Shown here: in pieces, positions 1 through 64,000 of the stretch
Layout of the letters: every line of letters begins with the position of its first letter
Numbering within the stretch: position 1 is the stretch's first letter
NCBI GenBank assembly: GCA_051294905.1
Contig: CM119382.1
Coordinates: forward strand, 16,678,001-16,742,000
Length of the DNA stretch: 64,000 nucleotides
Source of the DNA: Botryllus schlosseri
Taxonomy: Eukaryota
Direction: 5' to 3'
Translations under genes and position numbers: made by a program
The notes under the pieces: generated by a model
Seen by the model: the letters and a program-made list of their open reading frames with translations, nothing else
Told to the model about the DNA's origin: nothing
Databases searched by the model: none

Positions 1-629
1 AACTGACTAACTGCATTTTTCGTTCAAACTATTCACGTGCAAACATAATCCCTATTGTGTTTGATAAAGATTAATTAGGCTGTCCATCGGCTATATATAT
101 CCGAATCACCGTCTTTACGATCGTGATCATATCCGGTGCGGTAAATTGACATGCTGACCAAATCGGGCTCCCATTTCAGTTTTCCAAAAAAGACCCGTAT
201 TCGGCAAAAACATATCTCGTCTGTTATAATGAATATGGTATTCAGCGAGATGGCGTTTATGAATGAAATCACTGAACAATCAGGTACGATGAAATGTCGA
301 AGAAGTAATTCAAGATGAAAAAGTCAGCAACGATATTACTCGTTCCCAACACAAACGCAACATAAGAGGTTTAAATTTGTGGTAATTCAGATTCTGTCAA
401 AACGCATGGCGTAAGATATTGTCAATTGGAATGATAATTTAAGATTCCATCACAATGCCCATAGTTTAATTCATTGAAATTACATTGGATTATCAAAAGC
501 ATGGTCAGAGAAACTCAGTTAATCTTACAGAAAATAAAGGGATTGCCTCTTTTTAACAGTAAGCATTCGCTATTTAACAAATCGATATCGTTAATTCCAT
601 CTTATCGGACCGGCAACAACACAATAACA

Positions 630-881
630 ATGTACTCAGCAACGTGTACGTTCTGGATGATTCTCGGAACTCTTTCGTCGGCAGTATGTTATCACCAAGG
701 ATTCTTTACAAACTTCCATTCAAGTCACAGCACGGCGTTGTGCACTAAAAGATACATTAACTCACTTGCTGACTGTCCGGACGAACTAAAGTGCAAGGAT
801 GACACAAACTGCTCTTCAGACGATGTGTGCTGTCCAAACTCCTGCGGAACGGGCACCTGCATGCCCCCATACATTGTTGGA
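630..881 (+). CDS. WFIKKN: WFIKKN exon 1: signal peptide + WAP four-disulfide core
   Basis: ATG at 630 (the ORF-track start at 474 is a TTG); hydrophobic N-terminus MYSATCTFWMILGTLSSAVC; 8-Cys WAP pattern CTKRYINSLADCPDELKCKDDTNCSSDDVCCPNSCGTGTC; donor GTGAGT at 882, phase 0. Confidence 0.88.
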
Positions 882-3800
882 GTGAGTGACTGTATACCAT
901 TTGTTTCGCTTATTTTTTCTCCTGTTATATCAGATGTGACAATATCATTGCTACCATACTATAATCCGAAGCTATTTTGTAAATCTTTGATTCCCGTCTT
1001 TGAGTCCCGTCTTTTGTGTATCAACCTGGTGTAACCTATACGATGGGCGTCCGCGCACCAAAATGGAGGATATCATAGGAAATTATAGCTGTAGGGTTAA
1101 GACAAGTTTTGGTATGTTGGTGAAGCTTACTGTAAATATGGTAAGATGTGGAATGGCGTTGGCAAACGCAAGGAAGAGAATACTAGTGGTTGGAAAATAA
1201 CCTTCCCGCTTTCTTGGCCTAATTACTTTACTAGCCGAATGAAGTACGAAACGTCTTTGATGCTCCTGAAGACAGGTACGTAATTTAGCTGATATTAACA
1301 ACACACGGCTTAAGGACTATTACGCGTGGGATAATTCGTGCGCGCTTCAAGACCTTATAATTATACACATATTTAACATACAGTGTTGTGAAAATTATCA
1401 TCGCGTGGGGGCTTGGATCATAGTTTGCAAACCCTCATGAATCATCATGCAAATCTCCGCGTTAAGGTCTGTAACCAAGTGGTCCACCATGTAGTGACTC
1501 AAAACAATCGATAAAAACTAATCAAATTTTATTCTATTCTTTTATTCGAAAACCAAACGCTTACATTTGAAGATGACGTAAACATGATGCACCCAGAAAT
1601 TCGATAGGAAGTCATGTAAAGTGTGCCACATTGGTTAGTTCGTGGAGCCTTGGATCTCGTAATATCGGTACCGTAAGTAGGTCAAAAGGAATGGGAAACG
1701 TGTGTCATGCCTCACCCCGTTTTGATGTCTTACGAGGGGAGTATATTGAAGATAATATAGATGCCCTGCCCACCGTATTACAAATGTTCACAAACCACGC
1801 GACCAAGAAAATTGTGAAAATGGGCAATATATCGTAATATGTGTTTCACCATCTCTCGTCTCCATGTCCGAGACCCACATGTTCCGTGCCATTATTCATA
1901 ACGTAGCAGTTTCAATGATATTTATTTTGGCGATTGGTGGTAATTTTCTAGCTTCTCGCCTTGTTAACAGTGCTTTTGCGTAGTCGATAGATACTTTTGT
2001 GGGTGATATTTCGAAAATGGTGTGTAGCAGAGTGCCTCGTAATATAATACCTGATCATTCCTACAATTTGACGCAATGGTACAATTGTAAAAATATTCCT
2101 GAACAGCAACAAAAGGAAATAGGTAATAAGTAAAACATTTACAGCTCTAATTAAGCGGATGTCGTTGTTCACGAAATCAAGAGGTATATCAAGTTCATAT
2201 TAATTCGTCGTGGCGATTAAGCGGAAGCTGAATAGGCCATTTCGGCATGCTTTAGCTTTGGAGTTGGACAACGCCAGGTAAAAGCGAAAATTTTATGGGG
2301 GCAGGCTTTCGAATCATGAAGATTATTTTTATTATATCATATTTTTAATATATAGCTGACTCCATAGCGTACCTGAACGCATCGGTATTGGTATTGAAAT
2401 TTTAAGGCTATGCCGGCACCATATACCGTTCTAAGTGAAATGTCAAATGATATACGAATACTTCTCAAATATATCTGTTGTCACAACCATGATCATTTAA
2501 AATCACAGCATCCTCATTGTCATCCGTAAGCGATGACTTGCAAAATCCTAGAGCAAACTTGGGTGTGCTGTAAATTGGCAGTTCACGGATCATGAAAATA
2601 ATACCGGTCCCGTGTAAAACGACCATGTCGAAATACTATGAATTGCAAAACAGCTACAAACATACTGCTTTGATATGTGAAGTCTTACATGAAGATCGTA
2701 CCTTTCAGGCTGCACCCCGAGTGAATTTCTTTGGTAAATGCAACATGTTATATGGCTACCACCAATAGGTCTATCGGAGATCTGCAAACACTATTATGAC
2801 TAATTTTCTCGAAAAACAACCAAACGTGACCTGGTTGGACCACGCCTATAGTACACCCCTGCTGGAAATGGGTCTCGTTCGTATTTATATTTTGATGCCT
2901 CTTACATTAGGAATTTGTAATCTTGCGGCTTATATTATATTTGGGGGCACCGCAGAACGAGAATGGTCCAGGCTGTAAATCTGTGTATAGATTAATCCCA
3001 AATATCGTTTGCCTTCGAAGCCGTAAGTTCCGACTAATAACATGAATTGCAAACAAACTTTGAATCATTGGATGGATAACAAATGAAATTGCTGTTATTA
3101 TTAGGATTGCGTCGTGCATAAAGGTCACCAAATACTAAGATAACATCGCTTTCGTTTTCTAGTCTGTAAACGGTTTATGCTCTAACAATATGGCGACTGG
3201 AAATATTTGCAAATTTTAAGTTTTTCTAGAAAAGCCTATCTCGTCTGACGGTTGGATTTGAATAATTGTATTTGATGGTTCAACAAAACAAAATGGGTTT
3301 GTACATGCACTTGTGTTTTTAAAGGCGATGAAAAGTGCCGAGAACGCCACCGTCATCTTACAACAGACACTGTCATGCAGCATATACAAATGGTTGATAT
3401 TACTAATCCGGGAAGCAGTGTGAACCATTAGTTGCGTTTCCCTATATTATTTTTAATAATTCCCTCTCATAGAACATGTAAATCTAGTTGATGAAGGCAC
3501 AGGAAACAATTTCTCATCTCGATATAGAATGTGACACGGTGTTGTTCTAGAATCGATCATTGCGAAAATATCTGCCACGCATTTTAGTTTTCAAAATGAG
3601 TTTTCAAGGTTATGAATATTTATCTACCGATGACGGTGACGTAACAGTCTTGCTCAAATAATATTTTATTTAGACTTGAGAGTCAAGTTCCAAATAATTC
3701 TAAACAGGCTTTATGGCATCGCGAAAGAGATGTTTGACAGCGCGTGATTCATGGTGGGCGTTAATTGAGACTTCGCGGAACTTTATATTTGTGTTTTGTT

Positions 3801-6800
3801 CGTAGACGTAGATTTTCAACGTACAACAACATCATGGTATTGCGGGCATAAGGTCAGTTGTTTGACCACCACGTTCGCTCTGAAACCTAGATTGATTGAG
3901 TGCCTATGTATACAACACTTGCGATAAGTCGATTGCTGCAAAGAATTTTGACGCCACATGCCGGAAAAGAATTTAACGTGTTTACCGCCCGTCAAAGCTG
4001 GTTTTATTTTTCATCAACAGGATGAGAGATAAGGGCAGATTGGTATTTGCCAGAACATGCAACCTTCTTCTATTTTTAACGGTCGATTATGTTGGCAGTG
4101 GAAATAATAAGGGTCTCACGAAGTAGAACCATATGGTATGCGCCAAATTCACAGATATTTCTTTTTCTTTTTTTTTCTCGATTGGGTACGTTTCAATATA
4201 CCGTACCACGAAAATATGAGGTAAATTCTCGTTGATTTTACTAGGTCTAGTACGCGACTTCCAATACCAGATCTAGCTAAATTATTTCATCATCACTCCA
4301 TTAGCGACTATACGTTTTGGCCGAATGACCGCAACGTGAACTGCAATAGACAATTGTGGATGACTGGACATTCATCAAGCTCTAATTCGATGGCATTATT
4401 GCTAGAAACAATTCCGTTCCAAACAACGATCATTAATCACTGACAACTTGTTCGCGACATCGGCATGTAGACGAGAGCGCACGTTTCTTCTGGGCTTTTC
4501 CGGTGGCGCGGCATGATGGTGGCTCAAACCTGTAATTACGGATAAATGAAATTTGGCCTAATGATCTAAAGAATTCCCCATACTTCGGGATTTTGTGATC
4601 TGGGTAATAACAAGATAGCCTGTCGACAGCGCGACATGTTTGTGTTCTAGATTTTTACAACAGTTGTCCTTACAAACAGGTCAACATCAGGGATTTCTAG
4701 AACTCACTGGTCAACAAAATATCATTATACCTCGTGGTTTCTTATCAAGAAAAGCAGTCACCCATCGAAGTTAGTAGGTGCTGTTGTTATTTGTGGTATT
4801 CATGGTGTTTGTCGACGACTATGGTCATTTAAACCAGGCCAATTTTCTTCATTTTTATTCCACAGCTGCCGACTTGTAGCAACGCCCACATCTAGGCTTT
4901 TCATAAGACACCGCTTACACGGATAAAGGAGCCTAGATAAACCTATGCGGACCCGAACCCGCAACTCATTGGTGTTGGAGCTGTGAATTATACCACTACG
5001 CTATCCCGCCACTCAAGTTAGTAGGTGTGAAATGGGTGTGTCATAAAACCGTACACACCATACAGCATCTGAATAACTGATTGGTTGAACATAACTTGAA
5101 CACGGCTTTTAACAGCAAATTCATATTTATTGACTCGAAGAACTTTTCGCGTGCTTCTTATCAGGAGCAGACGCAATAATGAAAATTTATAAATAACATG
5201 AATGGAAATTCAACCATAGCAACAATGCAGCGTAGCAACAGTCAACTTAAAAAAAGTAGTAGCCTACGCGTACTACTCTACTATACTCTTGATAAGAGGC
5301 ACGCGAAAAGTTCTTCGAGTCAATAAATATGAATTTGCTGTTAAAAGCAGTGGCCATATAGTTAAATGGCGTAACAGCTCAGATGGTGCAGTGGTTGCCA
5401 TTGGAAGACAATGTTCTATAGTTCTATATAACCTTGAGATATCGTTGCAAAATTCATTCATTCATTCATTCCATACAAAATTCATCAATAATCCAAAATC
5501 TTCGTCGCGTAGCGAGCGTGGTTCTATAGCACTTTGGAGAGTGAGAGTCATTTGTATAGTAGACATGATTTAAAGCTTTCTGACCAGGATTAACTAAATA
5601 TCCTTGTTTTCGAGAGCTACAAGTTAATAAATTCTTTACCGCAATGAATGTAGTTAGCAATACACAAAATAGAACGTAACTAAATCGGGGAGTGTACGTT
5701 ACACTGGGCTCAAAACCGATAGGTATGAGCCCATACCTAACAGTTGTTATAAGAACCTTGATTTGATCCCGAAAATAGTGCAAACAATTATTAGATCGTT
5801 AATTAGTCGGATGGTCGAAATATTTCCAATAGTCAAGTCCAACCCCGAGAAAATCGACCTAACGTGGAACTCTACCCCGTCGTCTTTAGTGCAGGTCTTA
5901 AAATATGGAGGCGCCAAACCATGAAAATTTTCGAAAGGAAAACGGACAAAAATATCTTTGACCAGGACTACATCGACATGTAGCATTTTTACGGTATAGG
6001 CGATCATCATTATCAAAACATCCATTCCATTCCATTTATACACCACTCCGTGTTATAAATAGAGCCCGGCCGATTATCGGCTTGACGATAGTATTGACTC
6101 GATATCAGATCACACTTTATCGGTATCGGCCATTAGATGTGAAAAATATCGGCAATTTTTTGTGACGTCACAACATGGTGGTAGGAGTTAGAAAACTATA
6201 ATCCTTGACCGCTAGACTGGTAATATTTCTGTATTTCATACAGCTTACACTTTCAAGGTGCCCAGATGCAGCCTTTCTGGTTTATTTCATATTCGAGTAT
6301 GACAATGGCTGTAGAGCTGTTGGTGAAAATGCCTAGCAGCTCTGCAAATGCGTTTTTTGAGGTTGATTCCACCTTATTTGAATATCGGCTGAATATAGCG
6401 GTGTTATCGGTGAAAGTGGAAGATATCGGATTCATCGGTATCGGCCCAAAGACCCAATATCGGCCGGGCTCTAGTTATAACTGTTGAAACGACGAGAATT
6501 TCGCGGATTCCAACCATTCCAAATCTTATACGTCGACTACATCCAGCCGGTGTTGGGATGACTCGAGTCACCTTTTTCGTATGACTTGACTTGACTCGAG
6601 TCACTTTGCTAAAATGACTTGACTTGACTTGACTCGGCGCATCAAAAATGTGGATTGACTCGTGACTCGGAGCAAAATTCACGAGTCAATTTCAAGTCAT
6701 CAAGTAATCGGTGTCGATAAAAATCCCTGTATCTTGCATATGGTCGGACTGTTCGCGAAATCCTGGTGTGACCCGTGAGAGTGACCAATCTTTCAGTGAT

Positions 6801-9800
6801 CGTGCGCTTTACTGAAACTCCATCGTTCTCTCACACATAAATTGACCGCAAACGGAGTGATCGAAACTTACAGATTACGTGGTCGTAAACTAATACAGTA
6901 AAGTAATTTAATAGCAAAATCTATATTTCTATTCTCTGTTCTTTCCTTAACCAAACCTCTTGTTTTATTGAAATTGAATTCAAATATAGTTGATATAGTC
7001 CTCAACCATTAGCGTAGGCTTGAATTGTATCATATCAATTTGTAAATGGATAATGTATTGCATATTGTCAATTCGTTTCTCTATTCTGGCTGGTAACTAT
7101 AAACTTGGGCTGTGCAATTACTTACGTAGTTTAGCAGTTCTACGTATATGTGAGCGATACAGCGCCTTATTGCGATTATATTTAACTTATATTCGCTCAT
7201 TGGTTCAGAATCAATGACCACTCAATCTGTATTTTAGACAGCTAGCAAAATGCAATGACGTAATGATGCCTCATACTTCAAAAAGGCAACTTGACTTGAA
7301 TTGTGACTTGACTCGTGACTTGACTTGACTCGACTCGACTTGACTCGAGTCACCTCCAAAAATCGAGTGACTTGACTTGACTCGAGTCACTTTCGAAAAT
7401 CGACTGACTTGACTTGACTCGAGTCAAATTTTGCAATTACTCGAGATGACTCGTGACTCGGAGGTAGTGACTTGATCCCAACACTGTTTCCAGCGCTAGT
7501 CATCTCAAGGCTCATAGTAGATGTTTTTTCTCAAAGTATTTACACAATTATGACATAATTATACAAGTTTTGATTCTTTTTTATAACATTTGTATCAAAC
7601 ACTGTTTAAAACATTCCTGCTTGAATGCAACCATAATTTCAACTATGTAGACCTGCTGAGCTTATTGATTCCCTCATAAGAGACATTGAAGTGTATTCAA
7701 AAACTTCTTTTCACTTAACAAAATTAAGTATTTCACTAATAAAACTATTACTTGACGTAGCAATAAAATTAGTCAAAACTACCCAAGTGCTCCGGAAGAG
7801 AAGTGATATATGCATATATATGCGAGCTCGATAATGGGCGGTTGAATGGAACAAGTTTGAGAACCACTGGTACAAATAATACGAATTATGGAACAGTGGT
7901 ATAACCGAAATATTTTCCAGGATTTACCGGACGATCAGCGCCGGTGTGAAAACGTTTCTTGCACTGGTCAAGGGAGACAATGCGTCGTTTACAATGAAAG
8001 AACTTGGTGCATTTGTGAACGGAGCTGCCAGGACGTGTCGACGAATGACGAACTTGTGTGCGATCAAAATGGCACAACATACCTATCTATGTGTCTCCTG
8101 AACAAGCGGGCTTGCGAAACAAGGCGTGAATTAATCCCAACAAGATGTCCGTACCTCGAAGGGAACGCCGTTGATAATGCAATCGATAGTGCAGAACCAT
8201 ACTTCACTACCATAGCACATGGACAAGCGGCCGTCGAGGGGAGTAACGTCCGATTGATCTGTAGGCCAAACGGGAACCCTATACCTATGATCCACTGGCA
8301 AACGCCAAAAGGAAGGTTGTTGGAAGTGGGACAAACCAGTCACATGGATGATGGCAGGATTTCCGTGGACGGTACCGGTACATTAATCATAACTGGGGTC
8401 ACCCTGGGCGACGACGGGGAATACTTTTGTATAGCTACAAGTAGACTGGGGGAAGCAATAAGAAGATATCGACTACAAGTCCAAGGTGAACTTTTCTTAG
8501 TAGCAGCACCCATCCAGAGCGCGTTGTTTCGATGCCTAATGGTTGTCCGCAAATATTTGCTAACTAACTAATATACATATTCTAAGAATCAGCCCCATAA
8601 AGCACTGCCTGGTTCTTGTATTTGACTGACTCAGGTTTGTGCGCTTTTTCACTGTGTTATGTCTCACCCGCTTACTGATCACTCTAAAAAGTTAGACAAT
8701 CTTTATGATTAAAGAAGTTCAGTCCGACTGCGAAACATCAGGGTATCCCAAAAAACCTACTATCGAACATTACATTGGCGAGACGTACGGTCTATGGATA
8801 CGGCAATCAGTCACGCGTCAATTGCTGTACCAGCCGTTCTTATGATCATAAATTGACAAATTCCGCCGGGACGTACGTCTCGGTAGAACTGATTCTCCAT
8901 GTATTCTACGTTTATGAGTTGATGCTAGATCAGGGGTTCTCAAACGGTGAGCCATGGCCAGCTGGTGAGCCACAAGAGCATTTTGAGGTGGGCCACAAAG
9001 CTATGTGGAAAATTTCTAAGTCGATTACCACGCATCGAACAGGATTATGGCTCTAAGATAAGAGGTGGGCCTCAGCACATTTTCAAACAGAAAAATGGGC
9101 CACGGCCAAGAAAGGGCTTAGAACCCCTGTGTTAGATGCTACCTTAGTGTCCTATATTCGACAGCCCGACAATGGTGTGGACACAAGCAAATCCCACGGC
9201 TCACTGCGATTGGGTTACGTCATTTTTTCCAGCAGCGCAAACCGCAAGCGTATTGGCTATTGGTGAGCAATCGATTGAGCATTCACACTCTCATTTTACT
9301 GCGCACTTGCTACTGAGCTGTGCCATATTATTCCAGACGACACATTTACGTCACAATGTAATTCTCCGTTACAATGCGAAATTCAAGGCTGATTTTGGTG
9401 GGGACCACGAGCAGAATAAAATTTATATTTTCGCAGTCAGTACCGCGGTAGCATTCAATTGATATCAATTTTATCGATTTTGGTGCTCGGCAAGCCAGTC
9501 TATATAATGCCGTAAATTGCCTTGGTCAAATGGAAAGAAAGACGTAACCCAATCGCATTGAGCCGTGAGATTTGCTTGTATCCACACAATTGTAGTACAC
9601 TATGATTCTACACTGCATGCATAGAGAGACAGATTGCTTATCAGGATCACCCCTCCTACAGAATCCAGGAATACCGTTCGCCGCTCTTCTACAGTATTAC
9701 AAGTTGATTGCAACAATTATCCTGCGAGGCAAGCACAGCGATGTCGCCGAAAACGTACGCTGCCGATTAAATGGATGTGGGTGTATGACAAGGGCTCGAA

Positions 9801-10703
9801 CACTTGCAACACGTCCTTTTTCCGAGATTGCTACGCCGTCACAAATAAAGTTAGTCTAGTGCGTTAATGTATAGTCCATGCCGTGAATGTATATACATCA
9901 ATGTTTATATTTCTGTAGTTTGCAACGAAGAGCAAATGCGAAAATGCTTGTGTCAAAGATGTATGCGCGTTACCGGCTGAGAGGGGGAGCTGCAATGATT
10001 TTCGCGTGCGGACAGCATACAATGCGGCTCTTGGACACTGCGTAGTACGATCTCGACAATATTCCAGGGTTATCTAATGAAATTAAACACATTCATTTTT
10101 ATTCAGCCGTTTGTGTACGGAGGATGTGAAGGGAATCTCAACAACTTCAGAGACATGGCCCAGTGTAATCTTACATGCGGCAAAGGCCCGCACCGCGGCA
10201 GTGTTCCAACACCTCTGTGTAAAAATTGCAAACCCAACGAAGGAAGAGCAGTTTGCAGCGCTGACTTCGTGATAGTTGCGAACATCAAGCGACTGCCACG
10301 CAAAGCGAACGATGATGACAGATTCCCAATCATGCACGTTGAAATAACGGAAATATTAGCTGACTGGTCGATCAACTTAAACTTGAGTCGGAGAAATTTA
10401 CTGAACCTGCAGGAAGCACGGATGGACATCAAGGTAGAGCTTGATCAAGAGTGCCCATGCCCCAAAATGTACGACCTTCGGAGCGGTGGCAACCGTGGCA
10501 AATTCTCGCGTAGGCGACTATCCGGAAGATCAAGTGACGTTTCAGCGATTATAGCGGGGAAAGAGGTGGATGGATTCCCGACTTTAACAGAGGACGGGCT
10601 CGCACAGAAAACAACATCCAGTGGCTACAAGCGAGTTAGCGAGTCCATAATACAGAGCGAATTCTTGTGCAACGCACTTGCGAGCATGAATCGGCAGGGT
10701 TGA
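630..10703 (+). CDS. WFIKKN: WFIKKN-family secreted multidomain protein (WAP, follistatin/Kazal, Ig, 2x Kunitz, NTR); spliced model join(630..881,7921..8485,9662..9849,9919..10044,10107..10703), 575 aa
   Basis: Five GT-AG bounded exons with compatible phases (0,1,0,0) sum to 1728 nt = 576 codons including the stop. Domain order signal peptide-WAP-FS/Kazal-Ig-Kunitz-Kunitz-NTR is the diagnostic WFIKKN architecture. Confidence 0.93.
4942..5012 (-). mobile_element. tRNA-derived SINE head or tRNA pseudogene
   Basis: Minus strand reads A-box TAGCGTAGTGG and B-box-like GGTTCGGGTCC at tRNA-like spacing; no complete cloverleaf acceptor stem. Confidence 0.45.
5105..5348. repeat. Long inverted repeat / MITE-like foldback
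   Basis: Arms 5105-5167 and 5286-5348 are reverse complements at 61 of 63 positions, with a 118-nt spacer. Confidence 0.8.
6060..6473. mobile_element. hAT-type MITE (ATCGG/CCGAT-rich ends), 414 bp
   Basis: 15-bp perfect TIR TAGAGCCCGGCCGAT; flanking 8-mers GTTATAAA/GTTATAAC. Confidence 0.85.
6548..7486. mobile_element. hAT-type non-autonomous element, GACTC/GACTT-repeat family, 939 bp
   Basis: Ends CGGTGTTGGGAT...ATCCCAACACTG; degenerate TSD CATCCAGC/TTTCCAGC; same family in opposite orientation at 57109-58962. Confidence 0.85.
7921..8485 (+). CDS. WFIKKN: WFIKKN exon 2: follistatin/Kazal + Ig I-set domain
   Basis: Acceptor ttttccag at 7920; CENVSC..CVV..CICERSC..VCDQNGTTYLSMCLLNKRAC (FS/Kazal); Ig motifs LICRPNGNPIPMIHW and DDGEYFCIA; donor GT at 8486, phase 1. 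Confidence 0.92.
8931..9129. mobile_element. Short hAT (Charlie-like) MITE, 199 bp
   Basis: Ends CAGGGGTTCT...AGAACCCCTG; flanks TGCTAGAT/TGTTAGAT; related to the ends of the element at 48691-49914 and the fragment at 18969-19100. Confidence 0.8.
9145..9602. repeat. Dispersed repeat (foldback-type element family), partial copy
   Basis: Homologous by eye to 20340-20730 and 21875-22290 (shared ccagacg..ctccgttacaatgc..aggctg..cagaataaaat..cagtacc..ggtagc). Confidence 0.75.
9662..9849 (+). CDS. WFIKKN: WFIKKN exon 3: most of divergent Kunitz domain 1
   Basis: Acceptor cctcctacag (phase 1 fits exon 2); CNNYPARQAQRCRRKRTLPIKWMWVYDKGSNTCNTSFFRDCYAVTNK; donor GTTAGT at 9850. Confidence 0.8.
9919..10044 (+). 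CDS. WFIKKN: WFIKKN exon 4: end of Kunitz 1, start of Kunitz 2 (absent from the ORF track)
   Basis: Acceptor tttctgtag; FATKSKCENACVKDVCALPAERGSCNDFRVRTAYNAALGHCV; donor GTACGA at 10045 restores canonical C-x-x-F spacing with the next exon. Confidence 0.85.
10107..10703 (+). CDS. WFIKKN: WFIKKN exon 5: end of Kunitz 2 + NTR/C345C domain, stop
   Basis: Acceptor tttttattcag; PFVYGGCEGNLNNF..C...C, then NTR motifs CKNCK..CSADFVIVA and CPCP; TGA at 10701-10703. Confidence 0.92.
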   Translation, partial: PFVYGGCEGNLNNFRDMAQCNLTCGKGPHRGSVPTPLCKNCKPNEGRAVCSADFVIVANIKRLPRKANDDDRFPIMHVEITEILADWSINLNLSRRNLLNLQEARMDIKVELDQECPCPKMYDLRSGGNRGKFSRRRLSGRSSDVSAIIAGKEVDGFPTLTEDGLAQKTTSSGYKRVSESIIQSEFLCNALASMNRQG

Positions 10704-10913
10704 TATGAGAGGTGTTTTTCGTGTCCATGGATGACTGCACAATTACCCGGTTCGTGTAGTGCGGCTTGTTTCAATTCGCAATATGTGTGAGCGAAGATGA
10801 CATTAACTTTATTTACTTTATTTATATGCATACGCGGTTGCCAAGGTCTTCAATGGATGGTTTGAGACTAACAAGTCGAAGATTCGAAATAGATTTCGAG
10901 GTCGCACTTATTG

Positions 10914-10919
10914 AATAAA
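10914..10919 (+). promoter_or_regulatory. Candidate polyadenylation signal of WFIKKN
   Basis: AATAAA about 210 nt after the stop codon. Confidence 0.5.
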
Positions 10920-12347
10920 ATACAGAATGTGAAAAGTAATTATTACTCTATAGCACGGGTGTGCAACCTAGTTACCAGCGGGCCAGACATAAACAACTCG
11001 ATGAAACCGTGGACCATACAGTAGACTTTTAATAGTTACGGGGTTCATCGGCTCATTAAGAGTAAACTGGATAGCCAGGATGGCGAGGATGGCGAGCCTT
11101 TACCAATCAAATGTGATGTCGCACTATACAGAACAACCGCGGATTGCTCGTGGTGAATTGCAAATCGCGTGAACCCTATTCGCGTTATGGAATAAATGAT
11201 GTCACGATATGCATGCTTCAATGTTTTGCGGGCCCATTTCGTAGACTACTTGCGCTTAGCTCAAACACCACGGACTAGTATAAATTGGCAACCCATTTCA
11301 CAGGCCACAAAATTGTCCCCTGCTGTCCGCAGGTTGCACATCTCTACGGTATAACAGCTGCTAAGGTGCTTTGGGAACTCATTCCAAGCAAGGTATCTGT
11401 CATTTACATTAGGTTTTGTTTTATCTAACATATGACGTCTCACAAGAGAGTTCTCTGGAAAACGATAACTGTACACTGTACAGCAGTATAGCCTGTTTTA
11501 TATCTGTATCGTCTGAACAGATCATCTCAAGAAATTCCAGTGATTCTATGTGAATATCGCATAATTATAATTTAAAACTATAACTAGTATGCATAGTTGG
11601 TCGGTAACAAAGAGCTTCTAATTCTTCGTAGTACTCAATCGGGGTTTGTCTATTTTCAGCAATTATATTCAAGAAAATCTAATTTTCCGCTACTTCTACT
11701 TCTGCGTTTTGCTATATCCTGTGACTTACTTACTCATATTTCGCTATTTATAGTGTGTCAATTAGAAGTATTATGTTCCTCCAATGCGAGAAAGAGACGG
11801 AAAGGAAGTTCATCCGCACTGTTTTCACGGAGATTGTGTTTTTGGCGGGACATTCGGTCTCTCTCACGCGACCGCCCTCACGTTCCCATAAAAATTTAGG
11901 CCAACTGATAAGACCTTCATCGTCAAATATGCGTTACATATAATAATGAAGAGCGGGGCTAAGTGAAGATCAACATGTTTATCGATAGATCAGCCTTGAT
12001 AGGTACTGACGGCAGGTGCTCTGCTTTACTCAATATACAGCTTGCTTGCATGAGAGGCATTACTGCTTTGCGATTTCGAATCTCTTATTTATGAGGATAT
12101 ACCCAGTGTTACGCTCTCCTATTGCCAGATGGAGCCATGTACCTAACTGCAGACAATAAGGATCAGACGAGTTGTCATTGACATATATAGCGAACCACCG
12201 AAATTTTGGCAAGTTTAAATTTCCTAATGTTTTCGTATAATTTATTGTATTTTGAGTAAATGTTCCTTGTTCAAGTATAAGTTAATTTAAAAAATCAGCG
12301 GCTCGCTCCCCTTTGGCGGGTTTGGGTCGAGTTATTAGGCTACTTAT

Positions 12348-12773
12348 CAGAGATGAGCATGGATTAGGATTAGGTTTTGAAAGATCAGGATTTGTGAAAT
12401 TTGTCGGATTTGGATTGGATTTGGATTAGACATTTTTTTCAGAACGGATTAGGATTTGGATTGGATTTACCTATTTTCTGGGAGGTTAAAATGTCGTGTG
12501 GCGAATGGCCACAAACTTTATTCAGATCAGTTATTAATGTACTTATGGTTACTAAGTTATCTTGAATCAAGTGAATCGTTGGCCGTGAAAGAAAATTTTC
12601 GAATCCCTTCATTGCATAAATTAGTATTTTTTCTGAATTTCCAGTTGGAATCGGATTAGGATTGGACATGGACTTGATTATGAACAAGTTATGGATTAGG
12701 ATTAGGATTTGGATTTGAAGGTTCGGATTTGGATTGGATTAGGACATAGAAATTTCAAATCCGCTCATCTCTG
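12348..12773. mobile_element. hAT-type MITE (GGATT-rich ends), 426 bp
   Basis: 11-bp TIR CAGAGATGAGC; perfect 8-bp TSD CTACTTAT. Confidence 0.9.
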
Positions 12774-13482
12774 CTACTTATCACACGTGGACCGGTGCGC
12801 GGACCATTGATTTTTAAACTGCGTTCGATCGAACCCCAGGGGTTCGGTGAGTTGGTCTGAGGGATTCTGCCGACGCCAAACTTTGAGATACACATACCGA
12901 GTGTTACAACATATCTGGGACATCAGTAATATACAATTATGTTAGATATGAAAACAAAGTAAAGCAGAAGACTTTGTAGCAAAATTCGGTAGGTAAATAT
13001 GAAACATATGATCAATTAACCATGTGGCACAACCCACAATAACATGCGGCGCTTGAGAAGCAGGTGGGTTGAATATAGGGGTTGAACCGGGGTTAGGATT
13101 TCAGGATTGCGCTAAGGGTTAATTTTGCGGGTTAGGTATTAGTTTTGGAGTTATACACATACATGTTCAGGAATCACATGCGAAAGTGTCGCATTCTCAT
13201 TGCTCAACCGTCGTTTTCGGGGTATTGTTTGCTCAAATGTCGGGAAACGGCAAACATTATCATATCTGGAAGAGGCATTTGAAATCGCATCATCTAGCGG
13301 TAACTGGTTAACTTCGTCCAGAGGCATTGTTATCGAGCAATGGAAACTCCGTCTCAATATCTAGTTCTGATCGTTCGGGGCAATGTCGACGAGATTTCAC
13401 TCTTTTTTAAGGCTGATTTTTTGGGGGTTCCAGTACCATGACTAACTTATAAACATCTCTCAGAATCAGTGAAACTGCTAGA

Positions 13483-14467
13483 TAGGGATGGTGTGAACGT
13501 GAGGTTCACGTTCGCGTTCTGTGTGTGAACCTCGGAAATTTAGAGGTTCGCGTTCACAACAGAACCTTGGTAGGTTCAGCACTGTGAACCTTTTGGTAAA
13601 TTGTAATTTTCACTCCATTATAAGAACTTTGGCTCAAATTAATTGCATTTCTATTGCGGGCCACTCCATGCATGGTGCTGGCAGCATAAAAAATCAACGC
13701 TTAACGAGCACGCACCATGCACTTCGACAACCTTAAAAGTTTTAGTTGCTTTGTAGCAAAAACTTTCTCGGAATAACCAGCTTTCCGTTTGTGAATATTT
13801 AGTGACTCTCTGCTTTGAGCTTGACCCGCAATCACACAATATCACGAGCGATATACGTAGTCAGCGAATGATGCTTATTCAACCAATCAATGACATTGAT
13901 ATCGTCTTCTGATGTAAAAAATCGAACGGGCGTACGGGGTCAATCTTGACTTCATATCTTTACTGTATCATTAAAACCAAATCCGTGCGATTAAGGTGCT
14001 TGCTACTGCTGCAAAACTTGTTGTTGCTTGTGGTATCGGTAGCGAGTATAGAAACCCGTTGTACACTTGCTCAATATCAATGTAGCAATACTCAGACTCC
14101 GAACACATTGTCCGGTCTGGCTAAGACCGTTAAGGCGTAAGCTTATATTCCTTGGTATGTCCTCGTCGAAATTGTTGGCAAAGCGACGGAATGTATTGAT
14201 TTTACGCAATTATTATATCCTATGATTACCGCGGTTGATACATTTAGCGACGTTTAAAACGCCGATATGTACTTCAGCATTGTGGCATTATGTGGACCGA
14301 GTCTTCGTTAGGTATCGTGTACAAATATAGGCTATCACTTCGTTGGAAGATAGGGTTGGAATTAGCAATATGACGTCACGAGGTTCACGTTCGTGTTCAC
14401 ACAGAACCTTTCAAAAAGGTTCGCGTTCACACGAACCTGAACCTTTCAGAGGTTCACACCATCCCTA
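13483..14467. mobile_element. hAT-type non-autonomous element (GTTCAC/GTGAAC ends), 985 bp
   Basis: 16-bp TIR TAGGGATGGTGTGAAC; perfect TSD CTGCTAGA. Confidence 0.9.
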
Positions 14468-14816
14468 CTGCTAGATAGCTTGAATTTAATATCGATATAT
14501 CATTCATTCCTGTTATGAGTATCCAGATATAACATAACCGAGAATGGGTATTTTCCAGACTGAATCCTCGGTGCCTGCCGAATTAAGAACACTGATATTT
14601 AGCAAAAGGAGCCTAAACACACGAGTATTACATGCCGGCGTCGCGTAAATGATAAGTACATCATCATCAGACCATAAACGCATTTATACGTTTACGCGTA
14701 ACCGTCAAGTATAGATCAGTGCTTCTCAACCGATGGGTCGTGACCCACTAGTGCAGGGGTCGGGAACCTTTTTCGTCCGAAGAGCCATATTGACCCTATT
14801 TTTCTACAATCTAGTG

Positions 14817-16218
14817 CAGCGGTTCTCAACCGGGGGTCCGCGGACCCCTAGGGGTCCGCGAAGCAATTTCAGGGGGTCCGCGAGACCTCTAAATTTTTAA
14901 AATGTTTGATAACCTAATTTTTATTTTATTTTTTAATTTGAGAAAGCATGAGACTGTTTCGCACCACAACTGCTAAAACCTCATGGCTCATATCATCATA
15001 ATAATCGTCTGACATGGACTATGGTAGTGTGGAAACTCATTTTCATTGCCAATTTTCGAGTAACCTGCTGATACAAACATATTGCTGTTTAGAGACGTTT
15101 TGATGGATTATATAAAAATCTATATATGTGAAGATAGTAACGTCTATCAGGGTGACTTCGTAATGTCTGCGAAACCTTCTCGATTTGAAGTTGTCAGTCT
15201 CATCAAATAAGTGAACAGTCGTTTGAAATAAAAAAATTCCTAAGTATTTCCATAATTTGTCCCAATGCAGGGAACAGCTTCTTGGAGGTACAGAACTTTA
15301 ATATACAATTGAATAACATAATCATATTGAAATGAACCCGAATATTTTCGGCTGACACTCGTCATAAATCGGACAATGATATACCTGCTTCTAAAGTTCG
15401 GCTATCAGATTTGGCGCATTCTTATTGCGGATACCCTATCGACAAAGCTGATTTTTGATGAAAAAGGACTAGGGAGTGTTAAGCATTACGCTCCAACCCT
15501 GAAATTAATATCACCAGTTATATTAGTATGCAGCCTTGTCTTGGTAATGTTCAATTGTTCATGTTCGAAAATGTTTGCTCGTAAATTTATATGTAAACCC
15601 GAACAGAACAAGTCGTTTCATGACAGTATTTTTCTGGTTAGAAAACTTGGATCCATTCTTTGGAGCATAAAATTTGTAAATTAGGATTTCACTTTGACGG
15701 TAGAAACTCTCTGCGGGCCGATCAAAATGCCATTGCGGGCCGAATCCGACTCGCGGTTCATGTGTTTCCCGTCCCTGCGCTATAGATGCTGGACGTAATA
15801 TGTTCATAAAATATGTGTTTCTTCATTTTGGTGCCATAAATGTTGCGATCACACCAAAAGTATCGTCGGAAGCGTTATACGTTAATATTGCATTAGCCTC
15901 CATCTATCTTTGCGGAAATGGTTTTCCGCACTCCTCGCTCATATCAAAACGAAGACGCAGATTTTCAAGACACGGCCACTTACTTCAAGAAATACAGCAG
16001 CAAAATTAGCTTTGAAATGATAAAAGTCTACCAATTTCTACATCTTCAAGAAAAATCATTATTTTGCTGTGTATCACAAGCCTACAGTTCATATTTGCAC
16101 AAGACAGATGAAGGTTGCACCATAATAGAGCTAAAATTGAACTAAAACTTGAGGGGGTCCGCGAGGGTCCGTGACGGTCAAAAGGGGTCCGCGAAGCCAA
16201 AAAGGTTGAGAACCACTG
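14817..16218. mobile_element. Composite hAT (Charlie-like) non-autonomous element, copy 1, 1402 bp
   Basis: Ends CAGCGGTTCTCAACC...GGTTGAGAACCACTG; perfect TSD ATCTAGTG; near-identical copies at 41390 and 53118; decayed hAT C-terminal-like coding on the minus strand. Confidence 0.92.
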
Positions 16219-19100
16219 ATCTAGTGTAACTCCCGAAGAGCCATACATGTCAATCAGCTGTGACGTCACAATTGAAAATTCGTAACGTCATGGTAGCACT
16301 AATTCGAAGTTCGTAATAATCATGCTGGTTGCCGAGTTGAGCAATTGAGCATGAGAAGCTTGCACAAGGATCTTTTGCAAGATGTACATCTTTTTAATTC
16401 TATTTCAATGAGAGATATGATATTTTTCGAAGTTTAAGACAATTATTAGCATTCAGATTTCCAACAGACGTGAACAACAGCAAAAGTGTGAATATACTAA
16501 TTACGCGCTTTTTACAGTTAATGCATCTTTTGGTGTTGCATGGTATTACTGATGGCGTTGTATTCTGATTGATGGTGAGGTTAATCTTCACACAAAATTT
16601 GAGACTTTCATCAGGACGAGATCATGAGTTCGTCTCGATGCTTTTTAAAGGCGATATCGAGTGCACAGACTGCTCACATCAGTCACATGCCTAGGTGGAG
16701 TCAAACATAGTCACTGCAGCAGTACATATACCCACTGCAAGGTGTGATACGTCAGTGCCTGTCGTCAGCACGCGTGAAGGAAAATTGTGCACCCTTTAAT
16801 GATTTGGTATTTTCTATCGATGTTCAAGAATTACTAGATTTTTCACATTTTTACTCCCAACAGCACGCAATTTCGTATTTATTGTCCGAAAATAACGCGC
16901 GAAAGGAGAGGTGGGGAACAGACGAACCAAACCACACGTGTGATAGCGCAATTCACCGTGAATAGTATTTACGGTGGTCAATTCTTTCATTATTTATTAT
17001 TGGTGTGCCCACCGTAAATACTATTTTATCCAAATCCAAATTTTTGGACGGCAATAACTCCGCTTCCACTTGCTGGAATTGAGCCAACTTTGGTGAGCAT
17101 CTTTTCGATATCCAACCTAACATTTTCATGGGGTGAACAGAAAATTTTGGAATTTCTTTCTATTTATTTTTATATTATAAATAGAAACTTTCTTCTCCTG
17201 TAGCAATGAGGCTACTGACTGCAATTGAACGAAAATTTGTGTGTAGGCTTAAATTAGGTAACCTAACAATTTTATCAAGTAGACAGTACAATTTGAGAGA
17301 AAAAAAGTCATTTTTGAACACCCCTACAACACAAACGTTTCAGGCTACAATATAGTGACCTTGGTGTATTTCATAGTATCACGGAAACTATAATTCTGAA
17401 CTAATGTAGCCCAAGCCTATTTTATCGTTTAAATCTCGCTCGCTGGGCCGAGCATTATGACTATAATCGCGATACTGGTACTGCCGAAACCATATAGTTC
17501 GATAACTCCTTGGTAAACAATTGGCTATTATACTCAAATGATTTGGTATTCTCGACATCAAGGTCGTTTACAGCACTGCTAGAGCTAGTTCATTATCAGT
17601 CCCGTTACGGTCATACTACAAATTTTAACGACCCCTTCACCTCAGAATCAAACGCGGATAGGTCTCTCCTATAATCCACACGAGTCCTCGTTCAACTGTC
17701 ATACCAGTTCAGTTCGGTTAATTAACAATTTATCAGGTCAATACATCACAAGATTGCGATACAACGGGAAGATGGCCAGGTGTCGAAACGACTTGGAGTA
17801 GTCTTTGAAATCAGACACTCACCTGGGCCCAGGCATCATTAAAACGAATTAGGCTACAATAACATATAGCTCTATCTAGTATGCTGGATCACAACTGCGG
17901 AACAGCATCTCGACGGCTATCCAGCAGTCGTGCAACATGCCCTGTCTCCCACATGCAGGTCGAAATACTAGTAGTGTATATTAAATCAATACTAGTCAGT
18001 CAGTCCTCGAGGTCACTGGACCACAATCTGGCACATCGGCCTCGTTGACCGACACAGGCCACATTAATTTTCCCTAGCTAGTCCTTTTGTGCAGGACCGA
18101 AACAGCACTTCGTCAGCCTATCAAAAAACTTTGGTCTTGGATGTGATTAACCAAATTTCTGCCCTGGACACCCTTTTGCGACAGGCCTTTTGTAAACTAC
18201 TTTAATGCGACAACATTGTCATGGGCATTGGGTGTAGTTTTCGTCTGATCGTGTCGAACGCCAAAAAAAATGTCAATCACTTATTGCTTTTCAATTGTAT
18301 ATTGAAGTCCTGTACCCCCCCAAAAGGTCTTCAATAATATTGGTAACTGCATATTCCTTTTAATACTCTCTCCACCCACGTTATCAGATGATGTAGAGCT
18401 GTCATTAATTACTTTGTTGCAAGTTGTTATTCTGTGACCTCCCGCCTGCTAGATCCAAAAAGTTAATGGAATAGCCGAAATGTACCAGATGTAACTGAAG
18501 AAAAACTTCTTTCGTGAGACACACGCGATTTCAAATTGGATATTTTTCACAAGGCATATCGGGTGCGGCGCATTTGTACCATCGGGCTCAAATTATAAGG
18601 ACAGGGTTATGGCGCCGAAAATTCATATGTCTTGATGATCCCTGTCGCAGACGGGCGCCGAAGCGTACATTTTAGAAATATTGCAAATTTCGTCTTTTTC
18701 GGGTAAACATTATAAAATCAAGACACCTAGCGACATTAAATTGTGAAAGAGAATTTTCAAGTCTAATAAATCTACCTAAAAAACGTCATAACTTATGTTG
18801 AAACCGCGCAATGATATATATCATTGGTTGAAACGAAATAATTATTGGACCCTTCGAGCTCGGGCCCGGGGTTACGAGTGCGGCTGTTACGGCCCTGCTT
18901 TTGATTTATCCTTTATTTCTTTTCATCCAATGTTAATGCCTCTTATTTACATGGCGTAGGGTCTAGGTCAGGGTTTTCAACTATATTGGGGCCATAGCCC
19001 ACTGCTGGGCCATAGGAGCATTTTGAGGGGGCCGCATCTAGCTATTTGGAAAAATTGTAGAATTATATAGTTATATTTCTTATGTTATTCACTCAAAAAC

Positions 19101-21670
19101 AGAGAGAGAGAGAGAGAGAGAATCTTTATTGTCATCCAACCAAAATACATACCAAACAGACGGCATTGATGGTGGCACAGAAAATATGCATACATACATT
19201 CGCTATCAGATAGAAATGATCGATACGACCGTGAAGGTCAACTAATCTGATCACACCCGCATCAAACAGGCACATTTGTCTCTATATACCAGGGCTCTTC
19301 AACCGGGTGTATTGTACACCCCAGGGGGTACCAAAGTTGTAAAAGGGAGTAGGGGAGATGTGGTACCGATGGATCACTGGGACCGAAAATACTTTGAAAA
19401 TTCTCTATGATAATTCCATGATTACACTCCGTGAACGTGTCTACAATTGCATGCGGGCAAAATCTTTCCTCACATACAAAAAAATTCGACGTGCGTCAGC
19501 TATGGGGTCTCTCACATATGTTTTTGGTTTTGGGGGGTGTAAACTAAATTTAGATCGACATATATATTTTTCTTTGTAGCCTTCAACACGAACAAACCAG
19601 CAATTATTTTTATTGTGAAGTGTAGGGCTTGTATCACGCTATATAATGGCACCTATTATTTTTTCAATACTTTCCTTGAGTGGAATTTTTTTCGATTCAT
19701 TTATAATATTCGTAGGGTGGGGACCGATGATACAATAGCCAAATCAAGCAAAATAATCAAGCATACTAATCATGAAACAAATGAAACATGCTTACGTACA
19801 GAAAATCTTTATGTAATAATTGCATATGATGTTTTATCGCTATAGCGAGGTATTTGGAAGTCACACTGTCGATTTTCGGGCAATATGTATGTACCCGCAA
19901 ATTTATAAGTCCGAGCCTAAATCGAAACGTGATTTTGTGGCAACATTCGAGTTAATATATATTTTATTTTTTGACAGTTGCGATCAAGCATTCTTCGTTG
20001 ACTTGCTGTAGCTTGGATTATAATACTGAGCAAGAAAAGTTGTCTCATCTGAGCTTTTAGTGTATATGTGTCATAGGTCCCCGGGTCGTGTGCCATTGGA
20101 CCCACCGGGTGAGGACCGATGACACGTTCGAGCAACAAATTTGAGACGTCCATAAATATTTTTTGAAAAGACGGATATTCATGTATATGTGCGCGATAGG
20201 TAGAGCTTGTATCAAAGTGCTGAGCCAGCAAAAGATCTGCTGTTTTTGGCTGAATATTTTGGGACCAGCGATCATTTTCCAATTTTTGATCCATCTGTGC
20301 CACATCTCCCCTACCACTCAAATGGGTACAACCATGCTGTCTGAGCAGCTCAGGAGCAAGTGCGCACGAGAGTGAGAGTGTGAATGCTCAATCTGTTGCA
20401 CAGCAATGGCCAATACACTTGCGGTTTGCGCTGCTTCTCACCTGCTCCCAGACGGCATGTTTGTGTCAATACCAAACTCCGTTACAATGCAACATTCGAG
20501 GCTGATTTTTTTTTTTTTGGGGGGGGGGGGTTCAGGACCACGACCAGAATAAAAATTTTATTTTCGCAATCAGTACCACGGTAGCTTTCGATTTATACCC
20601 ATTTTATCAAATGTAATGCTTGGCAAGCCGGTCAAAAATTACCGTAAAATTGCCTTTGACCAGATGGAAAGTGTAACGTAGACCAATTTCACTGAGCCGT
20701 CTTGTGTCCACACCATATAGAACACTATGGTCGCATGCACCCGTTAAACAGTAATTATGCGCCGTCGTCATTAGTCGCGCCGTCAAAATGCAATTTGAAT
20801 TAACGAATTGGTTCCCAAATCTTTGAGAGATTTTAATTCAACTGGAAAATTATATTCACGCTTGGCGCGATTCAGAGTTACTTGGAATTTTGGTTTCTAA
20901 TATAACAGTGGAATCTGAGCCCCACCATAGAAATCCGAACCGCAACAACATGCAACAAAGTGATTAATCCGGATGATGCATCATCAGTGATGTTGTGCCC
21001 GATATTTTCGAAGAGCTCCTCGGATCAGCTCTATCGGTTAATCTGATCACGTGGAATAAGAATGCATAAATATTTGACAGTAATATATGAAACAACTAAT
21101 ATTTTCGACGAAATTAGTTGTCAAGGTGAAAACATTTTACGCGCAATACGCGAATAGAAAAAAGGGGTGCACATGACTTTTACTGGCCTTTATACTCGTG
21201 ATTTTGGTGCATAGATAGCAAACCCGCGGGTGTGTTCTGATGTTACAGTTAAAAAGTTTTATACGCAAGGTATATCTTCAGACATCAGGAATAGCTAGCA
21301 GAGAGCACCACAAGGGCTCTCCGCGGTGCGAAGTTTCGAGTGGCCGTTATTTACATGAGTATGACGTCCAGATTGGCCATGACGACTCTCCACCGGGACC
21401 AGAATGCGGCGGTATACTTTTTTCTGTGATCAAAATACGACTGTGAATAGCGAAAAGGTTGAACACCCCTGGATTAGGCTTACTGTACGGAATCAGTGTG
21501 TTATGTGGTCAGGGGTATACGAGTTTCGAGTAAACGTTAAAAGGGTGTACCACGACGAAAAAGGTTGAAGAGCACATGCTCTATAGTCTGGCTGTAAAAA
21601 ATGTTAGTTAAAAAAAGGGGAAAGAAAAATTAAACGCTGGTAGCATATGATCAAATGATCAATGAAGAAA
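19101..21670 (-). mobile_element. LINE 3' remnant (copy B: 19101-19289 plus 21579-21670) interrupted by a 2.3-kb hAT-type insertion (19290-21578)
   Basis: (AG)n tail plus TTTATT (minus-strand AATAAA followed by (CT)n). Both halves align to the LINE remnant at 52935-53117 and 54615-54700. Insert ends CAGGGCTCTTCAACC / GGTTGAAGAGCACATG. Confidence 0.7.
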
Positions 21671-21874
21671 TATCTGGGCGAGGTAGGACAACAGTGTTAA
21701 TATAACGAAAAGCGCTGATTAGGTAGGTATTTTTTGAATATATTATAAGACAATTCACGGATATGATGTGGTAATGCATTACAGATGATAAGTCATGAGC
21801 AGTCGATAGATCTTTTAGTTATGTTGCTATTGCGAGGGGGTAAGTAGATATTTCCCTTTGACGAGAATATTGTA

Positions 21875-22290
21875 TTTTATTTTGTTAGTGGTCCTGGAAC
21901 CCCCCAAATTCAGCCTCAAATTTTGCATTGTAACGACGCAGTTTGGTATTGTGAAGCAACCCCAAACTCAGCCTCGAATTTTGCATTGTAACGACGCAGT
22001 TTGGTATTGTGACGCAACCATGCCGTCTGGAATAATACGGCACAGCTCAGGAGCAAATGCAAACTAGGGTGAGAGTGTGAATACTCAATCGTTTGCTCAG
22101 CAATGGTCAATACGCTCGCGGCTTGCGCTGCTCCCCGTCCCCTCCCAGACGGCATTGTTGCGTCACAATACCAAACTCCGTTACAATGCAACATTCGAGG
22201 CTGGTTTTTTTAGGTGTGTGGGAGGGGGTCCAGCTCCAGCAGAATAAAATTTATATTTTCCCAATCAGTACACTGGTAGCTTTCGATTGA
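21875..22290. repeat. Foldback element: inverted arms around a unique core of about 115 bp
   Basis: Left arm ending ...ATGCCGTCTGG (22030) is the reverse complement of the right arm starting CCAGACGGCAT (22145); the left arm holds a ~55-bp tandem duplication. Confidence 0.7.
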
Positions 22291-22544
22291 TACCAATTTT
22301 ACCAATTTTCGCGATAGGCAAGACCATAGCCTTACCCTTGGGCTAGGCCAAAGTGACAGCTCCTATTTTTGTTATATCATAGCATTTATGGGTATATCGC
22401 AATTTTTTTGTGATATTATTTGATGAGAAATTTAGGTAAAATCATAGTCGGTTAAAGCGCAGTGGTATGGTAAAATGACTTGACTCTGTTTGCCCGTTTC
22501 CAGTCATGCATGACATCCCCTAGTGGTAAATGATCTTCATGATT

Positions 22545-22557
22545 GTTGCTAGGAGAT
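22545..22557. promoter_or_regulatory. RFX X-box-like motif upstream of the SPA17-like start
   Basis: GTTGCTAGGAGAT (reverse complement contains CCTAGCAAC) about 150 nt before the ATG at 22701. Confidence 0.45.
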
Positions 22558-22700
22558 GTGGTTATCGTTAAACGGGTTTTCCCTCATGTGCTCGACAGTT
22601 TGCGACTACTCTATGTAGAACGTGAATACTAGAATACGTATCGAAACATCAGAACTGAGATCTCTTTACACGTCCACATTGTCGATTTCCTTATTAAAGT

Positions 22701-22854
22701 ATGGACACGCGATACGGTCCTGTGAAATTGAAAGTTCCAGCGGGCTTTCCTGTTCTTCTTCAAAGATTCGCACGTGAGGTGATACGTGAACAGCCTGAGG
22801 ATATCGCGGAATTTGGAGCTACATTTTTTCAAACACTTGTCATTGAAAGAAAAG
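22701..22854 (+). CDS. SPA17-like: SPA17-like exon 1 (RIIa domain)
   Basis: ATG at 22701; donor GTATGG at 22855, phase 1. Confidence 0.9.
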
Positions 22855-25800
22855 GTATGGCCACCAAAAATGTAGATACGTTAATTTACTTATTTACATG
22901 AAACTCAAATTAGTTGCCGTGCAATCGATCGTTCAATTTGTTATCGTATTAAACTATGGATCGCAATTTGCCAGGAGAAATATGGAAATACGATTCGTAG
23001 AATCTATAAGTAGAATGCGTGCTGTTGCCTGATAACCTGCTAGATTCGTAGCCTGAGTTCAAAGTAAGTTGTAGCTAGGTATGTGTATGTATAGCCTACT
23101 TTAGTTGCAGACGTTGCAGTAGCAGATGCACGTTTCTGCCTTTGCGTTGGTCCTGGATGTGACAGCTCAACGACTACGACCTACGAGGAATGCAACGACA
23201 GTATTGCCTCAGATAGATATAACCTATTGGTGGAATGGATGGAATATACAGTAGGATTTGCATTGTGCCTTCTGTATCGCAATGTACATTGTGTGTGTCG
23301 TCATCGGATGAAAATATAATCTCACGATTATATTGATATTGATACACAATACGGTAATTCAATACCGGTAATACGGTAATTAAAATGTTGCTAAGAATAT
23401 ACAAGATGGTACTGTTATGGCATATGCCCACATTCTAATTAATGCTCTTGGATATTTGCGTGATTCGATGCTGGGTTCCCCTTCCCCATTCCTGCCAGAC
23501 ATTGCTCCATATTAGGGCGGGGCATGGACCGGAGCCGGTAAGGATATCTGGCCGGATTTTCTCATTTTTGACTGGAGCTGGTTCGGAGCCGGATCTGTAC
23601 TTTTTCTGATATGGCCGGATCGGAGCCGGACCAGTAATTTTTACTACGAATAGGACAGTCTTACCCTCTTCCACCCTCAAATCAATAGATAAAGTGAAAC
23701 GTTCATGGAAATAAACCACATACCAAGTTCAAGTTGGTATAATAAATTCAGCTAAGGGTTGGGCTTGATATTTGAGTTTTTAATTTTCTGTTTGCATTGT
23801 TCCTATCAATATTCAATACCATCCTGTGAGTAGATGATTACTTTTGGAGTTTTTCGGACCGGATAACGGTCATTTCATAGAATCCGGCCTAGGAGTCGGA
23901 CCGGAGTAGGACCAGAGAATTTATCGATCTGCTCCGCACTACTCCATATAAGCCTACTGTCTCAATCTAATCAATTGCGATTACCAATGCACCGAAATCT
24001 TATAGCCTGCTAAGACTGTCACTTTAACACTTGCATGTTTCATATGAGACTCCGTCATGAGAAAAGAATTTTTTGAAAAGTGTGAAGTCATACTTTTCAA
24101 AAAATTATTTAAAGAGCTTCTTGGAGGTACAGAACTTCACTACCGGTATACAATTGAATAGTATATGAATATACTACTCAAAAAATTATTTATATAATTG
24201 ACTTGGCAACTTTATCGGGGATGATTTGTCGCCCTTACCAGTTTTTCTTTTTAGCTAAGCCTACTATAAATGCTACCATGCTATGAGCAGGAGGCTGAGG
24301 GCCTATTCAAACTTTTACGGTAAAGAATGGTGAAATGACGACGATTCCGTGTTGGTATTTGAGTAGAAGTAAGGTATAGGCCTATATTGAAATCATTATC
24401 ATTACCAAAGAAATTTGATAATGATAATGATCTTGGACATACTGTGACAAAGTTAAAAAAAATTAGTATAGCAGCAGCGTGTTGACAAATCCAATTTATG
24501 ATCTATTGTAGATTATGATTTGATGTCAAGGTTGATTTTAACATCATTTACATGTTTCAAAATAAAGTAAATCAGTCTCTTGTCTCTGATGACCAAGCAC
24601 ACACTTTCAGATATGGTTCAATTGGTCGGCATTGATACTCGAGCAGAAATAAGGTTGTAGGCCTGCATTGGCTAATTCTCATTACCAAAGAAATTCGATG
24701 TATATGGTAATGAACGTTTAGCTATAGCCCATAATCTATTAATGATCGCAAAGTCATGATTAGGGCTGGGCACAATGATTCGAGTACTGAAATTAGATGC
24801 TTCTCACCACTGAAAGTAAATTTATGAACGAGCATTATAGTTTTGATACTAATTTCCACAGTTGAATCCTTGAAACCTTGATTGGAGGTATCGTAGCAAA
24901 CGAAACATATATTACAAAGCTACAAAGGTTACTGTCATGATTATCCCAATATCCCACACACAACATTGTCACCAAGTGGAATGAGATCGGTATGGTCGAA
25001 CAAATACCAAATTACCCTTTATGAGCTGGATAACAGGCGTTATATTCTTTGTTGTGGCATAAACGGTACACATTTGATCTTTCACTTATTACATTCTGTT
25101 ATGACATCATAATGAGTGATACTCGATTACTCGACTCGAAGCATATTACGTGATTCAGAATCGAATCACTCAGGTAGGACTATTCGATTTTGCCCAGCCC
25201 TAGTCATGATAAGAATAAACTAACTTGGTCTTTGATGCCTTCCAGTTACTGGCGATGATCCACTGGCAGGCGATCCATACGACAAGCCAGGCTTCCATAC
25301 ACCGCCAGTGAAGGCTCTTCGACCAATCAGCTCAAAAACAAGACAAGAGGAAATTAAGCGCGGTCAAGCTGCCACCAAGATCCAGGCTGGGTACAGAGGC
25401 TATAGGACCCGCAAAACGTCGACTCAAAATCGGTGAGTAGTCAAATTGAGTGTATTGGTGGGATGGTTTAAATCACTGTTACTACTTTATGTGAAAGCTC
25501 ACCAGTATAACTGTCTGAAATCGCCTTCAAACCAGAGATGCTCACTGTTTGGCTGAGTGCTATCTGCTTTTCGAATGTTGGAATACATTGCCATGATTTA
25601 TCACCCTGCTACGTAAAGTAATAAATAGGCCAACACTCCCTCTTCACCCTAATTAGACATTTTGCCACTTTACAGCGTGTTTGCTGTTTGGATGTATCGT
25701 GTACACTGGCCTTAATCTAGTTGATGTAGTTTCAATTTCATCCTTGATTATAACCTATTATTAGTGTTGCCGCACTCTGATGAAACGCTATCGCGATCAG

Positions 25801-28800
25801 AGTTGATAGAAATTGAAGTAAAAGTAACATCAAATTATTTACTCAAGTAGGCTTACAAGTAAAAGTATCTATAGGTATCCAAGGAATGTCAAAACTACGA
25901 ATGTAATCAGACAATGAACGTCTGAAAGCACTCAAGCACTCAAAGTAAGTAGCTTCAAAAATTAGTTTGGCTGAGGAATCATGCACTTTTATTAGTTGAT
26001 TGGAAGGGACTACTTCCAAAATCGCAGGGCGCATCTTTGACAAAAGGCACCATAGATAGGTGCAATTTCGAAAATAGATTCAGGTGTCGCGGTACAGGAT
26101 CTATTTTGTCCATTTGTCACGACAGTTTTGCTCTTGAAAGGGACAGAGATATATAACCAGTCCACTTTCCTAATGTGTGAAAAGGAAATGAGCTTTGTCT
26201 AAAAAAAACTGTCGAGTAGAAGTGGAAGGAATCTGTAAGTATAGCTTCTTGAGTGCGTAGCCTAAATAGCGTACTACATAAAAGTAGATGTCGGGCCAAC
26301 TTCATTACTGATCAGTGATCGCCTCTGATGGGGATCTGCCAGTCGATTAGTGGTGAACCTATGCTATAAATTGATGGTTGGATATTGGCGATGACCTGTA
26401 TTCTTATTCTTCTAGTCAAATTTTTGTTTGCCTCTGATGTCAAAATAGGCACTGTTGAAATCTGGAAATTGAGGTCACGCCAAAGTTTAGTGTCCTATTT
26501 GTCATTCAAAAACACCGGCAGTTCGTGGAGAAAGGAAATAGCTGAAATTTCCTTCAGTGTTGAAAAGAGAAAATATTTCAGTCAATGCTGAACACCGATA
26601 TTGCAATGTTTCGGGATTTGAAATTTTCAACCATCCATCACTATCAATCGACCTGCTAATCGTTTAAGGCTTGCTTTTCAATCTTTCATCGTTGCGTGAC
26701 TTTGAGCGATTTATTTCTTCAGAAAATGCGAGCAAAGCCGCCAACAAGAAAAGGCTGCTACTAAAATCCAAGCGCAGTACCGCGGTTATAGAACCAGAAA
26801 AAGCATCAGCCAGCCCGTGAAAAAAGATGTCACGGAAACAGATGATGAAGAGAGAAAACAACGGGAGAATGTAAAATATTACAATTTTATCGTCGAGATT
26901 TAGTCATATCAGTCCCGAAATTTCGCCAGCTCCCCAAGAAGTCAATCGAGCTTGTTGTGTTATAATCTGGGTATGCGCGAAATGGTGAATCTTCGCGTGA
27001 TAGACAATTCCTGAAATACATTTCCGAAACGCTGCCTGAGAATTTCAGCTATCATAAACGCACGAAGTGCCGTAAGGGGATATCAGACGGTCCGCTATGG
27101 CCGCGATAAAAAACTGAAAGAATTCCTTTTGTGGCCACAGTCGTTGCTGCAATTCAGTTGTTGCACAGTTCTATTGCCCCCATCCACTCAAGACACACGA
27201 TATATCATTATTTGTGGTGCAGAAGTTGAAAATTAGTCATCACAATATATTTCTTCACATTCTCGAAAGCTTTTCCATTGACCCTTGTCAGGAAGAATCG
27301 TGGATACGAAAGTAAATACAAATGTTAAATTTGAGCGTAGTAGTAATATATAAGTTATTGCGATGTCAAGATAGCAATCCAGCTTGGCATAGCAACAGTG
27401 AAATAAGATGAGACGAGTTATTTGATTGGTTAACATATGGTAGGCCTACATCGGATGGTGTTCGAAATTTTCAAATTATAAAGGAATAGCCAGTGTAAAC
27501 TTAGTTTATTGCGAATTTGATTAACCACATTTGCTGAAGAGTGAATAAATTCGGCAATATTAATATATGTTTGTTGCAATATTGCAGTTTTGGCCATTAG
27601 CCTATCTAATCACTGGAGATGCCTTCAGTGTAATCATTGAATTGATTAAATTAACCAATTTAACATGTAGTGAACGTTTTGGTTGTTGAATAAGTCTTAA
27701 AGGCAGCATGGCTGCTTTTTCAAACACAGTGCTTGGTTCAGTTTGACTGGGGCTGTTTGAGATTTTCAGTGCCGAATCCGGAATATATGTATTATTAACA
27801 GGTTGCTGTTGACGATAGTGCTCCGAAATCAACGTCTGATGATGCAAAGGAAGACGTAAGTTGCTTTTTGAAGTTATTAGAATCCAGTCAATTCATGTCA
27901 GGAACATCTGACCACCTGACGGTATTTACCTTCAAAGTGTTTATGTGTATTAACAGGTTGCAGTTGATGATAGTGCTCCGAAATCAACATCTGATGTTGC
28001 AACTGAAGATGTGAGTTACTTTTTGAAGTTATTAAATTCCAATCTATTCATATCGGGCACATCTGACCACTCGACGGTATTCACCTTCAACGTGTTTATG
28101 TGTATTAACAGGTTGCTGTTATAGAGCCTGCTCCGAAATTAACGCTGGATGATGCAACTGAAGACGTGAGTTACCTTTTGAAATTATTACCTTCCAATAT
28201 ATTTATGTCAGAAGCAAGCGACCACTCAACAGTTTATATCTTTAAGGTGTTTGTGTGTATTGACAGGTTGCCGTTAAGAAGACTGCTCCAAAATCAATGT
28301 CTGATGATTCAGCGGAAGATGTGAGTCACATTTTTATCTATTTATCACGGTCTAAACCAGTGGGTGCAACCTTTTTGACAAGCCCTGCCGATATAGAATA
28401 TCACAGTGAAACCAAGGGCCGCACATAGGAAGTTGATACTCTGATTTTGGCGGTTGATGGCGTCGTCCCAAAAGCATCCAGAAACATATGATGGATTTCA
28501 AATGGATTTTTGACTTCCCAGTGTTAATTTCAAGAGATATTCACTCTTGTATTGTGGAAGGCAATGAGTCCACACTGACTTTTGAATTGAATTTCACGTT
28601 TGAACTTTGGATACAGGTATTCGCCGTTACACGTCTACAGTATAGGTAAACTGGTATCAGGGTGGTATTGCTGTGAGATTTTGCCCGAATGCTGACAATA
28701 ATGATTAACCATGCTTAGCTTCTCGTTTGTTTTGAGCTAACCCTTTTCGGCTGTGGAGTTGTTTCCTATAATCGCAAGATTATGAATTTTTTTAATTGTA

Positions 28801-31800
28801 ACAAACTGCGTTTTGTGTTTTCGATACGGTGCTTGCTCATTGTACTGTTATTGTTGTTCTTTTGTTAGGGAGTTCAAATGGTATGAAACTGTTACGTTAT
28901 ATCACAATAATCAGCAATCGTGAAAATTATTCTACTACAGGAGCAGGATCAACTAAGTTTGCATCCTATTGAAGACCGTATTGTTGATGTTTTTGAATGG
29001 TGCTCTATATTTGTGATGTGACAGATAATACCAACTTCTGAAGGCCAATATTGAAATCTTTTAAGGGTCACATATTTGTTGTGAATAGTCTAGTAATGGT
29101 ACAGGAAATCCTTGTCTTCTCGGGGCAAGTAGGTGTGTCCAATGTCTTCTATGCCGCTATCTGATTCCAACTTGTCAATAGATATTCTTGAAACACCGTC
29201 CATTAGCTTGAAGAATCGATCTGGAAACTTGAAAATAGGATTTTTGATTCAAATACCTCTTGTGACCATTAGAAAATCATGCAGTTGGTAATGAACCATT
29301 TGTAACTAGTTGATATATCTTCTTGTAGTCAGACGGTATCGTGTCCCAAACCTATATGGTTGTAATAAAATTTTCTCTTTGTTGGGATCAATGTTGTTGC
29401 CGTGTTGCTGTGATTTTCAAGTGTTTAGAATTTTATTGAAATTTCAATTTATCATGAAACTTGATATGTCCATGATACCTTTCATGCCTGGTTCAGCCTT
29501 GTGCACCGTATCAATTTTTATTGACACCGACCATTCCATTCTTCAAGGAACAACCAAAAAAGACAGATACCTCAAAGGATGCGGCCGCTATAAAAATTCA
29601 AGCCAAATACCGTGGTTACAGATCTCGAAAACTAATGAGAGAAACTAATGTGGTAAGTTTCTGTCCGCATGAAGCCACTAATGAAGTACTTCTACTTTTT
29701 TGGATCACTCAAGTAGGTTTTGACTAGCTGCACTGCCTACTCAAACTAGTTGCACTAAATCTACTCGGGCCACGCTAAGACCGAACCTACTTTTTGACTT
29801 TATTTGCACAAAATCCGATAAAGCTGTATTAGGAAAAGCAGTATGCAAAATGTATTTATTGTTTTGTTGGTCATAGCTAGTGGGAGAAGTGGCATTATTT
29901 ATTTCTTGCTAGTTCTTCAAATCTCGGTTCCAAAGTGATGAGAGAGAGTCGAAAGCAATGGTGAAGGTTTTCACTGGTCATACAGATCCGAAGTCTATTC
30001 TTTAGTAAGCTTATTTTTGAAAATGCTGAACAGAAAGAATAAAAACACTGTACTTTGTTTTTGCAAATCAACCGTAATGGATTCAACACTGAAACACTCT
30101 GCATTCGAACTGTGTTCTGCTAGTTGAGTAGCACTGCACTATATAGACGGTTACTGAGCTATCCAACAACTAGATAGGCTATCTTAACATACGGTAATTG
30201 CTTTTGATTCAGATCCAATCTCAAGGTACCTCTGACGAAGAAACTGGTAAAGAATCACAGGCTGAGATTATCGCTGATCATGTGAGTGTTTTCGTGATAT
30301 CTTATGTCATGTCATAAGTGTTTATTCGGTCGAATTTGCATGCTAAGTTTGGTTTGTGATCGTGTACATTGTACAGTACCTTGATGCCGTGTTTATGATA
30401 TTGCCATCGTCTCAGTGGTTGAAGTGATCTGTTTTATTGAGATGTGAGAGCGAATCCTATTCCCAGCCAGGTTTTACTATGTAACCCGCAGACGCGGTAA
30501 ATAAAAAGTAGCCTACCGTCTGTTTGGAGTACTTAAGTAGGCTTTGCTACTTATTTGAGTGGATATGATTTTAGGCTAACTCCACTTTTACATCACAGTT
30601 TTCGAAGAAAAACTACTTACTTTCTTCCACTGTGGATTTTGTAAAGCAGTAGCTTTTGAATAGGTTAGCATTGCTGTTTGGTGAGTGAAATTGTCATGGC
30701 AATCGACCGAAGTAGCCCCTGTATCATGGAAATTGAATATATTTTCGAATGGTGTGCATATTTACATTGTCGTTAGTCATTTTGTGTTGGCTGCGATTAT
30801 TTGTCTTTCAATTTCGATAGTAGTTATCACTGATTGACAATTAAGAATGCGATTCCTCGGCCAAATCTAATTGTTGAAACTACATATTTGAGTGATTTTC
30901 AAACCTCTCGCTCTTTACCTTGAGTTGAATTAGTTTTAACATACATTGAGAATTGCTAATTGTAGTTGTAATTGGGTAGAAATCTAGGGTAGGCCTATTA
31001 CTGCTACTTCTACTTGTGTAGCAAGCTAACAACTGTGACCGTCTCTGTAATTGGTTCAAAGACAAATTTAGCCAATGTCGATCATTTCCAATCTTGAAAA
31101 TCTAGAGGCGTAAGCACATCGAGAAACCGCCTTGTTACCTAACTTCGTAAACGCACAAATGAATTTGATTGCTGGAGTGTTGAATGATGATCTTCTTGAA
31201 ATTTAGAAGCCGAGTGACGATATCGCTGATAAAGTAGCTGACGGTGAATTGGCGTCCGAGCAAGTCGCCGAGTCGCAAAATGCAACTTCCACCATCGACG
31301 TGAGTTAATCTGCCTAGCATCGAGAAACTTGTAGCCGTCATGAAGCCAGCTTCGATGACCGTCTCATTTTCTGTTTAGGATGACACAAAGCAAGAAGAGG
31401 TGGTCGAAGATAAGAATTTGGAAGCCAGTCAGGAATTTGAGCAAAAAGACGAGGTTAATTTCTTGTTTTTCTTAGACTTTTGTACTCGAAATACATTCCT
31501 TATTATTACAACTGGATGAACGTGTTACCGGCGTTACATTTACACACATTCGTATAATGCATTATGCATATTTACTCTACACGGAGATTTTTGAGCTGCT
31601 GCTAATCACGGATGGCCGATACCTATGTAACGCTCTTTTCATAACTTTCACAATTATTTCCTCCAATTTGGACAACACAACATGTATCTTTCCGAGTCAT
31701 GTGACTTAGATGGGATGATCATGATGCAATCCGAATGAACGTCATCCAAAAGATACCTGAGTCGCTTTTGTTGGTGCAAGATGGCGCACCTATCGCTTTT

Positions 31801-34800
31801 TTGCCAAATGGCGACACATATGACAGTATTTCTGTAATTGAGTGCCTTCCAAAATCTTTATGGTGACGGCCCAATTTACTATTTGGAAGGGTCTCCGGCT
31901 TACCTCTAAATTTGGGGAGCTGATTAGTAAAAAATAAAACCACACGACCACGTTAGCGACAAAAAAATAAAACCACAGGTTGATAACCACTGATGTAACT
32001 GAAATCTGTTGACAGAAATTGGAGGAATTACATGAAGATAAAGAAGATATGGAAGCCGCTGCTTTAAAGATCCAGGCGACTTTCAGGGGTCACCAGGCAA
32101 GAAAGCAATTGGAAGGCAAAAAGGAAGTAAGTAGCACTAATAAGCTTTTCAATGATGTATTTCGATTAGTTTAAAAGTAAATTCAGCCGGTGAGAGAGAG
32201 AAAGGCAATAGTGGGACAATTTAAAATGCAAACACAGTATTTGGTATCGGAAGGGAATAAACGGTGCGATCTTTTGAGTTCAACTAGTTTGATCACCCCC
32301 CCGTGATACATAACAATCATACTACGTTGGTGACTTTATTTGGTGTTAATGCGTTTCCGTCCATAAAACTTGTGCGAATTCAACTGTAAATTACATGACA
32401 TTACATGACAGTGGGTAATCGGACTTGAACTCGCAAAAGTAAAGGGGAACTAAACACTAAACAATATAAGTTAGTACCGGTAGTGCAAGAATAGAAAACT
32501 TACTAATACACGTGGAGAAAGGAGATTTTAGATTTGAGGGTTCCAAAATCACAAATTAAACATGTAGATGCACATGTGCTCCGTATTGTTTATTTTTCTA
32601 TATTGCATCGATCGAGCAGTTAGATTGTCCCAGGGGGGGGGGGGGAATTCAAGGTCACCTTCGCCTGTGTATATGATCCAATTTTGTAACTTTGGCTATT
32701 TGACAGCATCTGGATGTATCCCAGGACAAAGTTGACGATGTGTCCGATGCCAAGCCTGTAGAACCCTCGACTGAAGATAAGGAAAAGGTGAGTCTTGCAA
32801 TTTATTGGATCAAAGTAGAGAATAATACAGAGAGTACTTCAGATCAGTGTTTATTTATCCGTGAGGTGATTTGGTTGAAGTTTTATTCCAAAAACTCTAT
32901 GTATAACAAACCTCTCTGTTCACCCGGCACTGGTTGAGAATATACCCAGAGACCTCTTAGTGTAATGGTGTAACCATAGAGCTATGATGGCCGCGTAATA
33001 AAATACGCCATCTATAAGACAAGGCAAGATAGCGTAATGGTGAAGCGTCCGGCTTCTTGATCGGTTCGATCTCCGGCATGGTCAGACCATAGACCTGATT
33101 AGTAACACTGGTATCCATGACTTCCCTGCTTGGCGCTCATGCATTACTGGGATAGCATGGAGGCGTGGGCAAAGACTTAGGCTACAAGACTATATCTGCA
33201 CCTTCCTTGTCCAGTGGCATATGCACATCATGCACTCATGGTATGCATATGCACAGATCATGTGTATGTCCATCATGAGTCGATGTATGTGCCACAAAAA
33301 AACATCAACTGCAACTACCAAGGTCTAATTTCTTCTTTCCCTCAATCTTTTATGACCTGAAAATTTCAAATATATGTGTCACTGTACAACTAGGTATTGG
33401 CTTAGGGTCTGCGTACGAGTTATCTTGCTAACGTTTGCCCTTAATTTTTATAGTCCGAGAAGGAGCTGACCTCGCCTAGTGATAATGAACAATCGGAGGC
33501 CGCTGCTTTGAAGATTCAATCGACATACCGAGGTCACATGGTCAGGAAGCAATTGAAAGCAAACAATCAGGTGAGCGTAGGCAAAGTTTTGAAATAATTT
33601 ATCGCTGATGCAATTAACAAGGGAAGATCTATTTGTGTGGTCTTGTTCTCGGTACTAAATTCATTGCAGCATAGTTTATTTAACTCTGAGACTATTCTTG
33701 TGCTCCTTATCAAGAGCTGAAAGTACAGTAAACATAGAGGATGTCACACAGTGCATTGATTAAATTTTTGGTAACAGAACGAAAAAACTGAGAAAAAAGA
33801 AGAAAAAACTGAGCAGCCCGCCGTGGATTCGTCAGATGACAATCTCACTTCAGTAGGTCGCTTTTTCCTATTGATTAATGCATTAAAATAATAGTGCTTG
33901 ACATATCTTCTTGGCATCCGATAGAAATAAAGAGTATTAGAGTAGCAAGGCATTCAATTTTACCCACCATTGTTTTCTCGACTGCGATTGACCACTACGT
34001 ATATAATGCATCAACGAAATCTCCCTTTTGAACTACTTGATTATTTTTGAGACTTGTTTAATGGGTTGCATGGCAACAGTGTTGCCTGTCCGGATTACCA
34101 GTTATCAAAGCAAGTTCTGCATATCTTTCAGCCCGAAGACAAACCAGAGAATTAATTGGGCCTGTAACATTAATAAATTTTTATCTGATTAAATGAGACA
34201 CTGGTCTTCCATCTACTGTACACTGTAGACACTGTACATACGTTGATAGTTGTCAAATGACATGATCATTTCACAGATGTTGTGGACCATGAATGATGCT
34301 GGTAGGAAGTAATATGCAATTATGCATAAATCAACGAGACCGGGGTGCTGTTGGTCCATGTGCATTGTGAATGGGTTTGATGGGTCTCTTATCTAGTAGA
34401 ATTGATGGCATACAGAATGTCTTGCCAGAAGACAGATGCATATCCTAATCCTTGATAAATCAAACCATGCAGGCTTCTTATGTGATCATATACACAGCAC
34501 TCTTTTGAGTTTTGTGACTTTTTCATATGAACCAATTTATTCTAAAGGCACCAGTGGAATCTATGGACAAAGTGGATGATGTTTCCGTTGCCCAGACCGT
34601 GATTCAAGATGGAGAAAAGGTGATCATTGCGTTAGAATGGATTGAAATGTCCACAATATGATGATGATCTAAAAATTCCGGCATTGGAAATGATGCCCGC
34701 ATGTCTAAATTAGAGGTCGTTTGAACGTCTATATTAGAGTTTGTCTTTCACATTTTTGAGAATTATGACTTTCCAGAGTATTCATAGTCTTGGACACCTC

Positions 34801-37800
34801 TTTTTCACTACGGTATCGTTTGTCAACTAGAAATTTCAAATTCGTAAGAAATTGTATGAATATGGATTACGTAGAGTGCGCGCATCTCAGAAACCAGGGT
34901 TGTAATGACTCGAGTCATGACTCGACTCGAGTCACGTTTTTCAGATGACTCGACTTGACTCGAGTCATTTTCTCAAATTGCGGAAATGACTCGACTCGAC
35001 TCGAGTCGATTTGTGTGTTGACTCGACTTGGACTCGAGTCATTGCGCATGACTCGAACTAAGTCGTATGACTCGAGACTCAGACGGCCAAGACCGACGTT
35101 TCATTGTAATTTCGAGGAATAGTAAAGTAATCACACTATTGGGATTTCGTCTATTGGTACAGGTAGGCTACTTGAAAATGCGCCCAGAAACTTCTAAAAA
35201 TGACGAAAATTAGTATGCGAACCAATCGATATCACCAAACAGAGTGGATTTAACAAGCCTTTAACTGGAAACTGGGCAGTCAACACAATAACATTGACTC
35301 GACTCGAGTCATAATACCATGACTCGGACTCGACCCTCTGCTTGGTGACTTGGACTCGGACTTGACTCGGTGGTGAATTGAAAATGACTCGACTTGACTC
35401 GAGTCAAAACTATGAAACTGAGATTGACTTGTGACTCGGAGCATTGTGACTTGGTTACAACCCTGTCAGAAACATTCGCACAGCGACGGGATAATGTCCC
35501 TTCGTACATTGGTTGATTTTTTCGTGACAGGAAGAAAAAATTGAGGAGAAAGAAAAAGAATCCGAACAACCCAACATGGATTCGTCAGATGACAAACCCA
35601 CATCGGTACATTGCTTTTTATGTTATCGATATGCATTGGATAGTGCTGGGCATATCTTCTCGGGCATCACTGCAAAATAGCGAGTGTCAAAACACCGGGT
35701 GCCATGATAGTAAGGCATTCAAAATTTAACAAGATTTCAACTTCTATAAAAGGGTTACTTACTGGCGGACCGCGGTCCAAATGCGGGCATTTTCAATGTT
35801 TAATCTGGACCCTATCTCTCTCAGTCATTTACATAGTTTATTGACAAAACCAAAGTGCAGCTAGTCGGTGTTTTAAAATATGTATCTTATAAAGAATCGA
35901 TTTCCCATCTGTATGACCAGTAAAAACTTTCACCACTGACTTCGACTGACTCTCGCCACTTTAGAGATTGAGATTGAAAGAACTTGCAAGAAATAAAAAA
36001 TGTCAATCCTCCCACTAGCTGTGACTAACAGCATAATACATACATTTCGCTTATTGCTTTGCTAATACATCTTTATCGGATATTGTATGCAGATATACCA
36101 TATTACAATTGCATGACTGTAAATTATTTCATGAGAGTTATAGCGGACTGAAGCAAATTTTAAACTTTTTTAAGTGCACCTTAGCTAAACATAGTTGAGT
36201 AAGGTAGCCCAGTTCTATAGGAAATTTCATGGTGCATTCTTTGTCGTTTTCAAGATTATCACGTTCTGGAATATCCAGAGTCTTCGCCTGCAACTACCAA
36301 GGTTTAATTTCTTCTTTCCCGCGATCTTTTATTATCTGAAAATTTCAAATATATGTGTCACTGTACAATTAGGTATTGGCTTAGGGTCCGCGTACGACTT
36401 ATCTTGCTAACTTTTGCCCTTAATTTTCGTAGTCAGAGAAGGAGCTGACCTCACCTAGTGATAATGAACAATCGGAGGCTGCTGCTTTGAAGATTCAATC
36501 GACATACCGAGGTCACATGGTCAGGAAGCAATTGAAAGCAAACAATCAGGTGAGCGTAGGCAAAGTTTTGAAATAATTTACCGCTGATGCAATTAAAAAG
36601 GGAAGATCTATTTGTATGGTCTTGTTCTCGGTACTACGTTCATTGGAGCATAATTTGTTTAACTCTGAGACTATTCTTGTACTCCTTATCAATCGTTAAA
36701 AGTACAATAAACAGAGAGGATGTCACACAGTGCATTGATTAAATTTTTGGTAACAGGAAGAAAAAAGTGACAAAAAAGAAGAAAAACCAGAGCAGCCCGC
36801 CTTGGATTCGTCAGATAACAATCTCACTTCCGTATGTCACTTTTTCCTATTAATTAATGCATTAAAATAATAGTGCTTGACATATCTTCTTGGCATCCGA
36901 TAAAAATAAAGAGTAACAAAATAGCAAGGCATTCAACTTTACCCACCATTGTTTTCTCGATATATTTACCAGACACTTCTTCTGAACTTTTGAACAATGA
37001 AGAAGCTATTGAATTCTGAAATAGTGTCTTACGCACGACACAAGTGTTTGCGTACATTATTCCCTGTCTCCTGTGTGTCACTACGACTCGTGACTTAGCG
37101 GTAATTAATTGCAATACTGATATAATATGTTATTTAGCTGGAACCATGTTCGTTGAGATTCAGAATTGATCTTACCCAACTCTTTGAAGGAAATGTATGA
37201 AAACTGTTCATCTTATTACTTTGAATTCTACAGGAGGCGACCCAAGGCCAGGTGGAAGACGTTGAGACATTAACTGGGCACAAAGATGAGGTGAATATCT
37301 TAAAACAATGTGGAATATTAATAAATCTTTGTATGCATTATGACATCTGCTACTCAGAGGTGGTCAGTAACGAAATATTACTTTCTCAAAGAACTCAAGT
37401 CGTTATACATTTTGACTCGGCGATTGAATCAATACTAGCTAGCCCTGTATTTTACCTGACATATCGATCTCGCCTTCCGACACATGCCACCTTTTTTATC
37501 ACCTGTCCTTTGATATTATCTTCCTTTACTTTTCATTCAGTGTGCATGCCTCCTTTTTTATATCGCCTACGCCAGGTTGGTGTCTGATATCGAAGACTAC
37601 TCCAAGTCGTTTCAACACCTTCCTATCTTTCATTGTGTCGCAGTCTTGTGGTGTATTAAAATGGTGAAATAATTAGCAAGAAATTGAATTGGCTCAAAAA
37701 AGTCTGCGGCCCGTCGTTCTAATCTGCTCGTTCATACTACCAGCTTGAGTAATCAGACCTGTCGTATTCGATTTCTACCTAATGTCGTTTTGCTGAGCTT

Positions 37801-38543
37801 TGAAAATCACTACTTCTACTTGGAATCGAGTTGAATTTTTTGAGCTTGGGTATTAAAAGTGATTACTTTGACCACCTCTGAGCGGTGCTACTAAAAATAT
37901 GCCGTGTTGTCAGTGAATTAATTTAGCGCCATTGTTTCCATCCAGCAAATTTTTGATCTGTTCATTGGGACCATATCTATACTGATTATATCGAACGGAT
38001 GTGTGACTTTTTGTTATTGTTGAAATATTTCGCCCTCTCTCCCTGAAATATTTTTCTTATCGTACTACCAACACCACCAGCCAAAATAATGACCATACCT
38101 ACCCTCACTCTTACAAACGGTAGTTTTCTGTCTCGTCTGGAAGTAATTTAGACGCGTCTTCGAAATGAACAGTTGCATTTGTATTTGAACGGAACTTCAT
38201 GTCATTACATCAACCGCCGGTTTTGTAGGCATTCTTTGGCCACCTCTGAATATCCCACCTTCCGAATTTTCAACAGGCCGACGGAGATAAAGCAGCGAAC
38301 AAGGAAACCATCGAGGGTAATACCGGTAACGGTAACGAGTCTCAAAACGTAAGCAACCAAGTCCACGTTGTCGAAAAACCTCAAGATGAGAACCTCCCTG
38401 CTGCGGAAAATGTTCAAAAGTCGGACGAGGCAATCTCGGAATCGAAGAATGAAGTATCGGGCGATAAGGACAAGGAACGCGCAGCGGTCAAGATTCAGTC
38501 CAATTACAGAGGGTACAAAGCTAGAAAGCAGCTGAAGCAATAG
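22701..38543 (+). CDS. SPA17-like: Sp17/SPA17-like RIIa (dimerization/docking) domain protein with seven IQ calmodulin-binding motifs; 20-exon model, about 666 aa
   Basis: N-terminus MDTRYGPVKLKVPAGFPVLLQRFAREVIREQPEDIAEFGATFFQTLV fits the Sp17/CABYR/ropporin RIIa pattern. Twenty GT-AG exons join in frame (phases 1,2, then all 0) to 2001 nt ending TAG at 38541-38543. IQ motifs lie in exons 2,3,8,11,13,17,20. Confidence 0.85.
23513..23941. mobile_element. hAT-type MITE (CCGGA-rich), 429 bp
   Basis: Imperfect TIR TAGGGCGGGGCA / TAGTGCGGAGCA; perfect TSD CTCCATAT. Confidence 0.85.
24761..25202. mobile_element. hAT-type MITE, 442 bp
   Basis: 12-bp TIR TAGGGCTGGGCA; perfect TSD GTCATGAT; ends 43 nt before SPA17-like exon 2. 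Confidence 0.9.
25246..25432 (+). CDS. SPA17-like: SPA17-like exon 2 (IQ1: AATKIQAGYRGYRTRK)
   Basis: Acceptor ccttccag; donor GTGAGT; phase 1 to phase 2. Confidence 0.88.
26723..26870 (+). CDS. SPA17-like: SPA17-like exon 3 (IQ2: AATKIQAQYRGYRTRK)
   Basis: Acceptor tttcttcag; donor GTAAAA; phase 2 to phase 0. Confidence 0.88.
27802..27855 (+). CDS. SPA17-like: SPA17-like exon 4 (54-nt repeat exon VAVDDSAPKSTSDDAKED)
   Basis: ttaacag|...|GTAAGT; first of four units with a 155-bp period. Confidence 0.8.
27957..28010 (+). CDS. SPA17-like: SPA17-like exon 5 (54-nt repeat exon VAVDDSAPKSTSDVATED)
   Basis: ttaacag|...|GTGAGT. Confidence 0.8.
28112..28165 (+). CDS. SPA17-like: SPA17-like exon 6 (54-nt repeat exon VAVIEPAPKLTLDDATED)
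   Basis: ttaacag|...|GTGAGT. Confidence 0.8.
28267..28320 (+). CDS. SPA17-like: SPA17-like exon 7 (54-nt repeat exon VAVKKTAPKSMSDDSAED)
   Basis: ttgacag|...|GTGAGT. Confidence 0.8.
29548..29652 (+). CDS. SPA17-like: SPA17-like exon 8 (IQ3: AAIKIQAKYRGYRSRK)
   Basis: Acceptor ttcttcaag; donor GTAAGT. Confidence 0.85.
30213..30281 (+). CDS. SPA17-like: SPA17-like exon 9 (acidic linker IQSQGTSDEETGKESQAEIIADH)
   Basis: ttttgattcag|...|GTGAGT; 69 nt, phase 0-0. Confidence 0.75.
31379..31453 (+). CDS. SPA17-like: SPA17-like exon 10 (acidic linker DDTKQEEVVEDKNLEASQEFEQKDE)
   Basis: ttttctgtttag|...|GTTAAT; 75 nt. Confidence 0.75.
32016..32126 (+). CDS. SPA17-like: SPA17-like exon 11 (IQ4: AALKIQATFRGHQARK)
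   Basis: ctgttgacag|...|GTAAGT; 111 nt. Confidence 0.88.
32707..32787 (+). CDS. SPA17-like: SPA17-like exon 12 (HLDVSQDKVDDVSDAKPVEPSTEDKEK)
   Basis: tttgacag|...|GTGAGT. An in-frame alternative acceptor at 32724 is possible; 32707 is preferred because paralogous exon 15 also has 6 codons before DKVDDVS. Confidence 0.72.
33023..33310 (+). mobile_element. tRNA-derived SINE with a conserved central-domain-like segment
   Basis: A-box TAGCGTAATGG and B-box GGTTCGATCTC, then CTTCCCTGCTTGGCGCTCATGCA, which I recall from Meta/V-type SINE cores; absent from the paralogous duplicated block at about 36270-36290. Confidence 0.6.
33454..33570 (+). CDS. SPA17-like: SPA17-like exon 13 (IQ5: AALKIQSTYRGHMVRK)
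   Basis: tttttatag|...|GTGAGC; 117 nt. Confidence 0.88.
33778..33852 (+). CDS. SPA17-like: SPA17-like exon 14 (NEKTEKKEEKTEQPAVDSSDDNLTS)
   Basis: ggtaacag|...|GTAGGT; 75 nt. Confidence 0.8.
34065..34077. promoter_or_regulatory. Near-palindromic RFX X-box motif in SPA17-like intron 14
   Basis: GTTGCATGGCAAC versus the established consensus GTTGCCATGGCAAC. Confidence 0.5.
34548..34619 (+). CDS. SPA17-like: SPA17-like exon 15 (APVESMDKVDDVSVAQTVIQDGEK)
   Basis: tattctaaag|...|GTGATC; 72 nt; paralogous to exon 12. Confidence 0.72.
34895..35465. mobile_element. hAT-type MITE (GACTC-rich ends), 571 bp
   Basis: 11-bp TIR CAGGGTTGTAA; perfect TSD TCAGAAAC. Confidence 0.9.
35531..35605 (+). CDS. 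SPA17-like: SPA17-like exon 16 (EEKIEEKEKESEQPNMDSSDDKPTS)
   Basis: ttcgtgacag|...|GTACAT; 75 nt; paralogous to exons 14 and 18. Confidence 0.78.
36433..36549 (+). CDS. SPA17-like: SPA17-like exon 17 (IQ6, protein-identical to exon 13)
   Basis: ttttcgtag|...|GTGAGC; 117 nt. Confidence 0.88.
36757..36831 (+). CDS. SPA17-like: SPA17-like exon 18 (EEKSDKKEEKPEQPALDSSDNNLTS)
   Basis: ggtaacag|...|GTATGT; 75 nt. Confidence 0.8.
37234..37290 (+). CDS. SPA17-like: SPA17-like exon 19 (EATQGQVEDVETLTGHKDE)
   Basis: gaattctacag|...|GTGAAT; 57 nt. Confidence 0.75.
37355..37880. mobile_element. MITE-like element (CAGAGGTGGTCA TIR)
   Basis: TIR CAGAGGTGGTCA/TGACCACCTCTG; TSD not clean; related left end at 50399; carries an internal segment homologous to 51100-51300 and 17770-18070. 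Confidence 0.65.
38277..38543 (+). CDS. SPA17-like: SPA17-like exon 20, terminal (IQ7: AAVKIQSNYRGYKARK, stop)
   Basis: ttttcaacag acceptor; 89 codons including TAG; not in the ORF track because it has no start codon. Confidence 0.88.
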   Translation, partial: ADGDKAANKETIEGNTGNGNESQNVSNQVHVVEKPQDENLPAAENVQKSDEAISESKNEVSGDKDKERAAVKIQSNYRGYKARKQLKQ

Positions 38544-40877
38544 TTTGAAGTGGAGCGGTGTCTGAATATTTAGTTTCTTTTTATTTTAGCTCTTAGCGGT
38601 GTCTGGGATCCTATTTTTCCTTTCTTTTGTAGCATTCGTACTATGCCGGTGATCATGTTTCTTTTGCAGTATTTTCACGTTCAGTATTTCACGTTATAAT
38701 TTAGTCGATCAGCCACTGTTAGATTGCGGTATCGTATCGCACGATTACGTTTTGAAATACAGCCGTCCATTCTTTACTCATTACTGCGTTGTGCTGGTGT
38801 GAAGTTGGCTCAGAAGTGGGCTGCCTTAGTATGCCTGAGTCATAGCGTACGACTGCTAATGCGCTGAGCGAATAGTTCAAAGTAGACCATAAAACGTGTC
38901 GGCATATAAACTTCGTCGTTTAGTTTTGGGCGAAGTCCGGGAGGCATTTTTCATGTTGGTGGCCATCGTGAAATTTTTGCGCATTAGGACAGCTTCTTTA
39001 GTCGTATTGGAGCTGGTGTCCTACGTTCGAGGTTCATTTTGGTAGACCGAACGTTTCCAGAGTCCGAAATACGGCGGAAACGCAAAGCCGCCTGTTAACT
39101 GTGGCCGTGGCGAACGGGATTTCTGAGTTTACCAATCCTTGTACTGACATTATAGCGTTCGTAGCGAAGCAATCGTCTATGTAGGCAACAAAAGAACAAA
39201 GATGTGTTGCAAGGGAAGGATATTTATAACTGATTTCAGAAGTCTGTCTGTCTATATACGCAAGACTGAGCAGCGGTAACAAATGACGGATATTTACTTT
39301 TTATTTGAACCCATGACGTATAGCATTACGTAATACTCCACCTGCTGATCTGAGCTTTGTTTGGAGATAGGCCGACGCCATACTCAAACAGCTGTGGTTA
39401 CGCACAGGAGGACTTCCGGGAACACTGAACAATCCTGCATTGTGGCAATTGCGGGAGGCAGAGAGAGCTCCTGCGTTTCCGTGATTGATCACGGCGTCAT
39501 AACATCCACGGTCGGACGATCTATGACTGCGTGGCTAGTCACATCGTAATGAAATGTTACAACACCTCCATTCTACATCAGCACTCGTAATTTGAAACAA
39601 AATTCCAGATAACCCTGACTTGGAACCATATGTTCTCCATTAGCTCGTCGTACATTGCGCTTTCAGTTGAAAGAGTATCCCGTTGCCAAAACATAACGAT
39701 CGGTACAATGTTGATTTGGGATCGCTGAATAGCGGTAATCATTTTTCGACTCAGGCGCCTAGTCTCTCCGTATAATGAATGGGAGATGCTATTATCGCAG
39801 AGGTGACTGGATACTCTCAGTGTCGACATTCTTGCAGGAGTACGAATTCTGTGCATGTTAGCATTAGCAAACATCTGACATGCGTAATCCATATTGCATC
39901 ATATGCCGCGTGAATCACTCGTTGCCATGTAGCTGCAAGCGTTGGCGGAAAAAGTGTTCGGCATCTATAGTAACTACCGAACTGAATATATATAAGTTTT
40001 GTGGTAGCGGAAGTTGTTGACTGTATTTTTATTTCGCCGATATGGCTTTGTCCTAGCAGATTACAAGATCTTTTGGGATTATATTCAGCGATTCCGTCCC
40101 AGATCATGGGCCAATAGACTGCTATCTTCGTCAAGGGTAGGGAACCGCAGACGCAGACTATATGCAAGGCTGAGAACCAATGGTATACAGCAGATATTGC
40201 GGTTAAACTGTTAGTACTGGTGAGCCATGTGTCGTTGAAAGTATTGAATACAGCGCATTTTTCTCCTAGTATGCTTTCGTGCCGTTAACATGCAATCTAT
40301 TGGCAGCGATGTATTTTTACGCCTGGGTCGATCTATCGAAATCAGGTAGACGTCGCGTCACCAACCTCGTGGCCTACATATTATGTAACGTAACCATCAC
40401 AACTTGCACAGTATGCATGCAAGCAATTATATATTCGATGTATATTATACAGAAGCCATCACTAAGACGATGTACTGTAAAACAACTGGTCAGATCGATT
40501 TGAACTTCAATTGCGTTGAAATCGTTTACGATTTGCTATTTGTCACAACTTCAAACATAGCATAGATTTCCACAATTCGCTGGTTTCCGTGGAATAAGTT
40601 GTTTACGGTAAACAAAACTACGGTATTGATCAAAATTAAATTTCCAGCGCTTCACAGGTCTTGTAGCTTGTCGCTTGCCAACAGACTGTATGTTAATCAG
40701 AGTTGATTCTGATCGATTAAATATCACTTGATCTATTGCCGCAACTGCAAGGATACGGTATCATTACCAACAACTAAACATATACAGAGTTTCAGATTTT
40801 GAAATCAACGAGGTTGATCGTGTCCTTTCCAATGCTGTTGTTTTGTTCCCATTTGCAGGGTATGGTCTTGCATAGAG

Positions 40878-41381
40878 ATGTGTTTAGCCGCGACGCAAAT
40901 ATCAACAAATTACGTCCGAAATGTTCCACTCGCAACCCTGCGTCCGACAGACATCAGATTCAGCAAGAACACGATAAAAGACATCTTCACGAAGTCATTC
41001 CAAGACGAAGAAACCCATTCCCATCGAAAGATACACGACGTAATCGATGATATCAGGAGCGGCATTATAAATCCCCACACGCTGCCACCCTTGAAAACGT
41101 TCGTGCAACGGGACCAGTGGAGGACTAAGAATAATCGACGATTGTATATGCTGCGGGTTCTCGAAGTTGAGGGCTACATCGATTACGTTCAAGTACAGGT
41201 CATACGGCGGTACCAGCGACTCGATTTGCGAGATGACGGCAGGACGATTCGATTCGAGGGAGGCAAGCATCGCCCCCTACGACATCGACATAAGTTCTGG
41301 TGTTTTCCTCGTCCGGAGCATCTCGGATATGTGATGTTAATAGTTTTAATATCAGCGCTCATGTACGCATCGATGGTATAA
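40878..41381 (+). CDS. Uncharacterized 167-aa protein with a putative ParB/sulfiredoxin-like domain and C-terminal hydrophobic tail
   Basis: Uninterrupted ATG-TAA ORF, GC-richer than its flanks, preceded by a strong acceptor ttttgttcccatttgcag (40858). Motifs LRPTDIRFSKNTI, G-x(7)-P, W-x-T-x-NNRRLYMLRVLE resemble the IRFSQ...DNRRL ParB-like family I recall from invertebrates and bacterial toxin C-termini. Ends in the 19-aa hydrophobic stretch LGYVMLIVLISALMYASMV. Confidence 0.72.
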   Translation: MCLAATQISTNYVRNVPLATLRPTDIRFSKNTIKDIFTKSFQDEETHSHRKIHDVIDDIRSGIINPHTLPPLKTFVQRDQWRTKNNRRLYMLRVLEVEGYIDYVQVQVIRRYQRLDLRDDGRTIRFEGGKHRPLRHRHKFWCFPRPEHLGYVMLIVLISALMYASMV

Positions 41382-41389
41382 CTATAGAA

Positions 41390-42812
41390 CAGCGGTTCTC
41401 AACCGGGGGTCCGCGGACCCCTAGGGGTCCGCGAAGCAATTTCAGGGGGTCCGCGAGACCTCTAAATTTTCAAAAAGGTTGATAACCTAATTTTTATTAT
41501 ATTTTTTAATTTGAGAAAGCAAGAGGCAGTTTCGCACTACAGCTGATAAAACCTCATGACTCATATCATCATAATAATCGTCTGGCATGGACTATCGTAG
41601 TGTGGAAATTCATTTTCATTGCCAGTTTTCCAATAACCTGCTGATACAAACATATTGCTGTTTATAGACGTTTTATTGGGGTTTGTGGAAAAAGTTAAGA
41701 TATGGGAATAGTAACATCAATCAGGGTGACTTCGTAATGTCTGCGAAACCTTCTCGATTTGAAGTTGACAGTCTCATCAAATTAGTGAACGAACAGTCGT
41801 TTGAAATAAAAATTTCCGAAGTATTTCCATAATTTGTCCCAATGCAGGGAACAGCTTCTTGGGGGTACAGAACTTTATTATACAATTGAATAGTTTATTC
41901 ATATTGAAATGAACCCGAATATTTTCGGCTGACACTCGTCATAAATCGGACAATGATATACCTGCTCTTAAAGCTCGGCTATCAGATTTTGCGCATTCTT
42001 ATTGCGGATCCCCTATCGACAAGGCTGATTTTTTGATGAACAAGGAGTGTTTCGTTGCTATCAAGGCATTACGCTCCGACCCTGAAATTCATATCACCAG
42101 TTATATTGATATGCAGCCTTGTCTTGTTAATGTTCCATTGTTCATGGTCGAAAATGTCTGCTCGTAAATATATAGGCTATGTAAACCAGAACAGAACAAG
42201 TCGTTTCATGACAGTCTTTCTCAAGTTGGAAAACTTGGATGCGTTCTTTGGAGCATAAAATTTGTCTATTCTTTTAGATTAGGATTTCACTTTGACGGTG
42301 GAAACCTCTGCGGGCCGATCAAAATGCCGTCGTGGGCCGAATCCGGCCAGCGGTCCGTATGTTGCCCGTCCCTGCGCTAGATGCTGGATGTGATATGTTC
42401 ATAAAATATGTGTTTCTTCATTTTGGTGCAATAAATGTTGCGATCACACCAAAAGTATGGTCGAAAGCGTTATGAGTTAATATTGCATTAGCCTCCACCT
42501 ATCTTTGCTGAAATGGTTTTCTGCACTCCTCGTTCGGATTTTCAAGACACGACCCCGCACTTCAATAAATACAGTAGGAAAATTAGCTTTGAAATAATAA
42601 AAGTCCACCAATTTCTACATAAATAGTATGATGTTATCTTCAATAAAAATCATTATTTTGCTGTTTATCACAAGCCTACAGCTCATATTTGCACAAGACA
42701 GATGAAGGTTGCACCATATTAGAGCTAAAATTGAAATAAAACTTGAGGGGGTCCGCGAGGGTTCGTGAAGGTCAGAAGGGGTCCGCGAAGCCAAAAAGGT
42801 TGAGAACCACTG
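41390..42812. mobile_element. Composite hAT element, copy 2, 1423 bp
   Basis: Same TIRs as 14817; perfect TSD CTATAGAA; begins 8 nt after the stop codon at 41381. Confidence 0.92.
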
Positions 42813-42969
42813 CTATAGAATAATGATGAAGAATCATAGCTGACAGACTATTTGCATTATCTTTACTGCGGATGTTTTAATGTACTTACCACCGTTGGCG
42901 TTAGCAGAATTGTTTTGTCACATCTTTACTGCATGGTTTTCCGTCTCCAGCGGTTATTATACGTTGTAT

Positions 42970-43541
42970 CAGAGGCGGTCACAACAGTATGTGTCGGTAC
43001 TCGACTCGAAGTAGAAGTAACGCCGTAAATTTCTAGTAAATTACAAGGAGAAATAACGATTTCTGTGACATGTCAAAACTGCTTCCAGTGGAAGTATGAA
43101 ACGAAGCACTTAAAAGCACTCACGTAAGTAGTTTCAAAAATACATTGTTCGAGGGTTCGTATATTTTTAACAGTTTATCGGAGGTGGGTCTTTTCGAAAT
43201 TGCAGGAAGCATCTTCGCGATTGACGCAAAGTGACTAATGACTACTACAAAAAGCTGATCTTTACCAAAAATATGTTCAGTTTCCTGATACAAGGGTTAT
43301 TTCGTCCAGTTTTCGTGAACACTGCACCAAAAAAGTGATGCAAACCTATCCAAAATCCACCATATTCGTTACAAAATCGAAATTGTAAAAATGAAGTAGT
43401 TTTTCCTAATAAACTGTTAGGTAGAAGTTGAAGTAGTCAAAAAACTTAACCAGTTGCGCCCTGATACGTAGCGCAAGTCAGCGACCCCTATCATTGATTA
43501 CTCCGAAAAGGTACAGCGTACTTCGTCACTGACCGCCTCTG
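42970..43541. mobile_element. hAT-type MITE, 572 bp
   Basis: 12-bp perfect TIR CAGAGGCGGTCA; perfect TSD CGTTGTAT. Confidence 0.9.
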
Positions 43542-43756
43542 CGTTGTATAGTGTAGTAGGCCTACACAATGACTGCGATTTTATTTTGACATAATTTACT
43601 AACTTTAGAACTCAGCAAGCCACCATCACGGGATGAAAATTTGAGGGGCTGTGCTATAGCGTGTTAGAAGGTTGTAAAGATATCGACGCATTGGTCTACG
43701 TGGCGTGTATAAGAATATGACGACCGTTTTAAATCGTCGCCGTTGATTCCATACAG

Positions 43757-44674
43757 CAGTAGTTCTGAAACCTTTTTAGACCGCGACCCACATCTGAGTT
43801 CAGTGGCATCTCGCCCACCAAGTCTCGCACATCAAAACGAATGCATTTTTGATATTAGCATTCTAAGATTTTACGGACAAGCACATGTATGACGCGCAGA
43901 CAATAATTGTACGCAACTCAGCTCTGTAAAAATGTCCGACGCACGCGATTTCAAATTTGGGTACATTCTTTTCCTCAGCGCGTCGTATTGTTACTTCATT
44001 TATACTTCGGTCTACTCAGATTGCACGGACGGGACTATTCGGTGCCGACTGTCGACCATGTCGAAGACCGAGCATATCAATATCGAAAGTTTTGGCCAAC
44101 CAGTGACTGTCATTTTAGCCAAGGTTTTATCGCCGCATATCGTTTCTGCACTGCACCTTGCCCAGCCATTCGTTATCTCAAACTTCATTTATTCACGTGT
44201 CCCGGTGCGGAAGGGGTTGGCCTTGAGATAAATGTGCCTCATAGTCCAGCACCCGCTCGTTGTCCACCCCTATACTAATGTATCCTAACGATCTCCGACG
44301 GTCTTTTCCAGAGAAACCAATGTGAGACAAATCTTATCATGAATTTAACCAGCGGTGTCTTTCAAAAGCCTAGAGGTGGGCCGTGCTATAAGTCAGCACT
44401 TACGGAAAATAAGAAGAATATCGGCCTGGTGTAAATGACCATAGTAGTCGACAAACACCACGAATACCCCAAAAACAAACAAAACCAATATGTGCAATAC
44501 AAAGCTCGGCACATTTTTGCGACCAAGTCATATTGTAGTAACGACTTCTCAGCGTGTCTCGCTGATTGGTTATAGTAGGCCTACCCAACACAGTGACCTC
44601 GGGTATGCACAAACTATCCGCAGAAAATCGCGCGAAGCAAATTTGGGTCGCGACCCATACTTTAAGAACCTCTG
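43757..44674 (+). mobile_element. Older Charlie-like non-autonomous element (about 0.9 kb)
   Basis: Ends CAGTAGTTCTGAAAC / TTTAAGAACCTCTG; diverged homolog on the minus strand at about 62190-63072 and a fragment at 55040-55135; the ORFs in the two copies are frameshifted relative to each other. Confidence 0.7.
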
Positions 44675-45733
44675 TATAGTATACAGCGATATAAGCATAA
44701 AACTATGTGTTTTTCCAAGCCAACGATCTTTATCAAACACCGCAATACAAATAAGTATAATAGTTTGTTCAAATTGTATTTCGTCTGTATTGTATTAACA
44801 TGCGTCTAGGATTGAAATTATTAATAATGTAATGATTTTACTGCTTGTTCGCGGTATCCTAGTACCGATATCATTTTTACTCGTGATTTGAAGTCAGGTT
44901 TTTCGGAACTTGGTAGAAGACCTTGTATACCTGTGTGTAGCTACCGAGCGATGAAGATGTCGGATATAAGCTTCAAACTGTTGACTATAGTGACATTCTA
45001 ATATGTTTTGTGATGCAGACTTGATCGCTTTTAAGTGCCTATGCGTATACTTATATTGAAATCACATTCTCGTCTGGGCGCCTGCACTATGTCATAACTG
45101 GTTGATGTACAGTAGACTGGAAACATATACCAGTATACGAACCTGTTGCACCCATAGGGATAGAGGTATAAGATCTGAGACAGCCTAAATTGAATCCTAA
45201 GTTTTGCAGTTTATTTCAACAAGAATATCATGACATTTACAAATATTGTTACTTCATTATATAGCACATCGACTGAGGTTAGACTTCATAGAAGTGGATA
45301 TGTAAAATAGCTCTTCAGTCTTCAGTTATCGGATGCTTTAAAGCTCATTCAGCTTCACTGGCATCATGAGTTGAGAATATTCCAGAGCTGCTCAACGCAG
45401 CTGATGATAAGTTATCACTCCATAGTATTCACGCCTCCTGGGATTCGTTACACAGTCGTGATATAAATTGTCGCCATAGGATTTCTGTCGAGAATGCCTA
45501 CCAGACGTACCATACCTCGAGTACAGTTATCGCAGCAGTGCTTGTGAATGAAGTAGGTGATAATTCCCGAATACAGTAACTGTGCACTGTATAGATAGCT
45601 TAGGCATGCTACAGATAGAATGAAAATAAGAAGAGACAGTGCTTATGCCATAATCTACCTTGCCATCTCTACAGAGCCGACCCGGAGTTATATCGCAGAA
45701 TAGAATCCAAGTACGTTTTCGTTTAATCAATCA

Positions 45734-45901
45734 ATGGAAGGTGTCGAGGTAATAGAAGTTGCGGGTAAAGGACGTGGCCTCTGCGCAACCAAGAGCTTCA
45801 GTACCGGTCAAGTGATAATCTCCGCGAGACCTTATGAACACGTTGTTTTCAACGAACACGCGGACAAAGTGTGCCATCACTGCCTAAAGCAGCCAAACGT
45901 G
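45734..45901 (+). CDS. SMYD1: SMYD1 exon 1 (S-sequence, first MYND Cys pair)
   Basis: ATG at 45734; donor GTGAGT at 45902; phase 0. Confidence 0.9.
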
Positions 45902-48900
45902 GTGAGTGTCAGACGTGGGGTAATCGCGATTAGTAATCGTAATCGATTACGACGATTACAGCATTTTCAAGTAATCGCAATCGATTACATTCGAAAAAAT
46001 TCCGAAGTAATCGTAATCGACTACTTCCCATATCTAATCGATTTCTTTGTGAAAGAACGATTACTTTTTATCTGTACAAGGACTATGACATAAACTGAAC
46101 ATTCGTGAACAAGGAGAAGATGTTATACCAGGTTCGTGACAGCACAAACGCCTGATTTTTAAACGCCACTGCTCATTATTACGTCAGAAGCAGCCTATAG
46201 CTTTGCGGTTGCCAGTAAACTCGCCCCAAAGTAAATTCGGCCCAGGCAAATTCGGCCATTACATCAGTAAATTCGGCCCACCGAGAATATTGTATTATAA
46301 TGTATTACCAACCGTTAACATGAATTAATTACATAATTATACTATTATTAAGTGATTTGGATGTCAGGGTATGCGATATGCGTAGATCGCGTAATCACGG
46401 GAGATAGCGCGGATATTCACGGGGACCGAATTTACCGACGGCCGAATTCACCGGTCAATTCACTGGTTACCCGGTCAATTCTGCCCTCGGAGAATTTTTT
46501 ATAAAAATGTATTACCAACTATTAATGTGAATTAATTTCATAATTATATTATTATCAAGTGATTTGGAGAACAGGGTATGCGTATAAATATATATATGTA
46601 TATATATATGCCGATGTTTACGGGGCCGAATTTACTGACAGCCGAATTCAATCGGTATATTCGGCCCTCAGAGAACATTGTGTGAAATTGTATTACGAAC
46701 TAATAATGTGTATTATATTACATAATTATAATATTATCAAGTGATTTGGAGGTTAGGGGTTAGGTTTAGGGGCAAGATTAGCGTTAGGGTTAGGATTAGG
46801 GTTAGGTTAGGGTTAAGATTAAGGTTAGGTTAGGTTAGGATTAGGGTTAGGTTAGGTTAGGATTAGGATTAGGATTAGGGTTAGGTTAGGATTAGGGTTA
46901 GGGTTAGGTTAGGATTAGGGTTAGGTTAGGATTAGGGTTAGGTTAGGATTAGGGTTAGGGTTAGGTTAGGGTTACGTTAGGATTAGGGTTAGGTTAGGTT
47001 AGGTTAGGATTAGGGTTAGGGTTAGGTTAGGGTTACGTTAGGATTAGGGTTAGGTTAGGTTAGGTTAGGATTAGGGTTAGGTTAGGATTAGGGTTAGGTT
47101 AGGATTAGGGTTAGGTTAGGATTAGGGTTAGGTTAGGATTAGGGTTAGGTTAGGATTAGGGTTAGGTTAGGATTAGGGTTAGGTTAGGATTAGGGTTAGG
47201 GTTCCGGTTAGATAATGGTATTGTAACTGTTGTTGTTACTCTGGCCCTGGCCGAATTTACCGAGGGCCGAATTCACCGAGGGCCGAATTCACCGACGGCC
47301 AAAGTGACCGAGGGCCGAATTCGACGGGCCGAATTTACTTTGGGGCGAGTTTACTGGCAACCAGCTTTGCGCGTCATTGTGTAAGAAGTATCCACAGTAA
47401 ATAGATATTCGATGTACCTACGTCGTCCATTAGTCTGATTGTAAGAACACCCGCCGTGCTGTATATCAGGTTATCAACGCGTTCCACACGCCACTACCTC
47501 GCAGCAGTATAATTTATCTCCGCTCTGCCCATAGTTTAAAATAGTAACTTATGTGTTGATGTTTGGTTATGCTTATGCTTAGTTAAACGCAGTTTGACCG
47601 TTGCGGCTTGGCGGGCAGTAGGCCTATCCAGTATACGTACGTACCCGTACACCGGACAAAGATTTGAAATTTTGTACTCGTCAAATAAAACATTGCGGTT
47701 TCCACAACGAAGCACTAAAAATCAACAGCTGGTGATATATATATATCATAAGCGAGCCGTTTTGCCATTTCTCTACGCACTACGCACCAAGATATATAAC
47801 GATTTAGCACTTATTACATACGACTCCAAGAAGTGTGCCAGAACGATCGGCAGCGCGAAAAGCTTGGCCGAAACGGACTGCCCTTACGCAGACCGAAAAC
47901 TTCGTTATATATACAAAATAATAGGTTTAATTGTCCATAGGCGCCTAAATGACTGGCGCCGTATGTTCCTGTCTTGGCAATCTGAACCTCAGAAGACAAA
48001 TACCATCCAGCAGGAAAAAAATATATGCCAGTGAAGAAATACCAATTTGAAATCGTGTGCGTCTTTTAGTTCAGTCAGTACGTTTGAGCGATTCTATATT
48101 TTTGATATAGCAGACAGGAGGTCACGAAATAAAATCATGTAACGAAGTCATACCAACGGGTCCGCCCGCCCGAAGATGTTTAATTATTATTTACGGGCCC
48201 TACAGTTTCCGGTAAATTTGATAACGTGAGCAAAGAGGACAAGATATTGATAGCAATATATATGCAATTCCCGATCTTATTGGCCGATTGTATCATGAAT
48301 TATCGAAAATTTTTGCGCTTCGAGCTGGCTCACTAAACAGTGCAGCTAATTTCATGGCAAAAGCGAACACTGTGATGAGGGGTCGGTTTATCACCACATG
48401 AGAACCCAAAACCCAAGTTTTTGTGGGGGGGGGGGCGGGGCTGACGAAGTGCTGTTTCGTTCCTGCCAACGGGTTTACGCCCGAAGATGTCTAATTATTA
48501 TTGGGCGGTCCTACGTTTTAAAACAGACCTCGCTCAGCTCTACCGGTAAATCTGATTACGTGAGCAGAGAGTGGATCAAAATTGATAGCAATATATATGT
48601 AATTCCCGATCATATCGCCCGATTCAATCATGATTTACTGAAATTTTTCGCGCCTCGCGCGTCTTGGCGGGAAAAGCTGTCTCACTAAACCAGGGGTTCT
48701 CAGCCGTTTTTTGCCCGTGGCCCATTTTCCGGTTTGAAAATGTTCTGTGGCCCACTTCTCATCCTTGAGTCATAGTCCCCCCTCAAGGAGTGGTCATTGC
48801 TGGGGCGATATGCCTATTCCTCTAAAATCTGCGCGTTTTTCTCTTACTGATCATTACAAATGTAGACCTTCAAAGTAATGGAATCGGGCCAAACGCGACT

Positions 48901-51900
48901 AAAATTTTCTAGTTCAATAAATCTCCTCCAACAAACAATCGACCAAAGAAATTTGGGCCCCTTTGTGCTCCCCCCAATTTAGGGTTTTAGGTGCGGCAGT
49001 TACGGTCATGGTAGATTGTATAACCCTTGTGTACATTAATATGGCCGCTGTTCCACTCAAGCCGCGAAACCCAATAATCTAATCCCCGCATGTACTGTGT
49101 GATTATGGCTTTACTTCCACTATGGTACGGATTGGGGCTGGGCCAGCTTCAAACAATTCTTTGGTGAAAGGGATACTGCACAGATGTGGAGAAATAATAT
49201 TTCAATGTTCAATCTGTACAATGAACATATAGTATGTCCTGTATCCACTGAAGTTGCGATGTCAGAACATTCAATCCAATAATCAATTCATGTGACTCTT
49301 ACATTATGTACAATGATTTCAAGGCCAGAAATTTTAAACAGACTACAAACAATAATGCACGTACTGCTCTAAATCCTCAATACATTACGATTCATTGCGG
49401 TGGTGCCGTATACTTCGACAGGAAGTAAAATTGATAATAAATTGCCTTTATGGCTATTTTTATATCACAATAATACGACCTGCCAAGGTACCGTAAATCT
49501 AACTCAAATATACGTGTGTCCGGGCTTAATGCACACCCCTTTCAACGGGATACGACCCTGCTGGAAAAATTGGTCACTTCAGCACTAACTTCAAGTTAAT
49601 ATATAATTGAAATTATTTTCGTTGCCATTAGCCGTAGGTTGTCGTAGCCGGGGGATAAAAGCCTCCGACCCCCCTCCCATTTTCGACTTGTAGATTGTGA
49701 CTCCATACGTGCCATTATGTTCCATCAGAGCCGGATGAAAAACATGAGGTAGCCTACGTATAATTTGATAATATGAATATATTTTTGAGCGAATAACATA
49801 ACAAATATACCCAAATTTTCACTAGTTCTACAATATTCCAAATAGCTCTGTGGCCCACCTCAAATGCTTCTGTGGCCCACCAGTGGGCCATGGCCCACCC
49901 TTTGAGAACCCCTGCACTAAACGGACACAAAATGGAGATGTCAAATAGCGTGAAAAAGCGGATAGCCAAAGGGGGGTCTGGGGGCCGAAGCCCCCAAGAA
50001 GTTGGGTTTATCACCCCATGGGGGGCCAGGGCCAACGTTTTGGGGGGGGCTGACGAAGTGCTGTTACGGCCCTGGATAAGAGCACTTCCTTAGATGCAGT
50101 GAATATGTCTGCTGGACAAATGGCTATGGAGGTAGAATAAAATACATGGGCATAAAGTCTCAGCAGTTATTGAACCTGAGAAGGTTGACATGAATCTTTC
50201 TTCAACTATTTCCTATAATCTGGGTACAAAATCGAAAACAGAAATTAATAAATTCCCCTTCTTCCCATGTTTATTTGTAAATTCAATGAAGCAGAGAACA
50301 TAATTAGTTAAGAACATTACAAAGTCAATGGTAAAGAAACAATGTTGATAAGAATCAGTATCTTTAGGGGATGTTTCTGAGTTGGTTGCACCGTTATACA
50401 GAGGTGGTCAGCAACGAAGTTACTCTACTACTGTACCAGAGTACTCAAGTGATTATGTGCCCACTTCTACTTGAAACTTTTTATGCACTGCCTTCTTTAC
50501 AGACATTGAATTTTGTAAACTAGAAAGTAGTTTTACCGCATGACCTGCACGAGGTTGTCATACCAACTGGGCAAAATAGCCCCAGTACCACGGTAACTAA
50601 ATTAATTTTTGAAAATTGTACTTGTAGTGTCACTGCCCTTTGGCGTTCATCAAGAAGATGCACTGTGCAATGTTAAAAGTTGTCACCTGGCATAAATTTC
50701 TAAACATATGCGACCCGTGCGACCAAATCTACTTCATGTAACGAACTTCTTGACTACTTTTCAGGCATTCATGTCTACATCCACTTGATATACTTTTGAC
50801 ATGTCTTGGGAGTCATTAGTTCTACTGGTACTGGAGTAGAAATTACTCGGTTACCAACGGTGACTACTTCAACCGCATCTGGGTATAGGATGGCCAATCT
50901 TATCATTGCGGTTAAGTTGCTCTAAGATTTTTTTTTGATAGCTACATCCCTGAGTAGCGCACACCTTGTCATCAACTGTTCATCAAAATTATTTCTGATT
51001 TTTCAAATCCACTTCAATCGCAGTTGTGAATTAGTCATCATAGTGTGGCAACCCGAAGTTACCAGAATGTTCGGTATTTGCCGTTTGGAATATATACAAT
51101 GGAAAATAGGAAGGTGTCAAAACGACTTGGAGTAGTCTTCGAAATCAGACACCCACCTGGCCTAGGCGATGTAAAAAAGAAGGCATGCACACATAGTGAA
51201 AAGTAAAAGAAATAGTATAAAAGGACAGCAGGCGACAAAAAGAGGTGGCCTGTGTCGGAAGGCGAGATCGATATGTCAGGTCGTGGTCCGGTAAACTAGA
51301 GGGCTGACTAGTATTGTTTCAGTAGAAATTGTTTGTATTTCGGCTTGAATGTGGACATGCTCGATGACTGTCGGATAGCCGGCGAGATACTGTTCCACAC
51401 TGCACGTCCGGCGTATTTGATGGAGCGATCGTACTTCTAGTTTTTACTGTTGCTAGCTGTCTATATAGTAATATGGGTACCCCTCCCCCCCAAAAAGCAT
51501 TTGGGCGTCGTCCATTATCGCGTCACGACACACCAAGACGTTGACAATAATGTTTCGGCTAACATGCGTATTTGCGAAGTGCGCTGCCAAAAATCTCGGT
51601 GGCGAGGAAACCTTGGCCTAATAGAACCGCCTCATGTTGGCCGAAACCAATATAGATGTCGATTTTTTCCTCGTTCATAGGCGCCTAAATGGATGGTGCA
51701 TAATAACCTTGTCCTGGCAATCTGAGCCCCACCTTACAAATGCCACCCGTATAGAGAAAAATCTTTTGACTATATAGCAGACTAGGGGTCACAAAATAAC
51801 AACACACAGTAATGGATAACAGCGGGCCCGCCCGCAGATGTATAAGTATTAATGTATTAATTACGGGCCTTAGATTTTCAAAGATTCCAAGGCCGTCAGT

Positions 51901-54900
51901 ACCAACGGTGAATCTGAGCAAGGGGGCTAGTAGGCTAGTTAAAAATTCGACAGTAATATGTGCATTGTGCAATTACAATTTCGTTGATCGAATTCAACCA
52001 CCTGCTTGTTTTTAGCGCTACGCGCGATTTAAACAACAATAGAACACTAACCACCGATAACAAGAACTTGATCATAGTGATAACGTAAGACACAAAGGGG
52101 GGTCTGGAGGAGAAGCCATCCAAAATATTGGTCTATCACCCTATGGGGGCCCAAGGCCAGTGTTTTTTGGGGAGCTGACGAAGTGCTGTTACGGTCCTGA
52201 GTATAGTAGTAATATGATTGATAGCACCACTGCCATGATGTATGGCTGGTAATCAACAGATACGACAACCTCGTGGGTGATATAATCACCACGCAGCTTC
52301 GATTGGAACAGTATCGCAATTATTGATGTTTGATGTCGGGATAAATGTTTATGCTTAATTAAAAGCAATTTGAACGCTGTTGCTAGGCGAGAGGTATATG
52401 TACTGTAGGTAGAGTACACCGGACAAAGATTTGAAAGTATATACTCGCCAAATAATACATGACGATTTCCAAATCAAGTCACTGGAACTCAAAGGTTGCT
52501 GATGCATATCATTAATCGAGCTGTTTTTCAACATTATTAGTACCGGGGGCTCGCAATATTCATGTTGAATGTATAGGTAGGCTATCATAGATTTATGTAT
52601 TCGTTCAACTACGAGAAGCGTTATTCGTTATAATTAAGCGATGTAATGAAGAATGACAGACAGCACTCGCCATATAACGATGATGATTATTCAGATGTGA
52701 AATCCGGCCGTGTTCATTGCACGAGAGCCCGGCCCTACCCGATACGTTTGAGCCCCAACCCTAAGGTTGATATTGCAGCTTGAAGAGAACTCGATTTGTT
52801 GGCGGTTTATCTTGGCTCCTCCTCGCCATCTGATCCACATATGCCAGTGGTTCTCAAACTGAGGGGCGCGAAGCTGCGGTCAACTAAAATTTTTTTTCGC
52901 GTTTCACGCGATTTACCACCAGTTCATAGGTATTGAGAGAGAGAGAGTCTTTATTTTCATCAAACCAAAATACATAAAATAACACACGGCAGTGGTGGTG
53001 GTGGTCCAGAAAATATGCATGCACAGTATTCGGTATAAGATAGGAATGATCGATAAGACCGTGAAGGTCATCTAGTCTGATCACACCAGCATCAAACAGG
53101 TACACTTGACTCTAAACCAGCGGTTCTCAACCGGGGGTCCGCGGACCCCTAGGGGTCCGCGAAGCAATTTCAGGGGGTCCGCGAGACCTCTAAATTTTTT
53201 AAATAGTTGAAAACCTAATTCTTATTTTATTTAATACTTTGAGAAAGCATGTGGCAGTTTCGCACCACAACTGCGAAAACCTCATTACTCCTATCATCAT
53301 AATAATCGTCTGACATGAACTATCGTAGTGTAGAGATTCATTTTCATTGCCAATTTTCCAATAACCGTCTGATACGAACATATTGCTGTTTAGAGACGTT
53401 TTGTTGGGGTTTGAGGAAAAAATAAAAATATGGAGATAGTAACGTCAATCAGGGTGACTTCGTCATGTCTGCGAAACCTTCTCTATTTGAAGTTGTCAAT
53501 CTCATCAAATTAGTAAACAGTCGTTTGAAATAAAAATTTCCGAAGTATCTCCTTAATTTGTCCCAATGCAGGGATTGAAACCTCTCCACGAAATCCATTT
53601 TATCCCGTGATATACATAATTGAACAGCTTCTTGGAGGTACAGAACTTCAATATACAATTGAATAGTATATTCATCTTTGAAATGAACCCGAAAATCTTC
53701 GGCTGGCACTCGTCATAAATCGGACAATGATATTATTGATATACCTGCTCTAAAAGCTCAGCTATCAGATTTGACGCATTCTTATTGCGGATGCGGATGC
53801 CCTATCGACAAGGTTGATTTTTTATGAACAAGGAGTGTTTCTTTGCTAGCAAGCATTACGCTCCGACCCTGAAATTCATATCACCAGTAATATTGGCATG
53901 CAGCCTTGTCTTGTTAATGTTCAATTGTTCATGGTCGAAAATGTTTTCTCCTAAATATATATGTAAACCCGAACAGAACAAGTCGTTTCATGACAGTCTT
54001 TGTCAGGTTGGAAAACTTGGATCCATTCTTTGGCGCATAAAATTTGTTTATACTTTTAGATTAGGGTTTCACTTTGACGGTAGAAACTCTCCGCGCGCCG
54101 ATAAAAATGCCGTCGCGGGCCGAATCCGGCCCGCGGTCCGTATGTGGCCTGTCCCTGCGCTAGATGCTGGACGTGATATGTTCATAAAATATATGTTTCT
54201 TCGTTTTGGTGCCCTAAATGTTGCGATCACACCAAAAGTATTGTCGGAAGCGTTATGCGTTAATCTTGGATTAGCATCCATCTATCTTTGCGGAAATGGT
54301 TTTCGGCACTCCTCGTTCATATCAAAACGAAGACGCAGATTTTCAAGACACGACCACGTACTTTAAGAAATACAGCAGCAAAATTAGCTTTGGAATAATA
54401 AAGGTCTACTAATTTCTACATAAATGGTATGATGTAATTTTCAAGAAAAATCATAATTTTGCTGTTTATCACAAGCCTACAGTTCATATTTGTACAAGGC
54501 AGATGAAGGTTGCACCATAATAGAGCTAAAATTGAACTAAAACTTGAGGGGGGTCCGCGAGGGTCCGTGACAGTCAAAAGGGGTCCGCGAAGCCAAAAAG
54601 GTTGAGAACCACTGCTCTAAACAGTCGGGCTGTAAAAAATGTTACACTAGTTAAAAAAAAAAAATAGAAGAAAAATTAAACGATGGTAGCAAATGATCAA
54701 TGAAGCTATTGGAAAAATATTTGTGAATGACTTTTGATACTTCGAAGCGATATAGGTCGTCAACTTGCAAAATTCGGTGCTTACGGTAGTAAGGCGATAG
54801 TTTGGTACGTAAAGGTATTGCTCTGTGTATTGTCCGAATTTCATATTTGAGAATTATCTCATCAACATTCATAACCTTCCATGCCATCAAACTATCCGTT

Positions 54901-57900
54901 AGGATTGGTAGCATTCTGGTTGCAGTTTGTGATATGACGATAAAGAGAGGCGCTAATTTTTCACTATCCTAGAGGGGGGCGTGTCTATAAAAGTTTGAGA
55001 ACCACTGGCCTAGGCGGTGTCTTAATGGAAGCCTGTATAGAAGTGGGCCGTGCCACAAGTTGGCAGGTACGGAATAAAAAATGAAGAATATCGGCGTGGT
55101 GTATAAATGACCACAGTAGTCGACAAACGCCATGGATGCTACCAACGAGCTCGAGTTTAAATATGGAGACTAGTACAAATTTTATATCGACTTTGCCAAA
55201 GTTGAAAACAGACTGAATCCGAAACCTGCTTTTACTTTGCCAAGGTCGAAAACAGACTGAATCCGAAACCTGATTTTATTACTTCGCCTATACGTGTCTT
55301 CACTCAGATATTATCAGTATAGGGTGCACCCTAGTCGGTTAGTTGCTAAAACGCCTGGAAAATTCATTGTTTATCAATCAAAACCACCAATGATCTCAAC
55401 CACGGATCTCGTTTCAATTTAGCCGATGCCCAACCGCAAGTCTACTCCTCTTCTGAAATGCGGCCATTGCAAATTCGCTCGATATTGCAACAGGGACTGC
55501 CAGAAGTCGGCCTGGGAGGCGCACAAACCAGAGTGCGCTGCGATCAAGAGGGTGTTCCCCAATGTAGCTACCGACCAGACTCGCCTGGCAGCTAGACTGT
55601 TCTGGAAGAAAAATCGCAATCAAAAGAATAACACTGCCGAAGATCTGCCGATTTCAGTTGAGGTACAATATAGATTAGGGTTACCATATTTTTGTGAAGC
55701 CAATTCCGGACACTATTTAGCGCCCACCAGCGGATTTTAAAATGAGTCAGGAGAAATTGACCGTCATTATGACGTCACACTGAGAAAGCTTTACCTATCG
55801 ACCATAGTCTTGGGCTACCATATTTTTGTGGTCCAATTTCCGCACACTCTTTGGCGCCTACTAGCGGGTTTTATAATGAGATATGAACACATTGTCAGTC
55901 AATATGATGTCACACCAGCAAATGGAGCAGGAATGGAGTGGAACATAAGTCTTGAATTGGGCCATCTAGAATGTGAGCTCTGGTCATTGCTACTTAGTGG
56001 GGTCTGCAATAGATTTCTTCAGGGCTGGATGAAATCGTCTGTCGGGGCCGTGTCGGGCCTGTTGGGATTGTGTTTGACAGGCCTGCTATAGGCATACTGT
56101 TAGGTCGGTGCGGGTGCGGCTATCTGGTGTTGTGTCCGAAACAACTTTTTGCAGCCCCCTTCCGCCCAAAAAAATCACTGATCTTGAGCCCACCATAGGG
56201 TAATCGATGTAGCTTCTTGGGCACTTACTATGCATCTGGTTGTCAAATTTTAAGAATGAATTCTGTCAATAATATTTAGTCTTCCGTATATTAGGCTACT
56301 ATAAAATGCACCAGCAGATTGCACATCCGGTGATTTCCAACCTTTTATGGTCGCCCCCTCATTTCCAACTTGAAAATGCTCCGTAGTGGCCCAGCTCACA
56401 ATTCGATAAGCTGGTTACTAAAAAAATTCAGCTTGTCCATATGCTTACTCACGGCCTATTTTAAAAGCTGATTACGTCCAAAATCTTCACGATACCCAGA
56501 TAAAGGCAAACGACCCCAAGATTTGGAACCACTGTCTGTGGCTGAGGCACCCAATCGGTCTTAACTATAACTCTCGGAATATACCGTTAGCTTATAATTG
56601 CGATTACAATTAGACTTATTACAGTAAATGATGGAGATTTATATTTATTTTTGATTGCATTTTTTGCAAGGGCGGTGCCCGGTCCCCATAATAACATCAA
56701 TATACGTTGCATTCACTCGCGCGCAGCGTGAAGAAAAAATTCGAATAGCATAAATCTGCTTCAAAATAATATTGTTTATGTCGATTTACGAAAAACTTTT
56801 GAGCCTACTTCAAGCCTTCAAATTCCGGACATTTAGGCATATTTTAGAAATTCCTCCCGGACGCAGTTTTTACAGTGAAATTGCGGACATGTCCGGGAAA
56901 TTCCGGGCGTATGGCAACCCTAATATAGATAGGGTTGCATTTAAAACAAATGGTTGTTTAAAACACTTTTTTTAAAACATGTTTTAAGCAGTGTATTAAA
57001 CAAGGGCCTTTTTTTTTAAATGTGTTTTTTAACGTTGTAAAATTATGCCATAATTGTATAAATAATTTCCAATAAACATGTTGTATAAGCAATGCATTGG
57101 GCATACGGCAGTGTTCGGATCAAGTCACTACCTTCGAGTCACGAGTCATTTCGAGTCATTGCACATTTTGACTCGAGTCAAGTCAAGTCAATCGATTTTC
57201 AAAGGTGACTCGAGTCAAGTTAAGTCACTCGATTTTTGGAGGTGACTCGAGTCAAGTCGAGTCAAGTCAAGTCACGAGTCAAGTCACAATTCAAGTCAAG
57301 TTGCCTTTTCGAAGTATGAGGCATGATAACGTCATTGCATTTTGCTAGCTGTCTAAAATACAGATTGAGTGGTCATTGATTTTGAACCGATGAACGAATA
57401 TAGAGGTAAATATACACGTAAGAAAGCGCTCTATTACTCACCAGTGTTGGGATCAAGTCACTACCTTCGAGTCACGAGTCATTTCAAGTCATTGCACATT
57501 TTGACTCGAGTCAAGTCAAGTCAATCGATTTTCACAGGTGACTCGAGTCAAGTCAAGTCACTCGATTTTTGGAGGTGACTCGGGTCAAGTCGAGTCAAGT
57601 CAAGTCACGAGTCAAGTCACATTTCAAGTCAGGTTGCCTTTTCGATGTAGCCTTGAATGAGGCATGATTACGTCATTGCAATTTGCTAGGTGTCTGAAAT
57701 ACAGTTTGAGTGGTCATTGATGATGAACGAATAAAGAGTTAAATATATACGCAAGAAGGCGCTTTATCGCTCACATATACGTAGAACTGTTACACTAGGT
57801 AATTGCATAGCCTCAGTTTATAGTAACCAGTCAAAATAGAGAATAGAGAAACGAATTGATAAGATGTAATACGTTACCCATTTACAAATAGATATGATAC

Positions 57901-60900
57901 CATTCGAACCTGCGCCAATGGTTGAGGACTATATAAACTATATTCGACTTCAATTTTAATAAAACAAGCGGTTTGGTTAAGGTAAGAACAGAGAACAGAA
58001 ATAGACATTTTGGTATTCTATTACTTTACCACTAGAGTTACGACAACGTCAGCTTATAAGCTTCGATCACTTCGTTTGCGGTCAATTTATTTGTGAGAGA
58101 ACAGTCAAGGCTTGGTGAAACGCACGGTCATTGAACGATTGGTCGCTCTCGCGGGTTACACAAGACACCGATTACTTGATGACTTGAAATTGACTCGCGA
58201 ATTTTGCTCCGAGTCACGAGTCAATCCACATTTCTGATACGCCGAGTCAAGTCAAGTCAAGTCATTTTAGCAAAGTGACTCGAGTCAAGTCAAGTCATGC
58301 GAAAAAGGTGACTCGAGTCTGACTCGAGTCGAGTCATGACTCGAGTCATCCCAACACTGTCACTCACATATACGTAGAACTGCTAAACCTCAGTTTATAG
58401 TTACCAGCCAAGATGGAGAATAGATACGAATTGATAAGATGCAATACATTACGCACTTACAAATCGATACGATACAATTCGAGCCTGCGCCAATGGTTGA
58501 GGACTATATAAAATATATTCCAATTCAGTTTCAAGAAAACAAGAGGTTTGGTTAAGGTAAAAACAGAGAACAGAAAGTACTTTACAATACTAGTTTACGA
58601 CAACGTGAGCTGTAAGCTTCGATCACTTCGTTTGCGGTCAATTAATTTGTGAGAAACAATGGAGGCTCAGTCAAACGCACGATCATTAAATGATTGGTCG
58701 CTCAGACGGGTTATACCAGCGTTTCGCGAACAATTCGAACATATGCAAGATACAGTTATGTTGATCGACAACGATTACTTGATGACTTGAAATTGACTCG
58801 TGGATTTTGCTCCGAGTCACGAGTCAATCCACATTTCTGATAGGCCGATTCAAGTCAAGTCAAGTCATTTTAGCAAAGTGACTCGAGTCAAGTCAAGTCA
58901 TACAAAAAAGGTGACTCGAGTCTGACTCGAGTCAAGTCATGACTCGAGTCATCCCAACACTGGCATACGGACAATTACCACCCGATATAGCCGACGTATA
59001 ATACGATATGGGATCGTTGGAACCCTCAAAATAGTCGGTTCAACAGCTATAGTATGTAGATATTTCGTGAAAGGAGCTATATTTACCCTATATTTTCAAT
59101 TGTCAATGTCAGTCTAGTAGGGAACCACTGGTAAGAGTTCGATTTACATTCAATCTACCTGAATATACGAACTTTTGCTTGGGCAATCCTGGGCATTGCG
59201 GGAATCAGCTTTCTCAGACATATTAACCGAACATGTTTTGTGGACGATATGCCCACTTTTTGCTGGTCTTCAACCTCTGTTGAACACTGAGATTAAAATC
59301 GTCGATTCAGGAGTTGGAATCGCATATCAGCAAGAGGACAGAAGAAGAGAAATCGCAACTAGACGAGAAGGTTTATAGCTTCGGTGATTACGTCACCTAC
59401 GACGACATGCCGAGCGATGACGAAACTATATATCAATGGTTTGGTGCTGTTGACTGCAATGCAATCAGGTCCTTTGATTTCTAATTCATTATGATGAATT
59501 AGGATAACTATATATAATACAATATTCGTTTGTGAACGTAGCATCATTTCTATTACATTGTTTTGGCGTGTCATATCCGTCCTCATCTATTCTTATCTTC
59601 CCTCATATATGCTTTCGATATGAAGCCACGAAGTACATTTCAGCTCAATCAGTTCTAGCCTAATACCACGAAAGTGGCGTTGAGAGTATGACGGTTTCAT
59701 TTATAGCTTGTATGTATTAGATACATTGTGCATATGGCGAATCCGTGGAACCAGTTCATTTTGACCGGTTTTAATTACTTTCAGTTACCTATTATACTCC
59801 GTTTTTTTTTCAGTTTGAATGATCCAAGGGCGGTTGCCGTGGTCGGTGTCGGAATATTTCTCGAAGTGGCATTGATGAACCATGATTGCAATCCGAACTG
59901 TGTCGCTGTGAATAACGGCACCAAAGTTGAGGTGGGCCGCAATGTACAGAAGTAGGCTATTCTTTTGAATTTGCTGTCATTTAGTCTTATCCTATATCGA
60001 ATTAGAGCAGCAATTGGTTGCCACAACTTTCGATGGCATAGTCTATTGGTCCCACACAAATGCCCAATTAATGGCTATCATTGTCGTCTAATAGTGTTCG
60101 GATACTGATAGTGTCTTCGAGTTGATATATCGCGCTACTTTAATAACACAAATACCTATCCATGCAATGGCATCCCAGGCACACCGTTTCCATAGATTGT
60201 TAAGCACGTTATCAGTCAAATGACGACGTTGAATAATATGGATCTATGCAGGGGAAATTGGCCGTTACGTTTGATATCAACGAGTAGTGTTACACGTTTT
60301 CCAATAGGTGAGAGCAATAAGAGCAATCGAGGAATCGGAGGAGCTTTGTCTTAGTTACATCAACCCCATTGACACGCATCCAGGGAGACAGGAGAGCCTT
60401 ACGAAGCAATACTACTTTACCTGCAAGTGCAATGAATGCGAAAACGGCAAGTATAGCATGAATAAGATATGTTTACTTAACTCTCACGCAAAACCTATGT
60501 AGGTTGGTCTCGAAATAATATAGAGTCTGATTTCATAGTAATGCTGGGGAATGGTTTTGGCCGATGACTTTTAACATGGATCTTCTATGATTAGTGGTTT
60601 GTCTCTAAATTTGCGAATAAGGTAGTAACACCAATGGGATGCGTGAGATGCGTATCACAAGGAATGACCATATTTGATTGCAGTTCTCCACTAACGACAT
60701 AGTTAGCTTGTAGTAAACAAGATATTGTTACACGCCGTACATGGTACAGCTACCATCTTTTAAAATATATTCTTTACGCTAACCTACGTTGAATGTTTTA
60801 GGCAGTGAGCAGGAAGATTTAAAAGCAGCTCTGTTGAATGACAAAATCCTGAAAGAGAAGCCGGAAAGCGAAGATTACATCGTGAAAATGACTCGAGACG

Positions 60901-61347
60901 CACTCGTAAGGATGGAGAAAATGAAGTCTGTACGTATACCATGCTTGTAGCCTTGCAACAAAATAGAGATAGGGTACTCGACCGTCCACTGTATAATGTT
61001 CAAACTAGATCAATAAGAATCTTTTATCATAGTTGAGGTTGCTTTCTGTTTAGATTCAAAACTTCGAACGACTGTACAACCAAGCTGTCGGAACATTAAA
61101 ACAGCAGGACAGTGTTCTCGCGGATACGCACGTTTTGAAAATCGCGGTCTTAAGTAATTGAGGCTATAGCTGAATGTCCTCTGAGGGACCACAATGACTT
61201 AAAATATTCGTTTCAGACCACCTTGTGGAAGTATGTTCGTATCTAAGAAGGCCGTCAGATGCTTGCGAGTATGCACAAAGGATATCCGATGCGTACGAGA
61301 AGATTCTACCTGCAATACACCCTATTTTGGGAATGTACCTAATGCGA
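45734..61347 (+). CDS. SMYD1: SMYD1-like SET and MYND domain lysine methyltransferase, 3'-partial; join(45734..45901,55423..55662,59311..59468,59814..59931,60308..60450,60806..60929,61054..61153,61217..61347), 394 codons
   Basis: Split SET (GKGRGL..., VGVGIF..ALMNHDCNPNC, LSYI), MYND (CHHC..CGHC..YCNRDCQKSAWEAHKPEC), post-SET KQYYFTCKCNEC and a TPR-like CTD (VLADTH, LGMYLMR). NHDC, D-x-R-x4-VGVGIF and KQYYF match vertebrate SMYD1 as I recall it rather than SMYD2/3. No terminal exon found before 64000. Confidence 0.88.
45910..46045. mobile_element. Left-end fragment of a GTAATC/GATTAC-motif MITE
   Basis: CAGACGTGGG followed by many GTAATC/GATTAC motifs; no matching right end found. It explains the spurious tail of the 45734..46093 ORF. 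Confidence 0.55.
46207..47362. mobile_element. Non-autonomous DNA transposon carrying a telomere-like array, 1156 bp
   Basis: 37-bp perfect TIR GGTTGCCAGTAAACTCGCCCCAAAGTAAATTCGGCCC; perfect 8-bp TSD AGCTTTGC; subterminal GGCCGAAT repeats. Confidence 0.92.
46751..47203 (+). repeat. Interstitial telomere-like array (TTAGGG/TTAGG/TTAGGA; dominant 17-mer TTAGGG-TTAGG-TTAGGA)
   Basis: About 450 bp read directly from the sequence. Confidence 0.95.
48691..49914. mobile_element. hAT (Charlie-like) non-autonomous element, 1224 bp, nested in an older GTTACGGCCCTG-ended element
   Basis: Ends CAGGGGTTCTCA...TGAGAACCCCTG; perfect TSD CACTAAAC. The host family right end GCTGACGAAGTGCTGTTACGGCCCTG is at about 50050-50073, with similar ends at about 48440 and 52180. 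Confidence 0.85.
52935..54915 (-). mobile_element. 5'-truncated LINE remnant (L2/CR1/Crack-like ORF2 C-terminus + 3' UTR), interrupted by the 53118-54614 hAT element
   Basis: Minus-strand ORF 54651..54914 EIRTIHRAIPLRTKLSPYYRKHRILQVDDLYRFEVSKVIHK..LLPSF resembles the conserved post-RT tail of L2/Crack-type ORF2; the 3' end has AATAAA then (CT)n. Confidence 0.65.
53118..54614. mobile_element. Composite hAT element, copy 3, 1497 bp
   Basis: Same TIRs; perfect TSD CTCTAAAC; minus strand about 54046-53860 reads KFYAPKNGSKFSNLTKTVMKRLVLFGFTYI, like a decayed hAT dimerization domain. Confidence 0.92.
55423..55662 (+). CDS. SMYD1: SMYD1 exon 2 (MYND finger)
   Basis: tttcaatttag|...|GTACAA; 240 nt. 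Confidence 0.9.
55676..56922. mobile_element. hAT-type non-autonomous element, 1247 bp
   Basis: TIR TAGGGTTACCATA / TAGGGTTGCCATA; perfect TSD ATATAGAT; inserted 13 nt after the SMYD1 exon 2 boundary; its left end is partly duplicated at about 55805-55880. Confidence 0.88.
57109..58962. mobile_element. GACTC-family hAT element (outer copy) containing a second copy of itself
   Basis: Ends CAGTGTTCGGAT...ATCCCAACACTG; perfect TSD GCATACGG. Confidence 0.92.
57442..58359. mobile_element. GACTC-family hAT element (inner copy), 918 bp
   Basis: Ends CAGTGTTGGGAT...ATCCCAACACTG; TSD TTACTCAC/TCACTCAC; removing it restores the outer copy's internal sequence. Confidence 0.92.
59311..59468 (+). CDS. 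SMYD1: SMYD1 exon 3 (SET-I: ELESHISKRTEEEK...WFGAVDCNAI)
   Basis: gattcag acceptor; AG|GTCCTT donor (weak), phase 2 matches exon 4. Confidence 0.85.
59814..59931 (+). CDS. SMYD1: SMYD1 exon 4 (SET core NHDCNPNC)
   Basis: tttttttttcag acceptor; donor GTGGGC. Confidence 0.9.
60308..60450 (+). CDS. SMYD1: SMYD1 exon 5 (SET-C, post-SET)
   Basis: ttttccaatag acceptor; ends at 60450 (GTATAG) or 60446 (GC-AG donor GCAAGT). Confidence 0.88.
60806..60929 (+). CDS. SMYD1: SMYD1 exon 6 (CTD start)
   Basis: Starts at 60806 or 60802; donor GTACGT at 60930 (alternative in-frame GTAAGG at 60906). Confidence 0.8.
61054..61153 (+). CDS. SMYD1: SMYD1 exon 7 (IQNFERLYNQAVGTLKQQDSVLADTHVLKIAVL)
   Basis: ctttctgtttag|...|GTAATT, phase 1. 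Confidence 0.85.
61217..61347 (+). CDS. SMYD1: SMYD1 exon 8 (HLVEVCSYL...HPILGMYLMR)
   Basis: ttcgtttcag|...|GTAAGT, after a 63-nt intron. Confidence 0.87.
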
Positions 61348-62189
61348 GTAAGTATGTTATAGAAACGATTGTCGAATTCGCTGCCGTTGGTTTTCTTCAT
61401 ACGGATGAGCATTATGTGAGCACTGAGCACTTTTAAGCAGGGCAAGTCAAAGTAGTCAGCGTTTCTACTCTAGTAGAAGCAGAAGTAGCGATTTCAAATA
61501 CATTTTTATGACAATTGCACTCGTTAAATTGGTTCAATCTTGACTCAAACAGATTCAAAGTGCAGAAAGTAAGTAGTTTGCCTAACATACTGTTCAAGTG
61601 GAAGTGGAAGTATAGTTTAAGAATGTATCCACCTGAATAAATAGCACAACTTGCGAGTGCGAGTGCGACCGTGCGCGATTGCATTGGAAGCGGTGAAGTC
61701 ATTGCGGAGTATATGGATTTCCAAATTCCTGCTTTTCACAACGGATGATCTCAATATTTTAATGACCCGTTTTTCCTCACGCTACCCCGGCCGAACAGTG
61801 CATACCACAAAAGAGACTTGAAAAGCAGCATTATTATTATGTAAAATACACAGACGTTTATCAATTGTAATGGTGTCGACAACACCTCGATTCCTTTAGC
61901 GTCCGTAAAATGTATGAGCTATTGAATGAGGTCAACCGGCAGAGAGTTTCAGAACTCTCGTCGGCCGAGTCCCTGAAAACAAACAAAGGAAAATTTGGCG
62001 AGGGCTGAGGTGTTTGACGACTTTTAAATACTCAATCATTATCCTTCCCGCGCTAACAAATCAATTTATTTTCATTATCAATAATAATTATTAATATTTA
62101 AAATAATGTTATTGTGCTTATAACAACGAAGATATTTTGCACAACAAACCAATTAATTTCAGCAACAACACTAGCGAACCAAAGCGACC

Positions 62190-63072
62190 GCTAAATTTCT
62201 TGCAACAACAAAATTTCTGCGAGCACGGTCTGTGCATAACTGCATATACAAGGTCGCTGTGTAGAGTACTATAACCAATAAGCGAGACACGCAGAAAACT
62301 GGTTACTGTACAATGACGTAATATGAAAATGTGAAGAGCTTTGTATTGCACAAATTGGTTTGATGTCATGATCAGATTTGTCTGACATTAGTTTTTTCTG
62401 GAAAGGTCCAACTCGCGCAGGTAATACTCGGGCAGAGTAAAGGGAGGGAAAGGCCGCGGCCATAACCGTCGAACCCGATTTTTGACACACATAATTTGCA
62501 GGAATGATTCCAGTTTATTCGCAACTGTGAAAGAGCAATATATTCTTAGTATTTCCCAAAGCGGCCACAGACCGCGTTGTGTGTTTTAATCTAAGGGTGT
62601 GCAAATGTATTTCGAGACCGCCCTTTCCGCCCGCGCGGCGACACCTATGACGACATAAAGCTTTGGCCCACATGCAGCTGCCCAAAACGCGGTGACAAAA
62701 CGCCGCATAAATGCGTTGAAACCTTGGTCCAAAATGACTGATGCTGGTTGGCCCAAACCCTCAACATCGATATGTCAGGTCTTCGAAATGGTCGGCACCG
62801 AAGTCTCGTCCTTGCCAGCTGATCCCCGAAGTACAAATGTGGCCCGCAGAGGAAAATGATGCACCCTGACTTGAAATCGCGTGCGTCACACATTTGTCGT
62901 AAAACTTCATTGGGTACAACTGGTTGTCTGCGCCTTTTCTATTCCATACATGCCCGAACATACGAAGCATATTGACATTAAAAATGCATTCATGTCGATG
63001 CGTGAGGCTTGGGTTGCGAAATGAAATAATACTCAGATTTGAGTAGCGGCCTAAAAAGTTTAAGAACTACTG
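62190..63072 (-). mobile_element. Diverged copy of the 43757-44674 element
   Basis: Minus strand begins CAGTAGTTCTTAAAC and shares GACGCACGCGATTTCAA and GCGTGTCTCGC(T/G)ATTGGTTATAG blocks. Confidence 0.7.
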
Positions 63073-64000
63073 CTATAAGATATTCTTCACAGTGTTAAGG
63101 AATTGTCAACAATGATATACCACGTGTTGATGCAGCTACAAAATCGATTACATGCTCTCTAAAACATGGGTGTCAAACTCAACTTGTGTCGCGGGCCGGA
63201 TTCGAACCTTCAGATCGCTCGCGGGCCGGATTAGTCAAATGATTCTAAAATGTTGCCTCAAAATCCATGCCCTTGTTTTTCACTTGAACACCTTATTACC
63301 AAGCCTATACACGTGATATTATACTATATTACTATCAAGGGGCTCCATTCTAGCAACACTTTTATTCGCAAACGATGGAATTCACGAAACTAGGATGATC
63401 GGCCGGTTGAATACAGTTATACACCATGAAACAGTGGTTCTAGCGGCGATACAAATTTGAATATTTATATGCTTCCTTTGTTATAGTCGTAATCCAGCAT
63501 TAGCCAGCATTGGTATGCGTTGTGAGGAACACAAGTGATTTGACTGTTATCGCGGACGTTGGAATTGGGTTCACCAGGATTAAATCGCGATTCAGGTTTC
63601 TATGGAGGCCAGGGACCTTTTGAGCCAAAACGGTTGCAGAAGTGTGACATCAAACATTTGAATTATATTTTATGACTATTTTATTCTCCATGTAGCCTGC
63701 GCATAACGGTTTCACATTGATGTTTGCGCTTATGTGAAGAATTACTTTTTGGTCCATTTTTTCATAAATCTCTGACCTCAGTGAGCACATTTTGCCGTTG
63801 TGGAATTGGATGTCAATGCCAGCGACTTGGTTCCTAATGGTGATTAGAGTGAAACGACGACACCGCTGTCGGGTGGTTATAATGTGGCCTATGAACATAC
63901 TCGACATCTGCTGTTGGAATAATTGATGGAAGTATTTCTACCTAAAAATCCAAGTATTTGTTAGATATGTGCTGAATAATTACTAGTGTTTTTTTTTCAT

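Follow-up and report, generated by a model that had tools for sequence, protein, structure and literature searches.

A sea-squirt gene for a relative of Sp17 encodes an RIIa domain and seven calmodulin-binding-type IQ motifs

Most discussion of Sp17 concerns a small mammalian protein that has a single IQ motif and is known as a sperm and cancer-testis antigen; in vertebrates, the SPA17 gene is a neighbour of NRGN. IQ motifs of the type found in neurogranin and GAP-43 bind apo-calmodulin. Mammalian Sp17/SPA17 (PDB entries 7my4, 8j07 and 9fqr), a protein of 147-151 amino acids, has an N-terminal RIIa domain that is followed by a short G-x-DP segment and an IQ motif of the AAxKIQxxFRGH type. A model of bovine sperm radial spoke 1 includes SPA17 (PMC11755891), and SPA17-ROPN1L heterodimers as well as the anchoring of RSP7-RSP11 on RSP3 have been described (PMC8339350). 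Chlamydomonas RSP7 (7jtk, 7ju4, 8glv) couples its docking domain with a Ca2+-related part as well, in this case EF-hands, and binds Ca2+ itself. Neurogranin and GAP-43 (neuromodulin) are neuronal proteins with a single IQ motif and, in mammals, no RIIa domain.

The gene described here, from the sea squirt Botryllus schlosseri, shares the RIIa domain, the G-x-DP segment and the IQ type with mammalian Sp17, but its product comprises 674 amino acids and seven IQ motifs. It lies in a window of 64 kb, the whole stretch of DNA that was analysed, where an independent gene model yields one gene of 20 exons on the plus strand (22701-38543; Table 1) with a 2025-nt coding sequence and a product of pI 4.9. 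All 20 exons have AG/GT borders, internal stops are absent, and the TAG stop codon (38541-38543) finishes exactly at the end coordinate of the preliminary description, 38543. In the product the RIIa docking and dimerisation domain is followed by an acidic tail of 622 residues (D+E 22.5%, K+R 16%), which is probably disordered and bears the IQ motifs. The layout proposed earlier, one RIIa domain with about 600 residues of acidic linker and seven IQ motifs, has thus been borne out, with Pfam matches to the RIIa domain and to each IQ motif. The locus is a genuine sea-squirt gene for an Sp17 relative. As a side observation, the LEDRFYNN segment that usually follows the RIIa domain in Sp17-like proteins is absent from the product.

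Table 1. Exons of the Sp17-like gene, with positions in the 64-kb window.
Feature	Position	Strand	Content	Evidence
Exon 1	22701..22854	+	start codon and RIIa; donor AAAAG/GTATGG, phase 1	Pfam PF02197
Exon 2	25246..25432	+	linker and IQ1; phase 1 to 2	Pfam IQ 26.5 bits
Exon 3	26723..26870	+	IQ2; phase 2 to 0	Pfam IQ 29.9 bits; aligns to second IQ of P0002 and P0151
Exons 4-7	27802-27855, 27957-28010, 28112-28165, 28267-28320	+	four 54-nt (18-aa) mini-exons	phase 0-0
Exon 8	29548..29652	+	IQ3	Pfam IQ 27.3 bits; depth in X1, X12
Exon 9	31207..31299	+	acidic linker	donor joint seen in X5 contig; acceptor predicted only
Exon 10	31379..31453	+	acidic linker	GT..AG joints at both borders (X5 contig; donor also X12 reads)
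Exon 11	32016..32126	+	IQ4	joints at both borders in X1, X5, X12, X16; Pfam IQ 29.6 bits
Exon 12	32707..32787	+	acidic linker, DKVDDVS type	joints at both borders in X1, X5, X12, X16
Exon 13	33454..33570	+	IQ5, first copy of duplicated IQ exon	acceptor joint X1, X12, X16; Pfam IQ 30.2 bits
Exon 14	33778..33852	+	EEK-rich, 25 aa, first of three copies	X1 loose end; inside 673-bp duplication
Exon 15	34548..34619	+	acidic linker, DKVDDVS type, predicted	splice sites and open phase-0 frame; X1 contig 7 length
Exon 16	35531..35605	+	EEK-rich, second copy, predicted	splice sites; X1 contig 7 length
Exon 17	36433..36549	+	IQ6, paralogous to exon 13, identical 39-aa product	Pfam IQ 30.2 bits
Exon 18	36757..36831	+	EEK-rich, third copy, predicted	splice sites; within 673-bp duplication
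Exon 19	37234..37290	+	acidic linker, predicted	splice sites and open phase-0 frame only
Exon 20	38277..38543	+	acidic stretch, IQ7, stop TAG	Pfam IQ 32.6 bits; aligns to C-terminal IQ of P0002 and P0151

The product of exon 1 matches the Pfam profile PF02197 at residues 15-49 of the exon (E 1.2e-9, 38.1 bits, cut-off 22.4). When the exon was compared with the PDB using phmmer, the best matches were SPA17 and Sp17 chains (7my4, 3.1e-9; 9fqr, 5.6e-7; 8j07, 8.8e-7), in agreement with the Sp17-like identity assigned at the outset, and the RIIa domain of Chlamydomonas RSP7 proved nearly as similar (1e-7); RSP7 and the window product have the pattern GFP-LL--F-RE--R-QP--I-EFGA in common. Matches to PKA RII-alpha (1.3e-5 or weaker) and to ROPN1L (0.009) were weaker. 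By this measure, PKA RII, ropporin and the other RIIa families are all more remote from the domain than Sp17 is. Ropporin-1-like protein chains are present in the same entries as Sp17 (9fqr, 8j07). The closest RIIa fragment, P0001, is 84% identical. In a tree of RIIa sequences over 52 columns, the forks relevant to SPA17 orthology or to an origin of the two paralogues within tunicates are without support, and no supported set holds the window sequence. A model of the RIIa homodimer reached an ipSAE of 0.34 compared with 0.02 for the best control, with at least 97% of the contacts shared between runs and a partner pLDDT of at least 69; 21 of 30 solved one-chain pairs attain the ipSAE mark, and none of 23 single chains does. 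Since RIIa dimers have already been solved, the model may owe this score to memorised structures.

A search of all six frames of the window for the IQ regular expression gave seven matches in the gene, all on the plus strand (25380-38525), and a single further match, at 5778, outside it. All seven motifs read IQ-x-x-[YF]-R-G-[YH]-x-x-R-K and are of the complete type IQxxxRGxxxR, i.e. the neurogranin/GAP-43 sequence type (AAxKIQxxFRGHxxRK). The translations of the seven IQ exons match Pfam PF00612 with 26-33 bits (cut-off 20.3), and together with the PF02197 match they uphold both the domain assignment and the count of seven. RIIa and IQ were the sole families that Pfam detected in the translations of exons 1-3, 8, 11, 13, 17 and 20 and in full-length P0151 and P0002; there was no EF-hand among them. 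Thus, like RSP7, the window product couples a docking domain with a Ca2+-related part, but where RSP7 has EF-hands it has IQ motifs, which would require calmodulin.

The preliminary description viewed the gene as a small Sp17 that had been specially expanded in this animal, a framing that the comparison with other animals does not support. RIIa plus multi-IQ proteins of 290-880 amino acids are annotated in sea squirts, molluscs, cnidarians, hemichordates, flatworms and annelids, and the many-IQ state is therefore not special to the window gene. Styela clava LOC120344658 (P0002), an NCBI model of 347 amino acids that aligns to window exons 1, 2, 3 and 20, and P0151, a 600-residue open reading frame on a 2106-nt RNA contig, each hold the RIIa domain and five IQ motifs in one product; Ciona savignyi H2YJY1 (292 amino acids) likewise has five IQ motifs, compared with seven here. 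Other relatives include the Mytilus edulis 'Sperm surface protein Sp17' (843-852 amino acids) and homologues in Crassostrea, Haliotis, Rhopilema, Nematostella, Saccoglossus and Macrostomum. All of these proteins have the same order as the window product, PF02197 followed by several PF00612 matches in acidic linkers, although the number and spacing of the IQ motifs vary, and the non-tunicate proteins repeat a unit 'EEVDIDLxDPEVxxAAxKIQ' that the window gene lacks. The architecture is therefore not a new kind of system: dozens of species, other sea squirts among them, already have it in their annotations, mostly under wrong names (triadin-like, ASPM-like, DNA ligase 1-like), and all entries are automatic annotations. 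It is the small mammalian Sp17 with its single IQ motif that seems to be the exceptional case. In the literature searched, we found no experiment, localisation or description of the window protein or its multi-IQ relatives. The window gene's own product was not among the matches listed in homologue searches with P0002 and P0151, for which the length filter applied and the ceiling of 8000 candidates may account.

The same genome holds a second Sp17-like gene (L002; genome G000, contig C11, approximately 25779195-25776499, minus strand), which makes the window gene a member of a pair of paralogues and not simply 'the' Sp17. The RIIa exons of the two genes are 50% identical and share the start M-x-x-RYG-x-VKL and a phase-1 intron directly after the domain. 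In contrast to the seven motifs of the window gene, only one IQ motif was found within the 19 kb scanned downstream in C11, preceded by the DDPEV signature that is typical of Sp17-like repeats in other animals. When compared with other metazoan Sp17-like proteins, the C11 RIIa domain is identical at 28-30 of 51 positions and that of the window gene at 23-27.

To the exons themselves, several lines of evidence apply. Exons 1-3 and exon 20 are backed by alignment to P0002 and to the transcript-derived P0151; the exon 1 product is 67-75% identical to the N-termini of both, and that of exon 2 is 56% identical to residues 53-114 of P0002. RNA contigs and raw reads from four runs (X1, X5, X12, X16) were placed, at low depth, on the 6 kb from 27750 to 33749; joints 1>2>3>4 and 17>18>19>20 lie outside this stretch. 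Within it, transcription and splicing of the central exons are evident: GT..AG joints occur at five predicted borders (27855>27957, 31299>31379, 31453>32016, 32126>32707 and 32787>33454), exons 10-13 are joined in order, and read depth is confined to predicted exons and one intronic repeat. This repeat is highly transcribed, and its copy in the window gave no match in tRNA and Rfam searches. For the mini-exons, the joint 27855>27957 is contained in an X5 contig, and X12 reads lie on exons 5-7, four of them spanning 28146. Exon 8 is covered at 29577 and 29606 (X1, X12); because of the low read depth no joint is listed for it, and joints 5>6>7>8>9 were not seen in the reads on this stretch. A loose end behind 33570 (X1) corresponds to the first 30 nt of exon 14 (28 of 30 letters). 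A further phase-0 candidate exon of 69 nt with good splice sites (30213-30281) was left out, as its depth is zero in all four runs.

The tail of the protein grew by tandem duplication of symmetric phase-0 exons, and two duplicated units can be discerned. The smaller one is a 155-bp repeat, each unit comprising an exon and an intron, that is present in 3.5 tandem copies and provides the four 18-residue mini-exons, one in each unit. The larger one is a module of about 3 kb with an IQ exon and an EEK-rich exon; a 673-bp duplication of 93% identity covers exons 14 and 18, and the exon 16 region is a 74% nucleotide copy of the exon 14 region. Some of the array arose by recent tandem exon duplication: exons 13 and 17 differ at 3 of 117 positions, all synonymous, whereas the flanking intron differs at 35 of 481 (7.3%), as would be expected if both copies were under selection. 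We also considered that the identical IQ5 and IQ6 peptides might be an assembly duplicate, and rejected this because the 673-bp copies are only 93% identical and carry the 35 intron differences.

Taken together, we consider it likely that the locus is one 20-exon gene of the Sp17/SPA17 branch of RIIa ('R2D2') proteins, one of two paralogues, whose 674-residue product would, judging by homology, hold several calmodulins at the radial spoke. The RIIa domain would form a four-helix-bundle dimer, either with itself or with a ropporin-like partner. Such a dimer would grip an amphipathic helix of the AKAP type; the most likely candidate is the helix of radial spoke protein 3, in the stalk of the axonemal spoke. 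Mammalian Sp17 occupies this position in axonemes whose structures are solved, and in Chlamydomonas RSP7 has the same role. Each IQ motif may hold one calmodulin or calmodulin-like light chain, and the acidic tail would then act as a flexible tether that keeps several calmodulins at one fixed place in the cilium or sperm flagellum.

Alternatively, the gene could be the animal's Sp17 orthologue, expanded specifically in this lineage to a scaffold with seven IQ motifs, with regulated skipping of cassette exons setting how much calmodulin it can bind. Exons 4-19 are indeed all phase 0-0, as had been noted from the start, and each has a length divisible by three, so that the frame is kept if any is skipped. 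This reading would also fit the recent duplication within the array, the variation in IQ number among relatives (five versus seven), the up to 10 isoforms annotated for mollusc homologues and the uneven depth per exon. The mini-exons and exon 8 lie several-fold below exon 11, and exon 9 has zero depth in the X12 raw reads, which could reflect partial inclusion, 3' bias or mapping loss. However, none of the four runs has a listed exon-skipping joint on the 27750-33749 stretch at its low depth, and exons 10-13 are joined in order; multi-IQ forms occur across invertebrates and hence are not lineage-specific; and the C11 gene, with its single IQ motif, has an RIIa domain slightly closer to that of other animals. 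We regard this scenario as unlikely. Regulated skipping of phase-0 exons in the window gene is possible, yet the uniform phase of these exons is best explained as a side effect of their duplication.

It is also conceivable, albeit quite unlikely, that the protein acts outside the axoneme as a cytoplasmic or membrane-proximal calmodulin store like neurogranin, GAP-43 and PCP4, the RIIa domain serving only for dimerisation or for other AKAPs (fibrous-sheath-like, non-ciliary). The IQ motifs are of the neurogranin/GAP-43 type, fish models named 'neurogranin b' fuse an Sp17-type RIIa domain to a C-terminus of the neurogranin type, and according to reviews somatic tissues contain Sp17 mRNA (PMC11276731). 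A pattern search of the 64-kb window revealed no RFX X-box-like site, which would fit a non-ciliary role, although with 1.7 sites expected by chance this is a weak and uninformative test. Against a store of this kind, the nearest characterised RIIa relatives, Sp17 and RSP7, are built into the radial spokes of solved axonemes as structural proteins.

An improbable reading is that the 3' half is over-predicted, with exons 15-19 including IQ6 representing decaying, unspliced duplicates, and the protein being shorter with fewer IQ motifs. These exons are located outside the RNA-covered stretch; exons 15, 16, 18 and 19 are based on splice-site prediction and have weaker donors (GTGATC, GTACAT, GTATGT and GTGAAT). 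Decay, however, is at odds with the absence of non-synonymous changes between IQ5 and IQ6 next to three synonymous ones and an intron divergence of 7.3%. In RNA, an X1 contig contains one IQ-type exon followed by another. In X1 contig 7 two IQ-type exon pieces are 221-222 nt apart, in line with 75+72+75 nt for exons 14, 15 and 16. Moreover, some of the reads carry at 33501 the T by which IQ6 is distinguished, although this could be an allele rather than IQ6.

It is very improbable that the locus comprises two genes, one short with the RIIa domain and another downstream with the IQ repeats. Read-through past the exon 2 donor meets a TGA at 25434 with an AATAAA at 25620, making a short 114-residue isoform conceivable, and joints 1>2>3>4 lie outside the RNA-covered stretch. 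However, in the relatives P0002 and P0151, the latter from an RNA contig, a single product contains the RIIa domain together with every IQ motif. Moreover, exons 2 and 3 begin or end within codons (phases 1>2 and 2>0) and are sensible only if joined, and the downstream part has no start codon or other domain that would open a separate gene.

Returning to the reading of a multi-calmodulin protein at the radial spoke, one may speculate further that the many-IQ form is the ancestral animal Sp17 and the mammalian single-IQ form a reduced one. After a duplication in sea squirts, the window copy would then have become a fast-evolving multi-calmodulin spoke tether, its IQ number shifting between species by exon duplication (five to seven) and perhaps within the animal by skipping or by read-through at exon 2, which would yield the 114-residue product with a shape like that of mammalian Sp17. 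We put this forward tentatively and consider it doubtful as a whole. If it were true, evolution could adjust the Ca2+ control of the flagellar waveform through how many calmodulins each spoke carries, which would be of interest for ascidian sperm chemotaxis.

On a small scale, the locus illustrates cleanly how a repeat protein grows when symmetric exons are duplicated in tandem along with their introns. Judging from the window gene and its database relatives, the usual form of Sp17-type proteins outside vertebrates is long, acidic and many-IQ, so that a spoke could carry far more calmodulin, and in more variable amounts, than mammalian Sp17 implies.

The gene lies in contig C12 (window 16678001-16742000) of the 495.5-Mb Botryllus assembly, in animal DNA with a G+C content of about 40%. 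By reading splice sites directly and listing every open AG..GT phase-0 exon, we obtained a model of 20 exons with a CDS of 2025 nt and a predicted product of 674 aa (pI 4.9). The reading frame opens with an RIIa domain (Pfam PF02197, E 1.2e-9), and Asp and Glu make up 22.5% of the tail beyond it. A six-frame scan of the 64 kb returned seven IQ-regex matches within the gene, all on the plus strand, and a single additional match outside it. All seven IQ exons exceed the Pfam IQ gathering score (26-33 bits vs 20.3), the motifs starting at residues 97, 129, 252, 345, 411, 524, and 659. The phase is 1 at the end of exon 1, 2 at the end of exon 2, and 0 at the end of exon 3; exons 4-19 are all phase 0-0. 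Since these phases and the gene end agree with the preliminary description, its exon model is essentially correct; its observation of one RIIa domain and seven IQ motifs is borne out, its interpretation only partly.

Coordinates of features in and around the Sp17-like gene and its paralogue
Feature	Position	Strand	Remark
Start codon ATG	22701	+	
IQ-regex matches in gene	25380-38525	+	seven
IQ-regex match outside gene	5778		
Stop TGA beyond exon 2 donor	25434-25436		
AATAAA	25620-25625		
RNA joint	27855>27957		X5
RNA joint	31299>31379		X5
RNA joint	31453>32016		X5, X12
RNA joint	32126>32707		X1, X5, X12, X16
RNA joint	32787>33454		X1, X12, X16
Rejected candidate exon	30213-30281		
Transcribed intronic repeat	32950-33349		between exons 12 and 13
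673-bp segment	33309-33981		
673-bp segment, second copy	36288-36960		
673-bp segment, partial third copy	35504-35668		
216-bp inverted pair	29808-30023; 35871-36086		two introns
Stop codon TAG	38541-38543	+	
Second Sp17-like gene (contig C11)	about 25775500-25779195	-	L002, L005, L006
IQ motif of second gene	25776531-25776499	-	
Ser/Thr/Ala-rich open frame (C11)	starts near 25775973		

A search with exon 1 against 1.84 billion representatives, followed by two further searches, yielded two close relatives: P0002 (LOC120344658, 347 aa) from Styela clava, the source of the closest named homologue, and P0151, an ORF of 600 aa from an assembled RNA contig of 2106 nt. Exons 1, 2, 3, and 20 can be aligned to P0002, and exon 1 is 75% identical to P0151. 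Because both relatives unite RIIa and five IQ motifs in one product, and because codons are split at exons 1/2 and 2/3, the division into an RIIa gene and an IQ gene that the preliminary description had considered is very unlikely. Read-through of the exon 2 donor meets an immediate stop, with a polyadenylation-type AATAAA beyond it; therefore, one can conceive of a short 114-aa isoform that resembles mammalian Sp17 in shape, with RIIa and a single IQ.

Sampled words of 25200-35199 were present at 5-6% in seven public runs, about the amount expected from exons alone. RNA contigs from two sets (X1, X5) and raw reads from two RNA-seq runs (X12, X16), aligned over 27750-33749, gave GT..AG joints that coincide exactly with predicted exon borders, and RNA depth was confined to predicted-exon bins plus one repeat. 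An X1 contig extending past 33570 matches the start of exon 14 (33778) in 28 of 30 letters. This same contig, 362 nt long, joins 38 nt of an IQ-exon end to 103 nt of an IQ-exon start across 221-222 nt, which by length, the letters not being read directly, corresponds to exons 14, 15, and 16 (75+72+75). No exon-skipping joints were listed in these four data sets over this region, where few reads fall and 54-nt exons may escape the aligner. Depth per exon climbs from the mini-exons toward exon 13, a trend in which 3' bias, mapping loss, and partial inclusion cannot be separated. One candidate exon, open in phase 0 between good AG and GT splice sites and encoding 23 aa of acidic character, had zero RNA depth in all four data sets and was dropped from the model; it could be dormant, rarely used, or due to chance. 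Many exon positions in the RNA reads and contigs depart from the window sequence (28146, 29577, 29606, 31409, 31423, 32028-32036, 32116, 32770, and 32775), often in every read of a run, which indicates high polymorphism among the sequenced individuals.

The exon array has grown by duplication at two scales. Exons 4-7 are four 54-nt exons, one in each 155-bp unit of a tandem array that repeats exon and intron together, and a 673-bp segment recurs at 93% identity, with a partial third copy. The IQ5 and IQ6 exons (13 and 17) encode identical 39-aa peptides. Their 3 differences in 117 sites are all synonymous, whereas the intron part carries 35 differences in 481; this argues that selection retains both copies and counters an assembly artefact as the source of the duplicate. 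Such exon duplication both requires and leaves symmetric phase-0 exons. Two different introns of the gene hold an inverted pair of 216-bp segments (80% identical), probably copies of a dispersed repeat. In each of the four data sets, the transcribed intronic repeat exceeds the gene's exons in RNA depth by a factor of hundreds to thousands. Its reads extend into tRNA-like letters (GGTCGTGGGTTCGATCCCCGGCC) absent from the window copy, and many start with a template-switch oligo. The window copy had no match by ARAGORN or Rfam and probably represents a piece of an abundant element, either SINE-like or small-RNA-derived.

A second Sp17-like gene is present in the same assembly (G000) on contig C11. 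Its RIIa exon starts MSVRYGSVKL and reads MSVRYGSVKLQLPTGFKSLLEHLTREILREQPANIPEFAAAYF, and as in the window gene a phase-1 intron lies directly behind the domain. It has one IQ (DDPEVAKAATLIQASFRGFQVRK), the sole one in a downstream scan of 19 kb; before this motif stands the DDPEV signature found in repeats of other animals. A Ser/Thr/Ala-rich long open frame nearby may belong to it. In a 52-column RIIa tree without resolution at the deeper forks, the window gene clusters with P0001 (the closest RIIa fragment), P0151, and Styela, and the C11 gene with three other fragments. The RIIa of the C11 gene is slightly closer to Sp17-like proteins of other animals. The assembly thus holds two paralogues, and the window gene is not simply "the" Sp17; either of the two, or neither, may be the strict orthologue of vertebrate SPA17.

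Fish gene models of 500-619 aa (P0082 cluster, Amia; P0134, Chaenocephalus), annotated 'SP17 protein' and 'neurogranin b', combine an Sp17-type RIIa N-terminus with a neurogranin-type C-terminal IQ (DIPLDDPEANxAAAKIQAGFRGHMTRKKMK). In human, SPA17 adjoins NRGN. This hints at a common origin, or at read-through in the models.

Among solved structures, the RIIa exon best matches SPA17 (7my4, 3e-9), in support of the Sp17-like identity proposed earlier, followed by Chlamydomonas RSP7 (1e-7) and Sp17 chains in 9fqr and 8j07; PKA RII and ropporin-like chains give weaker matches. SPA17 is a metazoan docking-domain protein able to heterodimerise with ROPN1L, a pair likened to RSP7-RSP11, which RSP3 anchors in the radial spoke (PMC8339350), and PMC11755891 cites a model of bovine sperm radial spoke 1 that includes SPA17. 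A homodimer model of the RIIa exon narrowly passed a mark that 21 of 30 solved pairs attain and none of 23 single chains does (ipSAE 0.34 vs best control 0.02; contact agreement at least 97%, pLDDT at least 69), but the pass may reflect the model's memory because RIIa dimers are already solved. On the basis of these matches, reports, and model, we infer that the RIIa domains would pair and dock on an AKAP-type helix, most likely in the stalk of the spoke, and that the acidic, flexible tail may hold up to seven calmodulins.

Judged by annotated sequences, RIIa with many IQ motifs is a common layout. It is found in Ciona savignyi (H2YJY1, 292 aa, 5 IQ), in cnidarians (Rhopilema, 468 aa, 8 IQ; Nematostella), in molluscs (Haliotis, Crassostrea, and Mytilus), where lengths reach 880 aa and as many as 10 isoforms are annotated, in hemichordates, and in a flatworm, an annelid, and a horseshoe crab; the name 'Sperm surface protein Sp17' is carried by two entries from Mytilus edulis. 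This distribution speaks against the view of a small Sp17 expanded here; it is the small single-IQ mammalian protein that looks like the unusual form. The window gene joins, as a new member, a known kind that is widely annotated and little studied.

Follow-up and report, generated by a model that had tools for sequence, protein, structure and literature searches.

Tox-ParBL1 is a family of ParB/sulfiredoxin-fold domains that was defined computationally by Zhang, de Souza, Anantharaman, Iyer and Aravind in 2012 (Biol Direct 7:18; PMC3482391), with NGK_2271 from Neisseria gonorrhoeae as type member. Its members carry a family-defining N-terminal Ser/Thr that is absent from classical ParB, and an [NT][RT][RT] motif, mostly N-R-R, that is equivalent to DGHHR of ParB (PMC3482391, section 25). 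The domain was acquired independently of sulfiredoxin (Srx), and its transfer out of polymorphic toxins of bacteria to many eukaryotes was already predicted in 2012 (PMC3482391). It is found at the C-terminus of HINT/RHS toxins and stand-alone in metazoa and many other eukaryotes. The searched literature contains no experimental study of any ParBL1 protein, bacterial or eukaryotic, and no measured nucleotide binding, catalysis or membrane insertion of such proteins. A further described system is ToxB, the ParB-CTPase-fold ATPase toxin tip of CdiA proteins, in which the GNHR motif binds ATP, the exchange R108A abolishes binding as well as hydrolysis, and about 300 ATP are turned over per hour (bioRxiv 10.64898/2026.05.05.722872).

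The window, i.e. the whole 64-kb stretch of Botryllus schlosseri DNA that was analysed, contains an open reading frame for a 167-aa protein, which an earlier note had placed in an IRFSQ...DNRRL ParB-like family of invertebrates and bacteria. This family does exist and is Tox-ParBL1 (PMC3482391), and the membership of the protein is supported by its sequence signature, its architecture and the phyletic pattern. We think that the locus is quite probably a functional, conserved animal gene with a single coding exon, whose product would be a tail-anchored Tox-ParBL1 protein with a cytosol-facing domain.

The gene, its 5' end and the neighboring transposon

The reading frame (Table 1) is intact from the ATG at 40878 to the TAA at 41379-41381 of the plus strand, and every motif that had been quoted for it was found, namely LRPTDIRFSKNTI, HSHRKIHDVIDDIRSG, P-x-L and W-x-T-x-NNRRLYMLRVLE, as well as a basic segment and the 19 hydrophobic residues at the C-terminus. 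Its length by itself is unremarkable, because seven ORFs of at least 130 aa occur in the window. The homology of the encoded protein is far beyond chance, with 104 phmmer matches at E<=1e-3 among 1.84 billion proteins and an E-value of 1.5e-17 for the best non-orthologue.

Table 1. Features of the locus, in positions of the window, with the evidence for each.
Feature	Positions	Strand	Basis
Candidate 3' splice (or trans-splice) acceptor, polypyrimidine tract ending CAG, non-coding 5' leader	40828..40858	+	sequence; L023 comparison
CDS, complete, 167 aa plus TAA, one coding exon	40878..41381	+	ORF; relatives P0001, P0114, P0115
Predicted Tox-ParBL1 domain, ParB/sulfiredoxin fold, residues about 18-130	40929..41267	+	AlphaFold2 model, Foldseek, VIA-align
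Ser29-Lys30, conserved family Ser/Thr followed by Lys instead of family Gln	40962..40967	+	A1 column counts
Asn85-Asn86-Arg87-Arg88, [NT][RT][RT] motif, equivalent to phosphate-binding GxxR/DGHHR of ParB	41130..41141	+	A1; PMC3482391
Divergent C-terminal strand motif RLDLRDDGRTIRFE, family consensus KFTTxNDGxxVxVR	41220..41258	+	A1
Predicted C-terminal transmembrane helix, tail anchor, residues 149-167, basic stretch before	41322..41378	+	Kyte-Doolittle, AlphaFold
Non-autonomous hAT-type DNA transposon, 41390-42812, with TSDs	41382..42820		TIRs, TSDs, copy number

At the 5' end, a polypyrimidine tract with CAG followed by G ends at 40858, 19 nt upstream of the ATG, and by its sequence this looks like a good, candidate acceptor. 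In the orthologous locus L023, too, a T-rich stretch runs up to an AG about 35 nt upstream of the ATG; an in-frame TAG lies two codons before that ATG, so that there is no coding exon upstream of it. In the RNA data, depth is zero at 38851-40839 and starts in the bin 40840-40956, and the gene is covered by about 6-7 reads in one bulk run and by a few in a second, while no splice-junction reads were found at the gene in the four bulk runs, of which 6-13% each was sampled. The earlier claim of a strong acceptor holds for the sequence, and the RNA-seq check that had been proposed for expression and a 5' exon returned a few reads in two of the four runs and, again, no junction. RNA support for the gene is very thin. 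With regard to the idea of trans-splicing, a genome search with a Ciona-type SL sequence gave only one match, with one mismatch.

A hAT-type element has inserted into the 3' UTR, immediately behind the stop codon; it is delimited by the terminal inverted repeats CAGCGGTTCTCAACC and CAGTGGTTCTCAACC and flanked by 8-bp TSDs (CTATAGAA) at 41382-41389 and 42813-42820. A genome scan gave 5085 first-look candidates, and the copies of the element are 90-99% identical and start near window position 41390. As the TSD begins after the TAA, the reading frame is untouched, but the 1.4-kb transposon may impair the 3' mRNA end in the sequenced individual. The earlier note had considered that the ORF itself could prove to be part of a transposable element. 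The genome scan speaks against this, as the coding sequence and 580 bp 5' of it are single-copy and repeated DNA starts only at about 41390.

Predicted fold, signature residues and membrane anchor

The AlphaFold2 model of the protein reached a pLDDT of 84.4 and a pTM of 0.79. All of the 50 PDB matches listed by Foldseek for this model are ParB/Srx-fold proteins (ParB, Noc, Srx, PadC, SbnI, SerK, KorB and Atu1540), and with VIA-align the Z scores were 7.1 against Atu1540, 6.5 against Arabidopsis Srx and 5.8 against ParB-CDP, values of 5-7 being the middling range according to the tool. In an exhaustive PDB scan over 48,161 representative chains, the best 10 all belong to the ParB/sulfiredoxin superfamily, with Z up to 6.9; only 14 chains reached Z>=2, with unrelated ones from Z 2.4 down. 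The ParB/Srx fold that had been proposed, which is of the alpha+beta type, is thereby supported at the level of the model. Searches by sequence family returned little: no Pfam family matches the protein at E<=10, 10 homologues and all 81 alignment members had no relevant Pfam family either, PDB sequences searched with a profile returned the J-chain as sole match (E 0.17, chance), and the Swiss-Prot structures yielded distant ParB and Noc matches only, with no characterised close relative among them.

The fold is shared with two further groups of proteins, from which the protein nevertheless differs. Like Srx, which is among its best structural matches, it is a single-domain eukaryotic protein with a ParB/Srx fold of about 100 aa (Arabidopsis Srx: Z 6.5, rmsd 3.2 over 83 residues; human Srx: Z 6.0). 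The identity, however, is 12-13%, the catalytic Cys of GCHR is absent, Asn86 probably standing in the equivalent motif, and Srx is soluble and not tail-anchored; the window protein also has no Pfam match. In its fold it also resembles the N-terminal nucleotide-binding domain of the canonical CTP-dependent DNA clamps ParB, Noc and KorB (Z 5.4-6.0), but it lacks an HTH, a dimerisation domain and a ParA-binding motif; the 130-aa domain is followed by nothing but a basic linker and a TM helix. Also the Gly of the ParB GxxR motif is replaced, by Asn or Asp in the family. The corresponding Pfam family PF02195 matches none of the 81 family members (the window protein and 80 relatives) at E<=1, and nothing was found with it in the B. 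schlosseri genome.

In the alignment A1 of 81 members, from which all column counts are taken, position 29 is Ser in 49 and Thr in 18 sequences, and it is Ser in the window protein, within IRFS. The following position is Gln in 65 of the 81 and Lys in 4, among them the window protein (Q30K); the Ciona protein P0021 likewise has Lys here. The N-R-R motif is conserved (N86 in 79, R87 in 77 and R88 in 69 of the 81), and its equivalence to the ParB motifs derives from the literature and from aligned ranges, not from a residue-level superposition. The earlier note had regarded NNRR as altered from DNRR, but position 85 is Asp in 55 and Asn in 24 members, and Asn also occurs there in the bacterial toxin tips, which equally carry the N-R-R motif. 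The claim of an altered signature is nevertheless correct for other positions: besides Q30K, the FTT motif is lost through T116D and T117L (T116 in 60/81, T117 in 55/81) and R127, present in 63 of the 81, is Glu, while G121 (78/81) is retained. These four replacements, Q30K, T116D, T117L and R127E, are found in four of four full-length relatives, and P0001, P0114 and P0115 carry the RLDLRDDGRTIRFE motif unchanged or almost unchanged. Q30K, the loss of FTT and R127E, which are fixed in the lineage, suggest a substrate or chemistry that would differ from the rest of the family.

The C-terminal hydrophobic segment, residues 149-167, averages 2.18 on the Kyte-Doolittle scale and extends to the last residue of the protein, and AlphaFold places a helix at residues 146-166. 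The N-terminus MCLAATQISTNYVRNVP is not hydrophobic. One predicted TM helix at the very C-terminus together with the absence of an N-terminal signal peptide is the arrangement of a tail-anchored protein. In the relatives, the sequence of the tail differs but its hydrophobic character is kept (Kyte-Doolittle 2.15-2.51, 0-3 residues after it), and hydrophobicity, helix and conservation together bear out the tail anchor that the earlier note had described. It is, however, not an addition peculiar to this gene, as had been suggested, since 22 of the 104 homologue representatives have TM tails as well. CaaX-like ends were found in another 5 of the 104 and in the paralogue L007 of B. schlosseri itself. 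As about one quarter of the eukaryotic members possess either a tail anchor or a CaaX-like end, these end signals point to an action of the family at membranes.

Relatives, toxin tips and selection

The bacterial side of the family is represented by P0038, a phmmer match with E 7.2e-6 among the 1.84 billion proteins, in which a PT-HINT domain at 134-255 is followed by the ParBL1 domain at 259-334. At the locus of P0112, a relative of P0038, an RHS/Tox-REase-9 toxin precedes the gene and a 138-aa ORF overlaps it on the downstream side. The window protein is 31% identical to the bacterial tips, in an alignment that spans the whole domain, and an RHS protein is among its AFDB matches. The suspected kinship to polymorphic-toxin tips is thus supported by the PT-HINT architecture, the RHS locus and the identity, and together with the predicted fold, Ser29 and N86-R87-R88 it makes up the likeness to Tox-ParBL1. 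A homologue search with the P0038 tip gave three close relatives only, and a search of genome contigs with this tip or with the alignment A3 gave none. In contrast to the Tox-ParBL1 toxins, the window protein is eukaryotic and predicted to be intracellular and tail-anchored, it possesses neither a delivery module nor a recognisable immunity partner, and its Gln30, FTT and Arg127 are replaced. With the bacterial 138-aa putative immunity ORF as query, no homologue was found in the B. schlosseri genome. A toxin, immunity or defence role of the 167-aa protein may be envisaged.

The protein had been called an orphan and the lack of homologs had been named as a reason to abandon the assignment, but relatives are numerous. 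The B. schlosseri genome contains about 40 family loci, of which about 33 lie in a single cluster on contig C3, several of them with internal stops, and contig C12 carries no family member other than the window gene. The 104 homologue clusters in other genomes include ascidians and bivalves, and an ESM Atlas feature search yielded mostly molluscan clusters. Full-length relatives are P0001 (92% identity, 167 aa), P0114 (73%, 169 aa) and P0115 (71%, 167 aa), and L023 is a syntenic orthologue, as a downstream zf-MYND gene is common to both loci. The 92% and the 71% copy occur together in one sample and may be either paralogues or genes of two species. The nearest named relatives, with about 30-37% identity, are the uncharacterised proteins LOC100185009 and LOC113475298 of Ciona intestinalis and LOC144428234 of Styela clava. 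LOC100185009 is likewise tail-anchored and LOC113475298 likewise has FSK and NNRRLYMFRVLE, whereas in the Styela protein the domain occurs twice in tandem and a CaaX-like end takes the place of the TM tail.

Between the window locus and L023 the coding DNA alone can still be aligned, while the flanks cannot. In this comparison with P0114/L023, on which the substitution analysis is based, pN is 0.15 and pS 0.89, the latter being saturated. Strong purifying selection is indicated, because pN is that low while the synonymous sites are saturated; by part, pN is 0.106 in the domain and 0.33 in the tail. The four relatives form a clade with 100% SH-aLRT; its stem measures 1.26 substitutions per site and its internal branches are short, so that the lineage stands on its own long branch relative to the Ciona and Styela proteins. 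The two Ciona proteins group with it at 87% SH-aLRT, and the bacterial tips fall into a clade of their own with 99% support. The window gene is an old, slowly evolving lineage apart from the cluster of about 33 copies on C3.

Possible mechanism and alternative readings

By analogy with GERR of ParB, GCHR of sulfiredoxin and GNHR of ToxB, Asn-Arg-Arg and the conserved Ser could form the triphosphate site of a Mg-NTP. The C-terminal helix would be inserted post-translationally into an organelle membrane, either of the ER or the mitochondrial outer membrane, and the domain would bind a nucleotide at the membrane surface and perhaps hydrolyse it or transfer its phosphate. ToxB, likewise a small stand-alone ParB-fold domain without HTH and with an x-N-x-R type phosphate-binding motif, is a plausible model of how the window protein might bind ATP and slowly hydrolyse it. 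It differs in having GNHR instead of NNRR, in being delivered between bacteria and neutralised by iToxB, and in its affiliation, as it was found via PF02195, which places it in the classical ParB_N branch.

The replacement of Gln30, Thr116, Thr117 and Arg127 despite their conservation in the family could also mean that the protein is catalytically inactive. It would then be a conserved pseudoenzyme, in which the ParBL1 fold serves as a membrane binding module, such as an adaptor, decoy or regulator, and catalysis has been lost. The four positions are conserved in 55-65 of the 81 members and the replacements are shared by all four relatives, and a change of function would be consistent with the long stem branch, after which the sequence was strongly conserved. 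The ParB variants Q52A and E93A, which appear among the PDB matches as entry titles only, are reportedly hydrolysis-defective, which would be in line with such a loss. However, the core site residues Ser29, Asn86, Arg87 and Arg88 are retained and the Ciona protein P0021 shares the Lys in place of Gln, so we consider this reading rather unlikely.

It is very improbable that the ORF is a chance frame or a non-functional relic, i.e. a dead family copy from which no protein is made. The very low RNA depth without junction reads in the sampled runs, the transposon directly 3' of the stop codon and the internal stops in several C3 copies would agree with decay, but the frame is intact, shares start and end with relatives of 71-92% identity and is left whole by a TSD that starts after the TAA, and pN stays low beside saturated synonymous sites and unalignable flanks. 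That the ORF is part of a transposable element, bacterial contamination or the product of a very recent horizontal transfer, for which the occurrence of the domain in bacterial toxins and the adjoining high-copy transposon could be cited, is largely refuted by the single-copy coding and upstream DNA with repeats only from about 41390, by nearest relatives that are animal genes (the Ciona grouping at 87% SH-aLRT), by the bacterial tips in their own clade (99%) and by the synteny with the zf-MYND gene that is preserved in another assembly.

Starting from the reading of the locus as a functional, conserved animal gene, we tentatively propose, as a possibility on the doubtful side, that an ancient bacterial toxin domain was domesticated to become a conserved, tail-anchored enzyme or nucleotide switch at an organelle surface, with a rewired site and a new substrate. 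If this is true, the gene would have a housekeeping or innate-immune function at membranes that sets it apart from the fast-evolving C3 cluster, and among eukaryotic ParBL1 proteins its product would be the first to which a role can be assigned. As recent large surveys of the ParB fold used Pfam PF02195, they were blind to the Tox-ParBL1 family. For this family the locus is a tractable representative, being small, single-copy and under apparently strong purifying selection, with one coding exon and a clear membrane anchor, and its contrast with the cluster of about 33 copies in the same genome could reveal what role a domesticated toxin domain plays in animal cells.

Fold and family of the encoded protein

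No Pfam model matches the 167-residue protein at E<=10, and PF02195 is matched by none of the 81 aligned relatives. A ParB/sulfiredoxin (Srx) fold had been proposed in the earlier note, whose quoted motifs are all found in the ORF, and this fold emerges from an AlphaFold2 model that was built on the family alignment (pLDDT 84.4, pTM 0.79). Among the matches listed by Foldseek against the PDB, 50 of 50 are ParB/Srx-fold proteins, including ParB-CDP, Noc, sulfiredoxin, PadC, Atu1540, SbnI, a serine kinase and KorB, with weak E-values (3e-3 upward) and probabilities up to 1.00. VIA-align gave Z 7.1 for Atu1540 (rmsd 2.5, 88 residues), Z 6.5 for Arabidopsis sulfiredoxin and Z 5.8 for ParB. A scan of 48,161 PDB representatives, independent of Foldseek, returned only 14 chains with Z>=2, of which the best ten belong to the ParB/Srx superfamily, and the first unrelated chain has Z 2.4. 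The single Z scores are middling, and it is the exclusivity of the matches that makes the modelled fold convincing.

Tox-ParBL1 is a ParB-related toxin domain with the type member Neisseria NGK_2271; it is carried by HINT, RHS and FilH toxins and occurs in many eukaryotes including metazoa, and its signature is a conserved N-terminal serine and an [NT][RT][RT] motif, the counterpart of DGHHR in ParB (Zhang et al. 2012, PMC3482391). The protein fits this family because Ser29 (S or T in 67/81) and Asn86-Arg87-Arg88 (79/81, 77/81 and 69/81) are present; the assignment was made via the published signature, the domain architecture and the phyletic pattern. The supposed alteration of DNRR to NNRR is an ordinary variant, as 24 of the 81 members, and the bacterial tips too, have Asn there. 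The change of FSQ to FSK is real (Gln in 65/81), and the alignment columns also show the loss of an FTT motif (T116D, T117L) and R127E; all of these are retained in all four relatives.

Relatives, toxin tips and membrane anchors

The protein had been described as an orphan, which is contradicted by 104 phmmer homologues (E<=1e-3, 1.84 billion representative proteins), by 26 further loci with 27-40% identity in a six-frame search of the 495 Mb B. schlosseri genome with the window protein, and by 42 matches to the family profile in that genome. About 33 profile matches lie on contig C3 (24.9-29.2 Mb); C2 has three and C15 two, and on C12, of which the window covers 16,678,001-16,742,000, the window gene is the only one. 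The C3 loci (L002-L014, L017-L020) are divergent, 22-40% identical to the window gene and in several cases interrupted by internal stops; they look like a lineage-specific expansion, a clade apart from the window's lineage. Homologues with a name come from two ascidians, Styela clava and Ciona intestinalis, and from a bivalve, Mya arenaria, and all are uncharacterised. Same-fold AlphaFold-DB clusters are mostly unnamed and eukaryotic, some with fused C2H2, MYND or alpha-kinase domains, and one is a bacterial RHS protein.

The phmmer match P0038 is a PT-HINT protein with a C-terminal Tox-ParBL1 domain, and its relative P0112 is located in a classic polymorphic-toxin locus, in the order 1677-aa RHS/Tox-REase-9 toxin, small ORF, HINT-ParBL1 cassette and overlapping 138-aa ORF. 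These bacterial tips align with the window protein over the entire domain at 31% identity. A bacterial metagenome contig (L021, 8001-9499) holds an orphan PT-HINT/ParBL1 toxin cassette with a stop codon that is overlapped by a 138-aa ORF; this ORF has no Pfam match and is a candidate for a new immunity protein for ParBL1 tips.

The predicted tail anchor is present: residues 149-167 (Kyte-Doolittle mean 2.18) are preceded by a basic stretch, modelled as a helix and extend to the last residue, and the relatives' tails, diverged in sequence, retain a hydrophobicity of 2.15-2.51 with 0-3 residues beyond. It is not special to this gene, since 22 of the 104 homologue representatives, including Ciona LOC100185009, have a transmembrane segment <=25 residues from the C-terminus. 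CaaX-like ends (e.g. CTIL, CVIL) are found in five further representatives and the B. schlosseri paralogue L007; in P0002, P0037, P0060, P0080 and L007 the box stands in place of the transmembrane tail, which points to prenylation as another means of anchoring. In P0002, from Styela, the domain occurs twice in tandem, with a CaaX-like motif after each. Given both kinds of ends, membrane tethering looks like a recurring theme of the eukaryotic family.

The gene, its conservation and its surroundings

Features of the window and their counterparts in L023, the locus of relative P0114
Feature	Window position	Strand	L023 position	Remark
ORF, 167 aa	ATG 40878 to TAA 41379-41381	+		
Compared CDS	40878-41378	+	6543-7049	
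Pyrimidine-rich tract ending in CAG	40828-40858	+		19 nt before ATG
Non-autonomous hAT-type transposon, 1423 bp	41390-42812 (with target duplications 41382-42820)			starts directly after stop
zf-MYND exons	55446-61355	+	8212-11565	
WAP, Kazal, Ig I-set and Kunitz domains, in that order, on long ORFs	474-10703	+		

Seven ORFs in the window reach 130 aa or more, so that length is unremarkable and the case for a gene rests on homology and conservation. The reading frame stays open upstream as far as 40818 without offering an earlier ATG. In L023 an in-frame TAG lies two codons upstream of the ATG, which identifies this ATG as the true start; any exon upstream of the candidate splice acceptor at 40858 would thus be non-coding. 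Four bulk RNA runs, each sampled at 6-13% depth, gave about 6-7 reads over 40840-41540 in one run and a few in a second, zero reads at 38851-40839 in all four and no splice junction at the reporting threshold, so that support for transcription is weak and the acceptor is no more than a candidate. The CDS and the 580 bp before it are single-copy in the genome. Its neighbour on the upstream side extends only to about 38.5-38.85 kb, hence the gene is intergenic, not intronic.

The hAT-type element has the terminal repeats CAG(C/T)GGTTCTCAACC and an 8-bp target duplication, CTATAGAA; its insertion left the ORF untouched and split off the native 3' UTR. Thousands of copies exist, some 99% identical (5085 first-look candidates in a genome scan), and a 99% identical copy on contig C4 shows that the family was recently active. 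The multi-domain ORFs near the start of the window have the appearance of exons from a WFIKKN-like multi-inhibitor gene.

Full-length relatives of 167-169 aa are P0001 (92% identity), P0114 (73%) and P0115 (71%). The Logan sample SRR25569784 holds both P0001 and P0115, where the B. schlosseri genome has one copy; either that organism carries an additional paralogue or the sample contains two species. Window and L023 are collinear, the same zf-MYND gene following in both, and alignable DNA is now limited to coding DNA. About 1.2 kb separates the ParBL1 gene from the zf-MYND gene in L023, as against 14 kb in the window, apparently taken up by repeats. Between the coding sequences of the window gene and L023, pN is 0.15 overall, 0.106 for the domain and 0.33 for the tail, and pS is saturated at 0.89, which indicates strong purifying selection. 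This pS exceeds the 0.75 expected at saturation, a hint that the two species favour opposite codons or base compositions. In the tree, the window protein and its relatives form a clade of four sequences with 100% support, a stem of 1.26 substitutions per site and short internal branches, which joins two Ciona genes loosely (87%), apart from the C3 paralogues.

Possible activity and role

By analogy with GERR of ParB, GCHR of sulfiredoxin and GNHR of the CdiA toxin ToxB, to which NRR corresponds here, this motif and Ser29 most likely form a Mg-NTP phosphate-binding site. ToxB itself is specific for ATP, of which it turns over about 300 per hour, and the R108A variant has lost this activity (bioRxiv 10.64898/2026.05.05.722872). 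The C-terminal tail would hold the predicted NTP site at an organelle membrane, on its cytosolic side, where the domain might hydrolyse NTP, transfer phosphate, cut nucleic acid or merely bind. That the protein is a pseudoenzyme is a serious rival to such a catalytic function, if an improbable one.

The observation made in the earlier note thus stands, and its interpretation does so in part. A role in defence or conflict is suggested only by the toxin ancestry and the C3 expansion; the slow evolution of the window lineage speaks rather for a fixed role in the cell. In the literature searched, Tox-ParBL1 is a known but experimentally unexplored family, of which the window gene is a new, well-conserved and tail-anchored member.
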